Assembly: GCA_013203045.1 (NCBI GenBank)
Contig: JABMQN010000014.1
Coordinates: forward strand, 28,373 to 92,372
Direction of reading: 5' to 3'
Length of the DNA stretch: 64,000 nt
Origin: Chloroflexota bacterium
GTDB taxonomy: Bacteria > Chloroflexota > Dehalococcoidia > SZUA-161 > SpSt-899
Below the pieces are notes generated by a model. It made no database searches. It worked only from the letters and a program-made list of their open reading frames with translations, and was not told where the DNA came from. This document shows, one piece after another, positions 1-64,000 of the stretch. How positions within the stretch are numbered: position 1 is the stretch's first letter; every line of letters begins with the position of its first letter. Made by a program: the position numbers and the translations under genes.

Positions 1-1107
1 GTTGCCATCCCAGATGTGTGGTGAGGGGGAATACTGAGGGTAGAAAGATTCGTCGCAGAATCGTTGCCCATACTTATTAACCCAGATAGCGTGCGGGTAA
101 CCACCCTCGGCAGACAGCCTCCACAACGGCTTGCCCTCAGCCTCTTCACTGGGGGCGTTGTAACCGAACATTGTTGCCAGTGTCCCGACCGGAATGACGG
201 CAATTTGCGCGCCGATTTCGCATCCGAATGTAAGATGATCGCCTGTGATTTGCGGCGGGCAGGCAGAGTGAACTTCCGGCATCTGTTCGTAATACCTGGT
301 CAGTTCGTCATTCCAGTCATAACCGCCCATAGCCAGTAGAACACCCTTACTTGCCGAGACCCAGAAATCATTACCTTCGCGTTCAGCTAGGACACCGATT
401 ACGGTATCGTTTTCGACTACCAGCTCTTTTACACTTGTATCCAGATAGGCAGGAATTTGACGGTCTATCATGGCGGCCTTAATGAAATAGGCCATCATGC
501 CGGGACCGAAAGTGCGGGAACCTTCTGCCATGCGCTGGCCTAGCAGGGCAAAATCCCATTTGAGCATGGAAGCGCCGCCACCCCACTCGAACATTTCTTC
601 GGCGGTGATGCCGCAGGGCATGTGAGGAGTCAATCGCGAAAGGGGTTCCCATTCTCCTAAATCAGAACCTTTGAATATTTCAGTCTCAAGGTAGCGGCCT
701 TCGGGTAGAGCGCCTTCACAGTGCGGATAGAAGTAGTCAGCGAATTTTGGAATGGTCTTCCATCGGACACCAGCCTTTTCTTCCAGGTACTGGCAAACCT
801 CTGGCGCCATATCCGAATAGAGTTCAGCCAGTTCAGAATCAGCGAATCCGCCGGCCAGAAAATCCAGATATTGTTTGGCTTCCTCGCGCGAATCCGGCAT
901 TCCCTGACGTTTCATTACGTGGTTGTTCGGAACCCATATCTCTCCACCGGAAAGAGCGGCGACTCCTCCCAGCTTGGGAGCCTTTTCCAGTACAATGGCT
1001 TTCATGCCAACATCGTGTGCTGCGATAGCACCCGTAAGCCCTCCGATACCAGAGCCCACAGCGATGAAATCGACTTCAATATCCCATTTATCAGGTTTGT
1101 TTGCCAT
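1..1107 (-). CDS. FAD-dependent oxidoreductase, 3-ketosteroid-delta1-dehydrogenase / fumarate-reductase flavoprotein-like. 3' end truncated by the window edge
   Basis: The reverse strand reads without a stop from an ATG at 1105-1107 to base 1, about 369 aa. It begins MANKPDKWDIEVDFIAVGSGIGGLTGAIAAHDVGMKAIVLEKAPKLGG, a Rossmann FAD-binding GxGxxG motif, followed by SGGEIWVPNNHVMKRQGMPDSREEAKQYLDFL, typical of the KstD/FrdA-like family. GAGGAGA lies 5 nt upstream of the ATG. The supplied plus-strand ORFs at 64-1167 are alternative frames of this gene. Confidence 0.7.
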   Translation of the reverse strand, partial: MANKPDKWDIEVDFIAVGSGIGGLTGAIAAHDVGMKAIVLEKAPKLGGVAALSGGEIWVPNNHVMKRQGMPDSREEAKQYLDFLAGGFADSELAELYSDMAPEVCQYLEEKAGVRWKTIPKFADYFYPHCEGALPEGRYLETEIFKGSDLGEWEPLSRLTPHMPCGITAEEMFEWGGGASMLKWDFALLGQRMAEGSRTFGPGMMAYFIKAAMIDRQIPAYLDTSVKELVVENDTVIGVLAEREGNDFWVSASKGVLLAMGGYDWNDELTRYYEQMPEVHSACPPQITGDHLTFGCEIGAQIAVIPVGTLATMFGYNAPSEEAEGKPLWRLSAEGGYPHAIWVNKYGQRFCDESFYPQYSPSPHIWDGN

Positions 1108-1152
1108 GTTGTATCTCCTCGATCAGCAGAAGCAAGCTTCTGCACTCCAAAA

Positions 1153-1818
1153 CTAATAGCACATTAAAAGTTCGTTGCTGATGTTGTTTTTCCAGCAACT
1201 TGTAGTCCTGTAAGATGGCCGTCCTTTGCGATGTTCTTCCTTGTTCATAAGTTCACGCAAATGAGCTTCGAGATTGCCACAGCCTGTCTCATGGAATTGC
1301 AGTGGCAGATTCATGAAATCTGCAATGACCTGTGCCTCCTGGCGTAGTTGGGGACTGTCATTTTGAATCAGGTAGACGATTCGAGTGCAGTTATGGAAAT
1401 AGGTTTCCTTGAGTTCAGGATAACGGTCTAATCCAAGTCCCTGTATTACTGCGCGATGAAAGGTTCGTACCAGAAAATCAGTTAGAAAGAAAGTCCCTAT
1501 TTCTTCTTCAAGAAATTGATCGTATTTAGTACCGGCGTACATTTCGTAGCAGTTTCGAGCATTTATACGAAAGATATTGTATTTATCCAATACTTCATCC
1601 AGCTTGCCTCGTGATCCACATTCGCCATAAACCACAACCAATCGATCACACCGCTCCTGGATTCTCTCGATACGTTTTTCAACATCCGGGGCTATACGCA
1701 TAGGAAACATGTGATCTTCCGGTGAAACACCGATTATTTCAGCGTCCCATCCTTGTTTACGGACAATGCCCTTTACTTCTTGTCCCAGCGCGCCACAGGT
1801 GATGAATCCTGTTTTCAT
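1153..1818 (-). CDS. DUF1638 domain protein, an accessory protein commonly encoded with corrinoid methyltransferase systems
   Basis: 221 aa. Its start overlaps the upstream methyltransferase stop by 4 nt. It has a paralog at 21332-21949 in the same relative position of the second methyltransferase operon. Confidence 0.65.
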   Translation of the reverse strand: MKTGFITCGALGQEVKGIVRKQGWDAEIIGVSPEDHMFPMRIAPDVEKRIERIQERCDRLVVVYGECGSRGKLDEVLDKYNIFRINARNCYEMYAGTKYDQFLEEEIGTFFLTDFLVRTFHRAVIQGLGLDRYPELKETYFHNCTRIVYLIQNDSPQLRQEAQVIADFMNLPLQFHETGCGNLEAHLRELMNKEEHRKGRPSYRTTSCWKNNISNELLMCY

Positions 1819-2621
1819 TTGCTTTCCAGTTTCCCTGCCCGATAGGCTTTAATATAACTCATGCTCCATTCGTCTTGCCCGATAAGTGTAGATGAAGCTA
1901 GCATAGTTGCCATCAATTCCTGATTACGTACATCCACAAGGAAGGCATCCATTCCTAATGCTGCCTGCATACCCACGAAAGTGCGATTGAGAAGTTTGCG
2001 TAGTGGCATACCATAACTAATGTTACTTGATCCGCAAAATGTGCGAACCTGGGGCAGGCGTTCATGGATAAGTCGGAGCACTTCCAGAGAGACAACCCCG
2101 GCTACATAATCGGCGGCTATTGCCATTACGAGCGGATCTATATATAAGTTTTCCGGTTCAAGTCCGGCAGATGTTGTTCGTTCGAACAGCTTCACGGCAA
2201 TTGAGCATCTTACCTCCGGGTCAGGTGAAATACCTGCCTCATCCATACACATCCCAACCAATCCACATTTATGCTGCACCGCGAGTTGGAGAAGTCCGAT
2301 ATGTCCCTCCGTCATTTCGCCGGTAATGGAATTGATAATGGGATTTGGCCCTTTGTAAACAGCCAGTGCTGCTTCCAGTGCTTCGGGATTGGAACTATCC
2401 AGAACTAGTGGTAGATCCGTCACATCCTGCACTGTCTGTACCATCCAGACCAAGTCTTCAATCTCACTTTGTCCCGGTACCGCGGCATTCACGTCGAGCA
2501 TGTCCGCTCCGCATTCTGTTTGAGTGCGTGCCAGAGATGCGATTTTCTCTACGTCATGCTCGATAACCGCTTGCCGTACCAAGGGGATGGTGGCATTGAG
2601 GGATTCTCCGACTATTATCAT
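1815..2621 (-). CDS. Pterin-binding methyltransferase, a methyl-corrinoid:tetrahydrofolate methyltransferase of the MtrH/AcsE/DHPS-like fold
   Basis: 268 aa. The N-terminus MIIVGESLNATIPLVRQAVIEHD is characteristic of the pterin-binding domain family. It has a paralog at 16906-17703 (MIIVGEKINTSRRIIREAVE). Confidence 0.8.
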   Translation of the reverse strand: MIIVGESLNATIPLVRQAVIEHDVEKIASLARTQTECGADMLDVNAAVPGQSEIEDLVWMVQTVQDVTDLPLVLDSSNPEALEAALAVYKGPNPIINSITGEMTEGHIGLLQLAVQHKCGLVGMCMDEAGISPDPEVRCSIAVKLFERTTSAGLEPENLYIDPLVMAIAADYVAGVVSLEVLRLIHERLPQVRTFCGSSNISYGMPLRKLLNRTFVGMQAALGMDAFLVDVRNQELMATMLASSTLIGQDEWSMSYIKAYRAGKLESK

Positions 2622-2717
2622 TGTTTCTTGCTATTGAATTTAGTCGAGTTTGATTTGGAGTGCGGCAGTTTAACTGCCGCTTTGTTTGCGGTAGCTAAGG
2701 CTACCGCACTCCAAATT

Positions 2718-4058
2718 TCAATAAGGCACGCCACAGGCTGCCAGTTCTTCCTTCGCTTTTTCTAGATGATCAATATACCATTGATGAGGCTGAACCGTCT
2801 CAAGATCGTAAACCTCGGGGAATTTACATGTGTTACCCTTCACCTCCGGGGCATACTTAAGTTGAAGGTCCATTATCTTGTTGATGACTTCAATTGCCTG
2901 TTCTCTTTCCATTCCAGCCATTGCATTCATAACTTCACCAGAGTATCGAGCTTCTATGCCAGTATTACCGGCGATCCAGCAAAAAGACATCCCGCTGGCG
3001 GTGAACAGAGTGGCCATATTTACTGCTTGTATCAAAGTAAATGGCGATTTACACAGGACACCAGAGGCACATCCGCCGATACAGACTTTGATGTTGCGCT
3101 CGGAAGCACGGGCGGCTCCACTATAGGCCCAGTGTGTGGGCTTTGTTGCAGATTTCCCATCCATATGATTGGTGAAGAGACTGCACAGTTGGCCATGAGC
3201 ATAAGTCAACTGTCCGAGCAAATTCGCCGTAAGCCCAACCGCCGTATCAGCAGCGTTTCGACATAGACCGCCAATCATGGACATGGAACTCTGCCAGGGT
3301 TGTATTCCTCGCACCTGGCAAAACTGAGCTAAAACAAGCTGGCTCCAGCTAATTTTCATTTCCGGGATGATATGAACACCAATCTGGGTATTATGCGCTT
3401 CACGAAGACCAGCGGCCATCATAGTCATGATTCCACTAGGGCTGCTCAACGTAGCTAGCAATCCTACATGAAGACCCGGCCTCCCCGCTTTTTCAAGAGC
3501 TTCTTTGATATGTTCCTGTTCCCATAGGCCAACAACGATTTCGCTGGGAGTGCCAGCTTTGGCCTTCATATCACCAAGTTTGGCCAGTCCTGCAGTTATA
3601 CCCATCGCCTTAATAGATTCTTCCTGAGCAAACGACTGAATATAGGGAACATACCATTCTTCCTGAGCTACTCCCCATGAGCCCGCGTAGAGCGTTGGGG
3701 GGCGTTTGTCCGTGCTGGCACGGTATTCGATGGTAACTTCGTCCTTGTCTTTTCCGAAAGTATGCTTGCTGGGGTTGTCACTATATTCTTGGGCAGTTTT
3801 TTCGATTTCCTCTTTGGTGAGCTTGATTACCCGTTCCGTATCAAGGTGATAAATACCTACTTCTGCCAGTAGTTCTACTGCTGCCTGGAAAATAGCATCA
3901 GCGGTAGCGTCATCAACCACAAGTTCGTTTTCGTTATATTCGATATTGTATTTCTTTACCACGTCACGAATCTTCATGGCGAATTCCATATCGAATTCGT
4001 CGCTCTTCATTACCGGCCCGCTCAAAGACCGTTCGTGGATTTCAATTATGGGGAGCAT
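2718..4058 (-). CDS. MtmB-superfamily (monomethylamine methyltransferase-like) substrate:corrinoid methyltransferase lacking pyrrolysine
   Basis: 446 aa, continuous ORF with no in-frame TAG. From my recollection of Methanosarcina MtmB, the active-site region AGRPGMGV-O-GPETSLSAQG aligns with AGRPGLHV-G-LLATLSSPSG here, putting glycine at the pyrrolysine position. The C-terminus NTGIEARYSGEVMNAMAG...KFPEVYDLETVQPHQWYIDHLEKAKEELAACGVPY matches the MtmB C-terminus TTGMEARMMGEVARATAG...FQECYDVKTVTPTEEYMQVYDGARKKLEDLGLVF. Confidence 0.75.
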   Translation of the reverse strand: MLPIIEIHERSLSGPVMKSDEFDMEFAMKIRDVVKKYNIEYNENELVVDDATADAIFQAAVELLAEVGIYHLDTERVIKLTKEEIEKTAQEYSDNPSKHTFGKDKDEVTIEYRASTDKRPPTLYAGSWGVAQEEWYVPYIQSFAQEESIKAMGITAGLAKLGDMKAKAGTPSEIVVGLWEQEHIKEALEKAGRPGLHVGLLATLSSPSGIMTMMAAGLREAHNTQIGVHIIPEMKISWSQLVLAQFCQVRGIQPWQSSMSMIGGLCRNAADTAVGLTANLLGQLTYAHGQLCSLFTNHMDGKSATKPTHWAYSGAARASERNIKVCIGGCASGVLCKSPFTLIQAVNMATLFTASGMSFCWIAGNTGIEARYSGEVMNAMAGMEREQAIEVINKIMDLQLKYAPEVKGNTCKFPEVYDLETVQPHQWYIDHLEKAKEELAACGVPY

Positions 4059-4072
4059 GTTTCCTCCTAAAG

Positions 4073-4708
4073 TTAGTTAATATCCATTAGCCCTTTGCAG
4101 AGTTTCACTGCTTCTACGGCGTTTGGGGCCCAGCCGTCAGCGCCCATGGCTACCGCTTTTTCTTGACTGGTTTCCGTGCCGCCAATTATCACTTTGTATT
4201 TGTCCTTTATACCCATATCGCGCAGGTAATCGATCACCTCATTGCAATTGGGAATCGTAGTTACCAAAAATGCAGAAAGCCCTATGATGTCTGCACTGGT
4301 TTCCTTAGCCTTATCAATAAAAGTCATTGCTGGGACATTTACCCCGATCTTATGGACTTTGAATCCATTTAACTCAAGCTGAGTAGCGACTAGGCTGTAG
4401 CCGATATCGTGAAGGTCACCCTCGACAGCTCCAAGTACGACGGTTCCAGCGCTCGCCGATCCCGTAGCAGGTAAATGCGGTTCTACCAGATCCATGCAGG
4501 CCTGGCTGACCTTGCCGCCCATCATAAGTTCTGCCAGGAAATACTCCTCGGTTTCGAATTTCTTGCCCACTCCCTGCAGTCCGGGAACGATACCGGAATT
4601 GATGATCTCCGGCGGGTCAACGCCCTCATCGAGAGCTTGCTGCACCAGGGATAGAGCTTTATCTTTTTCGAGTTCTTCGACAGCTTGAGAAATTTGATTA
4701 AGATCCAT
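4073..4708 (-). CDS. Cobalamin-binding corrinoid protein, MtmC/MtbC/MttC-like
   Basis: 211 aa. It carries the B12-binding DxHxxG motif (VEGDLHDIGYSLV) and a Rossmann-like C-terminal B12-binding domain. It is the first gene of the minus-strand operon. Confidence 0.9.
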   Translation of the reverse strand: MDLNQISQAVEELEKDKALSLVQQALDEGVDPPEIINSGIVPGLQGVGKKFETEEYFLAELMMGGKVSQACMDLVEPHLPATGSASAGTVVLGAVEGDLHDIGYSLVATQLELNGFKVHKIGVNVPAMTFIDKAKETSADIIGLSAFLVTTIPNCNEVIDYLRDMGIKDKYKVIIGGTETSQEKAVAMGADGWAPNAVEAVKLCKGLMDIN

Positions 4709-4882
4709 ATTATTCCCCCTTGAATTTGTTTACTGCCTGAATCTCCTAATGGCCGTTATTTACGTTTGAAATGTATTTAATTTTTAATCAACCCCATTAT
4801 ACACATTTCTGTTAAGAAAAGGCAACCCTAAACCTGATTTTAGCACATTACTGGCGCGTCATCATGCCAGGAGCGTATCAAA

Positions 4883-4912
4883 TGATTCATAATAACGCTA
4901 TTATGTGAATCG
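4883..4912. promoter_or_regulatory. Imperfect 30-bp palindrome (candidate operator) upstream of the corrinoid/MtmB-like operon
   Basis: TGATTCATAATAACG / CGCTATTATGTGAATCG form an inverted repeat about 175 nt upstream of the corrinoid protein start codon and downstream of the Lrp-family regulator genes. Confidence 0.25.
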
Positions 4913-5040
4913 TATGAACAATGCCGCAAAGGGGAGGTTAATTGGGGATTCAGGTTATCTCAGTCTACTACCAAGATGGCACAGAATACTGTCTTCTCAA
5001 TATTCAATTCTATCATTACGTAATCAGGGGGCAATCGAAT

Positions 5041-5523
5041 CTAATTCTGAAACTGGTTTTCTCCCGTAAAAGTGAAAGAGAATTTCTTTATCTTTAGATA
5101 TACCATTGTCTCGGCGCTTATCAAACCAGCAATCTCACCAAGCTCATTCCTGATGAATTGCGATAAATCCTCTGGCTCTCTGAACATCACTATTGTTATT
5201 ATGTCATACCGTCCAGCAGTGATAATCACAAAAGGAACATTTACGTAGGATGCAAGCTTGTTGGCAACGCTGTCGACCTCGCCAGGCTGAACTTTTATTC
5301 CCATCGTCGCCACTGTCTTGTATCCCTGCGTTTGTGGGTCAGCAACAGCAACGATACTGATAATGCCGTCATCGATAAGAGAATTTAGTTTGCGGCGCGC
5401 TGTAGCTTTGCTGGTACCAATCAACCTGGCAAGTTCGGAATTGGTTTGTCTACCATCGGCCTCAAGCTCTTCGATCAGTTTTATATCTAACGCATCGAGA
5501 TTACGGGATGCACTGTCTTTCAT
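5041..5523 (-). CDS. Lrp/AsnC family transcriptional regulator
   Basis: 160 aa. It has an N-terminal HTH (LDALDIKLIEELEADGRQTNSELARLIGTSKATARRKLNSLIDDGII) and a C-terminal RAM/AsnC_trans_reg domain. Confidence 0.85.
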   Translation of the reverse strand: MKDSASRNLDALDIKLIEELEADGRQTNSELARLIGTSKATARRKLNSLIDDGIISIVAVADPQTQGYKTVATMGIKVQPGEVDSVANKLASYVNVPFVIITAGRYDIITIVMFREPEDLSQFIRNELGEIAGLISAETMVYLKIKKFSFTFTGENQFQN

Positions 5524-5643
5524 GATATGCCTACTGAACCCTCATCACACATGTTTATACTTGAACAGTCTAGTTAGTAACACCCGGATTTTCTATTGCT
5601 ATTTACAGGTTAGTTGAAAAGGATATCTGTCAACCCAACTACT

Positions 5644-6132
5644 CTATTCCTGGGGACTAAAGTTAGTACTTGCAAGATACGTAAAGGATGCTTTTGTAAT
5701 CTTCAGGTTGATCATAGTCTCAACGCTCGTCAAACCTTCAATATTGCCCAGTTCTTTTCTGAGGAAATTGGATAAATCCTCTGGCTCACGAAACATCATC
5801 CATGCAATTATGTCATAGCGTCCAGTGCTAATAATCACAAAATGAACATTTTTGTAAGCAGCAAGCTTGTCTACTACAGCATCGACATCTCCAGGACGCA
5901 CATTAATACCCATAGTTGCTACAGTTCTGTACCCGAGAGCAGGTGGACTGGCAACAGCAACTACCTTGATAATACCGTCATCGAGGAGTCTTCGCAGTTT
6001 TCTGCGTGCTGTCGCCTTGCTGGTACCTATCTTTTTAGCGAGATCCGTGTTAGTTTGTCTACCATCAACTTCTAACTCCGTGATTAACATTAGATCCATT
6101 TCGTCGAGATTATCCAGAGTATCAGTCTTCAT
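5644..6132 (-). CDS. Lrp/AsnC family transcriptional regulator, tandem paralog
   Basis: 162 aa. It shares the same domain order as 5041-5523 and is about 60% identical to it by eye. Confidence 0.85.
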   Translation of the reverse strand: MKTDTLDNLDEMDLMLITELEVDGRQTNTDLAKKIGTSKATARRKLRRLLDDGIIKVVAVASPPALGYRTVATMGINVRPGDVDAVVDKLAAYKNVHFVIISTGRYDIIAWMMFREPEDLSNFLRKELGNIEGLTSVETMINLKITKASFTYLASTNFSPQE

Positions 6133-6461
6133 AAAACACTTTCCTCGCTGTTAAAATTTGAAGATTTTGAATCCGTTCGTAGCAATTGTGGTGCCTTATT
6201 GCGCCATAATTGAGCAATCTTCGCACAAAAGGAACACCGGATAATATATGCTACATGATTTATCTACACAGGTCAATGACTTGCTCTGTTCAATTCCCTG
6301 TATGCTCTTTGGTCGCAGCACAGGAACTGGCAAATACCATGTAGATTACTGGGAGGATTGAGGAACAGGTGTTGGAAATAGTTAAGTCCCAAGTCTAGGT
6401 CATACTATTAAGCATACGCAACTTGCAGAGAGATAACGAGAGTTCGTGCTTGCAAATATGT

Positions 6462-7556
6462 CTAACTTCCGCGGAATGAATATGGATGTAGCCGATAAGA
6501 TAGCTTAAATTTCTCGATAAAACCAGCTACTCCTTTTGGTGCCATTTTGATGAACATCATCACACCCAAACCGCCAACTATGTACTTCAATGCAAAGTGT
6601 ATCTGTGCGGCCCATCGAGAAGGCATATGATCAACTGCCCATGGAGCAACGTAGTCCATTACGATGATATCCATCCCATCGAAGAATATCACACCTGAAA
6701 AGACGGCACTGATAGACCCCGTTCCACCTATGACTATCATGCCCATATAAAATATTGAATCCCCGATGTCAAATTGGCTGGCATTTACTCTGAGCTGGAA
6801 ATATGCCCACAACCATCCAGCCACTCCAGCAAAACAGCTGGCAATAAAGAAAGCAAGTAGTTTGCTACGGATCAGGTTTATTCCGGCTACTTCAGCCGCC
6901 AAATCATTATCACGAACGGCTACTAGAATTCTTCCTGTGTTAGATCTCTGAATACCCAGGGTAATATATGTTCCCACAATAACAAAGATCACAGTTAAAA
7001 TATACAGGCTCGTATCTGAACCGAAGTCAAACGGCCCCAGAGTAAGAGGTTCCAGTTGAATTCCAGTGAAACCGCCTGTATAGTCCCACCATGCGTTGTC
7101 CGAACCTTTTGGTCCGGGAAACCGTAGCAACCACAGAATTATATCTTGACTTACCCAGGTTGCGATAGCCAAATAGAATAGTTTCAACCTGACAGTGATG
7201 AGCCCTACGACCAAACCCACTAAACCAGCCGCAAGAGCTGACAATGGCAGACAAAGCCAACCGTTGATATCCCACTGTGATGAAAGTATAGCAACTGTGA
7301 AGGCGCCTATCGCCATAAAGCCCGCTTGCCCTAGAGAGGCCAAACCGCAAAGACCAACCAGTATATGTAATCCAAGCAATACTATGATGTGTATCCCTAT
7401 TATTATAAGCTTGGTTAGCCAGTAAGGAGAAGCTATGTGAGGAACAAGTAAAAAGAAAACTAGGAGAACCACCAGTAGTAAAAACCACTGAGTCGAGGTT
7501 TTGAAAATCTTCAGTTCTGATGCGTATTTGGTACTAAAAACTCCGCCTGGTAACAT
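6462..7556 (-). CDS. Branched-chain amino acid (HAAT family) ABC transporter permease, LivM-like
   Basis: 364 aa polytopic membrane protein. Its C-terminal region resembles LivM permeases and it sits directly downstream of a LivH-like permease. Confidence 0.7.
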   Translation of the reverse strand: MLPGGVFSTKYASELKIFKTSTQWFLLLVVLLVFFLLVPHIASPYWLTKLIIIGIHIIVLLGLHILVGLCGLASLGQAGFMAIGAFTVAILSSQWDINGWLCLPLSALAAGLVGLVVGLITVRLKLFYLAIATWVSQDIILWLLRFPGPKGSDNAWWDYTGGFTGIQLEPLTLGPFDFGSDTSLYILTVIFVIVGTYITLGIQRSNTGRILVAVRDNDLAAEVAGINLIRSKLLAFFIASCFAGVAGWLWAYFQLRVNASQFDIGDSIFYMGMIVIGGTGSISAVFSGVIFFDGMDIIVMDYVAPWAVDHMPSRWAAQIHFALKYIVGGLGVMMFIKMAPKGVAGFIEKFKLSYRLHPYSFRGS

Positions 7557-7558
7557 GA

Positions 7559-8815
7559 CTAAATCCGCCTTATTCCTTTCAGACCGAATAAACCATGCGG
7601 CCTAACAATAATGATCACTAACAATAGAACATAGGGCATAATAGCTCTGAATTGTGGGATATAGGGATCAATATAAGCCCCCGAAAGCTGCTCTGTCAAC
7701 CCGACAATTAGCGCCGCGAGAAAACATCCGCCAATAGACTCCAAACCTCCCAGGACCATTACCGGGAGAGCACGAAATAGGCCGTAGATACCCATACCAC
7801 CGCTCTCACTGTATACGGCTGTTTTAGTTGCCAGAAGGATACCGCCGATGGCTGCTGTCAGGGCTCCCACAACCCAGGCGATTGCATAAACTCGCTTGAC
7901 ATAGATGCCTAAACTTTGACTCACAACACTGTTCTCAGAAACACATCGCATTGCAAGGCCAGTTTTGGTGAATCTGAAGAAAAGGACAAAAATTACAAAC
8001 AAAAGTGTGCCTGTGATGAAAGCGGATAAGAGATCCCAGGGAAGTCGGTAATTTCCAACTTCGATCGTACCTGAAGGGAATAATTGAGGCATTATTTGTG
8101 ATTTACCCTCAAATACCAGTACACACCCACCGTGGAGGAGCAGGAACCCAAAAAAGACGGCTAACATGAAGGTCATCAAGGGGCTTGCACCAATCATTCC
8201 CCTGAACACTAAACGATCAGTATATAATCCAAAGACCACTGCAGCAAAAGTGAGTATAGTTAGCCCAACAATGCGGAGCCACCAATATGTAAGATGATCG
8301 CCACTTAATTCTCCCCACACAAATATCCCAAACCCTATCGTAGCACAAATCCCAAATGCTACCCCGAACTGTCCAAATTGTCTCCTATTTGTAATTCTAA
8401 TAGCCATAACAGCTACAATCAGCCCCAAAGTAATGAGAACATAGGACTGGTTATCCCCTACTGCTAACAGCCACCAGGCCAGGAAAGTGAGGAACTGCAG
8501 CATTCCGCCCGCAGCCATATTGAGCACTCTGGTAGCCTTATATACCACCACCATACCCAGAGCAATGATGGAGTACATACCTCCCCACATCAGGCCACTC
8601 AAAAGAGCACCCGTAAGCTTGTCCCTTCCATCGCCTGTTAATACTTTAAAAACGCCAGGGACACCACAGTACAGAATTACCAAAACAATAGCAATAACTA
8701 CAGCTATTGCTATTGCCGCGATAAATGCGCTGCTCTTAGCCTTTTCCAGGAGAATGCGTATACTTGCTCCCGGTAGGCCTACTACTTTTCTTATTGCGTA
8801 CTTTTGAGCATCCAT
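7559..8815 (-). CDS. Branched-chain amino acid (HAAT family) ABC transporter permease, LivH-like, with an N-terminal extension
   Basis: 418 aa. The LivH-like core starts near residue 70 (LLSGLMWGGMYSIIALGMVVVYKATRVLNMAAGGM). It ends 3 nt before the next gene's start. Confidence 0.7.
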   Translation of the reverse strand: MDAQKYAIRKVVGLPGASIRILLEKAKSSAFIAAIAIAVVIAIVLVILYCGVPGVFKVLTGDGRDKLTGALLSGLMWGGMYSIIALGMVVVYKATRVLNMAAGGMLQFLTFLAWWLLAVGDNQSYVLITLGLIVAVMAIRITNRRQFGQFGVAFGICATIGFGIFVWGELSGDHLTYWWLRIVGLTILTFAAVVFGLYTDRLVFRGMIGASPLMTFMLAVFFGFLLLHGGCVLVFEGKSQIMPQLFPSGTIEVGNYRLPWDLLSAFITGTLLFVIFVLFFRFTKTGLAMRCVSENSVVSQSLGIYVKRVYAIAWVVGALTAAIGGILLATKTAVYSESGGMGIYGLFRALPVMVLGGLESIGGCFLAALIVGLTEQLSGAYIDPYIPQFRAIMPYVLLLVIIIVRPHGLFGLKGIRRI

Positions 8816-8832
8816 CTCTGTGCCTACATTAG

Positions 8833-10062
8833 CTATTGTTCGATCCTGCTTTCACCAGGATCGTTGAACATAACTCCGTCTTGAATTGAAGCATATATTT
8901 GCTTGAGATTAACCCCAATGGCATGGAAGAACCTGAGTGTCTCCGGGGCGACTATGCCCCCTGCCGCGTAAGCAACTTTCGTTCTGTCCAATCCATGTTT
9001 ATCTCTCAACGGCCTAAATACCATATGTTCCCAAAACAAACTGGCTGACTTAACAAAAGGGCTTACGCTGTTCCCTTTGAGTAAGGCGTCTGTCTCTCGG
9101 AATCCATTTGACACCCCTCGATTGAAAACCATTCGTTTTAGTCCGGTTCCACCCGCCATGTTTGATTGAATGGCTATCGATAGCTGGTCCCACATTTGCG
9201 ATGGATATGCCAGGGTGTGTGGCGATATCTCCCTCAAGTCCTCTTCAGCTGTCTCACCACTCTCAGCAAAATTGAGCCTTCTTCCCGTTAAAAGCGAGAC
9301 TGTAAATCCCAGCACTTGTTCAAAGAACCACCCCGGATTCATAACACAGACGTACTCGTGCTTATCCTCAATCGGATTTGCAGCCAAGACAGTCTCCCCA
9401 GACGAAATCAGGATCCCATGAGTTAGAGGCAACAGTTCAACGGAGTCAGAGCTTTTCCACACGCATAGAAACATCGCAATATCATTGCCGCTTCCCTGAG
9501 ATAACGCTCTCTCAAAATTATCTGCGGAGTTTTGCGAATATCCATTGCCTTTGTTGGCTAGGGTACTCATATTTATCAGGCCAGCATCATCGTAATGCTT
9601 GAGTCCTTTATCGTTCCAGTAGATGATCTTTTCAAGTGAAGGAAGAGAATCTCTAATTCCCAGAAGCTTATCTACCTGCTCCTGATCTTGCGCAAATGCA
9701 AATTTCGGCTGCGCATGTTCAAATATAAGACTGGTTTGCTCAGCCGTACGAACGGGATTCACTCCAACTACTATCCCACCATAAGTTTGAATTGCCAATT
9801 GACAGCAGAACCAATCCGGATCATTGTCTCCGAGAATGGCTACCTTGTCCCCATTTTTAAGTCCTAAATCCGCCAAACCGGCAAAAATGTCTTTTATTCT
9901 ATCACAGCATTCCTGCCAACTGCGTTCCTTCCAGACACCTTGTTCCTTTTTACGCAGGGCAACTTGGGTATCGCCCCAATGATTACAGTTACGAACCAGG
10001 AGTTTAGGGAGTGTATCCTTGTTATCCCTAGAAAGTCGTGCAGTAGTCTTGCTTTTGCTCAT
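8833..10062 (-). CDS. AMP-dependent synthetase/ligase family protein, divergent, with no canonical TSGTTGxPKG P-loop recognised
   Basis: 409 aa. The N-terminal half resembles long-chain acyl-CoA synthetases (VAILGDNDPDWFCCQLAIQTYGGIVVGVNP...). The canonical AMP-binding motif appears degenerate and the C-terminal subdomain seems absent. It is the first gene of an operon with the two permeases. Confidence 0.4.
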   Translation of the reverse strand: MSKSKTTARLSRDNKDTLPKLLVRNCNHWGDTQVALRKKEQGVWKERSWQECCDRIKDIFAGLADLGLKNGDKVAILGDNDPDWFCCQLAIQTYGGIVVGVNPVRTAEQTSLIFEHAQPKFAFAQDQEQVDKLLGIRDSLPSLEKIIYWNDKGLKHYDDAGLINMSTLANKGNGYSQNSADNFERALSQGSGNDIAMFLCVWKSSDSVELLPLTHGILISSGETVLAANPIEDKHEYVCVMNPGWFFEQVLGFTVSLLTGRRLNFAESGETAEEDLREISPHTLAYPSQMWDQLSIAIQSNMAGGTGLKRMVFNRGVSNGFRETDALLKGNSVSPFVKSASLFWEHMVFRPLRDKHGLDRTKVAYAAGGIVAPETLRFFHAIGVNLKQIYASIQDGVMFNDPGESRIEQ

Positions 10063-10577
10063 TATTTTTGCCGGCTCTGCCCCATTTGAGGCGATGTAAT
10101 TCTTTCAGTTTTGCACACGATATCTGCGGTTTTTCTTGACAAATGGGGATACTCAACTGTTTGGGTCTGTGTCCCTTATCTGAAGTCTTCTGCTTGTCAA
10201 ATTCCGGTGGCAAGCTAAGAGGCCGAGTACGAAGTGCAACTCTGAGGTCTTCATATTTTTGGCGATTCTAACATTCTGCCAGAGTAAATGTCAAGTCAAT
10301 CATTGCATAATTCACATAATGATCAATCAGTAATTTCATTACACACAACAAGGCAAATCCATTCTTGAAATATGAATTTTAGAAGTGCGGCTAATTGTAT
10401 ATCGACATTTGGAATACTTCTGTAAGTGTTCAACTGTATTCTGCCGTATTCTTTAGCTTTAACCATCATTGTCAAACATCATCAACACTGTGCTTACTTG
10501 ACTGAGATATGTACAAGACGTAGTATATAGTGAAAAAGCCCCACAAAGGCTTATAGTTCGAAAGGGAGACATGATAA

Positions 10578-11336
10578 ATGAGTAAATTAAATGGTAAAGT
10601 AGCTTTAGTAACAGGCGGATCTGCAGGGATTGGCAGGAGTACAGCTTTGGCATTTGCTCGAGAGGGTGCCAGAGTGGTGGTGGCTGATTATGCCGTTGAT
10701 GGTGGTGAGGAAACAGTCCGGCTGATCAAGGAGGGTGGTGGTGAAGCTGTGTTCATAAAGGTTGATGTATCCATAGCTTCCGACGTGGAATCAATGGTAA
10801 ACAAAGCAATTGAGACATATGGCCGCCTTGATTGTGCTGCCAATAATGCCGGGATAAGTGGACCAATTGTTGCCAGTATTGATCTGGAGGAAAAGGATTG
10901 GGATCAAGTTGTAAATATTGATCTTAAAGGCGTTTGGCTTTGTATGAAATACGAGATACCCCACATGCTTAACCAGGGTGGTGGTTCTATCGTCAATACC
11001 GCATCAATGGCAGGTATTGTCGGGTTTCCGGCTCAAGCTCCCTATGTAGCCAGTAAACATGGTGTTATCGGGCTTACCAAGTCAGCCGCACTTGAATATG
11101 GCACCCAGGGTATTCGGGTAAATGCCGTCTGCCCGGGGGTGATTCACACTTCGATGGTTGATTCGGTAATTGAGGTTATCCCCGATATTATTGAGACTTT
11201 GAATAAACAGGCACCGGTTGGCCGTATTGGTCAGCCACAAGAGGTGGCCGAGTGTATTTTATGGCTTTGTTCCGATGATGCATCTTTTGTCACTGGTCAT
11301 GCTCTGGTTGTCGACGGTGGCTATGTAGCCCAATAG
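10578..11336 (+). CDS. SDR family NAD(P)-dependent oxidoreductase
   Basis: 252 aa. It has the TGGSAGIGRSTALAFAREGARVVVAD dinucleotide-binding motif, a catalytic YxxxK (YVASKHG), and an AAGGGAG ribosome-binding site. Confidence 0.9.
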   Translation: MSKLNGKVALVTGGSAGIGRSTALAFAREGARVVVADYAVDGGEETVRLIKEGGGEAVFIKVDVSIASDVESMVNKAIETYGRLDCAANNAGISGPIVASIDLEEKDWDQVVNIDLKGVWLCMKYEIPHMLNQGGGSIVNTASMAGIVGFPAQAPYVASKHGVIGLTKSAALEYGTQGIRVNAVCPGVIHTSMVDSVIEVIPDIIETLNKQAPVGRIGQPQEVAECILWLCSDDASFVTGHALVVDGGYVAQ

Positions 11337-11377
11337 AAAACTTGTCACAAAAAGATCACAGTTTTTGAGAACCGGGA

Positions 11378-13276
11378 ATGAAGCGATATGATATCCTATT
11401 CCTGCCATCCGGACGGAGAGGGCCGATCAACGAAGGGGCAACTCTTCGAGACGCAGCTCACTCCCTTGGTGAAGGAATAGAAAGTATCTGTGGCGGGGAA
11501 GGTTCTTGTGGGAAATGCAGAGTTCGCGTTCTTGAAGGTAATGAACATGGCATCGTTTCTACAATCAGCCACCTATCTGGATTGACCGATATCGAGAAAC
11601 GATACGCTCAAGATTTTGACCTGCGACCAAATGAACGGCTCGCGTGCCAGGCTCGGATACATGGTAACCTGGCCATTTTTGTGCCAGAGGAAAGCCGTAC
11701 CGGTCGGCAGATCATCCTCAAATCTGCAGGGAAACAGACAATTGATATTGCACCGACTATCCGTAAGTACTTCCTTGATATTGCTCACACTGAGATCAAC
11801 AGTGCATCAAACCAAAAAGGCTGGCTATCGGCTGAATTAGCGGATCGCTTTAATCTACACGATGTAATTGTTGATAACTCTGTTTTAGAGACTTTCTCAA
11901 ATCTATCTCAGAACAAGGATCGAGGAATAACAATCACGGTCTGGGACAACAAAGAAGTAATCCGCGTTGAGTCGGGATACCATGAGAACGCATACGGCCT
12001 GGCGATAGACATTGGGACCACAACTATCGGAGGGTATCTATGTGATTTAGTCACTGGCGAGAACCTGGCCACTGAATCGATGATGAATCCTCAAATCCAG
12101 TTCGGAGAGGACATCATGACACGCATCAGTTACGCCAAATCCCACACTAATGGCCTCGCTGAACTCAACGACTGCATAATCGGTGCACTGAACCAAATGA
12201 TTGGCAACATTACTTCTCAAGTAGGATTGACTCCTGATGATATTGCAGAAACAGTAGTTGTGGGCAACACCGTGATGCATCATATCTTTCTGGGGCTCGA
12301 TATCTCTGGGTTGGCCTTTTGGCCATTCAAACCAGAGATAACACGATCAGTGAACAGGAAGGCGCGTGACCTCGGGCTTGGAGTCTTACCTTCTGCTAAT
12401 GTTCATGTCTTGCCAATTGAGGCAGGTTTTGTCGGAGCTGACAACGTAGGTGTACTAATCGCTGAGGAACCTTACAACCAAGACGAAATCCTGCTGATAA
12501 TTGATATAGGTACCAATGGTGAGCTGGTTATGGGGAATCAGCAACGGTTGCTTTCTGCTTCATGTGCTACAGGGCCAGCATTTGAGGGTGCGAACATCAA
12601 ATTTGGAATGCGCGCTGCACCCGGCGCTATCGATAGAGTTCGAGTTATCCCACAGACATTCGATTTGCGATTCACTGTTATCGGGAATGAAAAGTGGAAT
12701 ACAGAAATACCCTCGGCGGAAATCAAAGCATGCGGAATTTGCGGTTCGGGCATCATAGATGCCGTGGCTGAATTGTTCGTGGCGGGGCTTATCAAGAAAG
12801 ATGGCAGCTTTAACAAGACATTAAATTCGCCACGGTTACGACTCGATAAAGACGAGAAACCAGAGTTCGTCATTGCCTGGGCTTATGAAACTGCAATTAA
12901 TCAAGATATCACAGTAACCCAAAAAGATGTGCGTGCTATTCAACTTGCCAAAGCTGCGATCAATTCCGGAGCACAACTGATGCTGCGTCGACTGGGTATC
13001 GAACGACCGGATAAGGTTATTCTTGCCGGGGCTTTCGGCACGGTAATCGACCGCGAAAGGGCATTGGCAATCGGTATGTTCCCGGAATGTGATATTGAGG
13101 ATATCTATTCAATCGGTAATGCTGCCGGTGATGGTGCTCGCATAGCCTTGCTCAACAAAAACAAACGTCAAGAGGCCGATAAAATAGCTCGCGAGGTTGA
13201 GTATATTGAACTTACTGAAGACCCCGGTTTTCATGAAGTATTTATAGGGGCAACTCACTTTCCATCGAGGCAATAG
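11378..13276 (+). CDS. ATP-dependent reductive activator of corrinoid proteins, RACo/RamA-like: N-terminal 2Fe-2S ferredoxin plus ASKHA ATPase (COG3894)
   Basis: 632 aa. It has the plant-type ferredoxin cysteine motif CGGEGSCGKCRV...C near the N-terminus. The central and C-terminal part is an acetate/sugar-kinase-like fold typical of RACo. Confidence 0.8.
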   Translation: MKRYDILFLPSGRRGPINEGATLRDAAHSLGEGIESICGGEGSCGKCRVRVLEGNEHGIVSTISHLSGLTDIEKRYAQDFDLRPNERLACQARIHGNLAIFVPEESRTGRQIILKSAGKQTIDIAPTIRKYFLDIAHTEINSASNQKGWLSAELADRFNLHDVIVDNSVLETFSNLSQNKDRGITITVWDNKEVIRVESGYHENAYGLAIDIGTTTIGGYLCDLVTGENLATESMMNPQIQFGEDIMTRISYAKSHTNGLAELNDCIIGALNQMIGNITSQVGLTPDDIAETVVVGNTVMHHIFLGLDISGLAFWPFKPEITRSVNRKARDLGLGVLPSANVHVLPIEAGFVGADNVGVLIAEEPYNQDEILLIIDIGTNGELVMGNQQRLLSASCATGPAFEGANIKFGMRAAPGAIDRVRVIPQTFDLRFTVIGNEKWNTEIPSAEIKACGICGSGIIDAVAELFVAGLIKKDGSFNKTLNSPRLRLDKDEKPEFVIAWAYETAINQDITVTQKDVRAIQLAKAAINSGAQLMLRRLGIERPDKVILAGAFGTVIDRERALAIGMFPECDIEDIYSIGNAAGDGARIALLNKNKRQEADKIAREVEYIELTEDPGFHEVFIGATHFPSRQ

Positions 13277-13454
13277 CGTGCTGGTAAATTAGGAGTTAGC
13301 ACTTGCTCGTTTTGTTAAGCGCTATGACGCTCGTTCATACTTCGAGAGCCTCAGCACGAACGGGCTAGCAATCTGGGCATACTGCTTCCGCTCGCCCTGA
13401 GCGTGCCGTCGCTGAAGCACTTGGACATGTTACGGTCAATTAGAAAACTTAGTA

Positions 13455-14273
13455 CTAGTCGCAAAGTGGTCGAAGTCTGATAACTATTGGAGCTTCGTGT
13501 TTGTGTTTATGAGCCTTATGTCGTTCCCAGACAAAGGCAGCTATCTCATCGAGGTCCTGGATCGGCATATCGTCATAACAATCAAGGCAAAATCTGACAC
13601 TCTGTTCCATCTCGTCATATGTTCTGCCTAAATCGGCTTCATCCGTTTGGTTCTCTTCCAGACCTGCTGAAGGGATACGGTCAATATTCTCTTCATCTAT
13701 CGTGCCCTCATCCCTGAAATACTCGAGGAGCTGATAGACTTCAGATTTGAAAAGTTCACCGATAGGAAAAATATCGGCCAGGGCATCGCCCCCTTTAGTA
13801 TCGTATCCTATGAAGTCCTCCGAAAGATTACCGGTGCCCATAACTCGAACTCGTTTTCCTTCGAATTGCGTCGAAAGGTTGTGAGCAATACCGTAAAGAA
13901 TACACATTCTTGCCCGGCTACGTGCATTGCCTTTGTTCGTTAGTGTAAGTTCAGACTCGGATTCGATAAAAACCTGCTCATTAATTGCGTCGGATATTTT
14001 AGCTACCGGACGTACAAGATGGCTAATACCTATTCTTTCAGCCAGACTGGCTGATTGTGCATTGAATGTTTTTATATCCACTTCATCGTAAGGCATACTA
14101 ATTCCGTAGACAACCTCTTTACCGAGCGCCTTCATGCACAGGATAGCAGTTAATGACGAATCAGCTCCTCCGCTCAAACCAACCACAGCTATGTCAACTC
14201 TGGATTTTATCTCTGAATACATGTGGTCAAGCAGCTTTTCGAAATCGCAAATCACGGATAAAACCTCTACCAA
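13455..14273 (-). CDS. nadE: NH3-dependent NAD+ synthetase
   Basis: 272 aa. It carries the PP-loop SGGADSS and the conserved NKGNARSRARM, GTGNLSED and TKGGD segments. Confidence 0.9.
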   Translation of the reverse strand: MVEVLSVICDFEKLLDHMYSEIKSRVDIAVVGLSGGADSSLTAILCMKALGKEVVYGISMPYDEVDIKTFNAQSASLAERIGISHLVRPVAKISDAINEQVFIESESELTLTNKGNARSRARMCILYGIAHNLSTQFEGKRVRVMGTGNLSEDFIGYDTKGGDALADIFPIGELFKSEVYQLLEYFRDEGTIDEENIDRIPSAGLEENQTDEADLGRTYDEMEQSVRFCLDCYDDMPIQDLDEIAAFVWERHKAHKHKHEAPIVIRLRPLCD

Positions 14274-14345
14274 ACCTCTTTACTAAAGAATCATATCAAA
14301 TTGGGAGCAGATGTAAATGGGGAATGTAGCGTAGCGAAGACTAAT

Positions 14346-15749
14346 TCAGGCTGCAACTTTACTACTGGATCGGCTTATGATTTCTCGCGCAGCCACTATG
14401 CCGGAAGCTGAAGCCTGTACCAAACCACGAGTAACTCCCGCACCATCTCCGATGGCAAAGAAGTTCGCTATCTCTGTCTCGAGTTTCTCTGTGAGATACA
14501 ATCTAGATGAATAAAACTTAACCTCTACACCATAAAGCAAGGTATGAGGCGAGGCTACACCAGGAGCCAGTGCATCCAGAGAAATCAACATTTCTTTAAT
14601 CCCTTTAAGGAAACGATAGGGTAATACTGCGTTAATATCACCAGGTGTAGCACTTTTAAGTGTGGGTTGCACTTGCCACTCATCCATCTGTGCCGCCATC
14701 GAACAACGACCATCTAACAAATCACTGTATCGCTGGACGATAACGCCATCAGCAAGCAGGTTTGCCAACCGAGCTACTGATTTTCCATAAGTTATCGGAT
14801 CATTGAACGGCTCCCTGAACTTGGCGCTACAGAGAAGGGCAAAGTTTGTATTTGGACTTTTTCTGTCGGCATAGCTGTGACCGTTGACCGTTACTACGGG
14901 TTCAGTACCCCCGGTTGACTCCAATGTCACTTCTCCTGCTGGACAGACACAGAAAGTTCTTATGCGATCATTAAATGGCATTGCACGGTATTCCAGTTTT
15001 GGTTCGTAGAGAATATTTGTTAAGTCCGCAAGTACCTCATTCGGAACCTCTATCCGAAGACCGAGATCAACTGGGTTGTTGTCTTTGGTAAGCCCAAGCC
15101 AGGCAGCCTGTTTTACCAGCCAATCGGACCCTTCCCTGCCCGGGGCTGCAACTAAGTATTTTGTTTCTATGAACTGCCCATCTTCAGTTTCGATCCCTTT
15201 GATTTTCCCATCCTCACTGATGATCGACTCTACGGTAACTGATGTCTGAATATCGACTTTTTCAATGAGGAAATCATACATGTTACGCAATACCTGGTAA
15301 CAATGCTCGGTACCTAAATGCCTGACTGGAACAGGAATAAATCGAAGCCCAACCTGCTCTGCTCTTCTAGCAATTCCATCAACTTCAGGACCTACGCCAA
15401 ACAGGTTGGCAGACGCTCCAAATTCACTATAAGTATCATCGACATAGGTGATTAACTTAGTGAGTCCGTCCACACCCTCGTATTTGTGCAAATACCCCCC
15501 GACATCCGGCGATAGAGTAAGTTTTCCGTCACTGAAGGCTCCAGCACCACCCCAACCGCTGACCATTGCGCATGGAAAACATGAAAGGCAGCCACTGTAA
15601 TTATGAGCACCAGGGCAATATCTTTTATTGAGGTCCTTGCCCTTTTCCAATATGAGGATTTTCAGGCTTGAGGAACGGACTAATTCAAGAGCAGTGAAGA
15701 TTCCCGCAGGCCCACCACCAACGATTACAACATCATAGCTATTGGCCAT
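14346..15749 (-). CDS. NAD(P)/FAD-dependent oxidoreductase, uncharacterised FAD-dependent dehydrogenase family (COG2509-like)
   Basis: 467 aa. The N-terminus YDVVIVGGGPAGIFTALEL is a GxGxxG FAD-binding motif. Confidence 0.5.
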   Translation of the reverse strand: MANSYDVVIVGGGPAGIFTALELVRSSSLKILILEKGKDLNKRYCPGAHNYSGCLSCFPCAMVSGWGGAGAFSDGKLTLSPDVGGYLHKYEGVDGLTKLITYVDDTYSEFGASANLFGVGPEVDGIARRAEQVGLRFIPVPVRHLGTEHCYQVLRNMYDFLIEKVDIQTSVTVESIISEDGKIKGIETEDGQFIETKYLVAAPGREGSDWLVKQAAWLGLTKDNNPVDLGLRIEVPNEVLADLTNILYEPKLEYRAMPFNDRIRTFCVCPAGEVTLESTGGTEPVVTVNGHSYADRKSPNTNFALLCSAKFREPFNDPITYGKSVARLANLLADGVIVQRYSDLLDGRCSMAAQMDEWQVQPTLKSATPGDINAVLPYRFLKGIKEMLISLDALAPGVASPHTLLYGVEVKFYSSRLYLTEKLETEIANFFAIGDGAGVTRGLVQASASGIVAAREIISRSSSKVAA

Positions 15750-15813
15750 AATTCATTCCATAACAATTCGCGGTAGTTACAGCGGAGCAGATTAAGAGGG
15801 AAACGAGAAGATA

Positions 15814-16020
15814 TCAGTCCTTGATTTTGAACCGCTTCTTGAACCGTTCTACTTGCCCTGCTGTGTCAACTATTCGCTGTTCACCGGAATAGTAGGGATG
15901 ACACTTGCTGCAGAGCTCCACCTTCAACGTCGGTTGAGTTGCGCCAACGGTGAAGGTATTGCCACATGAACAAATAACCTGGGCATCATCATAGTACTTA
16001 GGATGTATTTTTTCTTTCAT
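15814..16020 (-). CDS. rpmE: 50S ribosomal protein L31
   Basis: MKEKIHPKYYDDAQVICSCGNTFTVGATQPTLKVELCSKCHPYYSG with the L31 zinc-ribbon cysteines. The ATG at 16020 lies 7 nt downstream of the rpmA stop. The supplied ORF begins at an upstream GTG (16038) that overlaps rpmA. Confidence 0.85.
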   Translation of the reverse strand: MKEKIHPKYYDDAQVICSCGNTFTVGATQPTLKVELCSKCHPYYSGEQRIVDTAGQVERFKKRFKIKD

Positions 16021-16027
16021 TTGATTC

Positions 16028-16294
16028 TTAACTATCACCAGCGATGGGGTACACGCTGACTTTCCTCTGGTATTTGTTGGCTCGGCCGAATTTCACCGTG
16101 CCATCGATGAGGGCGAAAATTGTATGGTCCTTTCCTAAGCCAACATTCTCTCCCAGATGTACTTTGGTGCCTCGCTGCCTTATAAGAATGTTACCGGCCC
16201 GCACCACCTGCCCATCATACTTCTTAACACCGAGCCTTTTTGACTGGCTATCGCGACCTAGTTTACTGCTGCCACCTGATTTTTTATGTGCCAT
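16028..16294 (-). CDS. rpmA: 50S ribosomal protein L27
   Basis: [52 protein letters not shown] is the canonical L27 sequence. Confidence 0.95.
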
Positions 16295-16325
16295 TTGGAC
16301 TTTACCTCGTTATGCTCGATTTGGG

Positions 16326-16670
16326 CTAGTTCAACTCAATCTGATCAATTGACAATCGGGTATAGTGTTGACGATGCCCTCTCTTGCGACGATATCGTAT
16401 TTTATTCTTGTATTTGAATACAATAATCTTGCGCTTTCTATCCTGACGAACAATTGTGGCCTTAATCTTGGCTCCGTCAACAGCAGGTTGACCCACTGTG
16501 ATATTGTCCCCATCAGAAACAAACAAAACATTATCAAGTTCGACCGAGGAACCTTCGTCCCCGGGGATTTGTTCCACATCTATCACTTGGCCTGGTGAGA
16601 CCTTATGTTGTTTTCCTCCGGTAGCTACGATTGCGTAAATTGTTCTCCTCCCCCGAAAATTTCCCAGCAT
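16326..16670 (-). CDS. rplU: 50S ribosomal protein L21. The true start is probably at 16640 (ATT) or 16670 (ATG); the 162-aa ORF is over-extended
   Basis: The core IYAIVATGGKQHKVSPGQVIDVE...YKNKIRYRRKRGHRQHYTRLSI is canonical L21. GGGGGAGGAG sits inside the extended ORF 6 nt upstream of an ATT codon that would give a 104-aa protein. An alternative ATG lies 30 nt upstream. Confidence 0.9.
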   Translation of the reverse strand: MLGNFRGRRTIYAIVATGGKQHKVSPGQVIDVEQIPGDEGSSVELDNVLFVSDGDNITVGQPAVDGAKIKATIVRQDRKRKIIVFKYKNKIRYRRKRGHRQHYTRLSIDQIELN

Positions 16671-16797
16671 TTTGAATTCTACCAGTTGTAGCGAATTTGT
16701 CAAGTTTGAAAGGCGAGTATACAGTCGCAGCGCACTCTCGATTGCCAATTGGGGCTCATGTTTCCTGCAAATACTCAATTGAATTTGAGTGCATACA

Positions 16798-16832
16798 GGG
16801 TTGACATACAGCATAGCTTCATATATTGTACT
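16798..16832 (+). promoter_or_regulatory. Candidate sigma70-like promoter for the plus-strand methyltransferase operon
   Basis: TTGACA at 16800-16805, followed about 16-17 nt later by TATATT/TATTGT, about 75 nt upstream of the 16906 start. GAGGA lies 7 nt before that ATG. Confidence 0.3.
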
Positions 16833-16905
16833 CGTTAAAGAGTCCCCTACGAGTCATTATGGAAGCGTTTCATCGAAGGTAAATTTGAATCTGTGAGGAA
16901 CGACG

Positions 16906-17703
16906 ATGATCATAGTGGGTGAAAAGATTAACACAAGCCGTAGAATCATAAGAGAAGCGGTTGAAAATCGAGATGCTAACTTCATCATCAAAGTTGCACA
17001 GGATCAGGCGCAAGCCGGCGCAAACTATATTGATGTCAATGCCGGTACCTTTGTGGACAAAGAGATAGAAAATCTCTGCTGGTTAGTCGAAACCGTTCAA
17101 AGTTCACTCGATTATCCACTCTGCCTTGACAGTCCTAATCCAACAGCCTTAGCTGAAGCGATGAAGCTCCACAAAGGCGAACCGATGATAAACTCGATTT
17201 CTATGGAGGAAGACCGGCTTGGTCCCCTTCTGCCCGTGGTTACGTCTGGCCCATGTCAAATAATTGCTTTGTGTATGGGACAAGCCTCGATGCCAATAAC
17301 AGTTGAGGAAAGAGTAGACGTTGGTGCTCAACTCATTCAAAAGCTTACAGGTGAAGGCGTTCCAATTGAAAAAATATTCGTTGATCCGCTAATCCAACCG
17401 ATTTCAGTGGATACCAACATGGGTATTGCCGCACTTGGAGCCATTCGCAAGATAATAGACGATTTCCCCGGAGTAAATACGATCTGCGGCCTATCAAACA
17501 TTTCATTTGGTCTTCCGGAACGCCACATTATCAATCGCAATTTTCTGGCTTTGGCCATGTCGTACGGTTTGTCCGGTGCAATCATGGATCCAACCGATAT
17601 AAAGCTCACGTCTACACTTCTTTCGATTGAAATGCTACTAGGTAGAGATGAATACTGTGAAAAATTCATTGATGCCTATCAGGAAAAGCGAATTTCTGGA
17701 TAA
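16906..17703 (+). CDS. Pterin-binding methyltransferase, methyl-corrinoid:tetrahydrofolate methyltransferase (MtrH/AcsE-like)
   Basis: 265 aa, paralog of 1815-2621. It is the first gene of an operon that also encodes a corrinoid protein and MttB-family proteins. Confidence 0.8.
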   Translation: MIIVGEKINTSRRIIREAVENRDANFIIKVAQDQAQAGANYIDVNAGTFVDKEIENLCWLVETVQSSLDYPLCLDSPNPTALAEAMKLHKGEPMINSISMEEDRLGPLLPVVTSGPCQIIALCMGQASMPITVEERVDVGAQLIQKLTGEGVPIEKIFVDPLIQPISVDTNMGIAALGAIRKIIDDFPGVNTICGLSNISFGLPERHIINRNFLALAMSYGLSGAIMDPTDIKLTSTLLSIEMLLGRDEYCEKFIDAYQEKRISG

Positions 17704-17751
17704 AAGAAGTCTCGCCGGAGTGAAAAGAAATAAGCATAATGGAGGTCGAAA

Positions 17752-18390
17752 ATGAGTGAATTTCAGGCATTATCTGAAGCTGTACTCAAGGGAGACATCA
17801 AGACAGCGGTAGCGGAGACTCAGGCGGCCATGGATGCCGGGGCAAATATCCAGGACATCCTTGACACCGGTCTAATTGCTACCATGGACGAAGTGGGGGA
17901 TAGATTCTCAAAGGGGATTATCTTTGTCCCGCAGATGCTGCGATCGGCTAAAACCATGCAGGAATGCATGAAACTTATCACCCCATTATTCCAAAAGGGT
18001 GGCGTGACCTCCAAAGGGAAAGTGCTTATCGGAACCGTCAAGGGGGACTTGCATGATATTGGCAAGAACCTTGTTTTAATGATGATGGAAGGCGCCGGCT
18101 TTACTATCACAGACCTCGGAGTAGATGTCACTCCTGAAAAATTCGCCCAGAAAACTCAAGAAATCGAGCCTGATATCGTGGCGATGTCCGCACTTCTTTC
18201 AACGACAATGCCATCGATGCCCCTTACTATCGAAGCGCTTCAAAACGCTGGAGTGAGAGACAAAGTGAAAATTATGATCGGTGGAGCTCCTGTTACAGAT
18301 AAATATGCTCAAGAAATCAAAGCAGATGCCTATGCCTCAGATGCCGGTTCAGCAGTAACAAAAGCAAAAAGCTTGATGGGGATTTCCTAA
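17752..18390 (+). CDS. Cobalamin-binding corrinoid protein, MttC/MtbC-like
   Basis: 212 aa with the DxHxxG motif (VKGDLHDIGKNLV). It has a B12-binding cap followed by a Rossmann domain. Confidence 0.9.
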   Translation: MSEFQALSEAVLKGDIKTAVAETQAAMDAGANIQDILDTGLIATMDEVGDRFSKGIIFVPQMLRSAKTMQECMKLITPLFQKGGVTSKGKVLIGTVKGDLHDIGKNLVLMMMEGAGFTITDLGVDVTPEKFAQKTQEIEPDIVAMSALLSTTMPSMPLTIEALQNAGVRDKVKIMIGGAPVTDKYAQEIKADAYASDAGSAVTKAKSLMGIS

Positions 18391-18417
18391 CCTCTTGAAA
18401 GTAAATTCCGCATTGAA

Positions 18418-19878
18418 TTGAGTGAGGAAAACATGAATCCTATCGATATACCTACGTTTCAGCCTCGGTTGAAGGTCTTATCTCGAGAACAGGTTCTGGC
18501 GATCCACACGGCAGCACTGGAAATCCTGGAAAAGACAGGGTTTAGAATGGAGCATCCAGATGCCTTGAAAATGCTTGCGGATGCAGGTTGCAGAGTATCC
18601 GATGATAACTGGGTCAGAATGCCCGGTCATCTTGCTGAACAAGCTCTTAAGTCAGCTCCCAGACAGATTGCGTTACATGATCAGAAGGGTAACAAAACCA
18701 TGCCTCTGGTCGATGGCAATCCCTTCTATGGCACAGGTTCAGACACAACGTTCACACATGACCTCGAAACTGGACAACGGCGCCGCACAGTCCTTCAGGA
18801 TATAGCCAATTTCGCCAAACTGGTTGATGGGTTGGAGAATATTTCGTTTGCCATGTCAATGTCCAATCCGGAAGATGTCCCGATTGAAAATATCTATGTT
18901 TACGCTTTTGCAGAAATTGTTAAAAATACCAACAAACCTATCGTGTTCATATCAGATAGCGGTAAAGACATAGCAAAAATTCATCAGATTGCATGTGCAG
19001 TGGTGGGAGGTGAGGAGGAATTCCGCCGGAAGCCATTTATTCTAAATTATTCCGAAGCAATAAGTCCGCTAAGATTCCCTGAAAACGTAATGGAAAAGCT
19101 TATCTTCTGTGCGCAGAAAAGTATACCGATTTGCTTCCCCTCAGGTTCCAATGCAGGTGGTGGAGCGCCTATTACTCTGGCCGGTGCGATGGCTCTTGGG
19201 ATCGCTGAGAATCTAGTGGGATTAACGGTCCATCAAATGTTCGGTAAAGGGTCTCCGTTCCTATTTGGTCCAAACGTTAGTACGTTGGATATGAAATCGA
19301 CCGTTGTATCTTACGGATGCCCGGAGTGGGCACTAACACAGGCTGCTCTCGCTGATATGCGAGATGAACTCTATGGTTTGCCCATCTGGGCTTATTCAGG
19401 AGCATCGGATGCAAAGGTAATGGATGCTCAGGCTGGTGCAGAGGCCATGTTCTCAATAATTACATCAATGTTATCCCGCTGTAACTTGATCCACGATAAC
19501 GGATACCTCGAGTATGGTGGTATTTCATCACTCGAGATGGTGACGATGGTAAATGAGTTAGTAGCCATGAGCCGCTTCTTTGTCCAGGGGATCCCGGTCA
19601 ACGAGGAAACATTAGCTTTGGAAGCAATTCATCGGGTGGGGAGTGTGCCTGGTTCCATGTTCCTAACGGACGACCATACCTTTGATAATTTTACGCAGGC
19701 TCAGTTCATACCCAAACTTCTGGATCGGTCACGTTACGATACTTGGGAAGAAGAGGGGGCACAGGACTTCTACAAACGTTGTAACGTGGAGGCAAAGAGA
19801 ATTCTTGCTGAACATCAAGTGGAACCTAAATCAGATGAAATACTCCAAGCTATCGATAAAATTGTTCAAGGGGGATAA
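18418..19878 (+). CDS. MttB-superfamily (trimethylamine methyltransferase family) substrate:corrinoid methyltransferase, non-pyrrolysine
   Basis: 486 aa continuous ORF. It has the length and general features of the trimethylamine methyltransferase family and no in-frame TAG. It sits directly downstream of a corrinoid protein. Confidence 0.8.
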   Translation: MSEENMNPIDIPTFQPRLKVLSREQVLAIHTAALEILEKTGFRMEHPDALKMLADAGCRVSDDNWVRMPGHLAEQALKSAPRQIALHDQKGNKTMPLVDGNPFYGTGSDTTFTHDLETGQRRRTVLQDIANFAKLVDGLENISFAMSMSNPEDVPIENIYVYAFAEIVKNTNKPIVFISDSGKDIAKIHQIACAVVGGEEEFRRKPFILNYSEAISPLRFPENVMEKLIFCAQKSIPICFPSGSNAGGGAPITLAGAMALGIAENLVGLTVHQMFGKGSPFLFGPNVSTLDMKSTVVSYGCPEWALTQAALADMRDELYGLPIWAYSGASDAKVMDAQAGAEAMFSIITSMLSRCNLIHDNGYLEYGGISSLEMVTMVNELVAMSRFFVQGIPVNEETLALEAIHRVGSVPGSMFLTDDHTFDNFTQAQFIPKLLDRSRYDTWEEEGAQDFYKRCNVEAKRILAEHQVEPKSDEILQAIDKIVQGG

Positions 19879-19893
19879 CCAAGCGTTTTACTC

Positions 19894-21330
19894 ATGAAGA
19901 AGAGTTCGCCATTTTATCAACCGATTTCTCCTGAACACGTTCAGCAGATCGATCAGAAAGGACGCCGGATACTCGATGAAATCGGTATTTCAATCTCTGA
20001 TAGCACTTTTCGAGAAAGACTCGAAGATGCAGGCGCTCAGGTAGATCATGACAATGGGCGAGTTCGTTTTGGTGGAGACTGTCTCGATCGGCTCTTGAGT
20101 CGAGCCCCCTCTCAATTCATACTTTTCTCACGTGATGGCCGGAATGATATACACCTTGGTGAAGGTCATGTCTATTTTGGCAATGGTGGACGCGTGTTTC
20201 GCATTTTAGATATGAGAACGGGCGGTTATCGTTACACCATGATGCGCGATATTGCCAATACAGCAATTTTAGTAGACCATCTGGACTATATACAGTTTTA
20301 TATCATTGCGTGTCAAGCCCACGACTTGGAAAGAGATAGTTATCATCTAAACGATTTTTATCGGGCTTTTTACCACACTACAAAGCATGTGATGGGCGGT
20401 TGTGATGATACAGATGGCGCCAATCAAATGTGGGAGCTTGCCTGTTTAATAGCAGATGGGGAAGAAAATCTCAGAGAGCGGCCTTTCATATCAGCCATTA
20501 CAAATGTCATTAGCCCACTGACAATCGATACCAATACTCTGCAAATTATTGAATTCTGTACCTCAAAAGGGATTCCAATTACCTGTGCTCCAGCTCCTAT
20601 AGCTGGGGCAACAGCTCCGGCAACACTAGCCGGAACGCTCTCCCAACTTCACGCGGAATCGCTTGCTGGAGTAGCAGTCACTCAGGCCATAACCCCAGGA
20701 GCAAAGATTCTCTATGGTGCAGTTCCTTCTGCCATGGATTTGCGAACGATGGAATACACCATGGGCACAGTCGAAATGGCGATGATGAATGCTGCTGCGG
20801 TTCAATTGGCAAAACTATATGATTTACCAATCTATGCCTCGGCAGGTCTTACCGAATCCAAACGGCCAGATATTCAGGCTGGCTCTGAAAAGCTCTTTTC
20901 CAATTTGACAGTAGCAATGGCCGGAGCCGATTATATCCATCTGGCAGCCGGAATGCTGGATTCCGGTAATTCTATTTCTTACGAACAGTACGTAATTGAT
21001 AACGAAATCATTGGGATGATTCACAGGATACTGTCAGGCATAGAGGTGAACGAAGATACACTTGGGTTTGATGTTATCGAACAGGTTGGACCTGGCGGCA
21101 ACTACGTGTTGGAAGATCATACGGTTGATCATATGATGGATGAGTTCTTCTATCCCAATTTGAGTGTGCGATCCAATTTCGACGTGTGGGAAGAGAAAGG
21201 CAGGCCAGATATGTTGAGCCGCGCTCATGAAATGGTTGATAAAACCTTAAACCATGGTAGGGAAGGCCGGTTGGACCCGCGTTTGATCTCGATGATAAAG
21301 GATACCTTTCCTGCCATAATCAAGATCTAA
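19894..21330 (+). CDS. MttB-superfamily methyltransferase, second tandem paralog, non-pyrrolysine
   Basis: 478 aa. It is similar to 18418-19878 along its whole length, including the shared segments ...GTGSDTT.../...GNGGRVF... and ...YDTWEEEG.../...FDVWEEKG.... Confidence 0.8.
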   Translation: MKKSSPFYQPISPEHVQQIDQKGRRILDEIGISISDSTFRERLEDAGAQVDHDNGRVRFGGDCLDRLLSRAPSQFILFSRDGRNDIHLGEGHVYFGNGGRVFRILDMRTGGYRYTMMRDIANTAILVDHLDYIQFYIIACQAHDLERDSYHLNDFYRAFYHTTKHVMGGCDDTDGANQMWELACLIADGEENLRERPFISAITNVISPLTIDTNTLQIIEFCTSKGIPITCAPAPIAGATAPATLAGTLSQLHAESLAGVAVTQAITPGAKILYGAVPSAMDLRTMEYTMGTVEMAMMNAAAVQLAKLYDLPIYASAGLTESKRPDIQAGSEKLFSNLTVAMAGADYIHLAAGMLDSGNSISYEQYVIDNEIIGMIHRILSGIEVNEDTLGFDVIEQVGPGGNYVLEDHTVDHMMDEFFYPNLSVRSNFDVWEEKGRPDMLSRAHEMVDKTLNHGREGRLDPRLISMIKDTFPAIIKI

Positions 21331-21331
21331 G

Positions 21332-21949
21332 ATGTCTTCACCCGAAGAGACCAGAGAGCCTGTACGCATCATTGCTTGTGGTGTATTTAAGCCTGCACTA
21401 CGGCATCTTCACTTGGAAGATCGTTACCCCAATGTTCGAGTTACATTCCTGCCCTCAGTGTTACATCTAAGGCCACCAGATCTAAGGAACTTCTTGCGCA
21501 AAGAGATTCAATCTGCCCACCAACGCAACGAACGGGTCATATGCCTCTATGGGGATTGTTTTCCCGATATTGATGACTTCTGTGATCAATATGACGTAAC
21601 AAAAGTACCCGGAGCTTATTGTTACGAGATGTTTCTCGGACCAAAACGTTTCAAGCAGCTTTTAGATGAAACCGCTGGAACATATTTCATGGAGAAAGAC
21701 CTCATAATGAATTTCGAGCAACATTGCCTGATTCCTTTGGAACTCCATGATAAAACAATGAGGGAATACTGTTTTGAACACTATAAGAAACTGTTGTATG
21801 TACGGCAACCGGCCGATCCTGACCTAGAATCACAGGCAAATGAAATAGCTGATTTCCTTGAATTGGCACTGGATGTCAAAGATGCCGATTATTCTTTTCT
21901 TGAAAATAAACTTGATGAGTTGATAAAATCTAAATCTTCTCAAAAATGA
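21332..21949 (+). CDS. DUF1638 domain protein
   Basis: 205 aa, paralog of 1153-1818 (RIIACGVFKPAL versus FITCGALGQEV; ...VICLYGDC... versus ...LVVVYGECG...). It is translationally coupled to the upstream MttB paralog, with a 1-nt gap. Confidence 0.65.
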   Translation: MSSPEETREPVRIIACGVFKPALRHLHLEDRYPNVRVTFLPSVLHLRPPDLRNFLRKEIQSAHQRNERVICLYGDCFPDIDDFCDQYDVTKVPGAYCYEMFLGPKRFKQLLDETAGTYFMEKDLIMNFEQHCLIPLELHDKTMREYCFEHYKKLLYVRQPADPDLESQANEIADFLELALDVKDADYSFLENKLDELIKSKSSQK

Positions 21950-22001
21950 ATACTTCACACCATCTTTATCGGCACCTTCAACTCGTGCAAGGGCTATTAG
22001 A

Positions 22002-24332
22002 ATGAAAGAGTCTCACAATCCAAAGGCCAGAAAAAAGAGAACTGAATACATTTGGCTGAATGTTTTACCGGATGACCTCTGGTTGAATGTCCGTAGAGGA
22101 GATACGCTCTTCGATGTGTTACAAGAGGCCGGTATCGAATTGGATGCTGATTGTGGCGGATTGGGGAAATGCGGTAAATGCAAGGTCAGAATTCTCACTT
22201 CAATTAAGCCTCCATCCTCAGATGAGGAAGGGTTTCTCAACCAAGAAGAAATCGATCAGGGTGTTCGCCTTGCCTGCCGCACCCAGATTAATAGCGATAT
22301 GGTTGTTCAAGTAGGTGAAACCGAGATTGGCACTGAATATGTGCAGATTCTGAAATCAGGTCATCGGCCACTCTTCCAATTGGATCCTCTTGTCAAAAAA
22401 CAATTTATTACATTGGCTACCCATCACAAAGACGAGGGACTTTCTGACTTCGATAGAATAAAACTGGCAATGGGACCCGACTACCTGGATATGACTGCCT
22501 CACTGAGTTGCCTACGTACGTTACCTCAATCAATGAAAGAAACTGAAGCTCATGGAGCAGCGGTCCTTCATGAAAAGCATTTGTTAGATTGGCAAGGTTG
22601 GGGGAAACTGGCATATGGTTATGGGTTGGTCTTTGATCTTGGTACCACAACTTTAGTTGGCAAGCTCATCGACCTTTCTGATGGCACAGAAGTGGCTGTT
22701 ATTTCTCGGCTCAACGGACAAATCAGGTATGGATCAGATATAATCAGTCGGCTCCAATATGTTAAAGATAATCCCAATGGCCTCGCGCGACTTCATAATC
22801 TTCTCATAGGAAATCTTAATAGAATTACCAGGCGCCTTGTAGAAGTGGGAGGTTTAGTTACCAATGACATCTTTATCGCTGTTGCAGCCGGTAATACTAT
22901 TATGTTGCATCTTCTCCTTGGTCTACCTCCCGACGGAATAGCGGAAGCCCCATTTGCACCGGTGCTTAGTGACGGTATGACCATAAAGGCATCAGACATC
23001 GATCTACAGCTACACCCGGAAGCTCTGCTCTACACCATGCCAATGAAATCAGGCTATATCGGCGGGGATTTGATTAGTGTCATTCTCGCTTCCGGAGCTA
23101 CTGAACAGGAAGATAAAATCATTCTTGGACTAGATCTCGGTACTAACGGGGAGATTTTTTTAGGAAACCGCAAGAGATTGATGACTTGTTCCGCGGCAGC
23201 AGGACCCGCTCTGGAAGGTGCAAGAATTTCCTCAGGGATGATAGCCAAAGACGGAGCAATCGAGGCAGTAGGATTCGAAAAAGGAAATCTCCAATATCGT
23301 GATATTGCCAATATCAAGCCTAAAGGGCTCTGCGGTAGTGGACTTGTAGATTTGATAGCAGTACTTCTACAGCTCGGAATTATCGATGAGGAAGGGTTAA
23401 TCACCACTCCTAGGATGAGCATAGCACAGGGCTTGGCTCCAAAGGTAATCAATAAAAATGGTGTTAATAATTTTCTTGTAGCTCCCGCTGAAGAAAGCTA
23501 TGATGACAAACCCATATTTTTAACTCAGCAGGATGTCCGCGAATTGCAACTTGCCAAAGCGGCTGTCGCTGCTGGTATAGCAACTCTCATGGACGAAATG
23601 GGAATTGGGGTTGAGGACATCGATCAAGTTTATATGGCCGGAGCGCTTGGCAACTACGTCAACCCACACAGTGCAATTCGCATTGGGCTTATTCCTAGAA
23701 TAGATACTGACAAGATCACATCGTTGGGAAACGCGGCCAGCACCGGTGCATCCATGGCGCTATTATCCAAATTTTACTGGCAAATGGCCAACGAGCTTAT
23801 AGACTTCATTGAACACATTGAACTTTCTTCACGGCTTGACTTCAATGAATACTATGTTGAGCACATGGATTTCACCAGAGAAGAGCCTCTTGATGTTCAT
23901 CATGAAGAAGTGGAAAATGTCATGAAAACCATAGCGGTAGGTTCAGTAATGACTCGCGACTTTCCTGCGATGAGCTCCACTATGCTGGCCAGAGAGATTG
24001 CCAATATGTCACGCGATACGGGCCACCACGGATTCCCGGTTGTTGATGAGGAAGGACACCTGGTGGGGGTTGTCACACTCGCAGACCTGGCAAGTTGCTT
24101 GCGAGCCGGAAACGCTGATCTCCCAGTGGGTGATATTGTCACCAAGTTCCCTTTGGTAGCTTTTCCGGACCAGTCATTGTATGAAGTTCTAACCGCCACT
24201 GATGAAGACTACGGACGCATCCCGGTTGTTTCCAGAGAAGACGAAGGCCACTTGCTTGGGGTGCTACGGCGCCAGGACATTATCCGTGCCTATCGCAACA
24301 AACTTGCAAAATTTGTACAGGCAGAAGCATAA
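22002..24332 (+). CDS. RACo-type corrinoid reductive activase (2Fe-2S ferredoxin plus ASKHA ATPase) fused to a C-terminal tandem CBS pair
   Basis: 776 aa. It has an N-terminal ferredoxin motif DADCGGLGKCGKCKV...C. The core is colinear with the 632-aa RACo at 11378-13276 (shared segments include DLGTTT.., ..AGNT.MLHLLLGL.., ..GTNGE.. and ..AAAGPA.EGA.I..GM). The last ~140 aa form two CBS motifs (VMTRDFPAMSS...GFPVVDEEGHLVGVVTLADL; FPLVAFPDQSLYEV...RIPVVSREDEGHLLGVLRRQDI). Confidence 0.8.
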   Translation: MKESHNPKARKKRTEYIWLNVLPDDLWLNVRRGDTLFDVLQEAGIELDADCGGLGKCGKCKVRILTSIKPPSSDEEGFLNQEEIDQGVRLACRTQINSDMVVQVGETEIGTEYVQILKSGHRPLFQLDPLVKKQFITLATHHKDEGLSDFDRIKLAMGPDYLDMTASLSCLRTLPQSMKETEAHGAAVLHEKHLLDWQGWGKLAYGYGLVFDLGTTTLVGKLIDLSDGTEVAVISRLNGQIRYGSDIISRLQYVKDNPNGLARLHNLLIGNLNRITRRLVEVGGLVTNDIFIAVAAGNTIMLHLLLGLPPDGIAEAPFAPVLSDGMTIKASDIDLQLHPEALLYTMPMKSGYIGGDLISVILASGATEQEDKIILGLDLGTNGEIFLGNRKRLMTCSAAAGPALEGARISSGMIAKDGAIEAVGFEKGNLQYRDIANIKPKGLCGSGLVDLIAVLLQLGIIDEEGLITTPRMSIAQGLAPKVINKNGVNNFLVAPAEESYDDKPIFLTQQDVRELQLAKAAVAAGIATLMDEMGIGVEDIDQVYMAGALGNYVNPHSAIRIGLIPRIDTDKITSLGNAASTGASMALLSKFYWQMANELIDFIEHIELSSRLDFNEYYVEHMDFTREEPLDVHHEEVENVMKTIAVGSVMTRDFPAMSSTMLAREIANMSRDTGHHGFPVVDEEGHLVGVVTLADLASCLRAGNADLPVGDIVTKFPLVAFPDQSLYEVLTATDEDYGRIPVVSREDEGHLLGVLRRQDIIRAYRNKLAKFVQAEA

Positions 24333-24402
24333 TCCTCATTTTCCATTCACAGCGCAAGATACGCCGTGATTTATTGTCAGTAGAATAACTCGGAGGGGAC
24401 TA

Positions 24403-25608
24403 ATGATTGAACTCGAAATACTCAAGGGTCTCTCGGTGGAAACACCATCAAAAATCGTTCTTCTGATTTTCGATGGCCTGGGAGGAATACCTCATCCTGA
24501 TACCAGCAAGACAGAACTGGAAAGCGCCAAAACCCCTAACCTCGACCGACTGGCTGCGGAAGGTATCTGCGGACTAACCGACCCTGTAAGCCCAGGCATC
24601 ACGCCTGGCAGTGGTCCCGGACACCTTTCTTTGTTCGGCTACGACCCTGTGAAATATCTCGTAGGCCGCGGAGTATTAGAAGCCCTTGGCATGGAATTCG
24701 ATTTAGTTAAAGGAGATGTTGCTGCCAGATGTAACTACTGTACAGTTGACGATAGTGGTGTGATCACAGATCGCCGTGCAGGCCGGATACCAAGCGAGCA
24801 GAACGCTGAACTCTGTGAAAAGCTCCGAGAGATCAAGATAGACGGAATCGAAATGTTTATCATGCCCGGAAAGGAACACCGTTTCGCTATCGTTTTTAGG
24901 GGGCATGGTCTTACAGGTGAAGTTAACGACACCGACCCGCAAAAAGTCGGGATGAAACCGAGGGAAGCTATTTCGTTATCAACAGATGCAACCAAACTGG
25001 CTAACGTTATCCATGAATTCATCTCTCATGCGAAGTCTATTCTTGCCAACTCCTATCCGGCTAACATGATCCTCTTTCGCGGAATATCGCAAAAGCCTAA
25101 TTTGCCGATGATGGGTAATATCTTCAAATTGAATCCAGCTGCTATAGCCACCTATCCAATGTATCGAGGAATGGCTCGACTGGTAGGAATGGAAATCTTG
25201 AACACAGGTAGCACGTTTTCTGATGAACTAGATACTCTGGTAGCGAACTGGAATAATCACGATTTCTTTTACGTTCATATCAAGTACACTGATTCAGCGG
25301 GTGAAGATGGTGATTTCGAAAGGAAAGTCAGGGTGATTGAAGAGGCCGATGCACTACTGCCAAAGCTTATCGATCTGAAGCCTGATGTGCTGGTTGTAAC
25401 TGGCGATCATTCTACCCCTGCCATGCTCAAAGGACACAGCTGGCACCCGGTTCCATTACTTCTGCGAGCACAACATTGCCGTACCGATGATTCAAGGGAA
25501 TTCTCAGAGACAGCATGCACAAGAGGAGGCTTGGGCAGGATACTTGCTACAGACATTATGCCACTAGCCATGGCTAACGCTTTGAAACTTGATAAATTCG
25601 GGGCTTGA
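24403..25608 (+). CDS. apgM: 2,3-bisphosphoglycerate-independent phosphoglycerate mutase, ApgM (archaeal-type) family
   Basis: 401 aa. The N-terminus ...KIVLLIFDGLGGIPHP...TPNLDRLAAEGICGL is typical of ApgM-type cofactor-independent phosphoglycerate mutase. It lies next to tpiA. Confidence 0.75.
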   Translation: MIELEILKGLSVETPSKIVLLIFDGLGGIPHPDTSKTELESAKTPNLDRLAAEGICGLTDPVSPGITPGSGPGHLSLFGYDPVKYLVGRGVLEALGMEFDLVKGDVAARCNYCTVDDSGVITDRRAGRIPSEQNAELCEKLREIKIDGIEMFIMPGKEHRFAIVFRGHGLTGEVNDTDPQKVGMKPREAISLSTDATKLANVIHEFISHAKSILANSYPANMILFRGISQKPNLPMMGNIFKLNPAAIATYPMYRGMARLVGMEILNTGSTFSDELDTLVANWNNHDFFYVHIKYTDSAGEDGDFERKVRVIEEADALLPKLIDLKPDVLVVTGDHSTPAMLKGHSWHPVPLLLRAQHCRTDDSREFSETACTRGGLGRILATDIMPLAMANALKLDKFGA

Positions 25609-26378
25609 GGAGACAGAACATGAGAACACCAATCATTACTGGCAACTGGAAAATGAACAATACCATATTTGAATCGGTTCGCCTCATTGGAGACATGAAA
25701 GAACGGCTTGAGAGTATTGGTGGATGCGAAGCAGTAGTCTGTCCACCCTTCGTTTCGCTACCCAAGGTCGCTGAAATGCTGATGGGATCATCAATCGGGG
25801 TAGGGGCTCAGAATATGTATCATGAAGATAAAGGAGCTTTCACTGGCGAAGTGTCACCTTCAATGCTCAAAGGTATTTGCCAGTATGTGATTTTGGGGCA
25901 CTCAGAGCGTCGAGGAATTTTTGGGGAAACGGATGAGATGGTAAATAAAAAAATCAAAGCAGCTCTAAATGCGGATCTTAAACCCATCGTATGTGTTGGG
26001 GAAACACTTGATGAGAACGAAGCAAACAAAACAGAAGAAGTTGTTACTCGCCAGGTCAAGGCGGCGTTAGAAGGACTTTCATCATTAGAGAACGTCATTA
26101 TTGCCTACGAACCTATTTGGGCAATTGGTACAGGAAAGGCAGCTACCGAAGAACAAGCTAACGATACCATAGGTCTGGTGCGAAGCGTTATAGCTCAGCT
26201 TTACGGCGAAGCCGCTCAGGAGCTTCGCATTCAATACGGCGGAAGTGCTAATGCCGCAAATATTTATGCGCTTATGGCTCAACCTGAAATAGACGGTGCG
26301 CTGGTGGGTGGCGCTAGCCTCAAGGCCGATGAGTTCGTAAGCATGGTGGAACAGGCAGCAAAAGCCAAATCAGTATGA
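25605..26378 (+). CDS. tpiA: Triosephosphate isomerase
   Basis: 257 aa. It carries TPIITGNWKMNNT, the AYEPIWAIGTGK active-site region and YGGS. Confidence 0.95.
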   Translation: MRRQNMRTPIITGNWKMNNTIFESVRLIGDMKERLESIGGCEAVVCPPFVSLPKVAEMLMGSSIGVGAQNMYHEDKGAFTGEVSPSMLKGICQYVILGHSERRGIFGETDEMVNKKIKAALNADLKPIVCVGETLDENEANKTEEVVTRQVKAALEGLSSLENVIIAYEPIWAIGTGKAATEEQANDTIGLVRSVIAQLYGEAAQELRIQYGGSANAANIYALMAQPEIDGALVGGASLKADEFVSMVEQAAKAKSV

Positions 26379-27295
26379 ACAAACCACTCATAGCCATTGT
26401 AGGACCCACTGCGGTAGGCAAAACGGGATTGGCGATTGAAATTGCCCAAAGGATCGATGGGGAAATCGTAAATGCAGATAGCCGCCAAATTTACCGTTAT
26501 ATGGATATCGGCACTGCCAAGCCCACTCCCGAAGAACAAACTGTTGTCCCCCATCATTTGTTCGATATTATAGACCCCGATGAAGAATTCAGCCTGGCCC
26601 TTTATCGAGACTCGGCCACCAAGTCTATCAGCGATATCCACAAGAAAGAGAAGTTACCCATAATAGTGGGTGGTAGCGGACAATACATCTGGGGAATTCT
26701 TGAGGGGTGGACCATACCGGAAGTTCCGCCGAACCCTCAACTTAGACAGGAACTTGAATCAAGAGCAGAATGTGAGGGTGGCGACACTCTGTATCAAGAA
26801 CTCCAAAACTTGGATCCCGAAGCGGCAGCTAAAATCGATCCCCGAAATGTACGGCGCGTGATCCGGGCACTGGAGGTATGCCACTCAACCGGCGAACTTT
26901 TCTCTGATCTCCGGAAGAAAAATCCTCCTGACTATGATATGCAAATTCTGGGACTAACAACCGATAGAACAAGGTTGTATGATCGGATTGATAGGCGCGT
27001 GGACATCATGATTGAACAAGGGTTCGTTGAAGAAGTACGAGGTCTTCTCGAACGTGGCTATTCTCTCGATCTTCCCGCTATGTCGAGTTTGGGATACCGT
27101 GAGATTGGCCGATTTATCAATGGCGAAATTGACTTACCTGAAGTAAGTCAGCAAATAAAGTTTGCTACCCACAAGTTTGCACGGCACCAATACTCTTGGT
27201 TTCGATTGAGTGATTCTCGCATTCAGTGGTTTGATATTGGTGAAGACAATGCCCGAATAGTAGCGCAGGTTGAAGCCAACGTGCGATATTTATGA
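26375..27295 (+). CDS. miaA: tRNA dimethylallyltransferase
   Basis: 306 aa. It has the P-loop IVGPTAVGKTGLAIEIA and the ...ADSRQIYRYMDIGTAKPT... segment typical of MiaA. Confidence 0.9.
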   Translation: MNKPLIAIVGPTAVGKTGLAIEIAQRIDGEIVNADSRQIYRYMDIGTAKPTPEEQTVVPHHLFDIIDPDEEFSLALYRDSATKSISDIHKKEKLPIIVGGSGQYIWGILEGWTIPEVPPNPQLRQELESRAECEGGDTLYQELQNLDPEAAAKIDPRNVRRVIRALEVCHSTGELFSDLRKKNPPDYDMQILGLTTDRTRLYDRIDRRVDIMIEQGFVEEVRGLLERGYSLDLPAMSSLGYREIGRFINGEIDLPEVSQQIKFATHKFARHQYSWFRLSDSRIQWFDIGEDNARIVAQVEANVRYL

Positions 27296-27356
27296 CTTGT
27301 GCCAAACATTGACTTAAACGCTTGCGCCTGCGATTGCATGCCAATATAATCCAAGT

Positions 27357-27599
27357 ATGAATGAACCGGATAATCCTACACCGATACCCAACCCCGAATT
27401 GCTGATCAGGCTGGCCAAGACCCGCATGCCTTTTGGGAAATATGCCGGACGCTATCTGGTCGATCTTCCTGAGCCATATCTAACCTGGTTTTCAAGAAAG
27501 GGATTTCCGCAGAATGAACTGGGTGAGATGCTGCAAATGATCTATGAACTCAAAATCAACGGGCTTGGATACTTGCTCAACCCACTTAAGGAATTGTGA
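27357..27599 (+). CDS. DUF3820 family small protein
   Basis: 80 aa. ...MPFGKYAGRYLVDLPEPYLTWFSRKGFP... matches the DUF3820 signature. Confidence 0.5.
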   Translation: MNEPDNPTPIPNPELLIRLAKTRMPFGKYAGRYLVDLPEPYLTWFSRKGFPQNELGEMLQMIYELKINGLGYLLNPLKEL

Positions 27600-27619
27600 G
27601 CTAATTTGATTTATACGAG

Positions 27620-28777
27620 ATGACTAGCGAATATGACTTCAATACCCCCATAGATCGCAGAGGAACTTCCAGCTTCAAATGGGATAAATACAAGGATCGT
27701 GATGTCATTCCTATGTGGGTGGCAGATATGGACTTCCGTTCACCTCCGGCTGTGATCGAAGCTCTGCATCAACGAGTAGACCACGGTGTTTTTGGTTATG
27801 GTGATGCCCCGTGTGAACTGAATGACATAATCGTCTCAATGTTACAGAGTGATTATGGATGGGCGATAGACTCTAGTTGGATTGTATGGTTACCCGGACT
27901 TGTTACAGGTCTCAATGTGACCTGTCGTGCGATTGGCGATGATGGCAGTGATGTGCTGACCAATACACCTGCATATCCGCCATTTCTTTCCGCACCAGAC
28001 AACTCAAGACGTAATCTGGTTTCTGTTCCGTTAGTAAGAGAAGATGACCGATGGAACTTTGATTTTGATCGGATTGAGAAAGCTATTACTCCCCAGACAA
28101 GGCTCTTCATTCTCTGCAATCCACACAATCCAACAGGCCGTGTCTTCACTCGCGACGAACTCGTTGAACTTTGTAGAATATGCGAACGTCACGACATAGT
28201 CATCTGCTCAGACGAAATCCATTGTGGACTAATTCTGGATACGGACAAAACGCATATCCCCACGGCAACACTGAGCTCTGATATTGCAGACCGTACCATT
28301 ACGTTAATGGCTCCGAGTAAAACCTATAATCTGCCCGGATTGGGATGTTCCTTTGCTATTATTTCAAATGATGATATACGATGGTCTTTTCGCAAAGCAA
28401 TGTCAGGGATCGTGCCTCATGTGAATGTGCTGGGGTTCACCGCTTCATTGGCTGCTTATCGAGATAGTCATGACTGGCAATTGGCACTCCTCTACTACTT
28501 GCGCACAAACCGTGATATTTTAGAGAAATCAATCCAAGGAATTGATGGATTGACTATGACTCACGTGGAAGCCACTTATCTGGCTTGGATCGATACACGC
28601 CAGGCGGGAATGGAGAAACCTGTTCGTTTCTTAGAGGAAGCGGGTGTGGGGCTTTCGGATGGGGCATACTTCGGTGATCCCGGTTTCGTTCGGCTCAATT
28701 TTGGTTGTCCAAGGACAATCCTAGAAGAAGCACTGCGATGTATTCGCACAGCAATGGAACACTTAGGCAAACAGTAA
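27620..28777 (+). CDS. PLP-dependent C-S lyase / aminotransferase class I-II, MalY/PatB-like cystathionine beta-lyase family
   Basis: 385 aa. It has the N-terminal FNTPIDRRGTSSFKWDKY...VIPMWVADMDF motif of MalY/PatB-type enzymes and a PLP-lysine region (APSKTYNLPG). Confidence 0.75.
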   Translation: MTSEYDFNTPIDRRGTSSFKWDKYKDRDVIPMWVADMDFRSPPAVIEALHQRVDHGVFGYGDAPCELNDIIVSMLQSDYGWAIDSSWIVWLPGLVTGLNVTCRAIGDDGSDVLTNTPAYPPFLSAPDNSRRNLVSVPLVREDDRWNFDFDRIEKAITPQTRLFILCNPHNPTGRVFTRDELVELCRICERHDIVICSDEIHCGLILDTDKTHIPTATLSSDIADRTITLMAPSKTYNLPGLGCSFAIISNDDIRWSFRKAMSGIVPHVNVLGFTASLAAYRDSHDWQLALLYYLRTNRDILEKSIQGIDGLTMTHVEATYLAWIDTRQAGMEKPVRFLEEAGVGLSDGAYFGDPGFVRLNFGCPRTILEEALRCIRTAMEHLGKQ

Positions 28778-29051
28778 ACTCCCAACCCAGGGCAATCGCA
28801 TTTTATTGTGGGGCACTTCAAGCAGTCCTCATCGTTCATGACGGGCAAGATGCCCGTCCTACGAGGGCTTTTCTATCATGCTTCCGTAGGTCAGGCGTCC
28901 CGCCTGACACGTGTGGACGCGTCTTTGTCCTGCATTCATAGCTATATATAAGATGCGATTACCCTAACTCCCAACCCACTCCCACTTCAGAAGCACCATT
29001 CCCTTATGTTAGAATTAGGAGTATTATTTTTGATGATTAGGAGCTTGTTAC

Positions 29052-30206
29052 ATGAGGACCGCAAAACGAATTGAAAAGCTGCCGCCATATTTGTTTGTTG
29101 GAATAACGAAGAAAATAGCTGAGAAACGTGCCCAGGGAGTGGACGTTATCAGTTTTGCCATCGGCGATCCTGACATTCCTACACCTGACCATATTATCGA
29201 TCGACTGTGTGAAGCAGCCCGCGATCCGGTTAATCATCGTTACCCGGAGACCGATGGACTTCCGGAGCTTCGCCAGACTATTGCTGACTGGTATCACAAA
29301 CGCTTCGGGTTGAAACTGGACTCGGATAAGGAAATATTACCACTAATTGGTTCTAAAGAGGGAATCGGGCACATGTCATTCTGTTTCATTGATCAGGACG
29401 ACCTCGCCCTGGTACCTGATCCTGGCTATCCCGTCTATTCGATGAGCACCATACTTGCAGGTGGTGAACCGCATTATCTCCCGCTTACGGAAGAGAACAA
29501 CTTCTTACCCGATCTGGCATCAGTTCCAACCAGAGTTGCAGAAAAATCTAAGATCTTGTGGATCAACTACCCAAATAATCCTACCGCTGCGGTAGCGGAC
29601 CTCGATTTCTTTGAGCAGTCAGTGACCTTCGCAAAGAGATACGATCTGTTAGTCTGTCATGATGCACCGTATACTGAAGTGGCTTTTGATGGATACCGTC
29701 CTATAAGCCTCTTGCAAGCGCCGGGGGCAATGGAAGTAGGTGTTGAATTCCATTCATTCTCCAAAACATATAACATGACTGGATGGCGCATTGGGATGGC
29801 CGTGGGGAATGCGACTGCTATTAATGCTCTGATGCGAATGAAATCGAACCTCGATTCCGGGATAAACCAGGCGATTCAGCAGATGGCAATTGCTGCCTTC
29901 AATGGACCTCAGGACTGCATTGCAAAAAACAATGCTATCTATCAGAAGCGGCGTGATAAGGTAATCGAGACTTTAAATAAGATAGGGCTTAAAGCGAATC
30001 CTCCAAAGGCCAGCCTTTATGTTTGGGCCCGTATTCCCGAGGGTTACACCTCCGCCGATTATGCGACAAAGCTCATCGATGAGGCGGGTGTTGTGGTTAC
30101 ACCGGGTACAGGCTACGGAGACGCTGGAGAAGGCTATATTCGCCTCTCTCTTACGATCCCCGATGACCGACTTGAAGAGGGACTCGCCCGACTGGAAAAA
30201 CTGTAG
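29052..30206 (+). CDS. Class I aminotransferase, probable LL-diaminopimelate aminotransferase-like
   Basis: 384 aa. RIEKLPPYLFVGI...ISFAIGDPDIPTP resembles the DapL / aspartate-aminotransferase family. It has the PLP-lysine motif SFSKTYNMTGWRIG. Confidence 0.7.
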   Translation: MRTAKRIEKLPPYLFVGITKKIAEKRAQGVDVISFAIGDPDIPTPDHIIDRLCEAARDPVNHRYPETDGLPELRQTIADWYHKRFGLKLDSDKEILPLIGSKEGIGHMSFCFIDQDDLALVPDPGYPVYSMSTILAGGEPHYLPLTEENNFLPDLASVPTRVAEKSKILWINYPNNPTAAVADLDFFEQSVTFAKRYDLLVCHDAPYTEVAFDGYRPISLLQAPGAMEVGVEFHSFSKTYNMTGWRIGMAVGNATAINALMRMKSNLDSGINQAIQQMAIAAFNGPQDCIAKNNAIYQKRRDKVIETLNKIGLKANPPKASLYVWARIPEGYTSADYATKLIDEAGVVVTPGTGYGDAGEGYIRLSLTIPDDRLEEGLARLEKL

Positions 30207-30354
30207 AGTGGTTGATGGTTAGAGATAGTTGGGTGGTTGATAGTTAATGGTTCATATTGTATGAAAATAGAGCGGTTTCAAGACATTGATGCATGGAAAG
30301 AGTCTCGTGTGCTAGTATCACAGGTCTATATGATTACCTCACAATCACCGTTAA

Positions 30355-31743
30355 ATGATTGGGGCAAGGATCCAATACAAAACCACCAACCAAATAACCA
30401 CCAACCAATCGGAGGCTAACATACCCAAGAAACGCACAACTCCTACTAGACAAGAGCCGGAGAAGGCTATATTGGTTGGCATCGAGCTCAAACGATCCCA
30501 ACATATATGGTCGATTGATGACTCGCTGGAAGAGTTGGCGCTCCTGGCCGAGACTGCTGGGGCAAAGGTCGTCGGAACAGTCACGCAGAAGCTTGATAGA
30601 ATCAGTCCATCTCATCTCATTGGCAAAGGTAAGCTTGAAGAACTGATCGAGCTCAAGGATGAACTTAATAGCGATCTAATCATCTTTGATGACGAGCTTT
30701 CTCCGGCACAGCAACGAAACCTCGATAGGGCGATGGGAGTCAAGGTCCTTGACCGAACCGCGCTTATCCTCGATATCTTCGCTAGTCGTGCCCATACCCA
30801 TGAAGGCCGACTCCAAGTCGATCTGGCCCAGCACCAATATCTGCTGCCCAGGTTAGCCGGTCTCTGGCCCCACCTGGAACGACTTGGCGGTGGAATTGGA
30901 ACCAGGGGACCGGGTGAGACGCAGTTAGAATCTGATCGACGCCATATTGAATTACGCATAAAGCACCTCAAGTCACAAATTGAAGATGTCCGTAAACATC
31001 GAGCGCAGTACCGTCAGCGGCGTGCGACTACCGGCATTCCGGTGATTGCACTTGTCGGATACACCAATGCTGGCAAGAGCACTCTCCTAAATGCTCTCAG
31101 CCAATCAGACGTATTTGTGGAAGATAAACTCTTCGCCACGCTAGATACCACTACACGACGATTGACTTTACATAACAATCAAGAAGCGCTCATGAGTGAT
31201 ACCGTTGGTTTCATCCAAAAGCTACCGCCTACAGTAGTAGCAGCATTCAAAGCCACCCTGGAGGAATTGAATGAAGCTGATATACTCCTTCATGTAATTG
31301 ACATAACACACAAGAATGCGGCAGAACAGGCTCAAACTGTTGATGATTTACTTGAAGAATTGGGGTTGAGTGATAAACCAAAGATCATCGCTATTAACAA
31401 GGTCGATCTGCTGGCAGAGGAAGATGGCATTAGTGGAGAGGAGGCGATCAAACACTATCGTCAACGAATGGGTGATGATATTGGCCCAGTGATACCCATT
31501 GCAGCAGCGCAGGGGTGGGGGCTGAAAGGGCTGCAAAATCTAATTGCGGATATGTTGAGTGAAAGAATGGTGAGTGTTACGGTTAATATTCCCTACAGTG
31601 CTGCCGACCTGGTAAACCTTTTCCACCGATACGGAACGATTGAACATGAGGAATACACCGAGTCAGGCTCACTTATCTCGGGTAAAATACCGAGAAAAAT
31701 TGAGCCAGAATTCCGGGAGCGCGCCTCGAAACCGGATAACTAA
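30355..31743 (+). CDS. hflX: GTPase HflX. The start codon is uncertain; a TTG at 30472 preceded by GGAGAAGG is a plausible true start
   Basis: It has the HflX N-terminal domain (AILVGIEL...), the [19 protein letters not shown] motif, and G1 [16 protein letters not shown]. The supplied ORF begins 117 nt upstream of the in-frame TTG (30472) and has no upstream ATG. Confidence 0.88.
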
Positions 31744-31968
31744 CATCGATGGTCATTGCCGATGAGCCTCAGGCAATGAATAAATCTCATTGGCGGCTGT
31801 GATTCTCGTAGCGCGAGGCTTTAGCCTCGCTTGGGCGACCCTGAAGGGTCGCACTACGGACTCAACGGAGTTACAGGGACGTAGTAGTCAGGGAAATTTT
31901 TCGCTTTGCTTGGAAGGGAAAGGAAAATTCCAGTAGCATTGAAGGTAGTAAATCGCTAGAATAATGGT

Positions 31969-34900
31969 GTGGCCTCACTGGATTTATTCCATCCCCTCAT
32001 TTCAAAATGGTTTGCAGAACAAGTTGGTAAGCCAACGGATGTACAGGACCAAGCATGGCCAAAGATATCCACTGGCGAGCACATATTAGTTACTGCACCC
32101 ACCGGCAGCGGTAAAACTCTAACAGCATTTCTGTGGGCTATCAATCAACTGGTCGCTGGCCAGTGGCCTACCGGACACACCAGCGTCCTTTACGTTTCAC
32201 CGCTCAAAGCTCTGAACAACGATATCCGGCGCAACTTGATTTCACCACTAAGTTCCTTGAAAGAGATGTTCGAACGGGAAGGAGAAGCGTTTCCAGATAT
32301 CCGGATTCAAACGCGGAGCGGAGACACTCCACAATCGGAGCGGATGCGAATGCAACGGCATCCCCCGGAAATCCTCATTACGACCCCGGAGAGCCTGAAC
32401 CTGATCTTGAGTTCCCCCAATGCAAGGTCGATTTTAAGGGATCTCTCCACTGTTATTCTCGATGAAATCCACGGAGTTATCGATAGCAAACGGGGCACCC
32501 ACCTTATCACTGCTGTGGATCGGCTTGTTCTGTTATGTGGCGAATTTCAGCGTATTTCCCTTTCCGCTACCATAAAACCGCTGGAGAAGGTTGCCGAATT
32601 CGTAGCCGGATATGCCATCGAAGGGAGTCCTCAGAATCCCAAGTACTTACCACGGCAGACTTCTATCGTACAATCCGGTGCATCCAAGGATTACGAAGTT
32701 AAAGTGCGTTTCCCTGAAGAGGCTCTCGATTGGAATACGCATGAATCGTTGTGGGACCCGCTGGTGGGAGAGTTTAAAAAGGTAGTGGGACAGAATCAGT
32801 CAACTTTGTTTTTCACCAATAGTCGCCGACTTTGCGAAAAGATGACTCACAAGATCAATGACGGCGAAGATCATACAATTGCCTATTCTCACCACGGGTC
32901 TCTTTCACGCGAAATACGAACGGAAGTGGAACATAAGCTCAAGGCCGGGGATCTAAAAGCCATCATTGCCACCAACTCACTGGAAATGGGAATTGATATA
33001 GGAGCGCTCGATGAAGTGGTATTGATCCAGTCGCCACCTTCAGTATCATCCGCCATTCAACGAGTGGGCCGTGCCGGACATCAGGTCGGTGAAGTAAGCA
33101 AAGGCACGGTTTTTCCCACCCACTCAAATGATTTTCTTCAGGCAGCGGTGCTGGCAGCTGGGATCATAAACCAAGATATTGAAGAAGTTAAACCCGTTGA
33201 GTGCCCTCTGGATGTACTGGCTCAGATAATTATCTCAATGGTAGGAGTGGAGATATGGAATATCGATGAGTTGTATTCGCAACTAAAATCCAGCTATCCC
33301 TATAGAAATCTGAGTCGGGAGCAGTTCGACCTGGTCTTGAACATGCTTGGCGGTCGATATGCCGATAGTCGGGTTCGCGAACTCAAGCCAACGATTTCGA
33401 TTGACCGACTCGATAACACCGTAGTAGCTCGAAAGGGTGCGTTGCTTTCGTTATACACATCCGGCGGCACTATTCCCGATAGGGGATATTTCCATCTTCG
33501 CCACAACGAAACCGGTGCGTTAATTGGTGAACTTGATGAGGAGTTCGTCTGGGAGGCATCTGTCGGACAGATATTCACGCTGGGAGCCCAGAACTGGAAG
33601 ATCGAGAGAATTACGCATAACGACATGTTTGTTTCACCGGGGAATCCCAAAGCGCTGGCCCCTCCATTCTGGATCGGTGAGGAGCAGAACAGGGATTTCC
33701 ATTTCTCAGAAATGATAGCCGAATTTCTTGAGATAGCGAATGATCAGTTAGATTCGCCAGATTTTATGAGTTTTCTGAGAAAAGAGCATTTCATGGACCC
33801 AACCGCAGCACAGCAGTTGATAAGCTATTTAAAAAGACAAAGGGAGGAAACCGACTGCAATCTGCCTCACAGGCATCACATATTGATAGAACTGGTCGCT
33901 TCCGGACCGGGAGGATTCCCGGGCAACCAGTTGGTACTGCACACTCTTTGGGGAGGCTCTGTAAATCGACCCTTTGCCATGGCACTGGACGCAGCCTGGG
34001 AAGAACGATTTGGGCAAAAACTCGAAGTATATACCAGTGACGATTGCATCGTGCTTCAACTTCCGAATGACGTTCGCGGAGAGGAAATCCTCTCACTGGT
34101 GACTAGCACCAATGTAGAAACACTGTTAAGAAAAAGACTTGAGGGTTCGGGATACTTTGGGGCACGGTTCCGAGAGTGTGCCGGACGGGCACTGTTACTA
34201 ACTCGCAATAGAGTATCCCAACGAATGCCTCTTTGGATGAGTAGATTGCGCTCTCAGAAGTTGATGGATGCAGTGATGAAATACGATGATTTCCCCATCC
34301 TGATTGAAGCATGGCGAACCTGTCTTCAGGATGAATTTGACATGCAGAACTTGAAGCAAGTGTTAAGTGAACTCGAATGCGGCTTGATCTGCCGGACTGA
34401 AGTGCGGACCAATTCCCCGAGCCCCATGGCCCAAAGCTCTACATGGCGCCAGATTACCGAATACATGTACATGACGGACAAACCCGGAGGGGAGACGATA
34501 TCGAAGCTGCGCAGTGATCTACTTCGCGATGTGGTGTTCACTCCTGGTATTCGGCCCACCATCTCACCGGAACTTATTGATAAATTCGAATTGAAACGTC
34601 AAAGGCTGGCCCCCGGATATGCACCGGAAACATCACGTGAGTTGCTTGACTGGGTGAAGGAACGATTGATCATCCCCTATTCGGAATGGGGGAAATTACT
34701 GCAGGCGATACACCGGGATCACGAAGTGAATATTGTAGAATTCCTGGAACCTGTCTCCAGGAAAATCGTAAGAGTATTTCTCCCTCAAATATCGGACCCT
34801 CTTGTTGTAGCCATCGAGGAATTGCCACGAGTTGTCCATGGGCTTTGGCCTGATTCCATGTCATTGCGAGGCATTACAAATGCCGCGGCAATCTCCCAGT

Positions 34901-36282
34901 CTCCAGATGAGATTGCTTCGTCGCCTACGGCTTCTCGCAAAGACACAATATGTCTTGATGGCACAATTCCAATAATAAGCGAATACGAAACTGAAGAGGA
35001 TCACGACGAGGTTTTGACATCGATTCTTGGGCAATGGGTCCAGTTCTACGGCCCCATTACACCGGAAATCATCAGATCTAAACTCGGTATCGAGACGGAA
35101 AGACTTAGTTTGGTGCTTGAGGATCTGATTGATTCCGAAAGTATCATCACTGGACAGCTAACCACAGATGGCACAGACAATGAAATCTGCGATAGCGAGA
35201 ATTTCGAAATACTACTGCGGCTTTCACGAGTTGAAACCATACCCCCATTTGAGCCACTGGATATTGAGTGGTTGCCTTTATTCCTGGCCACTCACCAAAA
35301 ACTCACCGATCCTCCCAATGATGTTGATGGACTATTTGCCTGCATAGAACAGCTTGCTTGCTATCCAGTTGAAAGTGCAAAATGGGAAACTGACATTCTT
35401 TCTGCTCGGATGCAATCGTATTCCACGTCCCAGTTAGATACGATCATACAAGAGGGAGACCTTAGATGGATAGGCAGCGGAAGGGAACAGGTTTCTTTCT
35501 GCTTTGAATCAGAACTCGATTTGATTCAAGAAGAGAACTCTCAGCAAACAGAAAATGGAGCACCACAAAGTTCAGTGGATAAACTGTTCTCTGATTTATC
35601 AGGTTGGTATGATTTCTCCACCCTCATGAGAACATCAAACGCAACTCCAGGTGAACTGTCCGAGCAACTCTGGGAAGCAGTATGGCACGGGCAAGTAACC
35701 AACGATACATTCGCATCGTTACGGAAGGGAATCGAGAACCGATTCAAGGTTCCTAATATAACCCCTGAGAAGCAAAGCCTACGTAGTCGGGGCCGCCGAT
35801 CCGGTAGCCGTGCGAGTTTCACACGATGGAAGGGGTCTTTGCCGTTTGCCGGCAACTGGTTCCGGTTACCAATCCCGGACACATCCGATGACTTAATCGA
35901 GATTGAAGAACGGAATAAGGAACGTGCCAGACTGTTACTGGATCGTTACGGCATCCTCTTCAGGCAATTGTTGGTTAACGAATCATCAGCGTTTCGCTGG
36001 CCGAGCGTCTTTCGATCTTTACGATTAATGGAACTCTCCGGAGAAGTGCTGTCAGGATATTTCTTCGAGGGGATTCCCGGTCCACAGTTTATCTCACATC
36101 AGGCGTTTCGCGAACTGCAGAGGAAACTGCCGGAAGATGCCGTCTATTGGATTAACGCCACTGATCCGATATCTTTGTGTGGTATTCAAATCGATTCTTT
36201 AAAAGGCATGCTACCAAAGCGCGTTCCCAGCACGCATCTGGTCTTTCGAGGGAAGGACTTGATCATGGTATCGCAGCGTTAA
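31969..36282 (+). CDS. lhr: Lhr-family large ATP-dependent DEAD/DEAH-box helicase
   Basis: 1437 aa. The N-terminus DLFHPLISKWFAEQVGKPTDVQDQAWPKISTGEHILVTAPTGSGKTLTAF is typical of Lhr. It has the DEIH box and helicase C motifs (IATNSLEMGIDIG...QRVGRAGH). Confidence 0.85.
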   Translation: MASLDLFHPLISKWFAEQVGKPTDVQDQAWPKISTGEHILVTAPTGSGKTLTAFLWAINQLVAGQWPTGHTSVLYVSPLKALNNDIRRNLISPLSSLKEMFEREGEAFPDIRIQTRSGDTPQSERMRMQRHPPEILITTPESLNLILSSPNARSILRDLSTVILDEIHGVIDSKRGTHLITAVDRLVLLCGEFQRISLSATIKPLEKVAEFVAGYAIEGSPQNPKYLPRQTSIVQSGASKDYEVKVRFPEEALDWNTHESLWDPLVGEFKKVVGQNQSTLFFTNSRRLCEKMTHKINDGEDHTIAYSHHGSLSREIRTEVEHKLKAGDLKAIIATNSLEMGIDIGALDEVVLIQSPPSVSSAIQRVGRAGHQVGEVSKGTVFPTHSNDFLQAAVLAAGIINQDIEEVKPVECPLDVLAQIIISMVGVEIWNIDELYSQLKSSYPYRNLSREQFDLVLNMLGGRYADSRVRELKPTISIDRLDNTVVARKGALLSLYTSGGTIPDRGYFHLRHNETGALIGELDEEFVWEASVGQIFTLGAQNWKIERITHNDMFVSPGNPKALAPPFWIGEEQNRDFHFSEMIAEFLEIANDQLDSPDFMSFLRKEHFMDPTAAQQLISYLKRQREETDCNLPHRHHILIELVASGPGGFPGNQLVLHTLWGGSVNRPFAMALDAAWEERFGQKLEVYTSDDCIVLQLPNDVRGEEILSLVTSTNVETLLRKRLEGSGYFGARFRECAGRALLLTRNRVSQRMPLWMSRLRSQKLMDAVMKYDDFPILIEAWRTCLQDEFDMQNLKQVLSELECGLICRTEVRTNSPSPMAQSSTWRQITEYMYMTDKPGGETISKLRSDLLRDVVFTPGIRPTISPELIDKFELKRQRLAPGYAPETSRELLDWVKERLIIPYSEWGKLLQAIHRDHEVNIVEFLEPVSRKIVRVFLPQISDPLVVAIEELPRVVHGLWPDSMSLRGITNAAAISQSPDEIASSPTASRKDTICLDGTIPIISEYETEEDHDEVLTSILGQWVQFYGPITPEIIRSKLGIETERLSLVLEDLIDSESIITGQLTTDGTDNEICDSENFEILLRLSRVETIPPFEPLDIEWLPLFLATHQKLTDPPNDVDGLFACIEQLACYPVESAKWETDILSARMQSYSTSQLDTIIQEGDLRWIGSGREQVSFCFESELDLIQEENSQQTENGAPQSSVDKLFSDLSGWYDFSTLMRTSNATPGELSEQLWEAVWHGQVTNDTFASLRKGIENRFKVPNITPEKQSLRSRGRRSGSRASFTRWKGSLPFAGNWFRLPIPDTSDDLIEIEERNKERARLLLDRYGILFRQLLVNESSAFRWPSVFRSLRLMELSGEVLSGYFFEGIPGPQFISHQAFRELQRKLPEDAVYWINATDPISLCGIQIDSLKGMLPKRVPSTHLVFRGKDLIMVSQR

Positions 36283-36514
36283 TGGCAAGGTATTAACTTT
36301 CAATATAACACCTGATGATCCTCGTTTGACCGAGTATCTGGGTGTACTACGCCATCTGCTTACCCGCCGATTTCAACCTGTACGCCGAATCACTATCGAG
36401 ACTATTAATGCAGAGGAAGCTGCACGGAGCCCTTATATCGATGCACTGCGCACCGGTTTCGAGTTGATGATCGAACACAAGAATGTTATTCTATACAACG
36501 CGTCTCGTAGATAA
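36263..36514 (+). pseudogene. Possible 3'-terminal fragment of lhr in a different frame (frameshift) or an independent small ORF
   Basis: A second frame is open from 36263 through 36514, overlapping the lhr stop at 36280-36282. It reads ...VNGKVLTFNITPDDPRLTEYLGVLRHLLTRRFQPVRRITIETINAEEAARSPYIDALRTGFELMIEHKNVILYNASRR. Lhr plus this tail would be about 1510 aa, close to the length of characterised Lhr proteins. Confidence 0.3.
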
Positions 36515-36522
36515 CTGTATTT

Positions 36523-37458
36523 ATGGAAGATTCACTATCAAAAGCAAAAGAGCATCTTGAAAGGGCAAATGCCTACAAGGTTAACAATGAGATCGAAAAA
36601 GCACTTTATGAAGTAGAGTGCGCAAACCGATGGGCCCCTAATTGGGCTGATCCCCATTATTTGAGAGGACTTCTCCTGGAATCGCTTGGACGAAGTCAAG
36701 AAGCTCAAGCAGCCTTTCATAAGGCAGAATTGCTTGACCTTTCATTCCGCAAAACCAATTCTGTGTTTGATGGCAACAAAGAAGAGGCTGCCACAACTGT
36801 TCCATGGACTGCACGAGATGTATGGTTGGGTTTTGCACTATTCATCGGTATTGTAATCGCTTTCATTGGGGTCTCGGTGGCGCTATGGTTACTCTCTATA
36901 GAAATAAAACTGGAGTTGTTAATTGTAATTAACGAAGCACTATTTCTGGTACCGGTTTGGTGGTTTGCCTGGCGAAGGTATGGAAGCGATTGGAAGACAT
37001 TGGGATTTAGAGGGTTTGATTGGAATATCGTTTGGATCGGATTTGGCCTTTTATTCGCCTCCTATATTTTTACTATCATTTATGGACTGATCGTAACACA
37101 AATATTCGATTCGGAAATGCAACCCGATCTAGGTCCGGTCGCAGATGAAATGTCATTTCCCTGGCTGCTCATTATAACAGCAGTGGTTATCGCTCCAGTT
37201 GTGGAAGAGATATTTTTCAGAGGATTTATTTTTGCCGGATTTCGGCAGCGTTACGGCTGGCAGAAGGCAGCCCTGATCAGTTCTGCGTTGTTCGCATTGG
37301 TTCATATGCAACCCTTGGCGTTTATTCCGCTTTTCATTTTGGGATATATATTTGCATTCCTCTACCATCGGAGTAATTCCATATTACCTGGCATTTTAAT
37401 GCACTTCATCGTTAACCTGTGGGGAGTTTTCGTAGAGTTCGTTATACTTTCCGATTGA
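36523..37458 (+). CDS. CPBP family intramembrane metalloprotease (CAAX protease / Abi) with an N-terminal TPR-like soluble region
   Basis: 311 aa with several transmembrane helices. It carries the conserved CPBP motifs EEIFFRGFIFAGF and SALFALVHM... Confidence 0.75.
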   Translation: MEDSLSKAKEHLERANAYKVNNEIEKALYEVECANRWAPNWADPHYLRGLLLESLGRSQEAQAAFHKAELLDLSFRKTNSVFDGNKEEAATTVPWTARDVWLGFALFIGIVIAFIGVSVALWLLSIEIKLELLIVINEALFLVPVWWFAWRRYGSDWKTLGFRGFDWNIVWIGFGLLFASYIFTIIYGLIVTQIFDSEMQPDLGPVADEMSFPWLLIITAVVIAPVVEEIFFRGFIFAGFRQRYGWQKAALISSALFALVHMQPLAFIPLFILGYIFAFLYHRSNSILPGILMHFIVNLWGVFVEFVILSD

Positions 37459-37605
37459 TGTACGCTTGCGCTGCGGATCATTCGATGAACCAGCTAGTCA
37501 AATCACTCTGAATGTATCATATGTGTGATTAGAATTGGGAGTTGATGGGGTGTACTAAACCGCAGAGGTGAGAATGATAAGTGAGAAGGAAGAAAGTCTG
37601 GAGAC

Positions 37606-38265
37606 TTATGGGATGATTTCTACGGATCCGTTATGGACCTCATAACCAGCCATCTCTTTGAAATCATGGTCGGTCAGCATTAAATCCCCAATAGTAAGAT
37701 CATAGGGTCTGATTCCAGCCGAATTCACTACTTGCAGACTGAATGTGGATAAAATCCCACTCGAGTCAGTAACATCCGTCATACCCTTCCGAGCGATAGC
37801 AAAGCGAACTTTACCAGCCGTGTTATCAATACTTTTAGTCCCGATGAGGGGATCGACACCAAGCAGGTCACCCGATACTACATCGATTAATTGAAACACC
37901 GTCGGATCAAATTCCAAAACTACTTCACAACCGCTAACTCCAGACCCTGTCAAGTTTGCCACCAGGTTTACGCTGATCTCTTCACCGGACCGAGTTTCAC
38001 TGTATTGGGGATCAATGTAAATGCCTGAGATGGGAACGACTGGCGTTTGGCTTACTTCAGGTGGTGTTTGCGGTAAAGGAGGTTGAACATCTTCTGGTGT
38101 TGGTACTACTGGAGGTGTTGATGATACCCCTTCAGAGGCAGATGTTGAGACTAAAGTGTCCGTTGTTCCATCCCAACCAGTGACTCCCACGAATACAGCA
38201 CAAGCTAAAAGCACCATAGCCATTAGTGATAGAATTATCTTTGCCGCGCGTGTTTGAAGTATCAA
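37606..38265 (-). CDS. Membrane-anchored cohesin-domain protein
   Basis: 219 aa. It has an N-terminal signal-anchor (AAKIILSLMAMVLLACAVFVGV) and a Pro/Thr-rich linker. A roughly 140-aa beta-sandwich domain follows, with cohesin-like segments (...EEISVNLVANLTG...KVRFAIARKG...) homologous to the cohesin-like domain of the upstream gene. Its start overlaps the upstream stop by 4 nt. Confidence 0.5.
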   Translation of the reverse strand: MILQTRAAKIILSLMAMVLLACAVFVGVTGWDGTTDTLVSTSASEGVSSTPPVVPTPEDVQPPLPQTPPEVSQTPVVPISGIYIDPQYSETRSGEEISVNLVANLTGSGVSGCEVVLEFDPTVFQLIDVVSGDLLGVDPLIGTKSIDNTAGKVRFAIARKGMTDVTDSSGILSTFSLQVVNSAGIRPYDLTIGDLMLTDHDFKEMAGYEVHNGSVEIIP

Positions 38266-39734
38266 ACCTGATTCTCCTGAAGACCCCAGTTACCAGCAAG
38301 TATAGCCAGGTCGCCGAGATCTACTTCATTGTTTGAATTGAGATCGGCATCGGCACGAAAATCGGTCGCTCCGGTAGTTGTTCCATATGCAGATGCTAAA
38401 ATAGCAAGATCCGCCAATCCCACACTCTCATCGCCATTCAAGTCGCCTGGCAGACTGTTGCCCACAACTTTGATGGATACAGTTGGCGGATCAAAATCGA
38501 GATTCTTGAAATTCTCGTCAGTCAGGATAATTGCATTAGGTATGGCATATCTGCCCGCTTTGGCACCACCTTTAATGCGGAGTCCAATCACAGCAAATGT
38601 CCCTGTACTGGCAGGAACAGGCGTTTCACCTTTACGAGCAATTGCATATTCGAGATTCTCACTACTACCGGTATCGGATTTATTTTTCTTGCCCTCGATA
38701 GGGTCCGATCCTAGGAGTGTTCCAGGCTTCACTTTATCCAGAAGCACCTCAATGACATCAGAATCAAGTGAAAGGAGATCAATCTCACCTCCGCTTATGC
38801 CATGACCATTGGGATCGACAGTTACAGTCAGCGTAAACTCGTCTCCCGGCTCCAGCTCCTGTGCAGAAAGGCTAACCGTCACTCCAGGAGGGCCGGTGGT
38901 TATTGCGTTCAAAGGGGCCTGCCTATTTCCACCTCTCACCCAGACCGCGGTCTCTTTGGCCGCCTGCCCCGCTACTTTGAAAGACATTACCTTTCCGGTG
39001 TAATCTCCCGGAATATTAAGCGCGTAGGTGCCGGAACCGCTACTGGTGTTCTGCACTTTTAATCCGTCGATCCATGCCGAGACATCAGTGCCGGTAGGCA
39101 CAGAACTACCATTAAGCGTCACGGTACCGTAGAAACCACAGATAAGGGGCCCCAGACTCACTACCAGATTTGTTTCAATTGCCTCACCCCTCTGCCACTC
39201 AATGATCTGGGTAGCGAAATGGGCATCGACTTTGAATGCCACCGCCTTCCCGGTATAGTTTCCCGGTACTACCAGGCTATACATAGAATCGACAGTGGTG
39301 GTAGTCTGTACTTTGGCTGAATCTATCCATGCGGAAATTTCTGTGCCATCGTCCACATATTGTCCATCTACAGTTACCTGGCCATAGAATTCGCACTGGA
39401 AGGGCCATGAATTTATGCTCAGATTGACTGTAATAGTCTCTCCTCTGGTCCAGGTGCCTGTCTGTTCTGCTTCATACTTACCTACCTTGAAAGCCACTGT
39501 TTTTTCCGAATAATCCCCGTGTATAAATAGAGAATATTCTGAGTTCTCCGTCTCGGTATCGGCCACTTTTTCCCCATTAATCCATGCCGAAATTACAGTA
39601 CCATTCGGTAAGCTGTTTCCCCCGGCAACAACCGTCCCCTGAAAACCACCGGTCATTGGTTGTGCCGAGATGACACCAGTAAACAGCAACATCGCTAATA
39701 CCACTATTAAAAGGACATGTATCAATTTAGACAT
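38262..39734 (-). CDS. Secreted protein: signal peptide, three CarboxypepD_reg-like repeats, a cohesin-like domain, and a C-terminal type I dockerin
   Basis: A likely start is the ATG at 39734 (MSKLIHVLLIVVLAMLLFTGVISAQP signal peptide, GAGGA ribosome-binding site). It has three repeats of about 80 aa (G.V..G...V..GT.ISAWI...KV......Y.L..PG.YTGK...FKV). The cohesin-like domain carries ...LEYAIARKG.... The C-terminus has two calcium-binding dockerin segments, DLNGDESVGLADLAILASAYG and DLNSNNEVDLGDLAILAGNWG. Confidence 0.6.
   Translation of the reverse strand: MSKLIHVLLIVVLAMLLFTGVISAQPMTGGFQGTVVAGGNSLPNGTVISAWINGEKVADTETENSEYSLFIHGDYSEKTVAFKVGKYEAEQTGTWTRGETITVNLSINSWPFQCEFYGQVTVDGQYVDDGTEISAWIDSAKVQTTTTVDSMYSLVVPGNYTGKAVAFKVDAHFATQIIEWQRGEAIETNLVVSLGPLICGFYGTVTLNGSSVPTGTDVSAWIDGLKVQNTSSGSGTYALNIPGDYTGKVMSFKVAGQAAKETAVWVRGGNRQAPLNAITTGPPGVTVSLSAQELEPGDEFTLTVTVDPNGHGISGGEIDLLSLDSDVIEVLLDKVKPGTLLGSDPIEGKKNKSDTGSSENLEYAIARKGETPVPASTGTFAVIGLRIKGGAKAGRYAIPNAIILTDENFKNLDFDPPTVSIKVVGNSLPGDLNGDESVGLADLAILASAYGTTTGATDFRADADLNSNNEVDLGDLAILAGNWGLQENQV
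38830..39600. repeat. Three tandem in-frame repeats of about 240 nt inside the 38262-39734 gene
   Basis: The DNA encoding the three CarboxypepD_reg-like modules is repeated, for example the recurring GCATGGAT...GGAAAGG / GTAGTACCGGGAAACTATACCGG-like segments. Boundaries are approximate. Confidence 0.5.
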
Positions 39735-39867
39735 AGCGATCCTCACATCGGGATAAACGAAAATACCCCAAACTGATGGTAGCATGCATACTTATGTGAG
39801 GAAAACGTGGACTACACCAATTTTATGGTGGGGGTGAACGACCAGCTTGAAGGTAATATAGGGTAAC

Positions 39868-42800
39868 TTACTTCTGAATTCTTGGGAGAATATCCCGAAT
39901 ATAGTCGTCTGAAGCTAGGTCCAAATGTGGAACTGATTTAGTGGAAATCTTGGATAACTCTGTGAAAAATTCGTCTTCTATTGACTGTTTTGCCTCCACA
40001 TCTTTCCCTTCGACCCTGCAAATGATCATCGGTTGAGTATTTGACTTACGCACCAGAGCCTGGCCTAACCATTGGCTATCATTATCAAACCATTTAATTA
40101 GACCGCCATCGGTTGTATATATCGTATATCCCATTTCCCGAAAGCGCTGAACTGCCACATCCACCACTTCTTGTTTCTCATCCAAAACATTGACCTTCAG
40201 ACGAATGTTCAATTCCGGCGTGGCCGGGTATCGTGGTACCGCTTCATCAATATCGATGAAACTCTTACCTTCTCTCAATCCATTGGCAACAACAGTGAGT
40301 AGTTTTATCGCTGCTAGTGCGGCATCATCAAATATCCAATTCTCTTCGTGCCCCGACATCTGATGTCCGGAAAGCTCGGCGGCAAGGGCAATCGGTTCTT
40401 TGTTATCACTCAAGTCAATTCTCTTACCGAAGAGTTCAATTTCATTCGATCCTTCCTGTAACGCTTGTACCAGCGCCTTTGTACCATCTTTAATAAAGGC
40501 AAATCCGGTGGGGCTGGTTATGTACTCCCCGCCATTGGAAGTGATACACTCTTCGGCAATACGGGAGAACTTCACTTCGCCCATGAATCGCGGCTTTCCA
40601 GGCTTCCCCATCTTTTTATGCTCATCAATTATGCATTGAGCCTGTATGGCCAATGTTCGATCACCTTCTACGACTCGCCCGTCTTTCCTGACATAAATAA
40701 CCCGATCTGCATCTTCATCATTGCCAATCCCAATTACTTCTTTGGAACTATCAGCAGCTTCCTTGATTACTGCTTCCTCAAGCTGTTTCCGATACTTGGC
40801 CTTGATCGGGTCCGGGATATGAGCAGGGAAATATCCATCCGGAGTTTCGTTGATTGCCACAACCTCAGCTCCGAGATCAGTAAAAATCCCCTTGGTTCTC
40901 CATCCCGAACCGTTACCAAAATCTATAACGACTTTCAAACCTTCCAAAGGATGCTGTATCGCGGTTTCTGGTTGCTCCAGATTCGAAGGTAGGTCCAGAG
41001 CTTTTAATATTTCGCCCCACTTATCTTTGTTCAACTGTGCAGGAAATTTAATGCCTGAAGTGATGTCAAGAAGTTCCTTCAGCCCCCGGTTTTCCCATCT
41101 CTCCCGCAATTGTATCCATATCTCCCTTCCCAGACGGCAATTGGCCTTGACCAGTTCATTGTGATATCGAACCACCTCGCCTTCTTCAAGCTTGATACAT
41201 TTCCCTTCACCTTCCAGGAAATCGCCCTCAAGCACAGATTTCTTAATTTCGAGCATCTGTTCAGCGTTTATACTGATGATAAAACCGTCCTCAGTACGAA
41301 TCACCTGTTTGAGGCCGTTGTACTCTGCCTCATTATGACTGGCAGTCATGTTTATTCCACCATCGGCTTTCAAATAGGGAATAGAGAAATAGAGCTCAGG
41401 CGTCGATGTAATGCCGACGTCATACACATTGACCCCAGTCGAGAGAATTCCCGTGGTTACCCATTCACGGACTCTCTTTGTTGAAAGCCTGATGCCTCCT
41501 CCAATAGTAACCCAAAGCTTTCCCGAGTCTGCGTTATTAATCCTTCGGAGAAAAGTTCCATATCCTTTTCCCAGGTAGTAACAAACCCTATCAGACAGAT
41601 ACTCATCGGCAACAGCACGCACGTCATACGTCTGAAAGATCACCGGGTCAATTTGCTGGGGTTGGAGAACAAAGGATTTCAGGAGTATTGAATCTTTACT
41701 CGCCGTTATCTTATACTCTCCCATCATAGCTGGAACCAGCACCGATTCACCACGGGAAATTTTATCCTTTAAACCTCTCCGCGATAGCTCCATCTCCCCT
41801 TTCAGACATGTGAGCACCTGGAATGCACCATTCGTATTTGCGGGGATTTTGTCTCCATTTGCCAACTTGATACGATCAAGAGAGAAATAGAAGCTGTCTA
41901 TCAGGCGTTCTTCCTTTTCATTGAGGCTCTTGGGAATCAACCGATAGTCTGACTTTTCAGTCTTTTGGAAATTTAGCGATTCTATCGCCTGAGGTATATG
42001 GAGTTGCCTTTTAGGAACTCGATTCCAATCCCAAACGCGGTAGGTAATTCCAGAGGATTGCTGAATTTCGGCCAAAAACACACCTTTACCGACGGCGTGG
42101 ACTGCTCCTGCAGGATTGAACAGTACATCTCCAACTTGAGCCGGTATTCCGTTCAGATATTTCTCAGCGATATTGATGTCAGGAGAAGACAGATCTTTTT
42201 CGAACTCAGACACATTGACGTCGTTCTTAAATCCTAAATAAAGGACGGCTCCAGGCTCTGCATCGAGTATCAACCATGCCTCGGTTTTCCCGGAGTCGAC
42301 CTCACCTAATTCCGATGCTTTTTCGTCAGATGGGTGAACCTGAACTGAGAGGTCCTCTCGCGCATCGAGGAATTTTACAAGTATTGGGAGCAATCCTTTG
42401 AAATCTCTTGCGATACCCCGTCCGAGGATATCCTCCCCAAGGTGATTCACCAAATCATTTAAGGGAATCTTGGAACCATTAGGAAACGTGACAATGGAGG
42501 GATGTTGGTGATGAGTGGAGCATTCCCATGACTCTCCGATTGTCTTGCCGGAGGGGGGCAATCCCTTGAGCTTTTCTATATGGTCTCCTCCCCATACTGT
42601 TTGTACCAGATTGTCAATGGCAGGTTTGATGAAGCTGCGTTTTATACCCTTGAGAATTTCAGGTAGTTTACTCCGGTTTTCGTAATAAACCATCCACTTA
42701 TTTTTCTCAGACGAAAAAACAGATTCTGGTTTGCTTCCCACAATTCTTCCCAAAGCTTCGAAGGAATACGGATTCCCCAGAATTGTGATTTCCCAATCAT

Positions 42801-44205
42801 CTTTGCCGTCACGATTGAGACCTGTCCTCATCCGCGTCCGGCCATTTGAGGGCAGGAAAATATCAGCAACTACTTCACTAGGGCTCGGCTTCAAAGTGTT
42901 TAGATCAACGCAGTTATAGATGAGGCTTTCTTCAGCGTTTACTTCTGAGAGAGAACTCCCAACAATCACAGAGTCAACCACGTCTAACTTATCGGCATTT
43001 ACAGCCATTAACACGCTGTTCTTCACTTTCCCTTTGGCATCGGTATTTACAACTATAGAATTTTCAACGGTGAGATCATTTTCTTTGGAGTTTCTTATCC
43101 AGTGTTTCTCAAGATCATAGAACTTCCTTAGACATTCACCTTCCGATGAATCTTCCAGCAGTTTAAGGAAATTCTGGTGGTAAAGGCGAACCTGTCCATA
43201 ATCCCACCATAGCGTGTTCGTTCCGATATCCTTATCTCCAAACAGTTTTAACCCTAGTTTTTCTCGATCCAGGAATCTTTGTTTGAACGCGTCTATCCGA
43301 TCCCAATGAACCGAATCACCTCCCCTGGCGGTGAAATCGTCAAAACTTGAGGTAAGCGGCATCCAAAGATGAGGATCGGTATCCATCTTACCCTGCTTCT
43401 TTCCCAGGTCAGAGCCAAACTCTTCCAGCATAGCTGCGAGGAATTCCTGTGTAATAGAGAAGCTCCCAAGGCTTTTACCAAGAGACATTTTGCCAGCCTT
43501 ATTTGATTGCACGATACCTTCTGCAATCAGCCTTTTCAGATCCTCCCAGCTTTGCTTTTCTCTCTGCAACGCTTCGCCACTTGAAGTCGGAATTACAAGT
43601 CCATAGCTCTGCCAATCGGTTCTCCAGGTTTCTGCATCAGCAGGAATTTCGGATTTAATATCAAGTATCTCAGCATGATGGGATCGGGAACAATCCGCTA
43701 ATTTTGAAGGGATAAAAACCTGATCACCCCAGAATACACACAGTCTTCCGGGACGAGTATCAGCAAAAATACCCGTTTGGAATATGACAGCCTCAAGAAT
43801 TGTCATGGGGACTTTTTCGCGATTGACGTAGATCAATCGGGGTAGTTTTATGGCAGATTTGTTGTTGGCTTCTGAAGCAGGGATCGGAGCCATGCGAGTA
43901 CCTTTGCCGGCAGTATGGTACATTGCAATGCTACGCCCATCTTTGAGCATCTGCATTAAGTTGAGGTTAGTTTTTGCTTTTTGCCACGCATACAGCGTAC
44001 CTAGCAGTTGGCCTGCTCCACCGGGCCAATCCTCTTCCACAGAGATAACTTGTGTGTTACGGCTAATTACGGATCCACGTGTAGCTTCTAGCCTCCTCTG
44101 CCAGAATCTCGCCTGATCTCCACTGGAAGAAACTATAATCACTACATCAAAACCACGGTTGCCTTCAACTGCAGCATACATGTCTTTGATATTCTGTTTA
44201 TGCAT
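39868..44205 (-). CDS. Tri-domain fusion: N-terminal NDP-sugar pyrophosphorylase-like domain (fucose-1-P guanylyltransferase-like) + type I phosphomannose isomerase + phosphomannomutase/phosphoglucomutase
   Basis: 1445 aa. N-terminal ~540 aa: nucleotidyltransferase-like, with a glycine-rich YHTAGKGTRMAPIP loop. Middle: type I phosphomannose isomerase zinc ligands in LSVQVHPSD, KTEAWLILDA and PAGAVHAVGKG. C-terminal ~520 aa: alpha-D-phosphohexomutase motifs TASHNEAEYNG (catalytic serine), GIGNDEDADR (Mg loop) and SGHQMSGHEE (sugar-binding loop). Confidence 0.75.
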   Translation of the reverse strand: MHKQNIKDMYAAVEGNRGFDVVIIVSSSGDQARFWQRRLEATRGSVISRNTQVISVEEDWPGGAGQLLGTLYAWQKAKTNLNLMQMLKDGRSIAMYHTAGKGTRMAPIPASEANNKSAIKLPRLIYVNREKVPMTILEAVIFQTGIFADTRPGRLCVFWGDQVFIPSKLADCSRSHHAEILDIKSEIPADAETWRTDWQSYGLVIPTSSGEALQREKQSWEDLKRLIAEGIVQSNKAGKMSLGKSLGSFSITQEFLAAMLEEFGSDLGKKQGKMDTDPHLWMPLTSSFDDFTARGGDSVHWDRIDAFKQRFLDREKLGLKLFGDKDIGTNTLWWDYGQVRLYHQNFLKLLEDSSEGECLRKFYDLEKHWIRNSKENDLTVENSIVVNTDAKGKVKNSVLMAVNADKLDVVDSVIVGSSLSEVNAEESLIYNCVDLNTLKPSPSEVVADIFLPSNGRTRMRTGLNRDGKDDWEITILGNPYSFEALGRIVGSKPESVFSSEKNKWMVYYENRSKLPEILKGIKRSFIKPAIDNLVQTVWGGDHIEKLKGLPPSGKTIGESWECSTHHQHPSIVTFPNGSKIPLNDLVNHLGEDILGRGIARDFKGLLPILVKFLDAREDLSVQVHPSDEKASELGEVDSGKTEAWLILDAEPGAVLYLGFKNDVNVSEFEKDLSSPDINIAEKYLNGIPAQVGDVLFNPAGAVHAVGKGVFLAEIQQSSGITYRVWDWNRVPKRQLHIPQAIESLNFQKTEKSDYRLIPKSLNEKEERLIDSFYFSLDRIKLANGDKIPANTNGAFQVLTCLKGEMELSRRGLKDKISRGESVLVPAMMGEYKITASKDSILLKSFVLQPQQIDPVIFQTYDVRAVADEYLSDRVCYYLGKGYGTFLRRINNADSGKLWVTIGGGIRLSTKRVREWVTTGILSTGVNVYDVGITSTPELYFSIPYLKADGGINMTASHNEAEYNGLKQVIRTEDGFIISINAEQMLEIKKSVLEGDFLEGEGKCIKLEEGEVVRYHNELVKANCRLGREIWIQLRERWENRGLKELLDITSGIKFPAQLNKDKWGEILKALDLPSNLEQPETAIQHPLEGLKVVIDFGNGSGWRTKGIFTDLGAEVVAINETPDGYFPAHIPDPIKAKYRKQLEEAVIKEAADSSKEVIGIGNDEDADRVIYVRKDGRVVEGDRTLAIQAQCIIDEHKKMGKPGKPRFMGEVKFSRIAEECITSNGGEYITSPTGFAFIKDGTKALVQALQEGSNEIELFGKRIDLSDNKEPIALAAELSGHQMSGHEENWIFDDAALAAIKLLTVVANGLREGKSFIDIDEAVPRYPATPELNIRLKVNVLDEKQEVVDVAVQRFREMGYTIYTTDGGLIKWFDNDSQWLGQALVRKSNTQPMIICRVEGKDVEAKQSIEDEFFTELSKISTKSVPHLDLASDDYIRDILPRIQK

Positions 44206-44275
44206 AGTTAAACCTCGTATTTTGCGATATTATAGCGCAGTCAGATAAGTAAACGCAATCAGTAAATCGTCCCAG

Positions 44276-44316
44276 AAAAACAAAAAAGAGGGGGCATGTA
44301 CCCCCTCTTTTTTTGA
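44276..44316 (-). terminator. Intrinsic (bidirectional) terminator downstream of the carboxyltransferase gene
   Basis: AAAAAAGAGGGGGCATGTACCCCCTCTTTTTTT has a perfect 9-bp GC-rich stem flanked by an A-tract and a T-tract. It lies immediately 3' of the 44338 stop. Confidence 0.8.
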
Positions 44317-44337
44317 AGTGAAAACAACGGCTATTTT

Positions 44338-45906
44338 CTAGAGATTTATATTTGAGTATTTCCTCCAGGGTCGTGCTTCCTCTTTGTTTTCCAGTATGTC
44401 CAGTGACATGTTGATATACTTCCGGGTTTCAGAAGGCCTGATAATACCATCGACAAAGCCTCGCTCAGCGGCACAGTAAGGATTTTCATACAATTCATTG
44501 TACTCTGCAATCCTGTTGGCTTGTGTTTCCGCCGGGTTGTCAGAGTTCTTGATTTCTTTGGCGAATATCACACTGGCAGCCGTTGCAGCACCAACAATGC
44601 TAATTTGGGATTGTGCCCATGCCCATACGAGGTCCGCACCAATGGATTTATCGAGCATGCCATAGTGTGCACCGGCGTAGGATTTTCTAAGAATAATTGA
44701 AATTAATGGGACGGTAGCATCAGACCATGCATAGAGTGTTTTAGCGCCGTGACGTAAAATACCGCGCCAGTCAGCATCGGAACCTATGATAAAGCAAGGG
44801 CAGTCCTGTAGCGTAATCACGGGTATATTGAAAAGATCGCAAGTTCGGACAAACCGCGCGAGCTTATCTGACGCATCAATATCCAGCATGCCAGCCTTCT
44901 GCATGGGTTGGTTGGCGACTATTCCTGTGGGACGGCCATCGAAGCGGGCAAAGCCTGTAATAAGGTTTGTAGCATTCAATTTCAGCGTTTCAAAGAAATA
45001 TCCATCATCAACGATTCTGCTAATAACTTCCATCATATTGAAAGGCCTGAACTGCTCGGCAGGTACGATCTCATCAAGTTCCGGAATTTCCCTGGTGGGA
45101 TCGTCCTTCGTTTCGATTCGCGGTGGAGGATTGGTGGATTTATTGTTGTTCGAAGGTAAGAGCGCCAGAAGTTCCTTGCATTTGTCCATGCAGTCTTTGT
45201 CATCCTCGGCTACGACATGGGTTTGCCCGGATTTGACGGCATGGGCTCGCCAGCCAGAGAGCTGTTCCAGCGTGATTTCTTCGCCGATCTGGGTCTTAAC
45301 GAAAGCGGGACCGGCGATTCCCATGAACCCGGTATCACGGCATTGAATAAGGAAGTCCTGCATGATAGGATGGTATGCCTGTCCGCCCAGACATGGGCCC
45401 ATGAGCAGCGCGATTTGCGGAATGATTCCCGAAGCTCGTATTTGAGCGTTGAACAGCCAACCGTAAGCCTCCAGTGTATCCATTCCCTCCTGGAGTCTGG
45501 CGCCACCGGAATCGTTCATACCTACGAAGGGCCAACCTTTCTCTTTGGCGAAATCGACGGCTCGGGCAAATTTCCTGCCATGGCCCTCACCATATGTTCC
45601 AGCCATGGTGGTATAGTCCTCAGCGGCTGCTACAACATGTCGGCCATTCACTTTACCAAAACCGGTGATCACACCCTCGGCGGGAATCTCCTTTGAATCC
45701 AGACCAAAAGCAGTTGTGCGATGTTTCACAAACATCCCTATCTCGGTGAAGGTTCCGGGATCGAAGAAATACTCGATCCTTTCACGGGCAGTCATTTTGC
45801 CGTCTTTGTGCTGCTTCTCTATTCCTTTCTCACCACCCATTGCCAGGATTTTTGCTTTCTTGGCTTCATATTCCTGGTATATTTCAGCATGTGTTTTCTG
45901 TGCCAT
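44338..45906 (-). CDS. Acyl-CoA carboxylase carboxyltransferase subunit (propionyl-CoA carboxylase beta / methylmalonyl-CoA decarboxylase alpha family)
   Basis: 522 aa. The N-terminus ...KGKMTARERIEYFFDPGTFTEIGMF...GVITGFGKVNGRHVVAAAEDYTTMAGT... is typical of PccB/MmdA carboxyltransferases. Confidence 0.9.
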   Translation of the reverse strand: MAQKTHAEIYQEYEAKKAKILAMGGEKGIEKQHKDGKMTARERIEYFFDPGTFTEIGMFVKHRTTAFGLDSKEIPAEGVITGFGKVNGRHVVAAAEDYTTMAGTYGEGHGRKFARAVDFAKEKGWPFVGMNDSGGARLQEGMDTLEAYGWLFNAQIRASGIIPQIALLMGPCLGGQAYHPIMQDFLIQCRDTGFMGIAGPAFVKTQIGEEITLEQLSGWRAHAVKSGQTHVVAEDDKDCMDKCKELLALLPSNNNKSTNPPPRIETKDDPTREIPELDEIVPAEQFRPFNMMEVISRIVDDGYFFETLKLNATNLITGFARFDGRPTGIVANQPMQKAGMLDIDASDKLARFVRTCDLFNIPVITLQDCPCFIIGSDADWRGILRHGAKTLYAWSDATVPLISIILRKSYAGAHYGMLDKSIGADLVWAWAQSQISIVGAATAASVIFAKEIKNSDNPAETQANRIAEYNELYENPYCAAERGFVDGIIRPSETRKYINMSLDILENKEEARPWRKYSNINL

Positions 45907-45940
45907 ATGGATTTTGTCTCCTCTTTATTTTATTGGAACG

Positions 45941-47143
45941 CTAATCAGCTTTGTCAGCGTTGATAATCTTTACAAAACGGCGTTTACCCACTTTGATGAT
46001 GCTACCATCTTTAATTTCCGCTATATTTTCAACTATAGTTTTGCCATCTATTTTCACAGCCTTTTGGTCAATGAGACGCTTTGCTTCACCTTTACTTTTA
46101 ACCAGATTTGCATTAAGTAGAATCTCGCTGAGATCCAATGGACTGGAACCAACTTTAATCCGTAGTTCTGGAATCTCATCAGGAAGATCGCGTTTCTGAA
46201 AAACTGTACTGAAATGAGTTTCGGCAACTTGAGTTGCTTCGGAATCATGAAATTCTTTTACAATTTCACCAGCCAATCGTTTTTTGAGGACCATAGGGTT
46301 GATAGATTCGGCTGATAGTAGCTTTCGATATTCACTTAACTCTTCATCTGAAACATCAGTGATCAATTCAAAATAATCCATTATGAGATCATCCGGAAGT
46401 GACATCACCTTTCCATACATATCGTTGGGAGGATCATCGACAGCGATGTAGTTATCCAGACTCTTGGACATCTTCATTTTGCCATCGGTTCCAACCAGAA
46501 GCGGGGTGAAGAAAACTTGTTGTGGGGGTTGCCCCATCATTTGTTGGAGTTCTCGTCCCATGAGACAGTTGAACTTCTGATCTATCCCTCCGAACTCCAC
46601 ATCCGACTCAATCATTACCGAATCATATGCTTGCAGCAATGGATACAAAAGTTCGGTGATGCCAATGGGATGGCCCGCAGCATATCTTTTGGAAAAGTCG
46701 TCTCTGGCCAGCATCTGGGCAACGGTGAACTTACTGGTAAGACTGATAACATCTTCCAGTTTGAAATTGCCGAACCACTCGCTTTGCCAGCGAACTTCAG
46801 TTTTTTCGCGATCAACTACTTTAAAGAACTGCTTCATGTAGGTTTCGGCATTGGCCCTGACTTCTTCTGCGCTAAGCATGGTACGCATCTGAGATTGACC
46901 GCTGGGATCGCCGATCTGGGCTGTCCAGTCACCTACAATGAGCACTACTTGATGACCGAGGTCCTGAAATTGACGGAGCTTGCGGAGGCTAACCACATGG
47001 CCGAGATGAATATCGGGGCGACTGGGGTCAAAGCCTTCCTTCAGGCGCAACGGCTTGCCTGTTTCCAGCATGCGTCTGAGGTCTTGCTCAACAATAACTT
47101 CAGTTACACCGCGTGTGAGTATTTTATCAAGTTCTCTAGTCAT
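45941..47143 (-). CDS. tyrS: Tyrosine--tRNA ligase
   Basis: 400 aa. It has the HIGH-like PDIHLGH, KMSKSLDNYI, and a C-terminal S4 domain. Confidence 0.9.
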   Translation of the reverse strand: MTRELDKILTRGVTEVIVEQDLRRMLETGKPLRLKEGFDPSRPDIHLGHVVSLRKLRQFQDLGHQVVLIVGDWTAQIGDPSGQSQMRTMLSAEEVRANAETYMKQFFKVVDREKTEVRWQSEWFGNFKLEDVISLTSKFTVAQMLARDDFSKRYAAGHPIGITELLYPLLQAYDSVMIESDVEFGGIDQKFNCLMGRELQQMMGQPPQQVFFTPLLVGTDGKMKMSKSLDNYIAVDDPPNDMYGKVMSLPDDLIMDYFELITDVSDEELSEYRKLLSAESINPMVLKKRLAGEIVKEFHDSEATQVAETHFSTVFQKRDLPDEIPELRIKVGSSPLDLSEILLNANLVKSKGEAKRLIDQKAVKIDGKTIVENIAEIKDGSIIKVGKRRFVKIINADKAD

Positions 47144-48087
47144 CAGGTTATACTGCGATAGCTTGGTTCGATGGGCATCTCTCGCGCCAGCTTCACGTCT
47201 GCCGCTATCTGTTCTTTCAACTTTTCGAGTGATTCAAATTTCATTTCGCCGCGTAGTCGCTTGACGAATTTAATGCTGAATTCTTTCTCATAAAGATCGT
47301 CATCAAAATCCAAAACATGAGTTTCTATGGTTCGTTCTCCGGGGCCAAATGTAGGCCTGCGGCCAATATTCGTGACTGCCCGAAAAACCTGGTCTCCAAC
47401 GTAGGCCAGGGTGATGTAGGTGCCATCTGCCGGCAAAGCACGATTTCTAAGTACACTTAGATTAACTGTAGGAAAACCAAGCAATTTGCCACCACGATGG
47501 TCCCCGTGAACCACTGTGCCACTCAGCCGGAATCGCCTTCCCAGCAACTGGGTAACATTTCTGATCCCGCCTTGTGATAATGCCTGTCGAATAGCGGTGC
47601 TGCTCACTATCTGCTCTCCTACCTGGATCGGAGAGACAACATCCACTGTAAATTCAAGTTCTTCCCCAATTGAGCGTATTACCTCGGCTGTTCCATCTCT
47701 ACCGCGACCAAGCGCAAAATCCGGGCCGATAACCATCGCTTTAACCTTGAGATGCTCTTTGAGAAGGGTGAGAAATTCCCTGGCACTAAGCTCGGCAAGT
47801 TCTTGTGTAAACGAGAGTACTATTACATGATCAATGCCAAGTTCTTTGATAAGATCGACCCTCTCTTCGAGGCTCGTGAGATAAGGTAATTCAGTCGGAG
47901 GGTCCAGTAGCGCTTTGGGATGCCAACTAAAGGTGATAACTCCACTGACAAGCCCGGCTTCATCCGCCTTTGCTTTCAGACTGCGAATAAGATGCTGATG
48001 ACCCGGGTGTACGCCATCGAACACACCGATGGTGATCGCCATCTCGTGCTGTGGTTGTACTTCTTTAAGTTCGTCAACAAGACTCAT
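47143..48087 (-). CDS. ribF: Bifunctional riboflavin kinase / FMN adenylyltransferase
   Basis: 314 aa. It has the N-terminal GVFDGVHPGHQHLI nucleotidyltransferase motif and a C-terminal riboflavin kinase domain (GDHRGGKLLGFPTVNL...). Confidence 0.9.
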   Translation of the reverse strand: MSLVDELKEVQPQHEMAITIGVFDGVHPGHQHLIRSLKAKADEAGLVSGVITFSWHPKALLDPPTELPYLTSLEERVDLIKELGIDHVIVLSFTQELAELSAREFLTLLKEHLKVKAMVIGPDFALGRGRDGTAEVIRSIGEELEFTVDVVSPIQVGEQIVSSTAIRQALSQGGIRNVTQLLGRRFRLSGTVVHGDHRGGKLLGFPTVNLSVLRNRALPADGTYITLAYVGDQVFRAVTNIGRRPTFGPGERTIETHVLDFDDDLYEKEFSIKFVKRLRGEMKFESLEKLKEQIAADVKLAREMPIEPSYRSIT

Positions 48088-48187
48088 CGCTGCTTGTCCG
48101 AATACTCAGAAATCGGGACTGCATTCCTAGTGAATTATAGGGGTTTCAGGAGATCGTTTCAAGTGAACGATGGTTTGCAGGGACGTT

Positions 48188-49390
48188 TTAGGACTTACCT
48201 TTTAGAGATGACATAAGATAGGCTGGAAGGTATTTGCCGAATAAATCCCGCCATGGACCTAAGCGCTTCAAACCATCTAACACTAATTCGCCATGCCAAT
48301 CAAAGGATCGATAGGAAGAAGTAAGTAAAGACTCATGAATGTTGTTATCTCGAACGACGTTAAATATACTGATGATCCGCTTGTCTGATAATCTGTTGTA
48401 TAATCTCCGTGCGAAATACTCCGTTCTAAGTTCTCTCCCCAGCTTTGCTTTCCACAACTTTTCATATCGAGCGAGGCGTCTACGGGAGAAGTTATTCGTA
48501 TTCAGTGATTGATGAAGAACATCAGAGGCGAAGTCAGCGCATAGCAACCCGAAATAAATCCCTCCTCCAGTTGTTGGCTTGGCTTGCCCTGCAGCATCCC
48601 CGACTACCACTACTCGATCACCGTAGGTCCGAGATAAAGGTTTTAGAGGAATCCCTCCATACTGAATAGTCACATTACTATCCACAATCTTACCTTCCGA
48701 ATCAAGTTGAGACAGTAGTTTTTTTAAATACTCCCCGGGCTTCTCCTTTGCACCAAGCCCAACTCTTGCCCTACCATCCGTAATTGGGACTAGCCATGCA
48801 AAGAAACCGGGAGCAATCTGATGACTGAAATAGACTTCTACTTCATCGATACCTTTTGTTTCCACCTCACACTGGGCTCCGAGAACATAATTCTTGATTT
48901 GCCCCAGTCCCAATTCCGAAGGTATTTGAGAGCCGAACCCGCTGGCTACGACAACAACCTTGCCCCGATACCGTGCCGTATCCCCATCGTGAACGACATC
49001 GATCAAAACTGCATCGTTTGAGATCGAAATATTTTCCACCTTGCTACCCAGGAAATATTCTGCGCTTGCGTTCTGAGCCTTAATAGCCATCGATTGATCA
49101 AATGCAATTCTATCCACGATGTACGCTTGCGCTTCATCTTTGCTTACCCTGATGAATTCACCGGAGGGTGCGAAAAGTTTAGCCGATTTTGCTTCCCGCA
49201 GAACACAGCTTGATTCAACATTAAATAACTCTGCACACTCACGACCGATGATCCCGGTGCAACAAAGTTTATTCCCAATCTGCTGGTACTTTTCAAATAC
49301 CCCCACTCGATACCCAACTTCAGCTAACCGATAGGCCACTCGGCTACCGGCAGGCCCGGCACCAACTATCAGAACATCATATTCATTCAT
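48188..49390 (-). CDS. Geranylgeranyl reductase family FAD-dependent oxidoreductase
   Basis: 400 aa. YDVLIVGAGPAGSRVAYRLAEVGYRVGVFEK is a GxGxxG motif and ...CCTGII... is typical of geranylgeranyl reductases. Confidence 0.65.
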   Translation of the reverse strand: MNEYDVLIVGAGPAGSRVAYRLAEVGYRVGVFEKYQQIGNKLCCTGIIGRECAELFNVESSCVLREAKSAKLFAPSGEFIRVSKDEAQAYIVDRIAFDQSMAIKAQNASAEYFLGSKVENISISNDAVLIDVVHDGDTARYRGKVVVVASGFGSQIPSELGLGQIKNYVLGAQCEVETKGIDEVEVYFSHQIAPGFFAWLVPITDGRARVGLGAKEKPGEYLKKLLSQLDSEGKIVDSNVTIQYGGIPLKPLSRTYGDRVVVVGDAAGQAKPTTGGGIYFGLLCADFASDVLHQSLNTNNFSRRRLARYEKLWKAKLGRELRTEYFARRLYNRLSDKRIISIFNVVRDNNIHESLLTSSYRSFDWHGELVLDGLKRLGPWRDLFGKYLPAYLMSSLKGKS

Positions 49391-49980
49391 GATATGGAAC
49401 CTTTTTTGAAAAATCGCACCACATGACGATGTACCAGCAATCGGAACCCAATAGGAATCAAGACGATCAATCCGATGATTTCGGGTATATATGCCTTAGG
49501 TCTTGTGGTAGCGCTTTCCCATATCAAACCCATAAAATCGCTTACATCTTTATCCGGGAAGCTTATTCCGTCAAGGGGCCAGAACAATGTGTGTGGCGCA
49601 TTCCACATTTCGTCGAAAATGAGATGTGTGGCACAGCCAAACGACAATACGAGAACTCCTGTCTTTCCATATCGCCGATAGCGATAAAACCCAATAGAAA
49701 AAATAATAAGAAAGAATAACAACGTATGGCAAATTATTCGGCCATTATCGAAGGTATCACCAAAGAGATAGATACCTATCAGCTTATCGACATCCGGGAG
49801 CATCGATCCCACCAGAACCAGCCGATAGTCTATCTTTCCGGCAATTGAAGCTAGTCGAAAGGATTTAGCTGAACTTTCTGCATCATCACCAATTCCGGAC
49901 GATGCAGACTTCCTGGAAAGAACCTTATCCAATCCGTAAGCTAAACCCAGAGTTATGCCAGTATGACCAAATAACAGCAT
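49387..49980 (-). CDS. Membrane-bound metal-dependent hydrolase, YdjM-like (DUF457)
   Basis: 197 aa polytopic protein with conserved His/Asp (MLLFGHTGITLG...HLIFDEMW). It overlaps the downstream gene by 4 nt. Confidence 0.45.
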   Translation of the reverse strand: MLLFGHTGITLGLAYGLDKVLSRKSASSGIGDDAESSAKSFRLASIAGKIDYRLVLVGSMLPDVDKLIGIYLFGDTFDNGRIICHTLLFFLIIFSIGFYRYRRYGKTGVLVLSFGCATHLIFDEMWNAPHTLFWPLDGISFPDKDVSDFMGLIWESATTRPKAYIPEIIGLIVLIPIGFRLLVHRHVVRFFKKGSIS

Positions 49981-50023
49981 GCGATTAATATGGTTTAATA
50001 ACGATCGTTATAAAACAGTTAAA

Positions 50024-50440
50024 TCATTCTCCGATTATTTGAAATACGATTTCCCTCATCCGGGAACGATTGTCAAAATCAACAAGGATAACCTGTTGCC
50101 ACGTACCCAGAATAATAATTCCATCATTAAATGGTATTGCTAGAGAACATCCCAACAACGAAGCCCTCACATGAGAATGCCCATTCCCATCTCCCCACCG
50201 TTTATCATGACCATAGGGAATTCCCTGCGGCGCTACGCGCTCGAAAAACTCCTTGAGATCTGATACCAGACCAGGTTCGTATTCCACAGTAGTGATCCCA
50301 CAGGTGGAATGTGCCACAAATACAGTCACCGTGCCAGTATTTAACCCACTATCCCTAACAGTCTCAGTGACTTGGTGTGTAATATCTATGATATCGCAAT
50401 TACCCCTGGTTTGAACCCGGATGCTCTGCGTGCTAATCAT
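50024..50440 (-). CDS. YjbQ family secondary thiamine-phosphate synthase (UPF0047)
   Basis: 138 aa. ...DITHQVTETVRDSGLNTGTVTVFVAHSTCGITTVEYEPG...HSHVRASLLG matches the YjbQ family. Confidence 0.8.
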   Translation of the reverse strand: MISTQSIRVQTRGNCDIIDITHQVTETVRDSGLNTGTVTVFVAHSTCGITTVEYEPGLVSDLKEFFERVAPQGIPYGHDKRWGDGNGHSHVRASLLGCSLAIPFNDGIIILGTWQQVILVDFDNRSRMREIVFQIIGE

Positions 50441-50504
50441 ATCCTAAGCCCCCCCCATATTCTGAATGATAGCTAATTATATCAGGTTCGGCAAAGGTGG
50501 TATA

Positions 50505-51110
50505 ATGAATTTACTCATGGATTTCTTCGAGACTGTTCGTAGAAGGCGCAGTATTCGTCACTTCACCGATGCCCCGGTTCGTGATGAAGACTTAATGGCA
50601 ATGATTGAAGCCGCCCGACTTGCTCCGAGTCCACGTAACGAGCAACCATGGCATTTCATCGTAATCCGTGATCAGCAGGCAATATCCAATCTCAGGGATA
50701 TCGTGAATGCATTGCTCGATGCTCAAATAAAAGGAGCCGATAGTAAAGCACGCAAGAAAGCATTGAAGAACAAGCGATTCGGCGCTACCAACGTGTTCGA
50801 TGCCCCTGTTGTTGTGGTCGTATTGACCAAACCTTTCCCCAATCCCGACCCCGCCAAACAACCAATTTTCAATCAGGGTTTGCAGGGTGTTTCGGCTGCG
50901 ATAACACACTTTCATCTGGCAGCTACTGCACTGGGATATGGTGGATGCTGGGTAGTGCTTCCACTCGAACTGGCACAATTTGAAATAGAGGCGGTATTAA
51001 GAGTGCGGAAGCCGTGGTTCGCGGTAGCCCTTCTATCCGTGGGAGTTCCTGCAAAAGCAGCAGGAAAAACCAAACGCAAACCCATCGAGGAGATCGTAAC
51101 CTTCGAATGA
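50505..51110 (+). CDS. Nitroreductase family protein
   Basis: [20 protein letters not shown] is typical of nitroreductases. AGGTGG lies 6 nt upstream of the ATG at 50505. The supplied ORF starts at an upstream ATG. The stop overlaps the tsaD start (ATGA). Confidence 0.85.
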
Positions 51111-52117
51111 AAATCCTTGGAATAGAGACATCCTGCGATGAAACCGCCGTAGCGGTCGTCGAGGATGGCACGAGTATTCTCTCGAATGTCATTGCTTCCC
51201 AGGTAGAAATTCACAGCCGATACGGTGGCATTGTTCCTGAAATAGCTTCGCGCCAGCATCTTTTAGCTTCCATCCCTATACTAGAAAAGGCACTTCAGGA
51301 TGCCAATATTCAACTCGAAGACATTGATGCAATTGCGGTTACTAATGGTCCCGGGCTTGCCGGCTCGCTGGTGGTTGGAGTAAACCTGGCAAAGTCGCTT
51401 GCCCTGGCCAGTGATCTGCCCCTGATATCGGTGAACCATCTGGAAGGACACATTTATGCTAATTGGCTGGATGAAAGGAATACCCCCGAATTTCCTCTTC
51501 TTTGCTTGATCGTTTCTGGTGGACACACTGACTTGGTTCTAATGACAGACCATGGCAAATACGAGCAACTGGGTAGAACCAGGGATGATGCTGCCGGGGA
51601 AGCTTTTGATAAGGTGGCAAGATTGCTGGGTCTGGGCTATCCGGGAGGGCCTGTGATCGAGAAAGCAACGATTGGAATTGAAAACCCTCGCCGGTTACCA
51701 CGAGCCTGGCTGAAAGGCACTGATGACTTCAGTTTTAGTGGACTAAAGACAGCCACACTTCACATGGCGCGAGATTTGGAAATAATCGCAGATGAGCCAT
51801 CACCCGCTATTCACAAAATAGCAGCAGAGGTAGCTGCCGGATTCCAAGAATCGGTGGTAGATGTGCTGGTTACCAAAACATGTGAAGCGGCTCAAAAATG
51901 TAATGTAAGGCAGATTCTCTTGGCCGGTGGGGTAGCAGCCAATACACAATTGCGTGAAACTATGACAAAACGTACACCTGTACCGATTTCCATTCCAAGT
52001 CCCATACTTTGTACCGACAATGCAGCCATGATCGCTTCATGTGGCTATTTTAGGTTTGTTGCAGGAGAAACCTCAAGATGGGATCTGGATGTGAATGCAA
52101 ACTTACAGCTCGTTTGA
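51107..52117 (+). CDS. tsaD: tRNA N6-adenosine threonylcarbamoyltransferase
   Basis: [21 protein letters not shown]... and HLEGH metal-binding motifs. The supplied ORF is extended 31 codons upstream into the nitroreductase gene. Confidence 0.9.
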
Positions 52118-52234
52118 AATATGTGTCCTCTGTGAACTCTGTGGTTTTGGTTCCGGGAGTCCCAGCCGTAGCTGACGAAGGCTGGTTTGTCCGAGTTAGA
52201 AACTTATATATAACCAGAGAAAAAGGCTAAACTT

Positions 52235-53041
52235 ATGGCTCAGTTTAATGGCCCTATAGATATATTGAAACTCCTCGATAGCTCAAACTGCGGAAAATGT
52301 AATAAAAAAACCTGCATTGCCTTTGCCGGTGCGGTATTCAAAGGGCAAAGTAAGCTTGAGAAGTGCCCGAAGCTGGATAGCGATATCATTGAGCAATACA
52401 GCGGGTTCACCTCAAATTACATATCCTCTGAACAGTTAGGTGATAACGCAATACAAGCATTGAAATCCCAGGTTGCCACAATCGATCTCGCTTCAGCTGC
52501 CCAAAGGCTGGAAGCGCAATACTCAGACGGAAAACTGACAGTCAAGTGCCTCGGAAAAGACTTTAGCGTAGACACCGAAGGAAATATCATCACCGAAATC
52601 CATGTTAATCCCTGGGTAACACTTCCCATTTTGACCTATATTATCGAAGGCGCCGGGAACCCGGTTTCCGGGGAATGGGTTACCTTCAGGGAACTGGACG
52701 GCGGTGAGTACAAGTATCCGCTCTTTGAGCAAAGATGCGAAAAACCCCTCAAAAAGGTCGCTGATACCTATACCGGCCTTTTCGAAGATATGCTCCACAT
52801 CTTCAACGGGAGACATGCGGACTATCACTATCCCGCAGATATCTCGATTATCATGTATCCACTGCCCAAAGTTCCCATCACGATCTGCTATTCCAAGCCA
52901 GAAGACGATCTCGAATCCAGTCTCACTATTTTTTTCGATTCAGCAGCCGTGGAAAATCTCAACCTTGAAGGAGTGTTTTCCCTGGGAGTTGGGCTCACCA
53001 TGATGTTTGAAAAGATCGCCTTGAGACATAGCAGTCGATAA
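52235..53041 (+). CDS. DUF3786 domain protein with an N-terminal putative Fe-S cluster motif
   Basis: 268 aa. The N-terminal CGKCNKKTC motif is CGxCxxxxC-like, as in RnfC/AcsC-type Fe-S domains. The remainder resembles DUF3786, a family often encoded near corrinoid methyltransferase genes. Confidence 0.5.
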   Translation: MAQFNGPIDILKLLDSSNCGKCNKKTCIAFAGAVFKGQSKLEKCPKLDSDIIEQYSGFTSNYISSEQLGDNAIQALKSQVATIDLASAAQRLEAQYSDGKLTVKCLGKDFSVDTEGNIITEIHVNPWVTLPILTYIIEGAGNPVSGEWVTFRELDGGEYKYPLFEQRCEKPLKKVADTYTGLFEDMLHIFNGRHADYHYPADISIIMYPLPKVPITICYSKPEDDLESSLTIFFDSAAVENLNLEGVFSLGVGLTMMFEKIALRHSSR

Positions 53042-53048
53042 ACAAAAT

Positions 53049-53639
53049 ATGGCCGAAGATTCTCTTAACGATCTTACTCAAAGATTAATCGAACTCGGAG
53101 CTAGCGATGCCAGGTTTATTGCCGCACATTCAATCGTGGTTGAAGATCGTTTTGCTGAGATGTGCGCTTCGCCCCAATGTCCGAGTTACGGTCTGGCGCC
53201 AGGCTGTCCGCCTCACGTAATGAAACCCGGCGAATTCAGAGCTCTTCTGAGCCAATACAAGCACGCCATAGCCTTCAAAATTGATGTTCCTACTGCTGTT
53301 CTTATGAGCGATGGCCGTCGTGACGTCGCTAAACTCATTCATGAGATGTCTTCCACCGTTGCGAGGTTGGCAAAAGAGAACGGTTTCCCCAAGTCGGACG
53401 GTTTTGCCGCAGGCTCCTGCAAAATGATTTTCTGTCATGATCAAGCCCGATGTGCAGTGCTGGATGGAGACGGTGAATGCCTTTTCCCGGACATTGCCCG
53501 GCCTTCCATTTCCGGCCTCGGCGTCAATTTTCTTGAACTGTGCAAGGTGGTCGGTTGGAAAGCAGATATCATTACTTCAGAGACCGATCCAGAAGATGTC
53601 CCTATGGGAATGTTAGCGGGATTGGTCTTGATTGGGTGA
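53049..53639 (+). CDS. Cys-rich predicted metal-binding protein, DUF2284-like
   Basis: 196 aa with two cysteine clusters (CASPQCPSYGLAPGCPPH; CKMIFCHDQARCAVLDGDGEC). It is probably coupled to the upstream DUF3786 gene, with an 8-nt gap. Confidence 0.4.
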   Translation: MAEDSLNDLTQRLIELGASDARFIAAHSIVVEDRFAEMCASPQCPSYGLAPGCPPHVMKPGEFRALLSQYKHAIAFKIDVPTAVLMSDGRRDVAKLIHEMSSTVARLAKENGFPKSDGFAAGSCKMIFCHDQARCAVLDGDGECLFPDIARPSISGLGVNFLELCKVVGWKADIITSETDPEDVPMGMLAGLVLIG

Positions 53640-54947
53640 TTCATCTATGATAACCGGGCAACGATCACATCGCTGATCCTGACAAAAAGTCTTGTACAAA
53701 TGAATCATCCCCTGTTGCCGTTTTGCCGATTTGGCTTTCCCTGATGTTACATTACCCCAGAAGAGTTCATTGAGGTATCGGGTGATCTGATTCTCCCCGA
53801 GCCGGGGATAGGCTCCATACAATTCAGAGACATGTTTTTTAATTTCATCCTGAGCATTCATCTGAGCCCAGCTATAAAAGAATGGTAAGACTACATTCAC
53901 TGTAATTTCACGCGCTCGCCCTTGTCCCAGAAGGTCGGGAACAATAAAACCTCTCTCGATCTTTGTTGCGTATTTGCCAGGATTTGCTTCTCTCACAAGA
54001 TTCAGCAATTGCTTCAATAATCCTTCTTCAAGATAACTGTCGAGAAGATACCCTGCAGCCAGAAGTCGAGAAGTTGGGAAATTCTTGGGATGCATACGGA
54101 AAAAGTGCCAATCTGCATAACTCATGGAGTTACTGGCACTCAACAAATCCCATGTTCTCTCCAAGTTGCTAATTTCAACGGAACGACTCAGTTTTGATTT
54201 TCCATCACATTGTGAAGGCAACAGACCTGCAGAACCCAGAAGCAGTGCTTGCAGCATGAGCGTTCTATTTACGGGTTCTTGTTCTCGTATGATGCTTTCA
54301 ATAACTCGATATGGCAATCGCTGAGCCAATTCCTCAAAAGCTTTCTTGTTCTTGGTATAACCCAAAGCTCCCATCAGTCGCTGATAAATAACCTGCTCCG
54401 GTTCTTCAATTATTAGGTCAATTTCAAAGGACGCTGATTTTAAATAAAACCGCTCGATACCATACTCATCCAGGATTTCGCCTAGCCTTTCCTCGCCCAA
54501 CCTTTCTCCGATTCGTTGGCAGAGCAGCGATGGTATCTGATGAGATTCTGCTCGAACAGCGAGATCATCCATCGAACCGTTGAGATAATCTCGAAGCGGC
54601 AGGGTTGGGATATGGTCGCCATTTTCAAGTTAAGCAGGTTTTTTCGAATCGTCCCAAAAAACCACTTGCAAAATAACGTTGTTGAAATGAGGATCGAGGT
54701 GGTGCCCATGAGAGCGCCAGTCACTCGACTTAACATGAAGCTCGATATCGCCAGTAACTACTTCATCATCGAGGACAATTGTTGCATTGAGAAAATCGGG
54801 GCCACTATCCTTGTTTTCCCTTCCTGCCCATTTCACTCTGACAACTCTGCCGTCACTTGCAGGGAAAGGTCCTTGCTTAAGCCACTGGCCTTTCCATATA
54901 TGTGATAGCAGGCTTTCTGGAACTCTCTTTAAATTGAAATCAGTCAT
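53613..54947 (-). pseudogene. DUF2851 family gene interrupted by a single in-frame TAA (nonsense codon at 54630-54632)
   Basis: The N-terminal ORF (54630-54947) carries the DUF2851 signature ...HIW...GPDFLNATIVLDDEVVTGDIELHVKSSDWRSHGHHLDPHFNNVILQVV. The C-terminal ORF (53613-54572) is in the same frame. The 19 codons between them are open, so only one TAA separates about 105 aa and about 338 aa. Confidence 0.5.
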
Positions 54948-55033
54948 TGTTCGAAGATATATTATGGAATGTCATTGCAAGGAGGTCAGAAGGACCGACG
55001 CGCTTCGCTCGCGATGACACTGTTCAAATGTTT

Positions 55034-56041
55034 TTATAAGAGAAATTCTATAAAGGAATTCAACTGGCTATCGAATTCCTCTGTAATACGAGTGCCGTCT
55101 TGCTTCAGAGCAATGAGGTTATCCTGCGAAGCATTATCCATATCAGGATCGGCGAGCTGTAGTTCACCATTGATCCTTAAATACTGGTCAGACTGACCAA
55201 CCGCATCGTAGATCTGCGCCATTTGATAATCCACAGTTTCTGAAACACCTGACATCATGATATCTATTAAGGGCTTAATCCATTCCACCATTCCCCAGTC
55301 CTTGGCATCTTTATATTCATAAGATTTCTTGACATAACCAGTGCCAATAGAGAGAATCGCCATATCTTTTGCAGAAGGATTGCCTTCGAACTTCTTTCTC
55401 ACTTCAGCATAAGCACAAAGCGAAGGATTATTCGCGAATACCCCACCATCTATGCACGGGTATGGTACCCCTGTCACCGATAGCAAGCGTTGAGCTTCAA
55501 AATACGTTGGTGCCGCTGAAGTGGCCCTGGCTACGTCCTTTACCAAATAATCGTGCATTTCCTTTTGTTTCGCATCGTGTTGGGTGAAGAACCTGGCTCG
55601 TCTTGATTCGATATCGTAAGCAGTTATGAGACAGGGCTTCAAAAGCTGACTGAGCTTAAGGTCTCCGAGATAGCTTTCCAGAGTGTCCTCGAGTTCTTTA
55701 GCATCGTATTTCTCATCGCTTATACCTCCCCCCGATCGTACTTTTTGCCAGAGGGACGTATCAAATATTTTTCCGCCTTTTAACAAATACAGATCCACAG
55801 CTTCCTGAGCAGAAAACCTAGGTCGTGATGGATTCCCCTTTATATCAGGGCAAAGATAAATACATGTTAGAATCCCGCCAGTGCTGGTTCCGGCTATCAG
55901 ATCAAAAAAGTCTGAAATTCTAGCATCCGGATTCTGCGAATATTTTTGTAACTTCCCCTCTAAAACCAGCAGTACTTGACCCGGAATAATTCCTCTAATT
56001 CCTCCTCCGTCAATAGTAAGAATTCGTGTTAGATTAGGCAT
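55034..56041 (-). CDS. Patatin-like phospholipase
   Basis: 335 aa. It has the oxyanion-hole motif DGGGIRG, the nucleophile elbow GTSTGG, and a catalytic Asp region (IDGGVFANNP). Confidence 0.85.
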   Translation of the reverse strand: MPNLTRILTIDGGGIRGIIPGQVLLVLEGKLQKYSQNPDARISDFFDLIAGTSTGGILTCIYLCPDIKGNPSRPRFSAQEAVDLYLLKGGKIFDTSLWQKVRSGGGISDEKYDAKELEDTLESYLGDLKLSQLLKPCLITAYDIESRRARFFTQHDAKQKEMHDYLVKDVARATSAAPTYFEAQRLLSVTGVPYPCIDGGVFANNPSLCAYAEVRKKFEGNPSAKDMAILSIGTGYVKKSYEYKDAKDWGMVEWIKPLIDIMMSGVSETVDYQMAQIYDAVGQSDQYLRINGELQLADPDMDNASQDNLIALKQDGTRITEEFDSQLNSFIEFLL

Positions 56042-56061
56042 TCTACTCCTTTTAGCTACTA

Positions 56062-56529
56062 CTATCGGAAGGTATCCATGGCACCATATGCAGCGCGCAG
56101 TCTGTTACCCAATATTTGGGCTAGCCTATCCATCACTTTATATCCAACTTCGGGCCTGGTCTCTAACATTTCTCTCAATTCATCTCCGGAAAGAGATACA
56201 ATCGTCGTTTGTTTCTGGCAAACTGCTGATGCGGATGCACTACAAGGATCACACAGCATTGATGACCACCCCAATCCTCTACCTTTTCCCAGCAGGTCAA
56301 TCGTCATCGATCCTTGACGCTCACCAAGAGTGACAGAACGCATTAACGCAACCTGACCTTCTGCTATGAGATAAATCCTTCGCCCGAATTCCCCTTGTGC
56401 GATTACAGTATCTCCGGCATTGTAGTCTTCAACACGACACAGAGTTGCAATCCGCTCGACATCTTCTTGATCCACACTACTAAACAGCTCGCATCTTCGT
56501 AAAGCATCGACTATCTCAGAAGATACCAT
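56062..56529 (-). CDS. Stand-alone cyclic nucleotide-binding (cNMP) domain protein
   Basis: 155 aa. It is a CAP-family effector domain (...ELFSSVDQEDVERIATLCRVEDYNAGDTVIAQGEFGRRIYLIAEGQVAL...) with no DNA-binding domain. Confidence 0.75.
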   Translation of the reverse strand: MVSSEIVDALRRCELFSSVDQEDVERIATLCRVEDYNAGDTVIAQGEFGRRIYLIAEGQVALMRSVTLGERQGSMTIDLLGKGRGLGWSSMLCDPCSASASAVCQKQTTIVSLSGDELREMLETRPEVGYKVMDRLAQILGNRLRAAYGAMDTFR

Positions 56530-56572
56530 TTTGCCACCTCCTCGCCATTTTGTTCTCTGAAAAGACTATGCA

Positions 56573-57787
56573 TCATGTTACTTTGCTACGATTTGACTCC
56601 ACGATCTCTATGTAATAACATTTGCCGGCCAGCTGAGTCTGCTCTAAATAGTAAAGTCGGGGAAAAGATTGGGAACACTTTACCACATTTGGAATGAATA
56701 CTTTTTCATGGGGATAGATACCGATAACTCGAAAATTGTCAGAGGAACCTTGCTTTCCAAGCGTTTTTGCGATTTTGGCCGCATTTCTCAAAATCCTTTG
56801 TTCTGATGGATTCTCAATATCAATCGTGAGTCGGTTACTGTTTCCGTTCGCCGTGGCGGATTTCAAAACAGCGATAGCATAATTGGTGTAGTTTAACTGC
56901 TTCCATTCTCGGGGCTTTGTGATCGAAAGCACTTCTTTCCACAGGCGGCTTGCTTCTGAGAGTATTCCCTTCACTTTTTCAAAATCAGCCGGTTTTCCTC
57001 GATCGACGGTCTCTTTAATGTAGTATTCAACACTATCCAGTGGCTGGCAGATTTCTATTGGCAAACCAATCCTTTTTCTCATGACAGCAATTATCTTCTC
57101 GGCATGCCTATTCACCTGAGCAATCCAGTGAATCATCATCTCTTTTCCAACAAATCCCTTATTGTAGGCCTCCATCAGATAGAAACAATACTCAACCGTT
57201 GGCATGGCTACGATAGCCTTAGAGAACGCTTTACTCCCCTCTTTCATTGCAGTAATTAGATCTGTAAGCCGAACTACCGCGTCCATTTCATATAAGCATA
57301 GATTTTCTGATATCTCCAACGATTTTATCTTACTTGTGATTCTCGTTTTGGGAGCTACTATTGATACGACTTCACCATTTTCCAAAGTGGCAGTTGCATT
57401 TGATGCGCAGAACAAACAGGTATCGGTCAGAATGTTTATCTCATCCGGAGGATCTATTTTATGCTTTTCGATACCTATACTTTCGCCTTCTAGTCTTACA
57501 TATTGGTAATTGCTGTTTGGAAGGACCAGTCCCAGATAGCGCCCAGCAATTTCCTGCTCACCACGCGAGTTTTTGGTCAATGTATGTTCCAGATAATCCC
57601 CAATCAAACAGGTTCCTGCGGGGAATATTCCTGCTTTCAAGTATGAATCGAAGATCGTCACCACCCTTTTGGTATGCTTCGATTCATCTGCAAGAGTTTT
57701 TCGCTTCACGGACATATTTCCGTAATAGAATTCCTCTTGAAGCGAACTGTTTGATGGATGTAAAGTATAATGATCTTTCCTGGCCAC
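56573..57787 (-). CDS. Hypothetical protein with no recognisable family, first gene of the cNMP-binding / patatin operon
   Basis: 404 aa, same strand as the next two genes, with 44-nt and 21-nt gaps between them. I did not recognise any catalytic motifs. Confidence 0.3.
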   Translation of the reverse strand: MARKDHYTLHPSNSSLQEEFYYGNMSVKRKTLADESKHTKRVVTIFDSYLKAGIFPAGTCLIGDYLEHTLTKNSRGEQEIAGRYLGLVLPNSNYQYVRLEGESIGIEKHKIDPPDEINILTDTCLFCASNATATLENGEVVSIVAPKTRITSKIKSLEISENLCLYEMDAVVRLTDLITAMKEGSKAFSKAIVAMPTVEYCFYLMEAYNKGFVGKEMMIHWIAQVNRHAEKIIAVMRKRIGLPIEICQPLDSVEYYIKETVDRGKPADFEKVKGILSEASRLWKEVLSITKPREWKQLNYTNYAIAVLKSATANGNSNRLTIDIENPSEQRILRNAAKIAKTLGKQGSSDNFRVIGIYPHEKVFIPNVVKCSQSFPRLYYLEQTQLAGKCYYIEIVESNRSKVT

Positions 57788-57803
57788 AGGTACCTCTGAG
57801 ACA

Positions 57804-58103
57804 TTATTTATCTACGGACTCTTCATTTTCAGCATGCTTTTCAAGCGCACGCTGTTGAAGCTCGTGTATCTTGTTGTTCCATGACCTTTCTCCCCGCCCA
57901 TAGTGCAGGTAAACAAGAGGGCCAATTACCATAGGATAAACGATTACCAAAATCCAAATAACCTTACCTACAAGTCTTATGTGTGCAAGTGTGAATAAAT
58001 CTTTAAGAGCAAATATCACCAGTATCAAATGAACAATGCTTGCACCAATAAAGAATAACCCTATGCTGTCCATTTCGTTTTCCTTGCTATTTGCACTCAG
58101 CAT
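57804..58103 (-). CDS. Small membrane protein, PLD-nuclease N-terminal (PLDc_N) domain family
   Basis: 99 aa with two transmembrane helices. ...PLVYLHYGRGERSW... resembles the PLDc_N signature. Confidence 0.45.
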   Translation of the reverse strand: MLSANSKENEMDSIGLFFIGASIVHLILVIFALKDLFTLAHIRLVGKVIWILVIVYPMVIGPLVYLHYGRGERSWNNKIHELQQRALEKHAENEESVDK

Positions 58104-58340
58104 ACATCACGAAGTCCGGCAACTCAAGCATTTGAATGGTTTGTGATGACGAACCCAACACAACAGCACACATTCAACGAATATCGATCGATAATGAGGA
58201 GAAAGAAGAAGGTTAGTGTTATGTCACATTTTAAATGTCATTCTTGAGCGAAGAATCTCAATACCAATCAGAGAGATTCTTCGGTCATCCATACGGGTTT
58301 CCTCAGAATGACAATGCGTCAGATCAGGGTTGACTTAATA

Positions 58341-58778
58341 CTAGCAGCCACTCAGAACTATCGAAGCATCACCCGAAATGACGGTTTCCCCAGATTGATT
58401 CTGGCAAAGGACATTGCATTTAACTGAAGTCCCTTCCTCGGTTGTTTCAAGCTTTTTCACAGTGCCACTGATAGTCACGGTATCACCGGGCCGAGCGGGA
58501 GCTTTAAATCGAGTGTTGAGTTTTCCGCTTGTGAGCCAAACTTGGCCGAAGTTGGCTGTCATCATTTGTGAAACGTACGCAAGAATCAACATACCGTGCG
58601 CTATGGTGCCGCCCAGAGGTGTGTTCCTGGCGAATTCCTCGTTAATATGAATCGGATTAAAATCCTTACTCGCCTCTGCATAGAGATTGATATTCTCCTG
58701 AACAACTTCTTTCTTCATTTCATAGAGAGTTGTTCCCTCTTGAAGCGATGATACATCTAATCTCTTTTTTGTCCCCAT
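58341..58778 (-). CDS. MaoC-like (R)-specific enoyl-CoA hydratase, hotdog fold
   Basis: 145 aa. ...FNPIHINEEFARNTPLGGTIAHGMLILAYVSQ... is the MaoC dehydratase motif. Confidence 0.8.
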   Translation of the reverse strand: MGTKKRLDVSSLQEGTTLYEMKKEVVQENINLYAEASKDFNPIHINEEFARNTPLGGTIAHGMLILAYVSQMMTANFGQVWLTSGKLNTRFKAPARPGDTVTISGTVKKLETTEEGTSVKCNVLCQNQSGETVISGDASIVLSGC

Positions 58779-58799
58779 AATAATCCTCGATAGTGCGGT

Positions 58800-59201
58800 C
58801 TAGGGGAAATTGAAACTGCTTTTCCCGGAAATCAAAAGTGTCCCTTCTTTACCCACAACATCAAATTCGATATCAAGCAATCGTAGCCGACCACGCTCCT
58901 GTTTGCGACTGACACGAGCGCGACAATTTAATGTATCTCCTTCTGTTGCCATTGAGAGACATTGTAACTCCTGCGAAAGGTGTATTGTACCTTCAGGCAA
59001 CGCGACATGTTCCAGCAATGATATCAAAGCCCATGCAGCTACAGCCGTTGGTGGCACGATTCCTGTGCCTTCATAGAGACTGTCCAATTCGCCAGTCGAC
59101 TTCAAATATGCGGCAAGCGAATCAGAATCCAGGTTGAAACTTACGGCAGGGAATTGCTGACCTACTTCCAATTGCCTATATTCGAGTTTCTGTACTGTCA
59201 T
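58800..59201 (-). CDS. MaoC_dehydrat_N-type hotdog protein, partner subunit of the downstream MaoC hydratase
   Basis: 133 aa hotdog-fold protein directly upstream of, and same strand as, the MaoC gene. This resembles split two-subunit enoyl-CoA hydratases. Confidence 0.55.
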   Translation of the reverse strand: MTVQKLEYRQLEVGQQFPAVSFNLDSDSLAAYLKSTGELDSLYEGTGIVPPTAVAAWALISLLEHVALPEGTIHLSQELQCLSMATEGDTLNCRARVSRKQERGRLRLLDIEFDVVGKEGTLLISGKSSFNFP

Positions 59202-59281
59202 AAGTTCATCCCTTGTATTTTGACGTATCCCCCGGTATCGGAAGGAGATGAATGCATTATAGTCGAAATTACGATGTCTTG

Positions 59282-62200
59282 CTAGTGAATACCAGCATGA
59301 TGCTCCTTGAGGGATCGGACTTCTACGTGCCCCTGACGGTACGCAGCAATTCCCTTAGCAGCAGCGGCCGCTCCGGCCATTGTGGTGATATAAGGAACTC
59401 TATATTTGATCGCAGTCTTGCGGATGTAGGAATCATCATGCTTGCTTGTTTTACCAGCCGGTGTGTTGATGATCAGCTGAATCTCACCATCTATTATCCC
59501 GTCTACTAAATTGGGCTGGCCCTCATGTAGTTTGAGGATATGATCAGAATCAATCCCACTGTTATTTAATAGTTCCCGAGTTCCCTTTGTTGCTTTGATA
59601 CCAAAACCGAGTTCTTTGAACTGTCGAGCCACCGCAGCCACCGTTGCTTTGTCTTTATCCGCGATGGTGAAAAGTACACATCCTTCGGTTGGAAGTGGTT
59701 GCCGAGTAGCTTCTTCAGCTTTGAATAGCGCCATTCCAAAGGAATCGGCTATGCCTAGCACCTCTCCTGTAGATCGCATCTCAGGACCTAAAATCGGGTC
59801 CATCTCAGGGAACATGGGAAAGGGGAACACTGCTTGTTTAACTCCGTAATGTGGAATCGTGCGCTGTTTCAGTCCCAGATCGGCAATTTTCTTTCCCAGC
59901 ATTACTTCCGTTGCCAGCCGAGCCATAGATAACCCACAAACCTTCGAAACAATCGGCACAGTACGCGAGGCACGAGGATTCGCTTCAATGACGTAGACCT
60001 TATCCTCGCAAATGGCATATTGGATGTTCATCAATCCAATTACATTAAGCTCTTGTGCTATCTTCTTGGTGTATTCATTAATAGTATCAATATGCTTCTG
60101 AGGAAGGCTGACCGGCGGGATGACGCAGGCAGAATCGCCCGAATGAATCCTCGCCGGTTCAATGTGCTCCATGATTGCTGGTACGAATGCATCGGTTCCA
60201 TCGGCAATAGCGTCTGCTTCAACTTCGATAGCATTCTCTAAAAATCTGTCGATTAGTATCGGTCGATCCGGGGTAACATCGATGGCAGCAACAAAGTACT
60301 CCGTGAGCATCTCTTCATCATAGACTATCTCCATGCCCCGTCCACCGAGCACATAAGAAGGCCGTACCATTAGCGGATACCCGATTCTCTCAGCAATGAC
60401 TAACGCTTCATCCAGACTACTGGCCATTCCAGATTCGGCCATCGGAATGCCAAGCTTGTTCATCATACCCTGGAAACGATCCCGGTCTTCAGCCAGATCG
60501 ATGCTATCGAAACTCGATCCCAGAAGTGTCAGACCGCTACGTGTTAGTGGCTCCGCCAGGTTTATCGATGTCTGCCCTCCAAATTGTACAATCGATGCCG
60601 AGGGACTAGCTGACTCTGCTGTCTCATTCTCCAAGATATCGCGGATGCTTTCTTCATCAAGAGGTTCGAAATAAAGGCGATCGCTGGTGTCGAAGTCGGT
60701 AGAAACGGTCTCCGGATTAGAGTTGACCATGATGGCCTTCACCCCATTCTCCTGCAAAGCCCAGGCGGAATGGATACTGCAATAATCGAACTCAATACCC
60801 TGCCCGATTCTAATAGGTCCACTACCAATAACCAGCGCCTTTTCCCCTGCTATTGGAATAGCTTCATTTTCCTGTTCGTATGTACTATAAAAATAGGGGG
60901 TTTCTGCGGCGAATTCAGCCGCACAGGTGTCCACCATTTTGTATACCGGGCGCAGACCCCATTGATGCCGCATTTTTCGAATTTCCTCGGCAGAATGGTT
61001 TGCAAGGATGCCGATTTCTCTATCAGAGAAACCCATTCGCTTGGCATCTCGCATAAGCTCAGCAGCCAGCGGTTTTGAGCTTAGTTCAGTTTCCATCTCG
61101 ACAATATTGCGGAATTTCTCTAAAAACCAGGGATCGATGCCGCCAGTGCGGTGGCACAACTCTTCTGTGCTCATGCCCTGCCTGAGCGCAGCAAAGACCG
61201 CCCATAAACGCTGGTCAGTGGGTTCGAGCGGAAATGATCCGTCTCTCCATGTCGGATCCTCCCAAAGCAAAGTTCTGGTGCCAACTTCCAATGATCGCAC
61301 GGCTTTCTTCAGTGCCGCTTCGAAGGTACGCTCGATGGCCATGGTTTCGCCTGTGGATTTCATTTGCGTGCCGAGGTTACGATTCCCTTTGGTGAACTTG
61401 TCGAACGGCCATCGTGGGATTTTAACCACACAGTAATCCAATGCGGGTTCAAAAACAGCGGTGGTCTTCCCTGTCACTTTGTTCGCGATTTCATCGAGTG
61501 TTTTTCCCACCGCGATCTTGGCAGCCACTCGAGCGATGGGATAGCCTGTAGCCTTACTTGCCAGCGCAGAACTACGGCTCACACGGGGGTTCACTTCAAT
61601 TACATAGTATGGACTTTCACCTTCTCGACGCGTTCCAACGATAGGATGAGGTTCGAGTGCAAACTGAACGTTACACCCACCTTCGATCCCCAACGCTCGG
61701 ATGATTCGCAGGCTCGCGGAGCGAAGCATCTGATACTCTTTGTCCGTAAGTGTCTGGCTGGGAGCCACCACGATACTTTCACCCGTATGGATGCCCATAG
61801 GATCGATATTCTCCATATTGCAGATGGTAATGCAGTTGTCACTGCTATCTCGCATAACCTCGTACTCCATCTCCTTCCAACCGATGAGACACTTTTCTAA
61901 GAGAACTTGATGAATAGGACTCATAGCAATGCCATGGGAGGTGATCAGTTCCAACTCTTCCTCGGTTCTGGCAATACCCCCACCTGTTCCGCCAAGAGTA
62001 TATGCGGGTCGAATTACGAGTGGCAGACCGATGGATTGAGCCGCTTTTCGAGCCTCATTCATGTTGGTCACGGTTGCACTCTCAGGCACAGGTTCGCCAA
62101 TATCGATTAGCAGTTGTTTGAATAATCCTCGGTCTTCAGCAATCTGTATGGTTTCGATGGAGGTGCCTAATGTACGAACACCGTACTCATCCAATATTCC

Positions 62201-62506
62201 TGCTTCGGCTAAACCAACAGCTAAATTGAGTCCGGTTTGACCGCCAAGAGTAGGCAATAGACCGTCGGGGCGTTCCTTTTCGATTATCTTTTTTACGATT
62301 TTTACCGTGAGAGGTTCGATGTAGACAGTGTCAGCGATACCTTCGTCGGTCATGATTGTGGCCGGATTGGAGTTTACTAATACCGTAGTTATTCCCTCTT
62401 CGCGCAAAGCACGACACGCCTGGCTGCCGGAATAGTCGAACTCCGCCGCTTGCCCGATGATTATCGGGCCTGATCCTATGACAAGAACCTTGGATATGTT
62501 AGTCAT
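59282..62506 (-). CDS. carB: Carbamoyl-phosphate synthase large subunit
   Basis: 1074 aa with two ATP-grasp halves. The N-terminus ...VLVIGSGPIIIGQAAEFDYSGSQACRALREEG is canonical. It overlaps the carA stop by 4 nt. Confidence 0.95.
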   Translation of the reverse strand: MTNISKVLVIGSGPIIIGQAAEFDYSGSQACRALREEGITTVLVNSNPATIMTDEGIADTVYIEPLTVKIVKKIIEKERPDGLLPTLGGQTGLNLAVGLAEAGILDEYGVRTLGTSIETIQIAEDRGLFKQLLIDIGEPVPESATVTNMNEARKAAQSIGLPLVIRPAYTLGGTGGGIARTEEELELITSHGIAMSPIHQVLLEKCLIGWKEMEYEVMRDSSDNCITICNMENIDPMGIHTGESIVVAPSQTLTDKEYQMLRSASLRIIRALGIEGGCNVQFALEPHPIVGTRREGESPYYVIEVNPRVSRSSALASKATGYPIARVAAKIAVGKTLDEIANKVTGKTTAVFEPALDYCVVKIPRWPFDKFTKGNRNLGTQMKSTGETMAIERTFEAALKKAVRSLEVGTRTLLWEDPTWRDGSFPLEPTDQRLWAVFAALRQGMSTEELCHRTGGIDPWFLEKFRNIVEMETELSSKPLAAELMRDAKRMGFSDREIGILANHSAEEIRKMRHQWGLRPVYKMVDTCAAEFAAETPYFYSTYEQENEAIPIAGEKALVIGSGPIRIGQGIEFDYCSIHSAWALQENGVKAIMVNSNPETVSTDFDTSDRLYFEPLDEESIRDILENETAESASPSASIVQFGGQTSINLAEPLTRSGLTLLGSSFDSIDLAEDRDRFQGMMNKLGIPMAESGMASSLDEALVIAERIGYPLMVRPSYVLGGRGMEIVYDEEMLTEYFVAAIDVTPDRPILIDRFLENAIEVEADAIADGTDAFVPAIMEHIEPARIHSGDSACVIPPVSLPQKHIDTINEYTKKIAQELNVIGLMNIQYAICEDKVYVIEANPRASRTVPIVSKVCGLSMARLATEVMLGKKIADLGLKQRTIPHYGVKQAVFPFPMFPEMDPILGPEMRSTGEVLGIADSFGMALFKAEEATRQPLPTEGCVLFTIADKDKATVAAVARQFKELGFGIKATKGTRELLNNSGIDSDHILKLHEGQPNLVDGIIDGEIQLIINTPAGKTSKHDDSYIRKTAIKYRVPYITTMAGAAAAAKGIAAYRQGHVEVRSLKEHHAGIH

Positions 62507-63618
62507 TTCATTCCTTTGTGACTCTTGACCATCTTCTCCTTCACCATCTCCACAAATCGCTCAAAAAGATACATATTATCCAGTGGGCCGGGTGAAGCCT
62601 CGGAGTGGTACTGAATGGTAAAGAGCGGCAGTTCGCGGTGCCTCAATCCCTCGACAGTGCCATCATTCAAATTGATGTGTGAAACCTCAAGTCCACCTTT
62701 AACCGTATCGGCATCAATGGCATAGCCGTGATTTTGTGCGGTAATGTAAACGCGACCAGTTTCGATATCTTTGACCGGGTGATTCGCACCTCGATGCCCG
62801 AATTTGAGCTTGAACGTTTCAGCTCCGAATGCCCGTCCGATCAACTGATGCCCCAAACATATACCCATTACCGGCTTTTTTTCAACGAGTTCCCTAATGG
62901 TGCCAATGAGGTAGTCCAGCAAGGCAGGATCGCCAGGGCCGGGCGAAAAGAAAATGCCGTCAGGGTTTAGCTCCATAACGTCTTCTGCGCTGGTAGTACA
63001 GGGCAGGACAGTGACGGAGCATCCAAGTCGATGCAAACTCCGCAGGATACTGAACTTGGTGCCCGAATCAAGCAAGGCAATTCTGGGTCCGGTTTGCTCC
63101 CTTGAAGGTTCCCACTCGAAAGCTTCTTTGGTAGTTACTTCCTTCACGAAATCGATGGTGTCGTAACGGGGCATGTTCTCCAGACGTGCCAGTGCTTCCG
63201 GTGTATTCTCCCCCACGGCGATGATGCCCATCATCACTCCGCGGGAGCGAAGCTTCCGAACCAGCGCTCTCGTGTCTACACCGGTAATCCCGGGGATGTC
63301 CTGTGATTTCAGGTATTCATCTAGGGTTCGGGTGCTCAAACCGTGGCTGGGTATTTCACATTCTTCCCGGACTACAAATCCAGCAACCTGTATTCCTTTC
63401 GATTCGTAGTCCTGTTCGTTAATGCCGTAGTTGCCGATCATTGGGTAGGTGGGGATTACTATCTGTCCGGCAAATGACGGGTCGGTTAAAACCTCCTGAT
63501 AACCTGTCATGCTGGTAGTGAAGACCACTTCACCGGAGGTCTGTAACTCAGCCCCAAAGGAATGACCTTCGTAAACCGATCCGTCTTCCAGTGCCAGAAA
63601 TACTTTTTGCTTATTCAC
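62503..63618 (-). CDS. carA: Carbamoyl-phosphate synthase small subunit (glutamine amidotransferase)
   Basis: 371 aa. It carries the catalytic-cysteine motif GICLGHQ. Confidence 0.95.
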   Translation of the reverse strand: MNKQKVFLALEDGSVYEGHSFGAELQTSGEVVFTTSMTGYQEVLTDPSFAGQIVIPTYPMIGNYGINEQDYESKGIQVAGFVVREECEIPSHGLSTRTLDEYLKSQDIPGITGVDTRALVRKLRSRGVMMGIIAVGENTPEALARLENMPRYDTIDFVKEVTTKEAFEWEPSREQTGPRIALLDSGTKFSILRSLHRLGCSVTVLPCTTSAEDVMELNPDGIFFSPGPGDPALLDYLIGTIRELVEKKPVMGICLGHQLIGRAFGAETFKLKFGHRGANHPVKDIETGRVYITAQNHGYAIDADTVKGGLEVSHINLNDGTVEGLRHRELPLFTIQYHSEASPGPLDNMYLFERFVEMVKEKMVKSHKGMK

Positions 63619-63806
63619 CCTATCGACTCTTTCTTAATAGTTCTCTTATTGCCCATAAGAATACCTCTTACCAAATTGGCAAGAGGCATTCGTTAAATTT
63701 CTTTATTCGATTCATTTGTGTTTCCCTTGCCGATCTCTCGGGATCGGTTTAAAGGTTTCTTTGACTATACCGCAATTATGTTACAGTCATGTTACAAAAA
63801 TTAACT

Positions 63807-64000
63807 TCACTTTATATCGGCGTGATAGCTTTGAAGTGATCTGACCCCTGCAGCGCCTCTGCGATGTGCTGCGATTCCTCTGACTGCCGCAGCCGCTCCG
63901 GCCAGAGTCGTGATATACGGGATTTTGTGTTTGATCGCTGCTTTGCGAATGTAGGAATCGTCATATTGACTTCGCTTGCCAACCGGAGTATTGATTACCA
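63807..64000 (-). CDS. Second carB-like paralog; only its 3' end (last 64 codons) falls in the window
   Basis: The minus-strand reading ends ...PYITTLAGAAAAVRGIAAHRRGAAGVRSLQSYHADIK*, against ...PYITTMAGAAAAAKGIAAYRQGHVEVRSLKEHHAGIH* for carB at 59282. Plus-strand bases 63880-64000 are about 75% identical to 59355-59475. Confidence 0.65.
   Translation of the reverse strand, partial: VINTPVGKRSQYDDSYIRKAAIKHKIPYITTLAGAAAAVRGIAAHRRGAAGVRSLQSYHADIK

Follow-up and report, generated by a model that had tools for sequence, protein, structure and literature searches.

The DNA analyzed here (the window) is a 64,000-nucleotide stretch of contig JABMQN010000014.1 in GenBank assembly GCA_013203045.1, from a Chloroflexota bacterium of the class Dehalococcoidia. 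Near its start, four genes lie on the minus strand in the order corrinoid protein (CoP), MT1, MT2 and DUF1638. MT1 (2718..4058) had been singled out in an earlier, sequence-only reading as an MtmB-type methyltransferase with glycine in place of pyrrolysine (Pyl). The neighbors given in that reading, a corrinoid protein at 4073-4708, MT2 at 1815-2621 and DUF1638 downstream (1153-1818 in this analysis), are all borne out by domain matches.

Operon and gene neighborhood

CoP (4073..4708, minus strand) is an AbeB/EmtB-like cognate corrinoid protein with B12-binding (PF02310) and B12-binding_2 (PF02607) domains, and it matches MtgC/MtbC-type corrinoid protein models. Residues 98 to 103 read DLHDIG, the DxHxxG motif of His-on cobalamin binding, and its gene is separated from MT1 by 14 nt. 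MT2 (1815..2621, minus strand) is an AbeC-like, pterin-binding protein (PF00809) predicted to be a methylcorrinoid:tetrahydrofolate (THF) methyltransferase, scoring 285.8 bits on NF005719 against a cutoff of 259. The DUF1638 gene (1153..1818, minus strand; PF07796, E value of 3.8e-24) overlaps the MT2 stop with its start by 4 nt and is present in 7 of the 8 orthologous loci. Its product probably assists in the reactivation of corrinoid, a role alongside RamA-like proteins that we infer from fitness data in Phaeobacter (10.1101/192971) and induction in Ruegeria (PMC12478193).

Beginning 45 nt downstream of DUF1638 is a gene for a KstD-type (3-oxosteroid delta-1-dehydrogenase-like) FAD_binding_2 flavoprotein (1..1107, minus strand), of which the window edge leaves the N-terminal 369 codons. 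The best solved relatives of its full-length ortholog at locus L005 (positions 12184-13839) are the 3-oxosteroid 1-dehydrogenases 7P18 (E value of 2.8e-67) and 4C3X, and in a second KstD-type copy, Tyr/Tyr/Tyr/Gly align with Y119/Y318/Y487/G491 of KstD1. Of the 8 orthologous loci, 7 have a KstD-type gene after the operon. NCBIfam KstD-type matches stay below their equivalog cutoffs, and models for 4-oxocyclohexanecarboxylate dehydrogenase score similarly, so the ring system need not be a steroid; the KstD-type assignment, made by sequence comparison, holds at the family level only.

On the other side of the operon, 332 nt upstream of the CoP gene, lies an Lrp/AsnC-family regulator gene (5041..5523, minus strand; PF01037 and PF13412), which recurs near 6 of the 8 orthologous loci and is a candidate regulator of the operon. 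A second Lrp/AsnC-family regulator, assigned by a domain match (5644..6132, minus strand), is found in L005 too. Farther away and on the plus strand are genes for an SDR oxidoreductase (10578..11336; PF13561; NF004818 at 373 bits, above cutoff) and, adjoining it, a RACo/RamA-type ATP-dependent reductive activase of corrinoid proteins (11378..13276; PF14574, PF17651 and PF00111). The activase (RACo) combines a 2Fe-2S domain with an ASKHA domain, scores 416 bits as AcsV-like, which is below cutoff, and keeps its position in L005; the SDR protein possibly interconverts hydroxy and oxo groups on the substrate skeleton. An Rfam scan of the window for riboswitches and other RNAs found nothing. Two Pyl-free MttB homologs are encoded in another operon of the window, so that the organism may also demethylate amines.

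Reading frame, family and fold of MT1

MT1 (minus strand) encodes 446 aa in a frame whose sole stop is the terminal TGA, with an AGGAGG ribosome-binding site closely upstream. PF05369 (MtmB) is its sole Pfam match and spans nearly the whole profile (E value of 2.7e-52; residues 4 to 443 on profile positions 3 to 449 of 450). The Pfam scan gave no match to PF06253 (MttB), and no NCBIfam MtmB model was matched by MT1. Methanosarcina barkeri MtmB (1L2Q/1NTH) aligns through residues 11 to 456 with residues 6 to 444 of MT1 (E value of 3e-27) at 22 to 24% identity. The AlphaFold model of MT1 (pLDDT of 95.5) superimposes on the MtmB structures (1TV2/1NTH/1L2Q) with a TM score of 0.91 and an rmsd of 2.6 Å, compared to just 0.49 to 0.54 for MttB/MtgB structures. 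Profile, pairwise alignment and modeled fold hence uphold the claim that the protein aligns with MtmB from end to end, and they place it within the MtmB family and outside the MttB family.

All homologs found for MT1 are full length and carry Gly at the Pyl column. Comparison with its orthologs gave dN/dS values of 0.016 to 0.035, which means strong purifying selection on the gene. MT1 is a real, conserved, Pyl-free MtmB-fold enzyme. That it is a functional substrate:corrinoid methyltransferase and not a decayed gene, as proposed earlier, is supported by these values, by the full-length homologs and by the presence of its own CoP and THF-side methyltransferase. The alternative of a decayed or corrected Pyl gene was rejected because of the same dN/dS values, the invariant Gly and its codon, GGA, which differs from TAG at 3 of 3 positions.

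The pyrrolysine position and its surroundings

The active-site motif of MT1 reads GRPGLHV-G-LLATLS, in which the residue at the Pyl column is G199 (window positions 3462-3464). In the MAFFT family alignment, which is ungapped there, Gly occupies this column in 121 of 121 sequences (MT1 and 120 homologs). Both the motif and the absence of any in-frame TAG were therefore correctly described in the sequence-only reading, and the close homologs, too, all have Gly at this column. A one-residue gap opposite Pyl202 appears in the HMMER pairwise alignment only and was discarded as a description of this position. In genuine Pyl genes, the UAG truncates the database entry, which is then a C-terminal fragment of about 250 aa.

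Residues at and around the Pyl site have been replaced: Pyl202, G203, E229, S231, M257 and E259 of MtmB correspond to G199, L200, G227, H229, W255 and S257 of MT1. E229 and E259 are acidic residues around the Pyl site of the M. barkeri enzyme, and G227 and S257 in their columns are invariant across the AbeA/EmtA-type lineage. Lineage-specific invariant residues, Trp and His residues included, cluster around the former Pyl site. MT1 and MtmB keep in common the framework residues R193/R196, E146/E150, E173/E176 and E233/E235 (MT1/MtmB numbering). A Zn site built from conserved Cys/His residues as in MtaB was considered as well and set aside; C247 and C266 are invariant only in the Dehalococcoidia-centered set and not in the whole lineage.

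These data bear on whether MT1 is a genuine monomethylamine:corrinoid methyltransferase, the name that automated annotation gives to its homologs and one with which a sole Pfam match to PF05369 would agree. Against it stand the absence of a Pyl codon, the invariant Gly, the substitution of Gly and Ser for E229 and E259 and the lack of a match to any NCBIfam MtmB model. Moreover, TAG is a common stop in the window, terminating 15 of its 46 long ORFs; no tRNA gene, pylT included, was found in the window, and neither a pyl gene nor a Pyl-biosynthesis domain was found among the 46 long ORFs scanned. The monomethylamine reading is effectively refuted.

Placement in the AbeA/EmtA lineage

Pyl-free members of the MtmB family have been described in three systems. 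In Denitratisoma, gene disruption and cell-extract assays showed that the methylation of estrogen requires EmtA, whose closest similarity is described as being to MtmB (about 30%) and whose partner is an MtmC-like corrinoid protein (10.1101/714501; PNAS 2020). AbeABC of Phosphitispora sp. TUW77 (PNAS 2025) transfers the C-19 methyl group of 1-dehydrotestosterone to THF after a 3-oxosteroid 1-dehydrogenase step, resulting in anaerobic bacterial estrogenesis; the function of AbeA rests on physiology, isotope labeling and omics and not on a purified enzyme, and AbeA and EmtA, at about 40% identity, form one lineage and share the same estradiol/1-dehydrotestosterone pair (PMC11912376). MtqB of Methanococcoides methylutens Q3c, reported to branch near Pyl-MtmB, acts on tetramethylammonium/choline (PMC13044021, 2026). 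The assertion that all characterized Pyl-free relatives have the MttB fold is thus contradicted by EmtA (2020), AbeA (2025) and MtqB (2026).

In an NJ tree (200 bootstraps) of MT1 with AbeA-type, Pyl-MtmB and other Pyl-free sequences, MT1 shares a clade with the AbeA-type ORFs of TUW77, five in number, at 100% bootstrap support, well apart from Pyl-MtmB and from the Pyl-free relatives nearer to it. Identities follow the same division, with 44 to 47% between MT1 and AbeA compared to 21 to 27% between MT1 and the MtmB side of the tree. Within the large clade, the group containing MT1 is sister to AbeA plus Moorellales (85% bootstrap), and MT1 is not among the nearest relatives of AbeA; a protein of an Anaerolineales MAG is 56 to 63% identical to AbeA. 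Judged by sequence, MT1 belongs to the described EmtA/AbeA lineage and is not a new class, EmtA being compared by its published description only, and the MT1 family is a distinct Dehalococcoidia subfamily within this lineage. The sequence-only reading expected a new substrate class or mechanism; one does exist, the C-methyl group of a steroid, but it had been described before, and MT1 lies inside the lineage concerned.

The likeness to AbeABC extends beyond MT1. AbeA1-4 are likewise Pyl-free MtmB-fold proteins with Gly in the Pyl column (GRPGMHL-G-LIPTVS), CoP is 59 to 60% identical to the four AbeB copies, and MT2 is 47% identical to AbeC1-3. RACo and the SDR protein are 39% and 37% identical to their counterparts beside the abe genes at the TUW77 locus L051, which carries abeC/B/A, and further counterparts at TUW77 abe loci exist for an SRPBCC protein (35%), a BaiCD-like Fe-S flavoenzyme (33 to 38%) and a FAD_binding_2 flavoprotein (24 to 27%), the gene for the last lying between two abeA-type ORFs in TUW77. 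The systems differ in gene order (CoP-MT1-MT2-DUF1638 here, MT2-CoP-MT1 in TUW77), in host (Dehalococcoidia versus Peptococcaceae) and in DUF1638, which was not found in TUW77 at distances of up to 10 kb from the abe genes. THF is the methyl acceptor of AbeABC and, by analogy, would be so here.

Other known systems share fewer of these features. EmtABCD of Denitratisoma sp. DHT3 and Steroidobacter denitrificans runs in the methylating direction and has EmtC and EmtD but no MT2, whereas MT2 is present here. Two proteobacterial MAG loci (L044 and L045) combine CoP, MT1 and luciferase-like oxidoreductases without MT2, which is an emt-like layout, and neither contains a serine hydroxymethyltransferase gene like the one following emtABCD in DHT3. 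MtgBCD-type systems of Ruegeria/Phaeobacter (PMC12478193, 10.1101/192971) have an MT1, a corrinoid protein, a pterin-binding MT2, RamA/RACo and DUF1638, as here, but their MT1 has the MttB fold (PF06253), as in other Pyl-free MttB proteins, and their substrates are betaines. With M. barkeri MtmB the common ground is the TIM-barrel fold, while UAG/Pyl occurs in MtmB only.

MtqB/MtqC resembles the present system in that an MtmB-superfamily enzyme free of Pyl has its own corrinoid protein, and differs in its quaternary amine substrates, its CoM acceptor and the lack of a flavoprotein/SDR context. MT1 itself may act on an amine, and one form of this would be an MtqB-like methyltransferase for tetramethylammonium/choline, which we regard as very improbable. 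MtqB does show that demethylation of quaternary amines is within reach of a Pyl-free MtmB homolog (PMC13044021), the second operon with Pyl-free MttB homologs is typical of quaternary amine use, and the lineage-invariant Trp residues could in principle form a cation-pi cage. However, the MtqB clade is reported to lie near Pyl-MtmB, the half of the tree to which MT1 is 21 to 27% identical; the Pyl-free MtmB of Methanohalobium evestigatum (P0266), the sole named protein from Methanosarcinaceae that could serve as a proxy for the MtqB neighborhood and located in that opposite half, is about 25% identical to MT1; and the conserved KstD-like, SDR and BaiCD-like context would have no role in amine demethylation. 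A profile search for MtqB-like proteins returned the Methanohalobium protein along with Asgard and proteobacterial matches, and among the cluster names of ten Pyl-free near-MtmB proteins there was only a Methanomassiliicoccales name.

Proposed function and mechanism

For MT1, the analysis showed the fold, the lineage to which it belongs, the composition of its operon, its conservation and the purifying selection acting on it. Which substrate it uses, whether it demethylates or methylates, and what single residues do are inferred by analogy with the described systems. On this basis, we propose with a probability of roughly 60% that MT1 is the substrate-specific methyltransferase of a three-component, cobalamin-dependent system of the AbeABC/EmtAB type in uncultured Dehalococcoidia. 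Such a system would most likely take the ring-junction methyl group off a steroid-like compound with a 3-oxo-1,4-diene structure, with cobalamin as the carrier and tetrahydrofolate as the acceptor.

In the proposed sequence of events, the downstream KstD-type flavoprotein would convert the 3-oxo-4-ene ring of a steroid-like (alicyclic) substrate to a cross-conjugated 1,4-dien-3-one. MT1 would bind this dienone, and Co(I) of the adjacent corrinoid protein would take the quaternary ring-junction methyl group, with removal of the methyl breaking a C-C bond and aromatizing the ring to a phenol. MT2 would then move the methyl group from CH3-Co(III) to tetrahydrofolate, and RACo, probably together with the DUF1638 protein, would re-reduce corrinoid that has been accidentally oxidized. 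Pyl would not be needed, since the substrate would be activated by its own dienone chemistry and not by an imine adduct; the Pyl pocket appears to have been rebuilt, with Gly for Pyl, Gly and Ser for E229 and E259, and the lineage-invariant Trp and His residues added.

Set against an AbeABC-like function are the identity to AbeA of just 44 to 47% and the position of MT1 in a sister clade, and our literature search found no report of steroid metabolism in Dehalococcoidia. The same lineage and corrinoid relay might serve a different methylated substrate, such as a ketone that is alicyclic but not a steroid, one derived from a terpenoid, or a compound with its methyl group on O, N or S, an alternative that is conceivable but on balance unlikely. 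The separate subfamily to which MT1 belongs would fit such a substrate, and so would the Dehalococcoidia paralogs (57 to 67% identity), whose varied KstD-like/SDR neighbors suggest diversified specificities. In addition, the neighboring flavoproteins and SDR proteins score alike on models of the cyclohexanecarboxylate pathway and of steroid metabolism, and the KstD-like, SDR and ene-reductase neighbors would process the other skeleton. On the other hand, EmtA and AbeA act on the same substrate pair at about 40% identity, so that the identity between MT1 and AbeA is within range, and a steroid-type set (KstD-type, BaiCD-type, SDR and SRPBCC) recurs at TUW77 and at the orthologous loci.

The direction of transfer could also be that of EmtAB, with MT2 passing the methyl group of methyl-THF to the corrinoid and MT1 methylating a phenolic (estrogen-like) ring to a dienone for degradation. 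We consider this improbable. MT2-type enzymes are reversible, as in MetH, the EmtAB reaction is reportedly reversible in cell extracts (cited in PMC11912376), and the KstD-like and ene-reductase neighbors fit after a methylation as well as before it. Yet, by published reasoning (PMC11912376), demethylating systems of the AbeABC kind have an MT2, as found here, and the methylating ones of proteobacteria lack it, and the Denitratisoma system is described as dependent on SAM-linked C1 metabolism (PMC7448270). Demethylation of a steroid-like dienone by an AbeABC-type relay is the reading that we prefer.

Paralogs and implications

In the related Dehalococcoidia MAGs, only the orthogroup of MT1 is adjoined by CoP, MT2 and DUF1638. 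The closest MAG has four more loci with MT1 paralogs, one of them with two tandem copies; these other paralogs lie beside KstD-like or SDR genes, and neither a CoP nor an MT2 gene is found within 5 kb of them. In Ruegeria, one core corrinoid module has been proposed to serve several MT1 paralogs (PMC12478193). A speculative extension, which we think has a small chance of being correct, is a hub-and-spoke system with the MT1 operon at its core and a different ring system for each paralog.

The sequence-only reading was right that a Pyl-free MtmB-fold enzyme implies chemistry other than methylamine activation. This chemistry, in which a corrinoid mediates the transfer of a steroid methyl group bound to carbon, appeared in papers of 2020 and 2025. 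What is new here is a strongly conserved Dehalococcoidia subfamily with a complete THF-linked operon, including DUF1638 and followed by KstD-type genes, and the occurrence in the same genomes of several MT1 paralogs lacking a nearby corrinoid partner gene. This extends a published remark on Abe homologs in marine-sediment Chloroflexota. There is also a gap between two literatures, that of MtqB and that of EmtA/AbeA: the MtqB paper presents MtqB as the first Pyl-free MtmB whose function has been demonstrated, and it contains neither the term EmtA nor AbeA (PMC13044021). Automated annotation still labels all such proteins "monomethylamine:corrinoid methyltransferase."

MT1 and its paralogs are concrete candidates for a wider alicyclic demethylation. 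If the hub-and-spoke arrangement proves true, organisms in anoxic marine settings would have a general anaerobic route for breaking down alicyclic matter derived from sterols, hopanoids or terpenoids, in which quaternary (ring-junction) methyl groups are removed with the help of cobalamin, and such demethylation would not be limited to sex hormones.

The MT1 gene and its pyrrolysine-free active site

An ORF of 446 codons on the minus strand (2718-4058) encodes the methyltransferase MT1; its sole stop is the terminal TGA, and an AGGAGG ribosome-binding site lies a few bases ahead of the start. PF05369 (MtmB) is its single Pfam match, covering the whole protein (E = 2.7e-52), with no match to the MttB family in the Pfam scan, and in pairwise alignment the crystal sequence of M. 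barkeri MtmB matches it from end to end (E = 3e-27). An AlphaFold model built with 30 homologs as input (pLDDT 95.5, pTM 0.94) predicts a fold that matches MtmB structures with a TM score of 0.91 (rmsd 2.6 Å), compared to ~0.5 for MttB and MtgB structures. The active-site stretch reads GRPGLHV-G-LLATLS. HMMER pairwise alignment leaves a one-residue gap in MT1 facing pyrrolysine; in the ungapped alignment with 120 homologs, the pyrrolysine column of MT1 is Gly199 (codon GGA), and all 121 sequences have Gly there. The sequence-only reading of this ORF, its MtmB fold and its Gly-containing motif therefore stands as written, and domain and motif matches agree with the neighbors it described: a corrinoid protein (4073-4708) with a DxHxxG motif, a pterin-binding methyl-THF:corrinoid methyltransferase, MT2 (1815-2621), scoring above the NF005719 curated cutoff, and a DUF1638 protein (1153-1818). 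DUF1638 has genetic and proteomic ties to RamA-like corrinoid reactivation (10.1101/192971; PMC12478193).

MT1 is a functional gene. Its dN/dS values are 0.025, 0.016, and 0.035 against orthologs with 94.5%, 80%, and 81% nucleotide identity, respectively. At least 200 relatives came up in the homolog search, and nearly all of the 120 listed are full length (446 to 449 aa, 50 to 91% identity), with no stop at the Gly position among them; when MtmB is the query, true pyrrolysine genes appear as ~250-aa C-terminal fragments, split at UAG by gene callers. The low dN/dS, the full-length homologs and the uninterrupted Gly position all favor the earlier suggestion of a functional, undecayed and pyrrolysine-free gene. 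TAG terminates 15 of the 46 long ORFs in the window, including DUF1638, two Lrp genes (5041-5523 and 5644-6132, minus strand) and the corrinoid reductive activase RACo (11378-13276, plus strand). No tRNA genes were found in the window, and no pyrrolysine-synthesis or PylS domains among its annotated ORFs. Judged from the window, the host seems not to use pyrrolysine.

Placement within the AbeA/EmtA lineage

The premise that all characterized pyrrolysine-free relatives have the MttB fold is contradicted by MtqB, AbeA, and EmtA, which are MtmB-type. MtqB of Methanococcoides methylutens demethylates tetramethylammonium and choline and was styled the first pyrrolysine-free MtmB homolog with demonstrated function (PMC13044021, 2026), and the protein most induced in "Ca. 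Formimonas warabiya" on dichloromethane is a pyrrolysine-free member of the MtmB superfamily (DCMF, PMC9768040, 2022). EmtA (2019/2020) and AbeA (2025), both pyrrolysine-free, predate MtqB; literature searches on these enzymes failed to bring up the MtqB paper, and the two bodies of work thus seem to be unlinked. In Phosphitispora sp. TUW77, the cobalamin-dependent AbeABC system, composed of an MT1 (AbeA), a corrinoid protein (AbeB), and an MT2 (AbeC), takes the C-19 angular methyl off 1-dehydrotestosterone, yielding estradiol, and transfers this methyl to THF, the dienone being made beforehand by a 3-oxosteroid 1-dehydrogenase (PMC11912376, PNAS 2025). EmtA/EmtB of Denitratisoma, 40 to 57% identical to AbeA/AbeB, run the reverse reaction (PMC11912376; 10.1101/714501); emtA disruption abolishes growth on estrogens, and EmtA is described as most similar to MtmB, at ~30% (10.1101/714501). 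The authors regard AbeA and EmtA as a distinct lineage beside MtmB and name a protein of a marine-sediment Chloroflexota MAG as AbeA's closest relative (PMC11912376).

MT1 very probably belongs to this lineage (probability roughly 0.9). Four scanned TUW77 loci (L050, NZ_CP156677.1 at ~45-57 kb; L051; L052; L057) hold five full-length AbeA-type ORFs, where four abeA genes were reported (PMC11912376); the additional or most divergent copy, L050:230-1636, shows 55 to 59% identity to the rest. MT1 shares 44 to 47% identity with all five across 99% of its length, the corrinoid protein 59 to 60% with AbeB, and MT2 47% with AbeC. In a neighbor-joining tree (200 bootstraps), to which EmtA, NQT71483.1, and MtqB are related by published description and not by sequence, AbeA and the relatives of MT1 form a clade with 100% support; AbeA plus Moorellales (99%) is sister to the group with MT1 (85%), and support for the Dehalococcoidia group is 98%. 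An Anaerolineales protein is 56 to 63% identical to AbeA, so MT1 is not AbeA's closest Chloroflexota relative. Proteins on the MtmB side are just 21 to 27% identical to MT1 throughout, including the pyrrolysine-free MtmB of Methanohalobium and pyrrolysine-free proteins whose residue at the pyrrolysine column is Q, C, K, T, M, I, L, F, E, G, D, or H. Among the residues that never vary in the 30 sampled lineage members and are rare elsewhere are G199 (MtmB Pyl202), L200 (G203), G227 (E229), H229 (S231), W255 (M257), S257 (E259), W179, W361, R317, and N279. E229 and E259 of MtmB reportedly contact pyrrolysine in the 2002 structure. These replacements mean that the pyrrolysine pocket was rebuilt and not simply lost. 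MT1 is a distinct Dehalococcoidia subfamily within the known AbeA/EmtA lineage.

A second methyl-transfer operon and other genes in the window

A parallel methyl-transfer operon lies on the plus strand (16906-24332). Its products are a pterin-binding MT2 (16906-17703), a DLHDIG-bearing corrinoid protein (17752-18390), a tandem pair of MttB-family proteins with no in-frame stops (18418-19878 and 19894-21330), DUF1638 (21332-21949), and a RACo-CBS domain fusion protein (22002-24332). The MttB-family pair scores under the TIGR02369 cutoff, indicative of pyrrolysine-free MttB homologs, and the parts of this operon are just 27 to 37% identical to those of the first.

Elsewhere, a 1,445-aa ORF with phosphomannose isomerase and phosphoglucomutase/phosphomannomutase domains lies beside a pair of cohesin-domain proteins of 219 and 507 aa (37606-44205, minus strand), and a DUF3786 protein whose N terminus carries an Fe-S motif precedes a predicted metal-binding protein of the DUF2284 family (52235-53639, plus strand). 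A 404-aa ORF (56573-57787, minus strand) has no Pfam match.

Distribution and paralogs of MT1

In the scan of species-representative genomes, an uncultured Dehalococcoidia MAG contig (L005) encodes a protein 98% identical to MT1 in the gene order of the window, including RACo, the adjoining SDR (10578-11336, plus strand), the AMP-binding/LivHM genes, and two Lrp genes. A 409-aa ORF (8833-10062, minus strand) corresponds to AMP-binding (acyl-CoA ligase) enzymes in their N-terminal part alone; the short form and its arrangement recur in L005 and in another locus, L009, so it is probably no pseudogene. Directly downstream are two LivH/LivM-type ABC permeases (7559-8815 and 6462-7556), with no ATPase or binding-protein gene identified beside them.

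Other relatives occur in Dehalococcoidia, Desulfobacterota, Binatia, Pseudomonadales/Cellvibrionales, a Moorellales MAG, and an Anaerolineales MAG, TUW77 being the one cultured host in the scan. Within 5 kb, the 8 loci of the MT1 orthogroup contain the corrinoid protein in 8, MT2, DUF1638, and KstD-like genes in 7 each, and SDR in none; the 19 loci of Dehalococcoidia-type paralogs have no corrinoid protein, MT2, or DUF1638, with KstD-like genes in 5 and SDR in 7; and the 32 loci of other phyla have 22, 4, 0, 11, and 1, respectively. Related Dehalococcoidia MAGs (L013-L029, L061, L065, and L066) carry several MT1 paralogs at 57 to 67% identity, and the nearest MAG, CAZWIP01, adds another four loci, one of which holds a tandem pair. 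This expansion suggests diverged specificities.

Pseudomonadales/Cellvibrionales MAGs (L067-L074, L076, and L080), putatively aerobic marine gammaproteobacteria, form a basal branch (38 to 42% identity to MT1) with a fixed RACo-corrinoid protein-MT1-MT2 order, in contrast to the published view of proteobacterial members without MT2 (PMC11912376). In two wastewater-plant proteobacterial MAGs (L044:9962-12310 and L045), a single stop-free ORF of 782 aa carries MT1 followed by a luciferase-like (FMN/F420 oxidoreductase) domain. Around this ORF lie a further pair of luciferase-like genes, a TonB receptor, and one TetR and one RamA-like gene; MT2 is absent. The arrangement may reflect a true fusion, a frameshift, or a cluster of the emtABCD type.

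A putative AbeABC-like system

At orthologous loci, the operon extends into two KstD-type flavoproteins, an SRPBCC protein, and BaiCD/OYE-type Fe-S flavoenzymes; in the window, the first 369 codons of the flavoprotein downstream of DUF1638 are present and the rest lies beyond the edge. The best solved relatives of both KstD-type flavoproteins are the 3-oxosteroid 1-dehydrogenases 7P18 and 4C3X, and Tyr, Tyr, Tyr, and Gly of the second align with the catalytic residues Y119, Y318, Y487, and G491 of KstD1. Both stay below the NCBIfam equivalog cutoffs, and models of 4-oxocyclohexanecarboxylate dehydrogenase give them similar scores, which justifies only the description "ring 1-dehydrogenase-like." TUW77 has counterparts of RACo (39% identity), SDR (37%), SRPBCC (35%), the BaiCD-like Fe-S flavoenzyme (33 to 38%), and the FAD_binding_2 flavoprotein (24 to 27%). 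There, between two abeA-type ORFs, the SRPBCC gene immediately precedes the flavoprotein gene, and the flavoprotein position is consistent with the paper's 3-oxosteroid 1-dehydrogenase ABFY19_00270 (PMC11912376).

By analogy, an AbeABC-like system is the best-supported reading of the operon. The KstD-type enzyme would form a cross-conjugated dienone, MT1 would bring the ring-junction methyl within reach of the corrinoid protein's Co(I), the ring would aromatize, MT2 would hand the methyl to THF, and RACo, probably together with DUF1638, would repair oxidized corrinoid. We moderately favor demethylation as the direction and a steroid-like dienone as the substrate. AbeA and EmtA act on the same estradiol/1-dehydrotestosterone pair at ~40% identity, less than that between MT1 and AbeA, which argues for shared chemistry. 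On the side of caution, an Anaerolineales protein lies closer to AbeA than MT1 does, the paralog expansion hints at diverged specificities, and the function of AbeA was assigned from physiology, isotope labeling, and omics, not from purified enzyme (PMC11912376). What survives of the sequence-only interpretation is a functional, pyrrolysine-free enzyme with non-methylamine chemistry; its claim of a new class does not, its premise being outdated by EmtA, AbeA, and MtqB. The hub-and-spoke layout, with one complete operon and partner-less MT1 paralogs beside ring-modifying enzymes, could mean broader corrinoid-dependent C-demethylation.

Follow-up and report, generated by a model that had tools for sequence, protein, structure and literature searches.

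A six-gene B12-dependent operon carries two very different, pyrrolysine-free MttB-superfamily proteins as a pair fixed across many sediment bacteria

Methyl transfer from quaternary amines to tetrahydrofolate (THF) has been reconstituted from an MttB-family methyltransferase (MT1), a corrinoid protein, a pterin-binding methyltransferase (MT2) and a RamA-type activase (PMC12155760, PMC13080624). In the MtgBCA system of Desulfitobacterium hafniense, the MT1 protein MtgB (2QNE, 9YCE) binds its substrate through Y97, R312, H348 and F356, and R312, which binds the carboxylate, is reported to be conserved in every non-pyrrolysine member characterised, namely MtgB, MtcB, MtpB, MtyB and MthB (PMC13080624). 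A single corrinoid protein can serve several MttB members, as MtqC does in E. limosum (PMC12155760), where MtpB, MtcB and MtyB have MtqC, MtqA and the activase RamQ in common; the same organism also has MthB/MthC/MthA for phosphocholine. In pyrrolysine-containing MttB, Gly110 and Tyr364 activate the pyrrolysine and are 100% conserved (PMC9842639); M. barkeri MttB (7XCL) functions as a dimer whose subunits together dock its corrinoid protein, MttC. Finally, the split methionine synthase and MtgBCD(E) sets of marine Alphaproteobacteria combine a corrinoid protein, a pterin-binding methyltransferase and a RamA-like activase with a DUF1638 protein, without which the split methionine synthase of P. 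inhibens does not function and which is co-distributed with the RamA-like protein (bioRxiv 10.1101/192971). In R. pomeroyi, DUF1638 abundance is higher on N-osmolytes (PMC12478193), and two MtgB-like proteins are induced on the same compounds.

The window analysed here, a 64,000-nucleotide stretch of DNA from a Chloroflexota bacterium, contains a cassette of six plus-strand ORFs at positions 16906-24332, as initially annotated. Gaps of 48, 42, 15, 1 and 52 nt separate the genes, as in a tight operon, and B2 starts 15 nt past the B1 stop in the same reading frame. A promoter-like site lies in the 91 nt that separate A, with which the cassette begins, from a divergent L21 gene. ORF calls and Pfam/NCBIfam domains bear out the initial gene inventory of a pterin-binding methyltransferase, a corrinoid protein, two MttB-family proteins, DUF1638 and a RACo-CBS protein. 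The neighbours of the cassette are housekeeping genes, and no tRNA gene was found within the 64-kb window.

Table 1 Positions of the cassette genes and of the upstream promoter-like site
Feature	Position	Strand	Basis
Promoter-like site, TTGACA, 17-nt spacer, TATTGT	16801..16829	+	Consensus scan, 10/12 matches, pattern only
A, pterin-binding methylcorrinoid:tetrahydrofolate methyltransferase (MT2; MtgA/MtqA-like), 265 aa	16906..17703	+	Pfam Pterin_bind 6.9e-18; NCBIfam NF005719
C, corrinoid (cobalamin-binding) protein, 212 aa	17752..18390	+	Pfam B12-binding_2 and B12-binding
B1, non-pyrrolysine MttB-superfamily protein (MtxB), 481 aa	18433..19878	+	PF06253, 290 bits
B2, second non-pyrrolysine MttB-superfamily protein (MtxB), 478 aa	19894..21330	+	PF06253, 382 bits
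DUF1638 protein, 205 aa	21332..21949	+	PF07796, 1.4e-26
RACo-type corrinoid-protein activase with CBS pair, 776 aa	22002..24332	+	Pfam Fer2, RACo_linker, Raco_middle, RACo_C_ter, 2x CBS

Besides its MttB proteins, the cassette has the DxHxxG corrinoid protein, the pterin-binding MT2 and the Fe-S plus ASKHA activase of a three-component corrinoid methyltransferase system with a RACo/RamA activase. Protein A scores 321 bits against the NCBIfam model for methyl-THF:corrinoid methyltransferases (NF005719, cutoff 259), which, with the domain content, upholds the THF-linked corrinoid pathway proposed initially; AcsE was rejected as its identity (CODH_ACS_meth score 139 versus 370). Protein C consists of a cap domain and a Rossmann B12 domain with the DxHxxG motif (D99-L-H101-D-I-G, residues 99-104), its top NCBIfam matches, MtgC-like and pyl_corrinoid, both falling under cutoff, and its dN/dS is 0.025 in comparison with locus L001. 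The activase comprises an N-terminal [2Fe-2S] ferredoxin domain with four cysteines (51, 57, 60 and 92), an ASKHA ATPase and a C-terminal CBS pair; its RACo parts exceed the Pfam cutoffs, and it resembles AcsV and RamA while scoring under both equivalog cutoffs. About 14 of 64 homologues share a long form near 770-850 aa, the others measuring ~645 aa, and the length of the long forms is consistent with a CBS pair such as that read in the window protein. By analogy with the P. inhibens system, DUF1638 is probably an accessory protein with a genetic link to the reactivation of corrinoids by RamA-like proteins.

The cassette resembles MtgBCA in its MttB-family MT1, DxHxxG corrinoid protein, pterin-binding MT2 and RamA/RACo-type activase, but it has two MT1 genes as a fixed pair instead of one, and its operon includes DUF1638 and the activase, here with a CBS pair. 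In E. limosum, too, several non-pyrrolysine MttB members deliver methyl groups by way of a single corrinoid protein and a single THF methyltransferase; there, however, the members were assayed one at a time, each on its respective growth substrate, and no fixed adjacent pair among them is described. The accessory genes match those of the marine Alphaproteobacteria, R. pomeroyi likewise having two MtgB-like proteins, whereas the alphaproteobacterial genes are scattered (the two MtgB-like genes, SPO2108 and SPO2134, have non-consecutive locus tags and so are not adjacent). Unlike in the M. barkeri MttB system, the methyl acceptor pathway would be that of tetrahydrofolate, not coenzyme M.

Both B proteins belong to PF06253 (cutoff 25 bits), covering profile positions 26-489 of 500, and match the TIM-barrel structures 2qne/9yce, 7xcl and 4yyc over ~460 residues with E values of 1e-41 to 4e-69, as sequence matches from which the fold is predicted by homology. 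The match to MtgB is full length at ~30% identity (B1, 2qne/9yce, 1e-65; B2, 9yce, 4e-69), and the M. barkeri MttB structure 7xcl, of the same fold family, is matched at 2e-57 by B1 and 8e-60 by B2, which also matches 4yyc at 1e-52. B1 most likely starts at ATG 18433, with a GAGGA ribosome-binding site 4 nt 5′, and probably not at TTG 18418, from which the reading frame is open; its initial length of 486 aa is thereby reduced to 481 aa, within the 480-482 aa of its orthologues, while the annotation of both proteins as full length and amber-free holds, neither ORF containing an in-frame TAG. At the position of M. barkeri pyrrolysine-334, B1 has GCA (Ala, 19402-19404) and its orthologues Ala or Ser; B2 has CTT (Leu, 20848-20850), the same residue as MtgB, and its orthologues Leu, Val or Ile. 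The Tyr364 column is occupied by His in 121/121 B1 and 107/121 B2 orthologues, and Gly110 is retained in B1, which shares the Gly110-Thr111 pair with MttB, and is Ala or Gly in B2. Without UAG, with Tyr364 replaced, and scoring 386 (B1) and 410 bits (B2) against the TIGR02369 equivalog cutoff of 525, the two were rejected as true MttB.

The initial annotation took the missing amber codon as the signature of betaine-type demethylases. Our alignments do not support this label, because the R312-equivalent arginine is replaced by Trp in B1 (121/121 orthologues) and by Tyr in B2 (119/121, with Arg in 1/121), the Tyr being shared with M. barkeri MttB. The arginine typical of the acidic quaternary amine demethylases MtcB, MtpB, MtyB and MthB is accordingly missing from both groups save for that one B2 orthologue; the E. 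limosum members, set apart from B1 and B2 by their published description, keep it and use acidic substrates (PMC13080624), and the S. meliloti homologue 4YYC retains it. All the MtgB substrate residues were read by aligning sequences to two crystal structures at ~30% identity, with loop columns, those of Y97 and H348 above all, moving between alignments. Of the other residues, Y97 corresponds to Thr/Ser in B1 and Asn/Gly in B2, F356 to Gly, or Gly/Ala, and a His lies at or beside H348 in both proteins, where the alignment is ambiguous. Neither protein therefore has the MtgB set of Y97, R312, H348 and F356, and the glycine-betaine residues Y97, R312 and F356 are conserved in neither. Each orthologue group nevertheless has invariant motifs at its active site and around it, and we infer the pocket chemistry from such alignments. 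With invariant Asp, Asp and Glu and a Trp in its aligned pocket loops, B1 may act on a substrate that is cationic and non-acidic; the sub-clade to which it belongs, large and uncharacterised, carries F/W/Y at the R312 column. B2 has motifs of its own, including an invariant GNGGR loop aligned to the Y97 loop of MtgB, whose arginine could still bind an acidic group.

The initial annotation also called the two genes tandem paralogs, implying a local duplication. B1 and B2 are not such a duplication and rather appear to be two anciently separated lineages, because their mutual identity (~31-33%) is no higher than that of either to MtgB or pyrrolysine MttB; B2 is also more distant from B1 than are over 150 clusters built at the 50% identity level. 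In a neighbour-joining tree, B2 grouped with MtgB, 4yyc and MttB away from the B1 clade in 78/100 bootstraps. The sample was weighted towards relatives of B1, and its reference sequences were only MtgB, M. barkeri MttB and 4YYC, transcribed from PDB alignments. The B1 orthologues form a single 50% cluster, with the nearest other relatives at ≤44% identity; among four such relatives, three are visibly solitary MttB genes and the fourth (P0243) lies on a contig too short to judge, so that the pairing with B2 seems specific to the present cassette. The dN/dS values, 0.058 for B1 and 0.060 for B2, show strong purifying selection on the two genes.

We scanned 80 species-level genomes (43 Chloroflexota, 32 Desulfobacterota, 2 Nitrospirota and 3 others), which include both an isolate, Desulfoferrobacter suflitae DRH4, and MAG chromosomes that are closed. 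The order A-C-B1-B2-DUF1638-RACo recurs in Dehalococcoidia, Desulfobacterota and Nitrospirota and is kept wherever the contig allows. B1 is followed by B2 in 71/72 genome loci, and B2 is preceded by B1 in 46/48 independent metagenome loci, typically with 13-15 nt between them or a 4-nt overlap. Where the contig left room, A stood upstream of C and B1 in 61/66 loci, DUF1638 after B2 in 58/66, and the RACo gene within the cassette in 51/56. The genes flanking the cassette are not conserved across loci; therefore, the six genes constitute a unit. Two exceptions, L066, where a second B1-type gene accompanies the first and B2 is missing, and L145, where B2 directly follows C, show that each MttB type is able to persist without the other.

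This co-inheritance bears on the initial proposal that B1 and B2 are betaine-type demethylases acting on different substrates, here read as independent and unrelated, through a common corrinoid protein and THF methyltransferase. The single corrinoid gene is confirmed, and MtqC and MtqA, common to MtpB, MtcB and MtyB, provide the precedent (PMC12155760); all characterised non-pyrrolysine MttB members use acidic quaternary amines (PMC12155760, PMC13080624), and glycine-betaine-amended seep sediment was enriched in Chloroflexi MttB-type genes (PMC8547467). The invariant B2 arginine and the His near H348 would also fit. Yet independent substrates predict frequent loss of one gene, at odds with the near-constant pairing, and the pockets of both proteins lack the arginine as well as the aromatic pair Y97/F356. 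No transporter, kinase or downstream enzyme linked to the cassette was found in its flanks, a betaine transporter included. We consider this proposal rather unlikely, and the initial interpretation as a whole partly supported.

The same near-obligate co-inheritance and tight spacing would be expected if B1 and B2 were an obligate heterodimer or higher heteromer acting as one MT1, with one subunit mainly catalytic and the other for docking or specificity, or with both sites acting on the same substrate. MttB-family enzymes act as dimers, the C-terminal loop of one subunit assisting the other in docking the corrinoid protein. In the MttB-MttC crystal structure, each MttC touches both subunits of the MttB dimer, and the dimerization loop of the partner (residues 396-452) stabilises the catalytic pair (PMC9842639). 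This loop is conserved in B1 and B2 (mean column conservation 0.86/0.87) and is their most similar region, although its 45% identity is not diagnostic, loops of other family members being 28-42% identical (most pairs 35-42%). B1 is the slowest-evolving of the six proteins, and its identity between phyla is at least 73%, a degree of constraint that several interaction partners would explain. Against a heteromer, the invariant pocket motifs make neither protein resemble a degenerate scaffold, L066 and L145 each do without one partner, and every solved family member is a homo-oligomer. We regard a heteromer as the main alternative, though a fairly unlikely one.

Our preferred explanation, held tentatively and with slightly less than even confidence, is that the cassette is a self-contained, horizontally spread, corrinoid-dependent substrate:tetrahydrofolate methyltransferase system in which both B1 and B2 work as catalytic loading enzymes of one pathway. 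Each would act as an MT1 that demethylates an onium-type compound and methylates the Co(I) of C; A would pass the methyl group from methyl-Co(III)-C to tetrahydrofolate; and the RACo-CBS protein, somehow aided by DUF1638, would draw on ATP and on an electron of low potential to bring C back from its oxidised Co(II) state to Co(I). We infer this direction of methyl flow, the activity of both enzymes and their linked substrates, with B1 and B2 serving one catabolic route, either on successive methyl groups of one compound or on two products of one pathway, because such anciently separated lineages hardly ever occur one without the other; we think it less likely that the substrates are unrelated. 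To our knowledge, sequential demethylation by two MttB-family enzymes is without precedent, which counts against the successive-step version, as does the finding that neither dimethylglycine nor sarcosine is a substrate of MtgB (PMC13080624). The exceptions L066 and L145 also speak against our explanation, and the gene context, with no linked transporter, kinase or downstream enzyme, points to no particular substrate.

The cassette could in principle run in the biosynthetic direction, in the manner of a split methionine synthase, with A loading C from methyl-THF and B1 and B2 methylating an acceptor. All characterised MttB-family enzymes donate methyl groups to Co(I), however, and amine methylation from methyl-THF is thermodynamically unfavourable. 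[quoted passage not shown] The cassette is also highly conserved and lies among housekeeping genes, and one chain (P0321) fuses an MttB domain to homocysteine S-methyltransferase, pterin-binding and B12-binding domains. In contrast to the split methionine synthase, the cassette has no homocysteine methyltransferase, and a Pfam domain search of its six proteins detected no homocysteine-binding domain. We judge a biosynthetic role highly improbable.

The initial annotation further joined the cassette with a first methyl-transfer operon in the window into a demethylation hub. This operon exists, on the minus strand at 1153-4708, with a substrate-side enzyme of the MtmB rather than the MttB family, but its co-location appears loose: across 160 related loci, neither its MtmB-like gene nor the full set of its genes turned up close to the cassette. 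Isolated weak matches to single first-operon proteins occurred among these loci at L050, L060, L100 and L145.

The plus-strand methyl-transfer operon consists of six adjoining genes, encoding a pterin-binding methyltransferase (A), a corrinoid protein (C), two MttB-superfamily proteins (B1 and B2), a DUF1638 protein and a RACo-type activase. An ORF listing for 14-27 kb, together with Pfam and NCBIfam assignments, bore out the gene content and exact coordinates given in the initial annotation. These components match reconstituted quaternary amine:THF systems, which comprise an MT1, a corrinoid protein, an MT2 and an ATP-dependent activase (PMC12155760), with B1 and B2 as putative MT1 proteins and A as MT2. 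DUF1638 has been tied genetically to RamA-like reactivation of corrinoid proteins (10.1101/192971; PMC12478193). The Pfam and NCBIfam identification of A excluded a CODH/ACS methyltransferase. On the 3' side the cassette is followed by apgM, tpiA and miaA, and the remaining window holds housekeeping genes; no riboswitch or other RNA element was matched by Rfam in the window, and no tRNA gene was found there.

Features of the two methyl-transfer operons and their surroundings (window positions)
Feature	Position	Strand	Evidence or remark
Second DUF1638	1153-1818	-	First operon
Pterin-binding methyltransferase	1815-2621	-	First operon
MtmB-family protein, full length, without in-frame TAG	2718-4058	-	First operon; PF05369, 2.7e-52
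Corrinoid protein	4073-4708	-	First operon
Two tandem Lrp/AsnC regulators, two BPD_transp_2 branched-chain-type ABC permeases, AMP-binding enzyme	5041-10062	-	5' of first operon
Second RACo-type activase, 632 aa, without CBS pair	11378-13276	+	Between both methyltransferase operons, beside SDR gene
Promoter-like site	16801-16829		Pattern match
A, pterin-binding methyltransferase	16906-17703	+	NF005719, 321 bits against a cutoff of 259 (Pfam and NCBIfam)
C, corrinoid protein	17752-18390	+	B12-binding_2 and B12-binding; motif DLHDIG, residues 99-104
B1, MTTB (PF06253)	18418-19878 as ORF	+	Pfam
B2, MTTB (PF06253)	19894-21330	+	Pfam
DUF1638	21332-21949	+	Pfam
Activase, 776 aa	22002-24332	+	Fer2, RACo linker, middle and C-terminal domains, CBS pair

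Since GAGGA precedes the ATG at 18433 and orthologues are 480-482 residues long, this codon is the most likely start of B1. B1 and B2 (18433-21330) share a common reading frame with just a TAA and four codons between them, so that one stop-codon change would fuse both. The L21 ORF on the minus strand (16326-16814, 162 aa) carries its domain in residues 60-159 only and has a homologue of 108 aa at locus L081; its true start probably lies further downstream than listed.

For both MttB-superfamily proteins, relatives with 70-97% identity number in the hundreds, and those with a named source come from uncultured Chloroflexota or Dehalococcoidia. A genome scan seeded with B1, covering one genome per GTDB species, returned 80 loci (73-97% identity), of which 43 belong to Chloroflexota (mostly Dehalococcoidia), 32 to Desulfobacterota, two to Nitrospirota and three to others. 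The nearest (97%) lies on contig CAZWIP010000010.1 of an uncultured Dehalococcoidia MAG, and the Desulfobacterota carriers include an isolate, Desulfoferrobacter suflitae DRH4, represented by positions 427353-448795 of NZ_JAIBKA010000002.1, as well as closed MAG chromosomes. Relatives of B2 are encoded on more than 500 metagenome stretches. In tblastn searches of the 80 loci with the six window proteins, the order A-C-B1-B2-DUF1638-RACo was found wherever the contig was long enough. B2 lies immediately 3' of B1 in 71 of the 72 genome loci with room, and the reverse test, a metagenome scan seeded with B2, placed B1 immediately 5' of B2 in 46 of 48 loci with room. The only clear departures from this pairing are L066, the sole exception among the genome loci, and the metagenome locus L145 (contig Ga0180431_10034012), which reads RACo, C, B2 and is missing B1. 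At L066 (8399-11440, Caldilineaceae MAG) two B1-type genes with 69% and 74% identity to B1 stand in tandem, and B2, A and C are all absent within 10 kb. The spacer between B1 and B2 is usually 13-15 nt, with a 4-nt overlap in one closed Dehalococcoidia MAG.

When the flanking ORFs of the 80 loci were clustered, the six cassette genes alone recurred, and the cassette itself is therefore the conserved, transferable unit. No transporter or kinase, sought as a clue to the substrate, was linked to it among all ORFs of these loci, and genes resembling asparagine synthase, SAM-methyltransferase, 2-oxoacid:ferredoxin oxidoreductase or MetH-activation proteins each occur in at most 15 of the 80. Nine loci from Desulfobacterota and some Dehalococcoidia (L018, L028, L035, L048, L051, L059, L070, L077 and L078) have additional solitary sets of MttB, corrinoid or pterin-binding genes adjoining the cassette, with 30-46% identity to the window proteins, which suggests larger methyl-transfer islands in these genomes. 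The Desulfobacterota loci among them, plus others, also have the cassette beside asparagine-synthase-like and SAM-methyltransferase-like genes.

The initial annotation had described B1 and B2 as tandem paralogs; read as recent duplication, this does not agree with their divergence. B1 and B2 are 33% identical by BLASTP (31% over trimmed columns), the same as each is to Desulfitobacterium hafniense MtgB (30%) and Methanosarcina barkeri MttB (30-32%), and by sequence comparison they are not recent duplicates. An exhaustive HMMER search with B1 over 1.84 billion cluster representatives yielded 1394 family members at E ≤ 1e-30; all B1 orthologues were grouped in a single 50% cluster (74% to the query), outside which no relative exceeded 44% identity. 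With 241 bits, B2 would come after the 150 top matches, all of at least 253 bits. A neighbour-joining tree, which is rough, biased to B1 relatives in its sample and built with MtgB, M. barkeri MttB and 4YYC as reference members, places B1 inside a large clade of uncharacterised proteins and B2 on the side of MtgB, Sinorhizobium meliloti 4YYC and pyrrolysine MttB (78 of 100 bootstraps), with motifs of its own. Three of the four closest non-orthologous B1 relatives that were looked up are visibly solitary MttB genes; the contig of the fourth (P0243) is too short to tell. A Rosetta-stone check among the B1 relatives found no fusion of two MttB domains; the long relatives are MttB joined to corrinoid, pterin-binding or homocysteine-methyltransferase domains. 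One (P0321, 1136 aa) combines MTTB, homocysteine S-methyltransferase, a partial pterin-binding domain, a B12 cap and a B12-binding domain, that is, MttB fused to a MetH-like chain, and another (P0338, 972 aa) unites MTTB, B12-binding and pterin-binding domains, three components in a single polypeptide.

In the glycine betaine site of MtgB, Y97 and F356 provide cation-pi contacts while R312 and H348 hold the carboxylate, as reported in a 2026 study (PMC13080624); the same study reports R312 to be kept throughout the characterised non-pyrrolysine members, which all act on acidic quaternary amines (PMC13080624; PMC12155760). We aligned the MtgB, MttB and 4YYC sequences, transcribed from PDB alignments, with 120 orthologues each of B1 and B2. 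At the R312 column B1 has Trp (121 of 121) and B2 has Tyr (119 of 121), as in M. barkeri MttB. The pyrrolysine column (MttB 334) holds Ala or Ser in B1 and Leu, Val or Ile in B2, the F356 column Gly in B1 and Gly or Ala in B2, the Y97 column small polar residues in both, and the column of MttB Tyr364 His in both. B1 further retains Gly110 and Thr111 of MttB, and three acidic residues, Asp, Asp and Glu, are invariant in its aligned loops (GTGSD, IHD, LEY); a GNGGR loop is invariant in B2. Residues putatively assigned to the pockets include W319 of B1, in 481-aa numbering, and Y314 and R100 of B2. The absence of an amber codon had been taken as the signature of betaine-type demethylases: neither ORF contains an in-frame TAG, which excludes true MttB, but with Trp and Tyr at the R312 column a betaine-type enzyme is not implied. 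Since Phe, Trp or Tyr occupies this column in 123 of 141 full-length B1 relatives, which mostly carry Cys or Ala at the pyrrolysine column, the missing Arg is typical of a large uncharacterised part of the superfamily and not specific to this locus.

B1 and B2 have dN/dS values of 0.058 and 0.060 against the nearest relative, and B1 has the lowest dN among the six cassette proteins at larger distances. Both would be catalytic, as each carries invariant pocket motifs and is under strong constraint, and their roles would be linked in one route, given that they are almost never found apart across three phyla. The MttB-MttC crystal structure shows every corrinoid protein docked across an MttB dimer (PMC9842639), a geometry that would allow B1 and B2 to form either two homodimers or one heterodimer. 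A comparison of their dimerization loops favoured neither arrangement; we consider the heterodimer unlikely. We give very little credence to a pyrrolysine-independent enzyme formed by B1 and B2 together, whether heterodimer or two-step pair, that would demethylate non-acidic methylated amines such as trimethylamine, dimethylamine, choline or dimethylethanolamine. Hints in its favour are the lack of an acid-binding Arg in B1 and B2, the Gly-Thr pair and the Asp, Asp and Glu of the aligned pocket loops in B1, and the Tyr of B2 at the R312 position. If it held, Dehalococcoidia and sulfate reducers without pyrrolysine machinery would reach the main methylamine pool of marine sediments directly, and carriers would compete with methylotrophic methanogens. 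Halomethane (chloromethane or dichloromethane) dehalogenation, considered because the host is a Dehalococcoidia bacterium, was rejected for lack of homology, the known enzymes CdmB, MecE/MecC and CmuA belonging to the UroD superfamily (PMC13222342) and not to MttB.

The initial annotation had joined this cassette with the first operon into a demethylation hub. The minus-strand operon (1153-4708) does exist, but across 160 related loci the cassette had neither its MtmB-like gene nor the whole operon nearby, and single first-operon proteins gave isolated weak matches only at L050, L060, L100 and L145; the two are thus not co-located as a conserved trait. M. barkeri MtmB (1l2q) is only a distant match to the MtmB-like protein (E 2.9e-27), with the Pyl202 position in a gap. 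The first function for a non-pyrrolysine MtmB homologue, MtqB (tetramethylammonium, choline), was described in a methanogen in 2026 (PMC13044021); a bacterial, THF-linked version appears to be uncharacterised, and this operon may be of interest equal to or above that of the MttB pair. The regulators, permeases and AMP-binding enzyme 5' of it could serve uptake and regulation for its substrate. Elsewhere in the window (52235-53639, plus strand), a DUF3786 protein with an Fe-S domain (PF04060) adjoins DUF2284, a predicted metal-binding protein.

Systems of this type are well known; the novelty lies in the fixed arrangement of two MT1 genes and in the lack of the substrate-binding pattern known so far, and we found no published description of the B1-B2 pair or of either clade. 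The most abundant annotated 'methylamine' genes of anoxic sediments include non-pyrrolysine MttB homologues, which are routinely taken for trimethylamine or glycine betaine methyltransferases. To our knowledge, no more than six substrates have been assigned across the MttB superfamily. The cassette is a discrete, very widespread unit, present in at least 80 species-level genomes, and its substrate, once found, would reveal what a major uncharacterised portion of the superfamily does. The way in which methyl groups enter the Wood-Ljungdahl pathway of subsurface Dehalococcoidia and sulfate reducers would become clearer as well, and estimates of the competitors of methanogens for methylated compounds could shift. 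The question is directly testable, as D. suflitae DRH4 is a cultured carrier; a literature search found no physiology of this species on methylated compounds. The current name for non-pyrrolysine MttB proteins with an unassigned substrate is MtxB (10.1101/2022.06.20.496735), under which both B1 and B2 would fall.

The cassette activase varies in length. A long RACo (~770-850 aa), like the window protein, for which alone the CBS pair and other RACo domains were confirmed, occurs in only about 14 of 64 homologues from L001-L080, and most of the 64 are ~645 aa. For the closed MAG CP070667.1, the gene call at this position is just a Fer2 fragment of 184 aa. Presence of the CBS pair would point to one sub-lineage in which adenosyl ligands control corrinoid reactivation.

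Follow-up and report, generated by a model that had tools for sequence, protein, structure and literature searches.

The window, a stretch of 64,000 nt from contig JABMQN010000014.1 of a Chloroflexota bacterium (GCA_013203045.1), carries on its minus strand a single uninterrupted ORF running from ATG to stop at 39868..44205 (stop codon at 39868-39870). It codes for one polypeptide of 1445 aa, as the sequence-only reading had proposed without naming the strand, and the product is identical to P0121, 'hypothetical protein HQ553_01940 [Chloroflexi bacterium]'. Along the chain, an N-terminal domain (N-domain) is followed by a type I phosphomannose isomerase (PMI) and an alpha-D-phosphohexomutase of the PMM/PGM type, which is the order transferase-isomerase-mutase if the activity proposed below for the N-domain is accepted. 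A putative RBS GAGG (44213-44216) is located 7 nt ahead of the ATG (44205) and a putative -10 box TATAAT at 44229-44234, both consensus matches read off the minus strand at 44213..44234. An intrinsic-terminator-like hairpin (44282..44313, minus strand), with a 14-bp stem including six G-C pairs and then a T tract, closes the upstream carboxyltransferase gene, which suggests that the fusion gene may be transcribed alone.

A search for homologous fusions in related genomes, proposed with the sequence-only reading, returned 16 collinear protein clusters (15 besides the window protein) with 48-100% identity from Dehalococcoidia, Desulfobacterales, and Syntropharchaeia. They come from NCBI, JGI, ENA, and Logan assemblies and represent many independent MAG and single-cell genomes (AH-958 isolates), archaea included, and no catalytic residue of the three modules varies over the 16 clusters. 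In split relatives from Dehalococcoidia (L012, L018, and L036), the N-domain gene ends at the linker position and a PMI-PMM gene with its own RBS begins 12-21 bp on.

The middle domain, aa 524-835 (41701..42636, minus strand), is a type I PMI of the short bacterial/archaeal type. Pfam models PMI_typeI_cat PF20511 (536-635) and MPI_cupin_dom PF21621 (770-835) matched above their gathering scores, and NCBIfam TIGR00218 manA scored 131 bits (cutoff 116). The PDB relatives are 1zx5 (2e-31) and 1qwr (7e-27), with QVHP, TEAW, and VHA aligned. The zinc ligands Q622/H624 (QVHP), E642 (TEAW), and H703 (VHAVG) are all invariant among the 16 fusions, so the earlier assignment of this domain from its zinc-ligand motifs holds. 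Short type I PMIs of Bacillus subtilis (1qwr) and Archaeoglobus fulgidus (1zx5) share the cupin domain of about 310 aa and the Q/H, E, H ligands, but here the PMI lies inside a longer chain.

The phosphohexomutase occupies aa 851-1445 (39871..41655, minus strand), with Pfam PGM_PMM_I-IV spanning residues 856-1414 above gathering scores. Catalytic Ser956 (TASHN), the Mg loop D1163-x-D1165-x-D1167-R, the sugar loop E1277-L-S-G-H, and the phosphate loop R1386-K-S-N-T were identified; these TASHN, DxDxDR, ELSGH, and RxSNT loops align with PDB relatives 1wqa (8e-43) and Pseudomonas aeruginosa PMM/PGM 1k35 (5e-36) and are invariant among the 16 fusions. The serine, magnesium, and sugar loops reported from the letters alone are thus confirmed by Pfam, structural relatives, and residues. 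In the NCBIfam equivalog models the mutase domain stayed under every cutoff; therefore, the sequence does not settle the sugar specificity, and PGM or GlcN-P mutase activity would be compatible. The four-domain layout with Ser loop, DxDxDR, E-x-S-G-H, and R-x-S-x-T is common to Pyrococcus horikoshii PH0923 (1wqa) and P. aeruginosa AlgC (1k35), but the mutase of the fusion, besides being joined to a PMI, has a helical insertion of about 100 aa between domains I and II (aa 990-1087; 40945..41238, minus strand) and a smaller one in domain III. The large insertion is strongly conserved and missing from 1wqa and 1k35; its residues invariant in the 16 fusions include Y1014, H1015, N1016, R1024, R1027, W1030, and W1037. 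It is predicted as three helices (pLDDT 75-93) within a mediocre surrounding model, and it was seen solely in mutases fused or adjacent to the N-domain in the Dehalococcoidia/Desulfobacterales/Syntropharchaeia lineage.

The N-terminal part is about 495 aa followed by a linker of about 28 aa (aa 496-523; 42637..42720, minus strand; pLDDT <50 from residue 499 on), and not a domain of about 540 aa as first estimated. These 495 aa had zero sequence matches in Pfam, NCBIfam, and PDB; Pfam matched 0 of 55 family members, and a family profile found nothing in PDB. The Fucokinase or NTP_transferase Pfam matches expected in the sequence-only reading, which had counted their failure against its assignment, were absent. 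When the family was aligned to canonical NTP_transferases in hhalign, the probability was a non-significant 0.4-3%, and the only aligned stretch was the glycine-rich loop (A/G-G-x-G-x-R-M/F-x-P). The AF2 model of the N-domain (pLDDT 92.4, pTM 0.91) found its best Foldseek matches in PDB in the GDP-fucose pyrophosphorylase of Bacteroides FKP (9iit/9iis; E 2.6e-12, TM 0.54-0.56, about 490 columns). ADP-glucose pyrophosphorylases were second-best, followed by eIF2B, VTC1, and RmlA, and all matches below FKP are sugar-1-P nucleotidyltransferases or their eIF2B relatives. Model, Foldseek, and conservation place a Rossmann-like nucleotidyltransferase core, with the proposed mannose-1-P guanylyltransferase active site, at aa 1-365 (43111..44205, minus strand). 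In the model, a left-handed beta-helix-like C-terminal subdomain with capping helix follows at aa 366-495 (42721..43110, minus strand); short beta strands run through residues 369-462, and a homologue carries the name 'LbetaH domain-containing protein'.

The loop HTAGKGTRMAP, already recognized in the sequence-only reading, was located at residues 97-107 (43885..43917, minus strand) as a putative (pyro)phosphate-binding loop. In 338 homologues, which span many bacterial phyla as well as archaea and protists, G100 and P107 never vary (338/338), and E58, H97, G100, G102, R104, K116, D161, Y201-G202, and K217 are each at least 97% conserved. They run in the same order as H73, G75, G76, R80, K89, D136, H168-G169, and Q186-K187 of FKP (PMC11982464), a mapping made by order and spacing and not by superposition. 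On this mapping, the loop would correspond to H73-x-G75-G76-x-S78-x-R80 of FKP, and acidic E58 after strand beta2 may sit where FKP has its guanine-binding D31 (PMC11982464). The view of the N-terminus as an FPGT-like nucleotidyltransferase is therefore backed by predicted fold, loop motif, and near-invariant G-x-G-x-R, K, D, and (E)K residues, but not by domain databases. The N-domain is best read as a new family of known fold, so far unannotated and widespread, with a predicted sugar-nucleotide-forming role.

This family has about 1000 representatives at 50% identity in bacteria, archaea, and a few protists, and the majority are stand-alone proteins of about 500 aa. Fusion architectures are N-PMI-PMM, N-PMI, PMM-N, and N-PMM with another mutase subfamily; in Omnitrophota, an N-PGM_PMM core is part of giant proteins. 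The PMI and PMM partners vary in order and in subfamily, and the fusions arose independently and recurrently. At 70 reference-genome loci with a complete N-domain gene, PMI and/or PMM were fused or adjacent in 30 (split N | PMI-PMM pairs and PMM-N | long-type PMI included), while at the other 40 neither was present within 10 kb. In one locus (L026), gmd (TIGR01472, 581 bits), fcl (515 bits), and the fusion orthologue form an operon-like row on one strand, with gmd-fcl directly upstream, an arrangement that indicates GDP-mannose as the product. In L073 and L057, a bona fide gmd gene is within about 2.4 kb and 4.5 kb of the N-domain gene, respectively; in L063 a gmd-like stretch was detected by tblastn only, and a gmd remnant lies upstream in L007. 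A Parcubacteria row of GH38 alpha-mannosidase, N-domain, and ROK kinase is a further mannose link. Canonical NTP_transferase genes occur near some stand-alone members (L001 and L005); therefore, the family need not replace ManC.

Taken together, the fusion is probably a trifunctional enzyme for the complete route from fructose-6-phosphate to GDP-mannose, its transferase being a mannose-1-P guanylyltransferase of a new family of known fold. The earlier pathway logic, fructose-6-P to an NDP-mannose, is strongly backed by the recurrent independent fusions and adjacencies with PMI and PMM and by gmd-fcl upstream of the orthologue.

It is unlikely that the N-domain serves another nucleotide or hexose-1-phosphate, giving ADP-, UDP-, CDP-, or dTDP-mannose, or GDP- or ADP-glucose with the mutase acting as phosphoglucomutase. 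Such a role would suit the second-best structural matches, a mutase not assignable to PMM or PGM by sequence, and the PMM-N fusions and 40 of 70 loci without a nearby PMI. However, many lineages have a fused or neighbouring PMI, which serves mannose metabolism only; a fusion orthologue is directly preceded by the GDP-mannose-using gmd and fcl, with gmd near other members; the closest fold match is a GDP-sugar enzyme; and invariant E58 may be the counterpart of the guanine-binding residue of FKP.

A true GDP-L-fucose pyrophosphorylase of the salvage route, linked to mannose genes by chance, is very unlikely. FKP-GFPP is the top structural match and gmd plus fcl make a fucose-metabolism neighbourhood, but PF07959, the model by which GFPPs are defined (PMC12732313), matched neither the window protein nor the 55 relatives. 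No GHMP fucokinase was found in Pfam annotations of eight N-domain neighbourhoods or among ten annotated recurrent neighbour families, and the repeated independent fusions are to PMI and PMM, suppliers of mannose-1-P and not of fucose-1-P. Also very unlikely is a catalytically dead module that regulates, scaffolds, or oligomerises the PMI-PMM part in the manner of eIF2B subunits, GMPPA, or AGPase large subunits: the structural matches do include eIF2B subunits, and the beta-helix of this fold is often an oligomerisation domain, but the glycine-rich loop, K116, D161, and K217 are conserved at the level given above across many bacterial phyla, archaea, and protists, and most members stand alone with no partner to regulate. 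An artefact in which mis-assembly or sequencing frameshifts joined three adjacent genes, left as an equal option by the sequence-only reading, is rejected as having a negligible chance. One wrong base could conceivably join the closely spaced gene pairs of relatives, but the 16 full-length clusters derive from independent sources, the linker is a coding stretch and no read-through spacer, and every junction aligns without frame change.

As a probable GDP-mannose-forming enzyme, the N-domain resembles GFPP/FPGT, the N-terminal half of Bacteroides fragilis FKP (9iit, 9iis; PF07959), in its size of about 500 aa, nucleotidyltransferase core plus beta-helix (a layout shared by AGPases), glycine-rich loop after an additional beta-alpha-beta unit, about 75-100 residues into the chain, and key-residue order H-x-G-G-x-x-x-R, K, D, aromatic/His-G, (Q/E)-K. 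Both products would be GDP-sugars, and the GDP-fucose made by GFPP has the same absolute anomeric configuration as GDP-alpha-D-mannose. They differ in sequence (10-11% identity, no PF07959 match), in partners (PMI and PMM versus GHMP fucokinase), and in the sugar, presumably mannose-1-P versus fucose-1-P. Canonical GDP-mannose pyrophosphorylases with a nucleotidyltransferase and LbH (GMPPB/VTC1 8yre; archaeal ST0452-type) and ADP-glucose pyrophosphorylases (3brk, 1yp3) belong to the same fold class with the G-x-G-T-R-(L/M)-x-P signature, and two-metal sugar-1-P nucleotidylyl transfer is proposed in common, but their structural scores are lower (TMq 0.26-0.36), sequence homology is not detectable, and their glycine loop is at the extreme N-terminus. 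ManC/AlgA/XanB (type II PMI/GDP-mannose pyrophosphorylase; PF00483 + PF01050 MannoseP_isomer) likewise unite isomerase and mannose-1-P guanylyltransferase, here a predicted activity, in one polypeptide. Unlike these enzymes, the fusion has a type I isomerase (PF20511/PF21621) and a transferase outside PF00483, and its order transferase-isomerase-mutase includes the mutase step; to our knowledge, the mutase is always a separate protein (ManB/AlgC) in known PMI/GDP-mannose pyrophosphorylase systems.

In the proposed route, the zinc-dependent PMI would convert fructose-6-P to mannose-6-P, and the phosphoserine/Mg2+ mutase would turn this into alpha-mannose-1-P via a 1,6-bisphosphate intermediate. 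We infer that the FPGT/FKP-type N-domain (aa 1-495) is catalytic and forms GDP-mannose by moving GMP from GTP onto mannose-1-P, with release of pyrophosphate; GTP is deduced from a handful of gmd neighbourhoods, about three of them independent. The G-x-G-x-R loop and K116 would contact the leaving pyrophosphate, D161 may serve Mg2+ and K217 the sugar phosphate, and intermediates may be channelled between the active sites. GDP-mannose would then enter glycan synthesis, directly or via GDP-fucose, for example for surface-layer glycoproteins of the wall-less Dehalococcoidia, and the fusion would be a new variant of a known pathway.

The fusion gene lies on the minus strand at 39868-44205 and encodes 1445 aa from ATG to stop with no interruption, with the coordinates and length given by the sequence-only reading; the ORFs overlapping it in other frames are short ones only. 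Its sequence is 100% identical to that of a protein encoded on a 94-kb MAG contig and deposited as 'hypothetical protein HQ553_01940 [Chloroflexi bacterium]'. It consists of an N-terminal domain (N-domain, aa 1-495), a type I phosphomannose isomerase (PMI, aa ~524-835), and a phosphohexomutase of the PMM/PGM type (aa ~851-1445), and is probably a trifunctional GDP-mannose synthase; the main uncertainty of this prediction is the N-domain, because its activity and specificity rest on prediction. A terminator-like hairpin, a perfect palindrome with a 14-bp stem, is located at 44282-44313 at the end of the upstream carboxyltransferase gene and before the fusion gene. Runs of A and T flank it on both sides, and terminator scoring recognizes it on either strand. 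Between the hairpin and the ATG there are a putative TATAAT box and then a putative GAGG ribosome-binding site, and the fusion gene is predicted to have expression signals of its own.

A search with the full protein found 16 clusters of collinear fusions, 1332-1482 aa long, with query coverage of 99-100% and identity from 100 down to 48%. The assemblies are from NCBI, JGI, ENA, and Logan, and the hosts are Dehalococcoidia and Ca. Syntropharchaeia archaea. The fusions can be aligned over their full length with mean column identity of 66%, and the catalytic residues of the three modules are invariant. More fusions were found by genome scan in further MAGs, in single-cell genomes (AH-958 isolates), and in Desulfobacterales. 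The alternative raised together with the original proposal, that three adjacent genes were collapsed by an assembly or frameshift artefact, is rejected, since the same collinear fusion recurs in 16 clusters from independent assemblies, archaeal ones included. In three Dehalococcoidia genomes (loci L012, L018, L036) these modules are split between two genes: the first, for the N-domain, ends where the window protein has its linker, and the second, for PMI-PMM (927-960 aa), starts 12-21 bp further on, after an RBS-like spacer. The carboxyltransferase gene upstream at L012, L018, L010, and L021 is of the same family as the upstream gene in the window. Given the matching modules of the split loci and these shared upstream genes, the fused and split forms are orthologous natural variants.

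The PMI domain was recognized by Pfam models PF20511 (PMI_typeI_cat, aa 536-635, 38.3 bits against a cutoff of 22) and PF21621 (MPI_cupin_dom, aa 770-835, 33.5 bits against 27), and by NCBIfam model TIGR00218 (manA, class I) with 131.4 bits against the curated cutoff of 116.2. Its zinc ligands Q622 and H624 (QVHP), E642 (TEAW), and H703 (VHAVG) align with those of 1qwr and 1zx5 and are invariant across the 16 fusions. The phosphohexomutase contains PF02878, PF02879, PF02880, and PF00408 in this order at aa 856-1414, each above the Pfam gathering cutoff. Four loops, TASHN (Ser956), D1163-E-D-A-D-R (D1163/D1165/D1167), E1277-L-S-G-H (1277-1281), and R1386-K-S-N-T (1386-1390), align with Pyrococcus horikoshii 1wqa and Pseudomonas aeruginosa PMM/PGM (2h4l) and are likewise invariant in the 16 fusions. 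The type I isomerase with all its zinc-ligand motifs and the mutase with its catalytic-serine, magnesium, and sugar loops, both noticed earlier from the sequence alone, are thus confirmed by profiles and solved structures. The mutase scored below every NCBIfam equivalog cutoff, PgmG (NF046027), CpsG (NF011943), and PRK09542 among the models; the best scores were 201.8 bits for TIGR03990 (cutoff 439) and 183 bits for PgmG (cutoff 600). That it acts as a PMM is inferred from its being fused to a PMI.

Between domains I and II of the mutase there is an insertion of about 100 aa (aa ~990-1087; 40945-41238, minus strand). It is strongly conserved in the fusion alignment and predicted to form three helices, in a model of the mutase domain that is mediocre overall (pLDDT 69). 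The insertion was restricted to mutases that are fused to the N-domain or encoded next to it, in the Dehalococcoidia/Desulfobacterales/Syntropharchaeia lineage, and one possibility is that it represents a domain-domain interface in the fusion.

For the N-domain, matches to the Fucokinase or NTP_transferase models of Pfam had been expected, and these are absent. There was no match in Pfam at E<=10, none in NCBIfam when the full protein was searched, and none in PDB with phmmer or with a profile of 55 sequences; each of the 55 relatives, searched against Pfam at E<=1, was also without a match. PF07959, the model that defines GFPPs (PMC12732313), is therefore absent from the N-domain (E<=10) and from the 55 relatives (E<=1), as are PF00483 and PF12804. 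When the family profile was compared in hhalign with two canonical NTP_transferases from the neighbourhoods of loci L005 and L001, the probabilities were 0.4% and 3.1%, and the glycine-rich loop alone aligned, not significantly.

An AlphaFold model computed from the 55-sequence alignment has pLDDT 92.4 and pTM 0.91. In this model, a Rossmann-like alpha/beta core spans aa ~1-365, residues 369-462 form a series of short strands as in a beta-helix, and the linker is disordered from residue 499. In Foldseek against PDB, the GDP-fucose pyrophosphorylase half (GFPP/FPGT) of FKP, a bifunctional Bacteroides enzyme, was the top match (9iit_A, E 2.6e-12; 9iis, E 4.4e-12), with TMq 0.54-0.56 over about 490 columns and 10-11% identity. 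ADP-glucose pyrophosphorylases, eIF2B subunits, GDP-mannose pyrophosphorylase VTC1, ST0452, and RmlA followed, and all significant matches are sugar-1-phosphate nucleotidyltransferases or their derivatives. The layout of the predicted model, a nucleotidyltransferase core with N-terminal extension and a beta-helix, is that of the FPGT fold. The resemblance to FPGT suspected from the sequence is therefore seen in the predicted fold and not in the domain databases.

In FKP, D31 contacts N1 and N2 of guanine; H73, G75, G76, S78, R79/R80, and K89 contact the phosphates; D136 binds Mg2+; and H168-G169 and Q186-K187 follow, K187 being catalytic (PMC11982464). The N-domain family has E58, H97, A99-G100, G102, R104, K116, D161, Y201-G202, and E216-K217 in the same order and with similar spacing, on which a residue-by-residue correspondence may be drawn. 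These residues are 97-100% conserved in 338 distinct family sequences, with the exception of E216 (87% E, 10% D). The canonical nucleotidyltransferase signature G-x-G-(T/S)-R-(L/M)-x-P ... K with a Mg-binding Asp behind a central strand is also present, as A99-G100-K-G102-T-R104-M-A-P107 ... K116 and D161, each conserved at >=97% in the same 338 sequences.

Among 1.84 billion representatives, searched exhaustively by profile, 1077 proteins matched at E<=1e-3, 334 of them at E<=1e-30. Most are stand-alone 'hypothetical proteins' of ~470-540 aa. Hosts found in the genome scan are Dehalococcoidia/Chloroflexota, Desulfobacterales, Patescibacteria, Omnitrophota, Latescibacterota, Lentisphaeria, Verrucomicrobia, Kiritimatiellia, Planctomycetes, and environmental Chlamydiae, and among archaea Pacearchaeota, Methanobacteriota, and Halobacteriota. 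Eukaryotic members were found in Ancoracysta twista, Breviolum minutum, and marine metagenome or metatranscriptome data (P0110, P0151, P0153, P0154, P0157). Some eukaryotic gene models join the N-domain to ArfGAP/PH, EF-hands, or HSP90, and these are probably gene-model chimeras. The joint occurrence in eukaryotes and environmental Chlamydiae could be a hint of lateral transfer.

Besides N-PMI-PMM, the architectures include N-PMI (~800-850 aa), PMM-N (~1000-1040 aa) with a mutase of a different subfamily carrying a TGSHIPDDRNG loop, and N-linker-PMM (1232 aa). Giant proteins P0232 (2869 aa), P0233 (3111 aa), and P0266 (3246 aa) of Omnitrophota and Planctomycetia (loci L079, 7358-16084, and L075, 8864-14215) have the N-domain followed by a phosphohexomutase in mid-protein, with flanks of about 860 and about 780 aa that gave no Pfam match. 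P0268 (Omnitrophota, 1421 aa, partial) combines the N-domain with a transaldolase/fructose-6-phosphate aldolase domain, which is another tie to fructose-6-phosphate metabolism. No GHMP kinase was fused to the N-domain in any architecture seen, and GHMP fucokinase was absent from the Pfam annotations of eight neighbourhoods and of ten annotated recurrent neighbour families.

For the neighbourhood analysis, ORFs were called in all loci and then clustered, and the 80 loci most similar to the query were kept. PMI and/or PMM was fused or in an adjoining gene at 30 of the 70 genome-scan loci with a complete gene, a fraction that is indicative only, because it comes from this best-80 sample and because the greedy ORF caller fails at high GC (mis-called loci L057 and L063), so linkage counts are lower bounds. 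About 1-2% would be expected by chance for one or two genes within 10 kb. In Lentisphaeria (L050), PMM-N is followed by a long-type, E. coli-like PMI, and in Desulfobacterales and Proteobacteria a PMI gene follows the N-domain gene. Two Parcubacteria loci (L002, 4212-9613; L003, 987-6388) encode a GH38 alpha-mannosidase, a stand-alone N-domain, and a ROK sugar kinase, then PEP synthase; the first three look like a mannoside or mannose salvage module. Recurrent neighbours in Chlamydiae and Patescibacteria (HtrA-type protease, peptidases, NIF3-like, and DUF763 proteins) were rejected as functional partners, as they reflect lineage synteny. The neighbourhoods of P0090, P0113, P0030, P0135, and P0139 gave no information on function.

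The nucleotide is more probably GTP. In a Desulfobacterales MAG (L026), gmd (TIGR01472, 581 bits, cutoff 415), fcl for GDP-L-fucose synthase (515 bits, cutoff 500), a 68-bp spacer with GGAGG, and a triple fusion follow each other on one strand; the last has an ATG and 1197 uninterrupted codons up to the contig end. If the fusion makes GDP-mannose, these genes cover the whole route from fructose-6-phosphate to GDP-L-fucose, and the arrangement is qualitatively strong evidence on the nucleotide. On a related contig (L007) a 101-aa N-terminal remnant of gmd (7657-7962) ends 38 bp before the triple fusion; the remnant shares 95% identity with the intact gmd of L026, which suggests that this relative has lost gmd-fcl by deletion. 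A bona fide gmd is also present at L073, ~2.4 kb from an N-domain and PMI gene pair, and at L057, where its distance to the N-domain gene is ~4.5 kb and GT4-type glycosyltransferase-like genes, none at an NCBIfam cutoff, are nearby. L063 gave a gmd-like tblastn match only, and the ORF tested there had no NCBIfam match. With about three independent cases against ~0.6 expected by chance, the gmd linkage is suggestive rather than conclusive. GTP would also agree with the best match of the predicted fold being a GDP-sugar enzyme, and with an invariant acidic residue, E58, which would take the place of D31, the guanine-binding residue of FKP.

Among about 40 ORFs scanned around the fusion gene in the window, there was no glycosyltransferase, canonical NTP_transferase, or GDP-sugar enzyme, and the window context is thus silent on the fate of the product. 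Two secreted-looking proteins with cohesin/dockerin domains are encoded directly downstream on the same strand (37606-39785, minus). They may be cell-surface proteins, and a tie to glycosylation is speculative. The window has G+C content of ~46%, and apart from these genes it contains housekeeping genes and clusters for corrinoid methyltransferases of the kind typical of subsurface Dehalococcoidia. Two corrinoid-dependent clusters, at 1153-4708 (minus) and 16906-24332 (plus), encode an MtmB-like protein, two MttB-family proteins, B12-binding corrinoid proteins, pterin-binding methyltransferases, DUF1638, and two RACo reductive activators, one with CBS domains; RACo genes are also located at 11378-13276. 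This content suggests demethylation of methylamine or quaternary amines.

In the proposed pathway, the Zn2+-dependent type I PMI would convert fructose-6-phosphate to mannose-6-phosphate, and the Mg2+-dependent phosphoserine mutase would convert this through a 1,6-bisphosphate to mannose-1-phosphate; both steps are predicted from family membership and intact active sites. The N-domain would then form GDP-mannose and PPi from mannose-1-phosphate by two-metal nucleotidylyl transfer as described for its fold (PMC11982464), to which the predicted fold, residue conservation, and gene fusion and neighbourhood point. The earlier proposal of three-step NDP-mannose synthesis in one protein is in this way supported as the probable reading, with the N-domain function predicted. 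Substrate channelling is possible; in bifunctional FKP the authors saw no tunnel (PMC11982464). Marine Dehalococcoidia are without peptidoglycan, are thought to glycosylate surface-layer proteins, and have gmd and fcl (PMC4959651). Supply of surface glycans is a plausible role of the fusion.

Neither PF00483 nor PF01050 (MannoseP_isomer) was found in the fusion protein by Pfam. ManC, AlgA, and XanB combine a PF00483 transferase and a type II PMI in one protein, and the mutase is separate, whereas the window fusion has a type I PMI and includes the mutase. The N-domain shares the G-loop, Lys, and Asp signature with canonical PF00483 transferases but not a Pfam sequence match; its predicted fold resembles that of FPGT/GFPP, but it has no PF07959 match and no fucokinase partner. 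No description of a trifunctional PMI/PMM/GMP enzyme, a non-canonical GDP-mannose pyrophosphorylase, or the N-domain family was found in the literature. The pathway itself is well known; new are the three-step fusion architecture and, as the model suggests, an unannotated family within the sugar-1-phosphate nucleotidyltransferase fold.

A wider reading, rather doubtful when its parts are taken jointly, is that the N-domain represents a third, unrecognised lineage of mannose-1-phosphate guanylyltransferases with FPGT-like fold; that many uncultivated groups (Dehalococcoidia, Patescibacteria, Omnitrophota, environmental Chlamydiae and other PVC bacteria, and several archaea) and some protists obtain their GDP-mannose mainly or exclusively through it; and that the mutase insertion helps to assemble three active sites, which would lead from fructose-6-phosphate to GDP-mannose without release of intermediates.

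If the N-domain is a mannose-1-phosphate guanylyltransferase, about a thousand clusters of many bacterial and archaeal lineages and a few eukaryotes, now 'hypothetical protein', would obtain a function. The fusion would be the first reported natural single polypeptide that leads from a glycolytic intermediate through all three steps to GDP-mannose. It would also be a compact part for making GDP-mannose, GDP-fucose, and products that carry fucose or mannose, either enzymatically or in cells. The FPGT fold would reach beyond fucose salvage, and metabolic reconstructions of candidate phyla, Dehalococcoidia, and environmental Chlamydiae could be re-examined where steps of GDP-mannose, GDP-fucose, or glycan biosynthesis seem to be missing.
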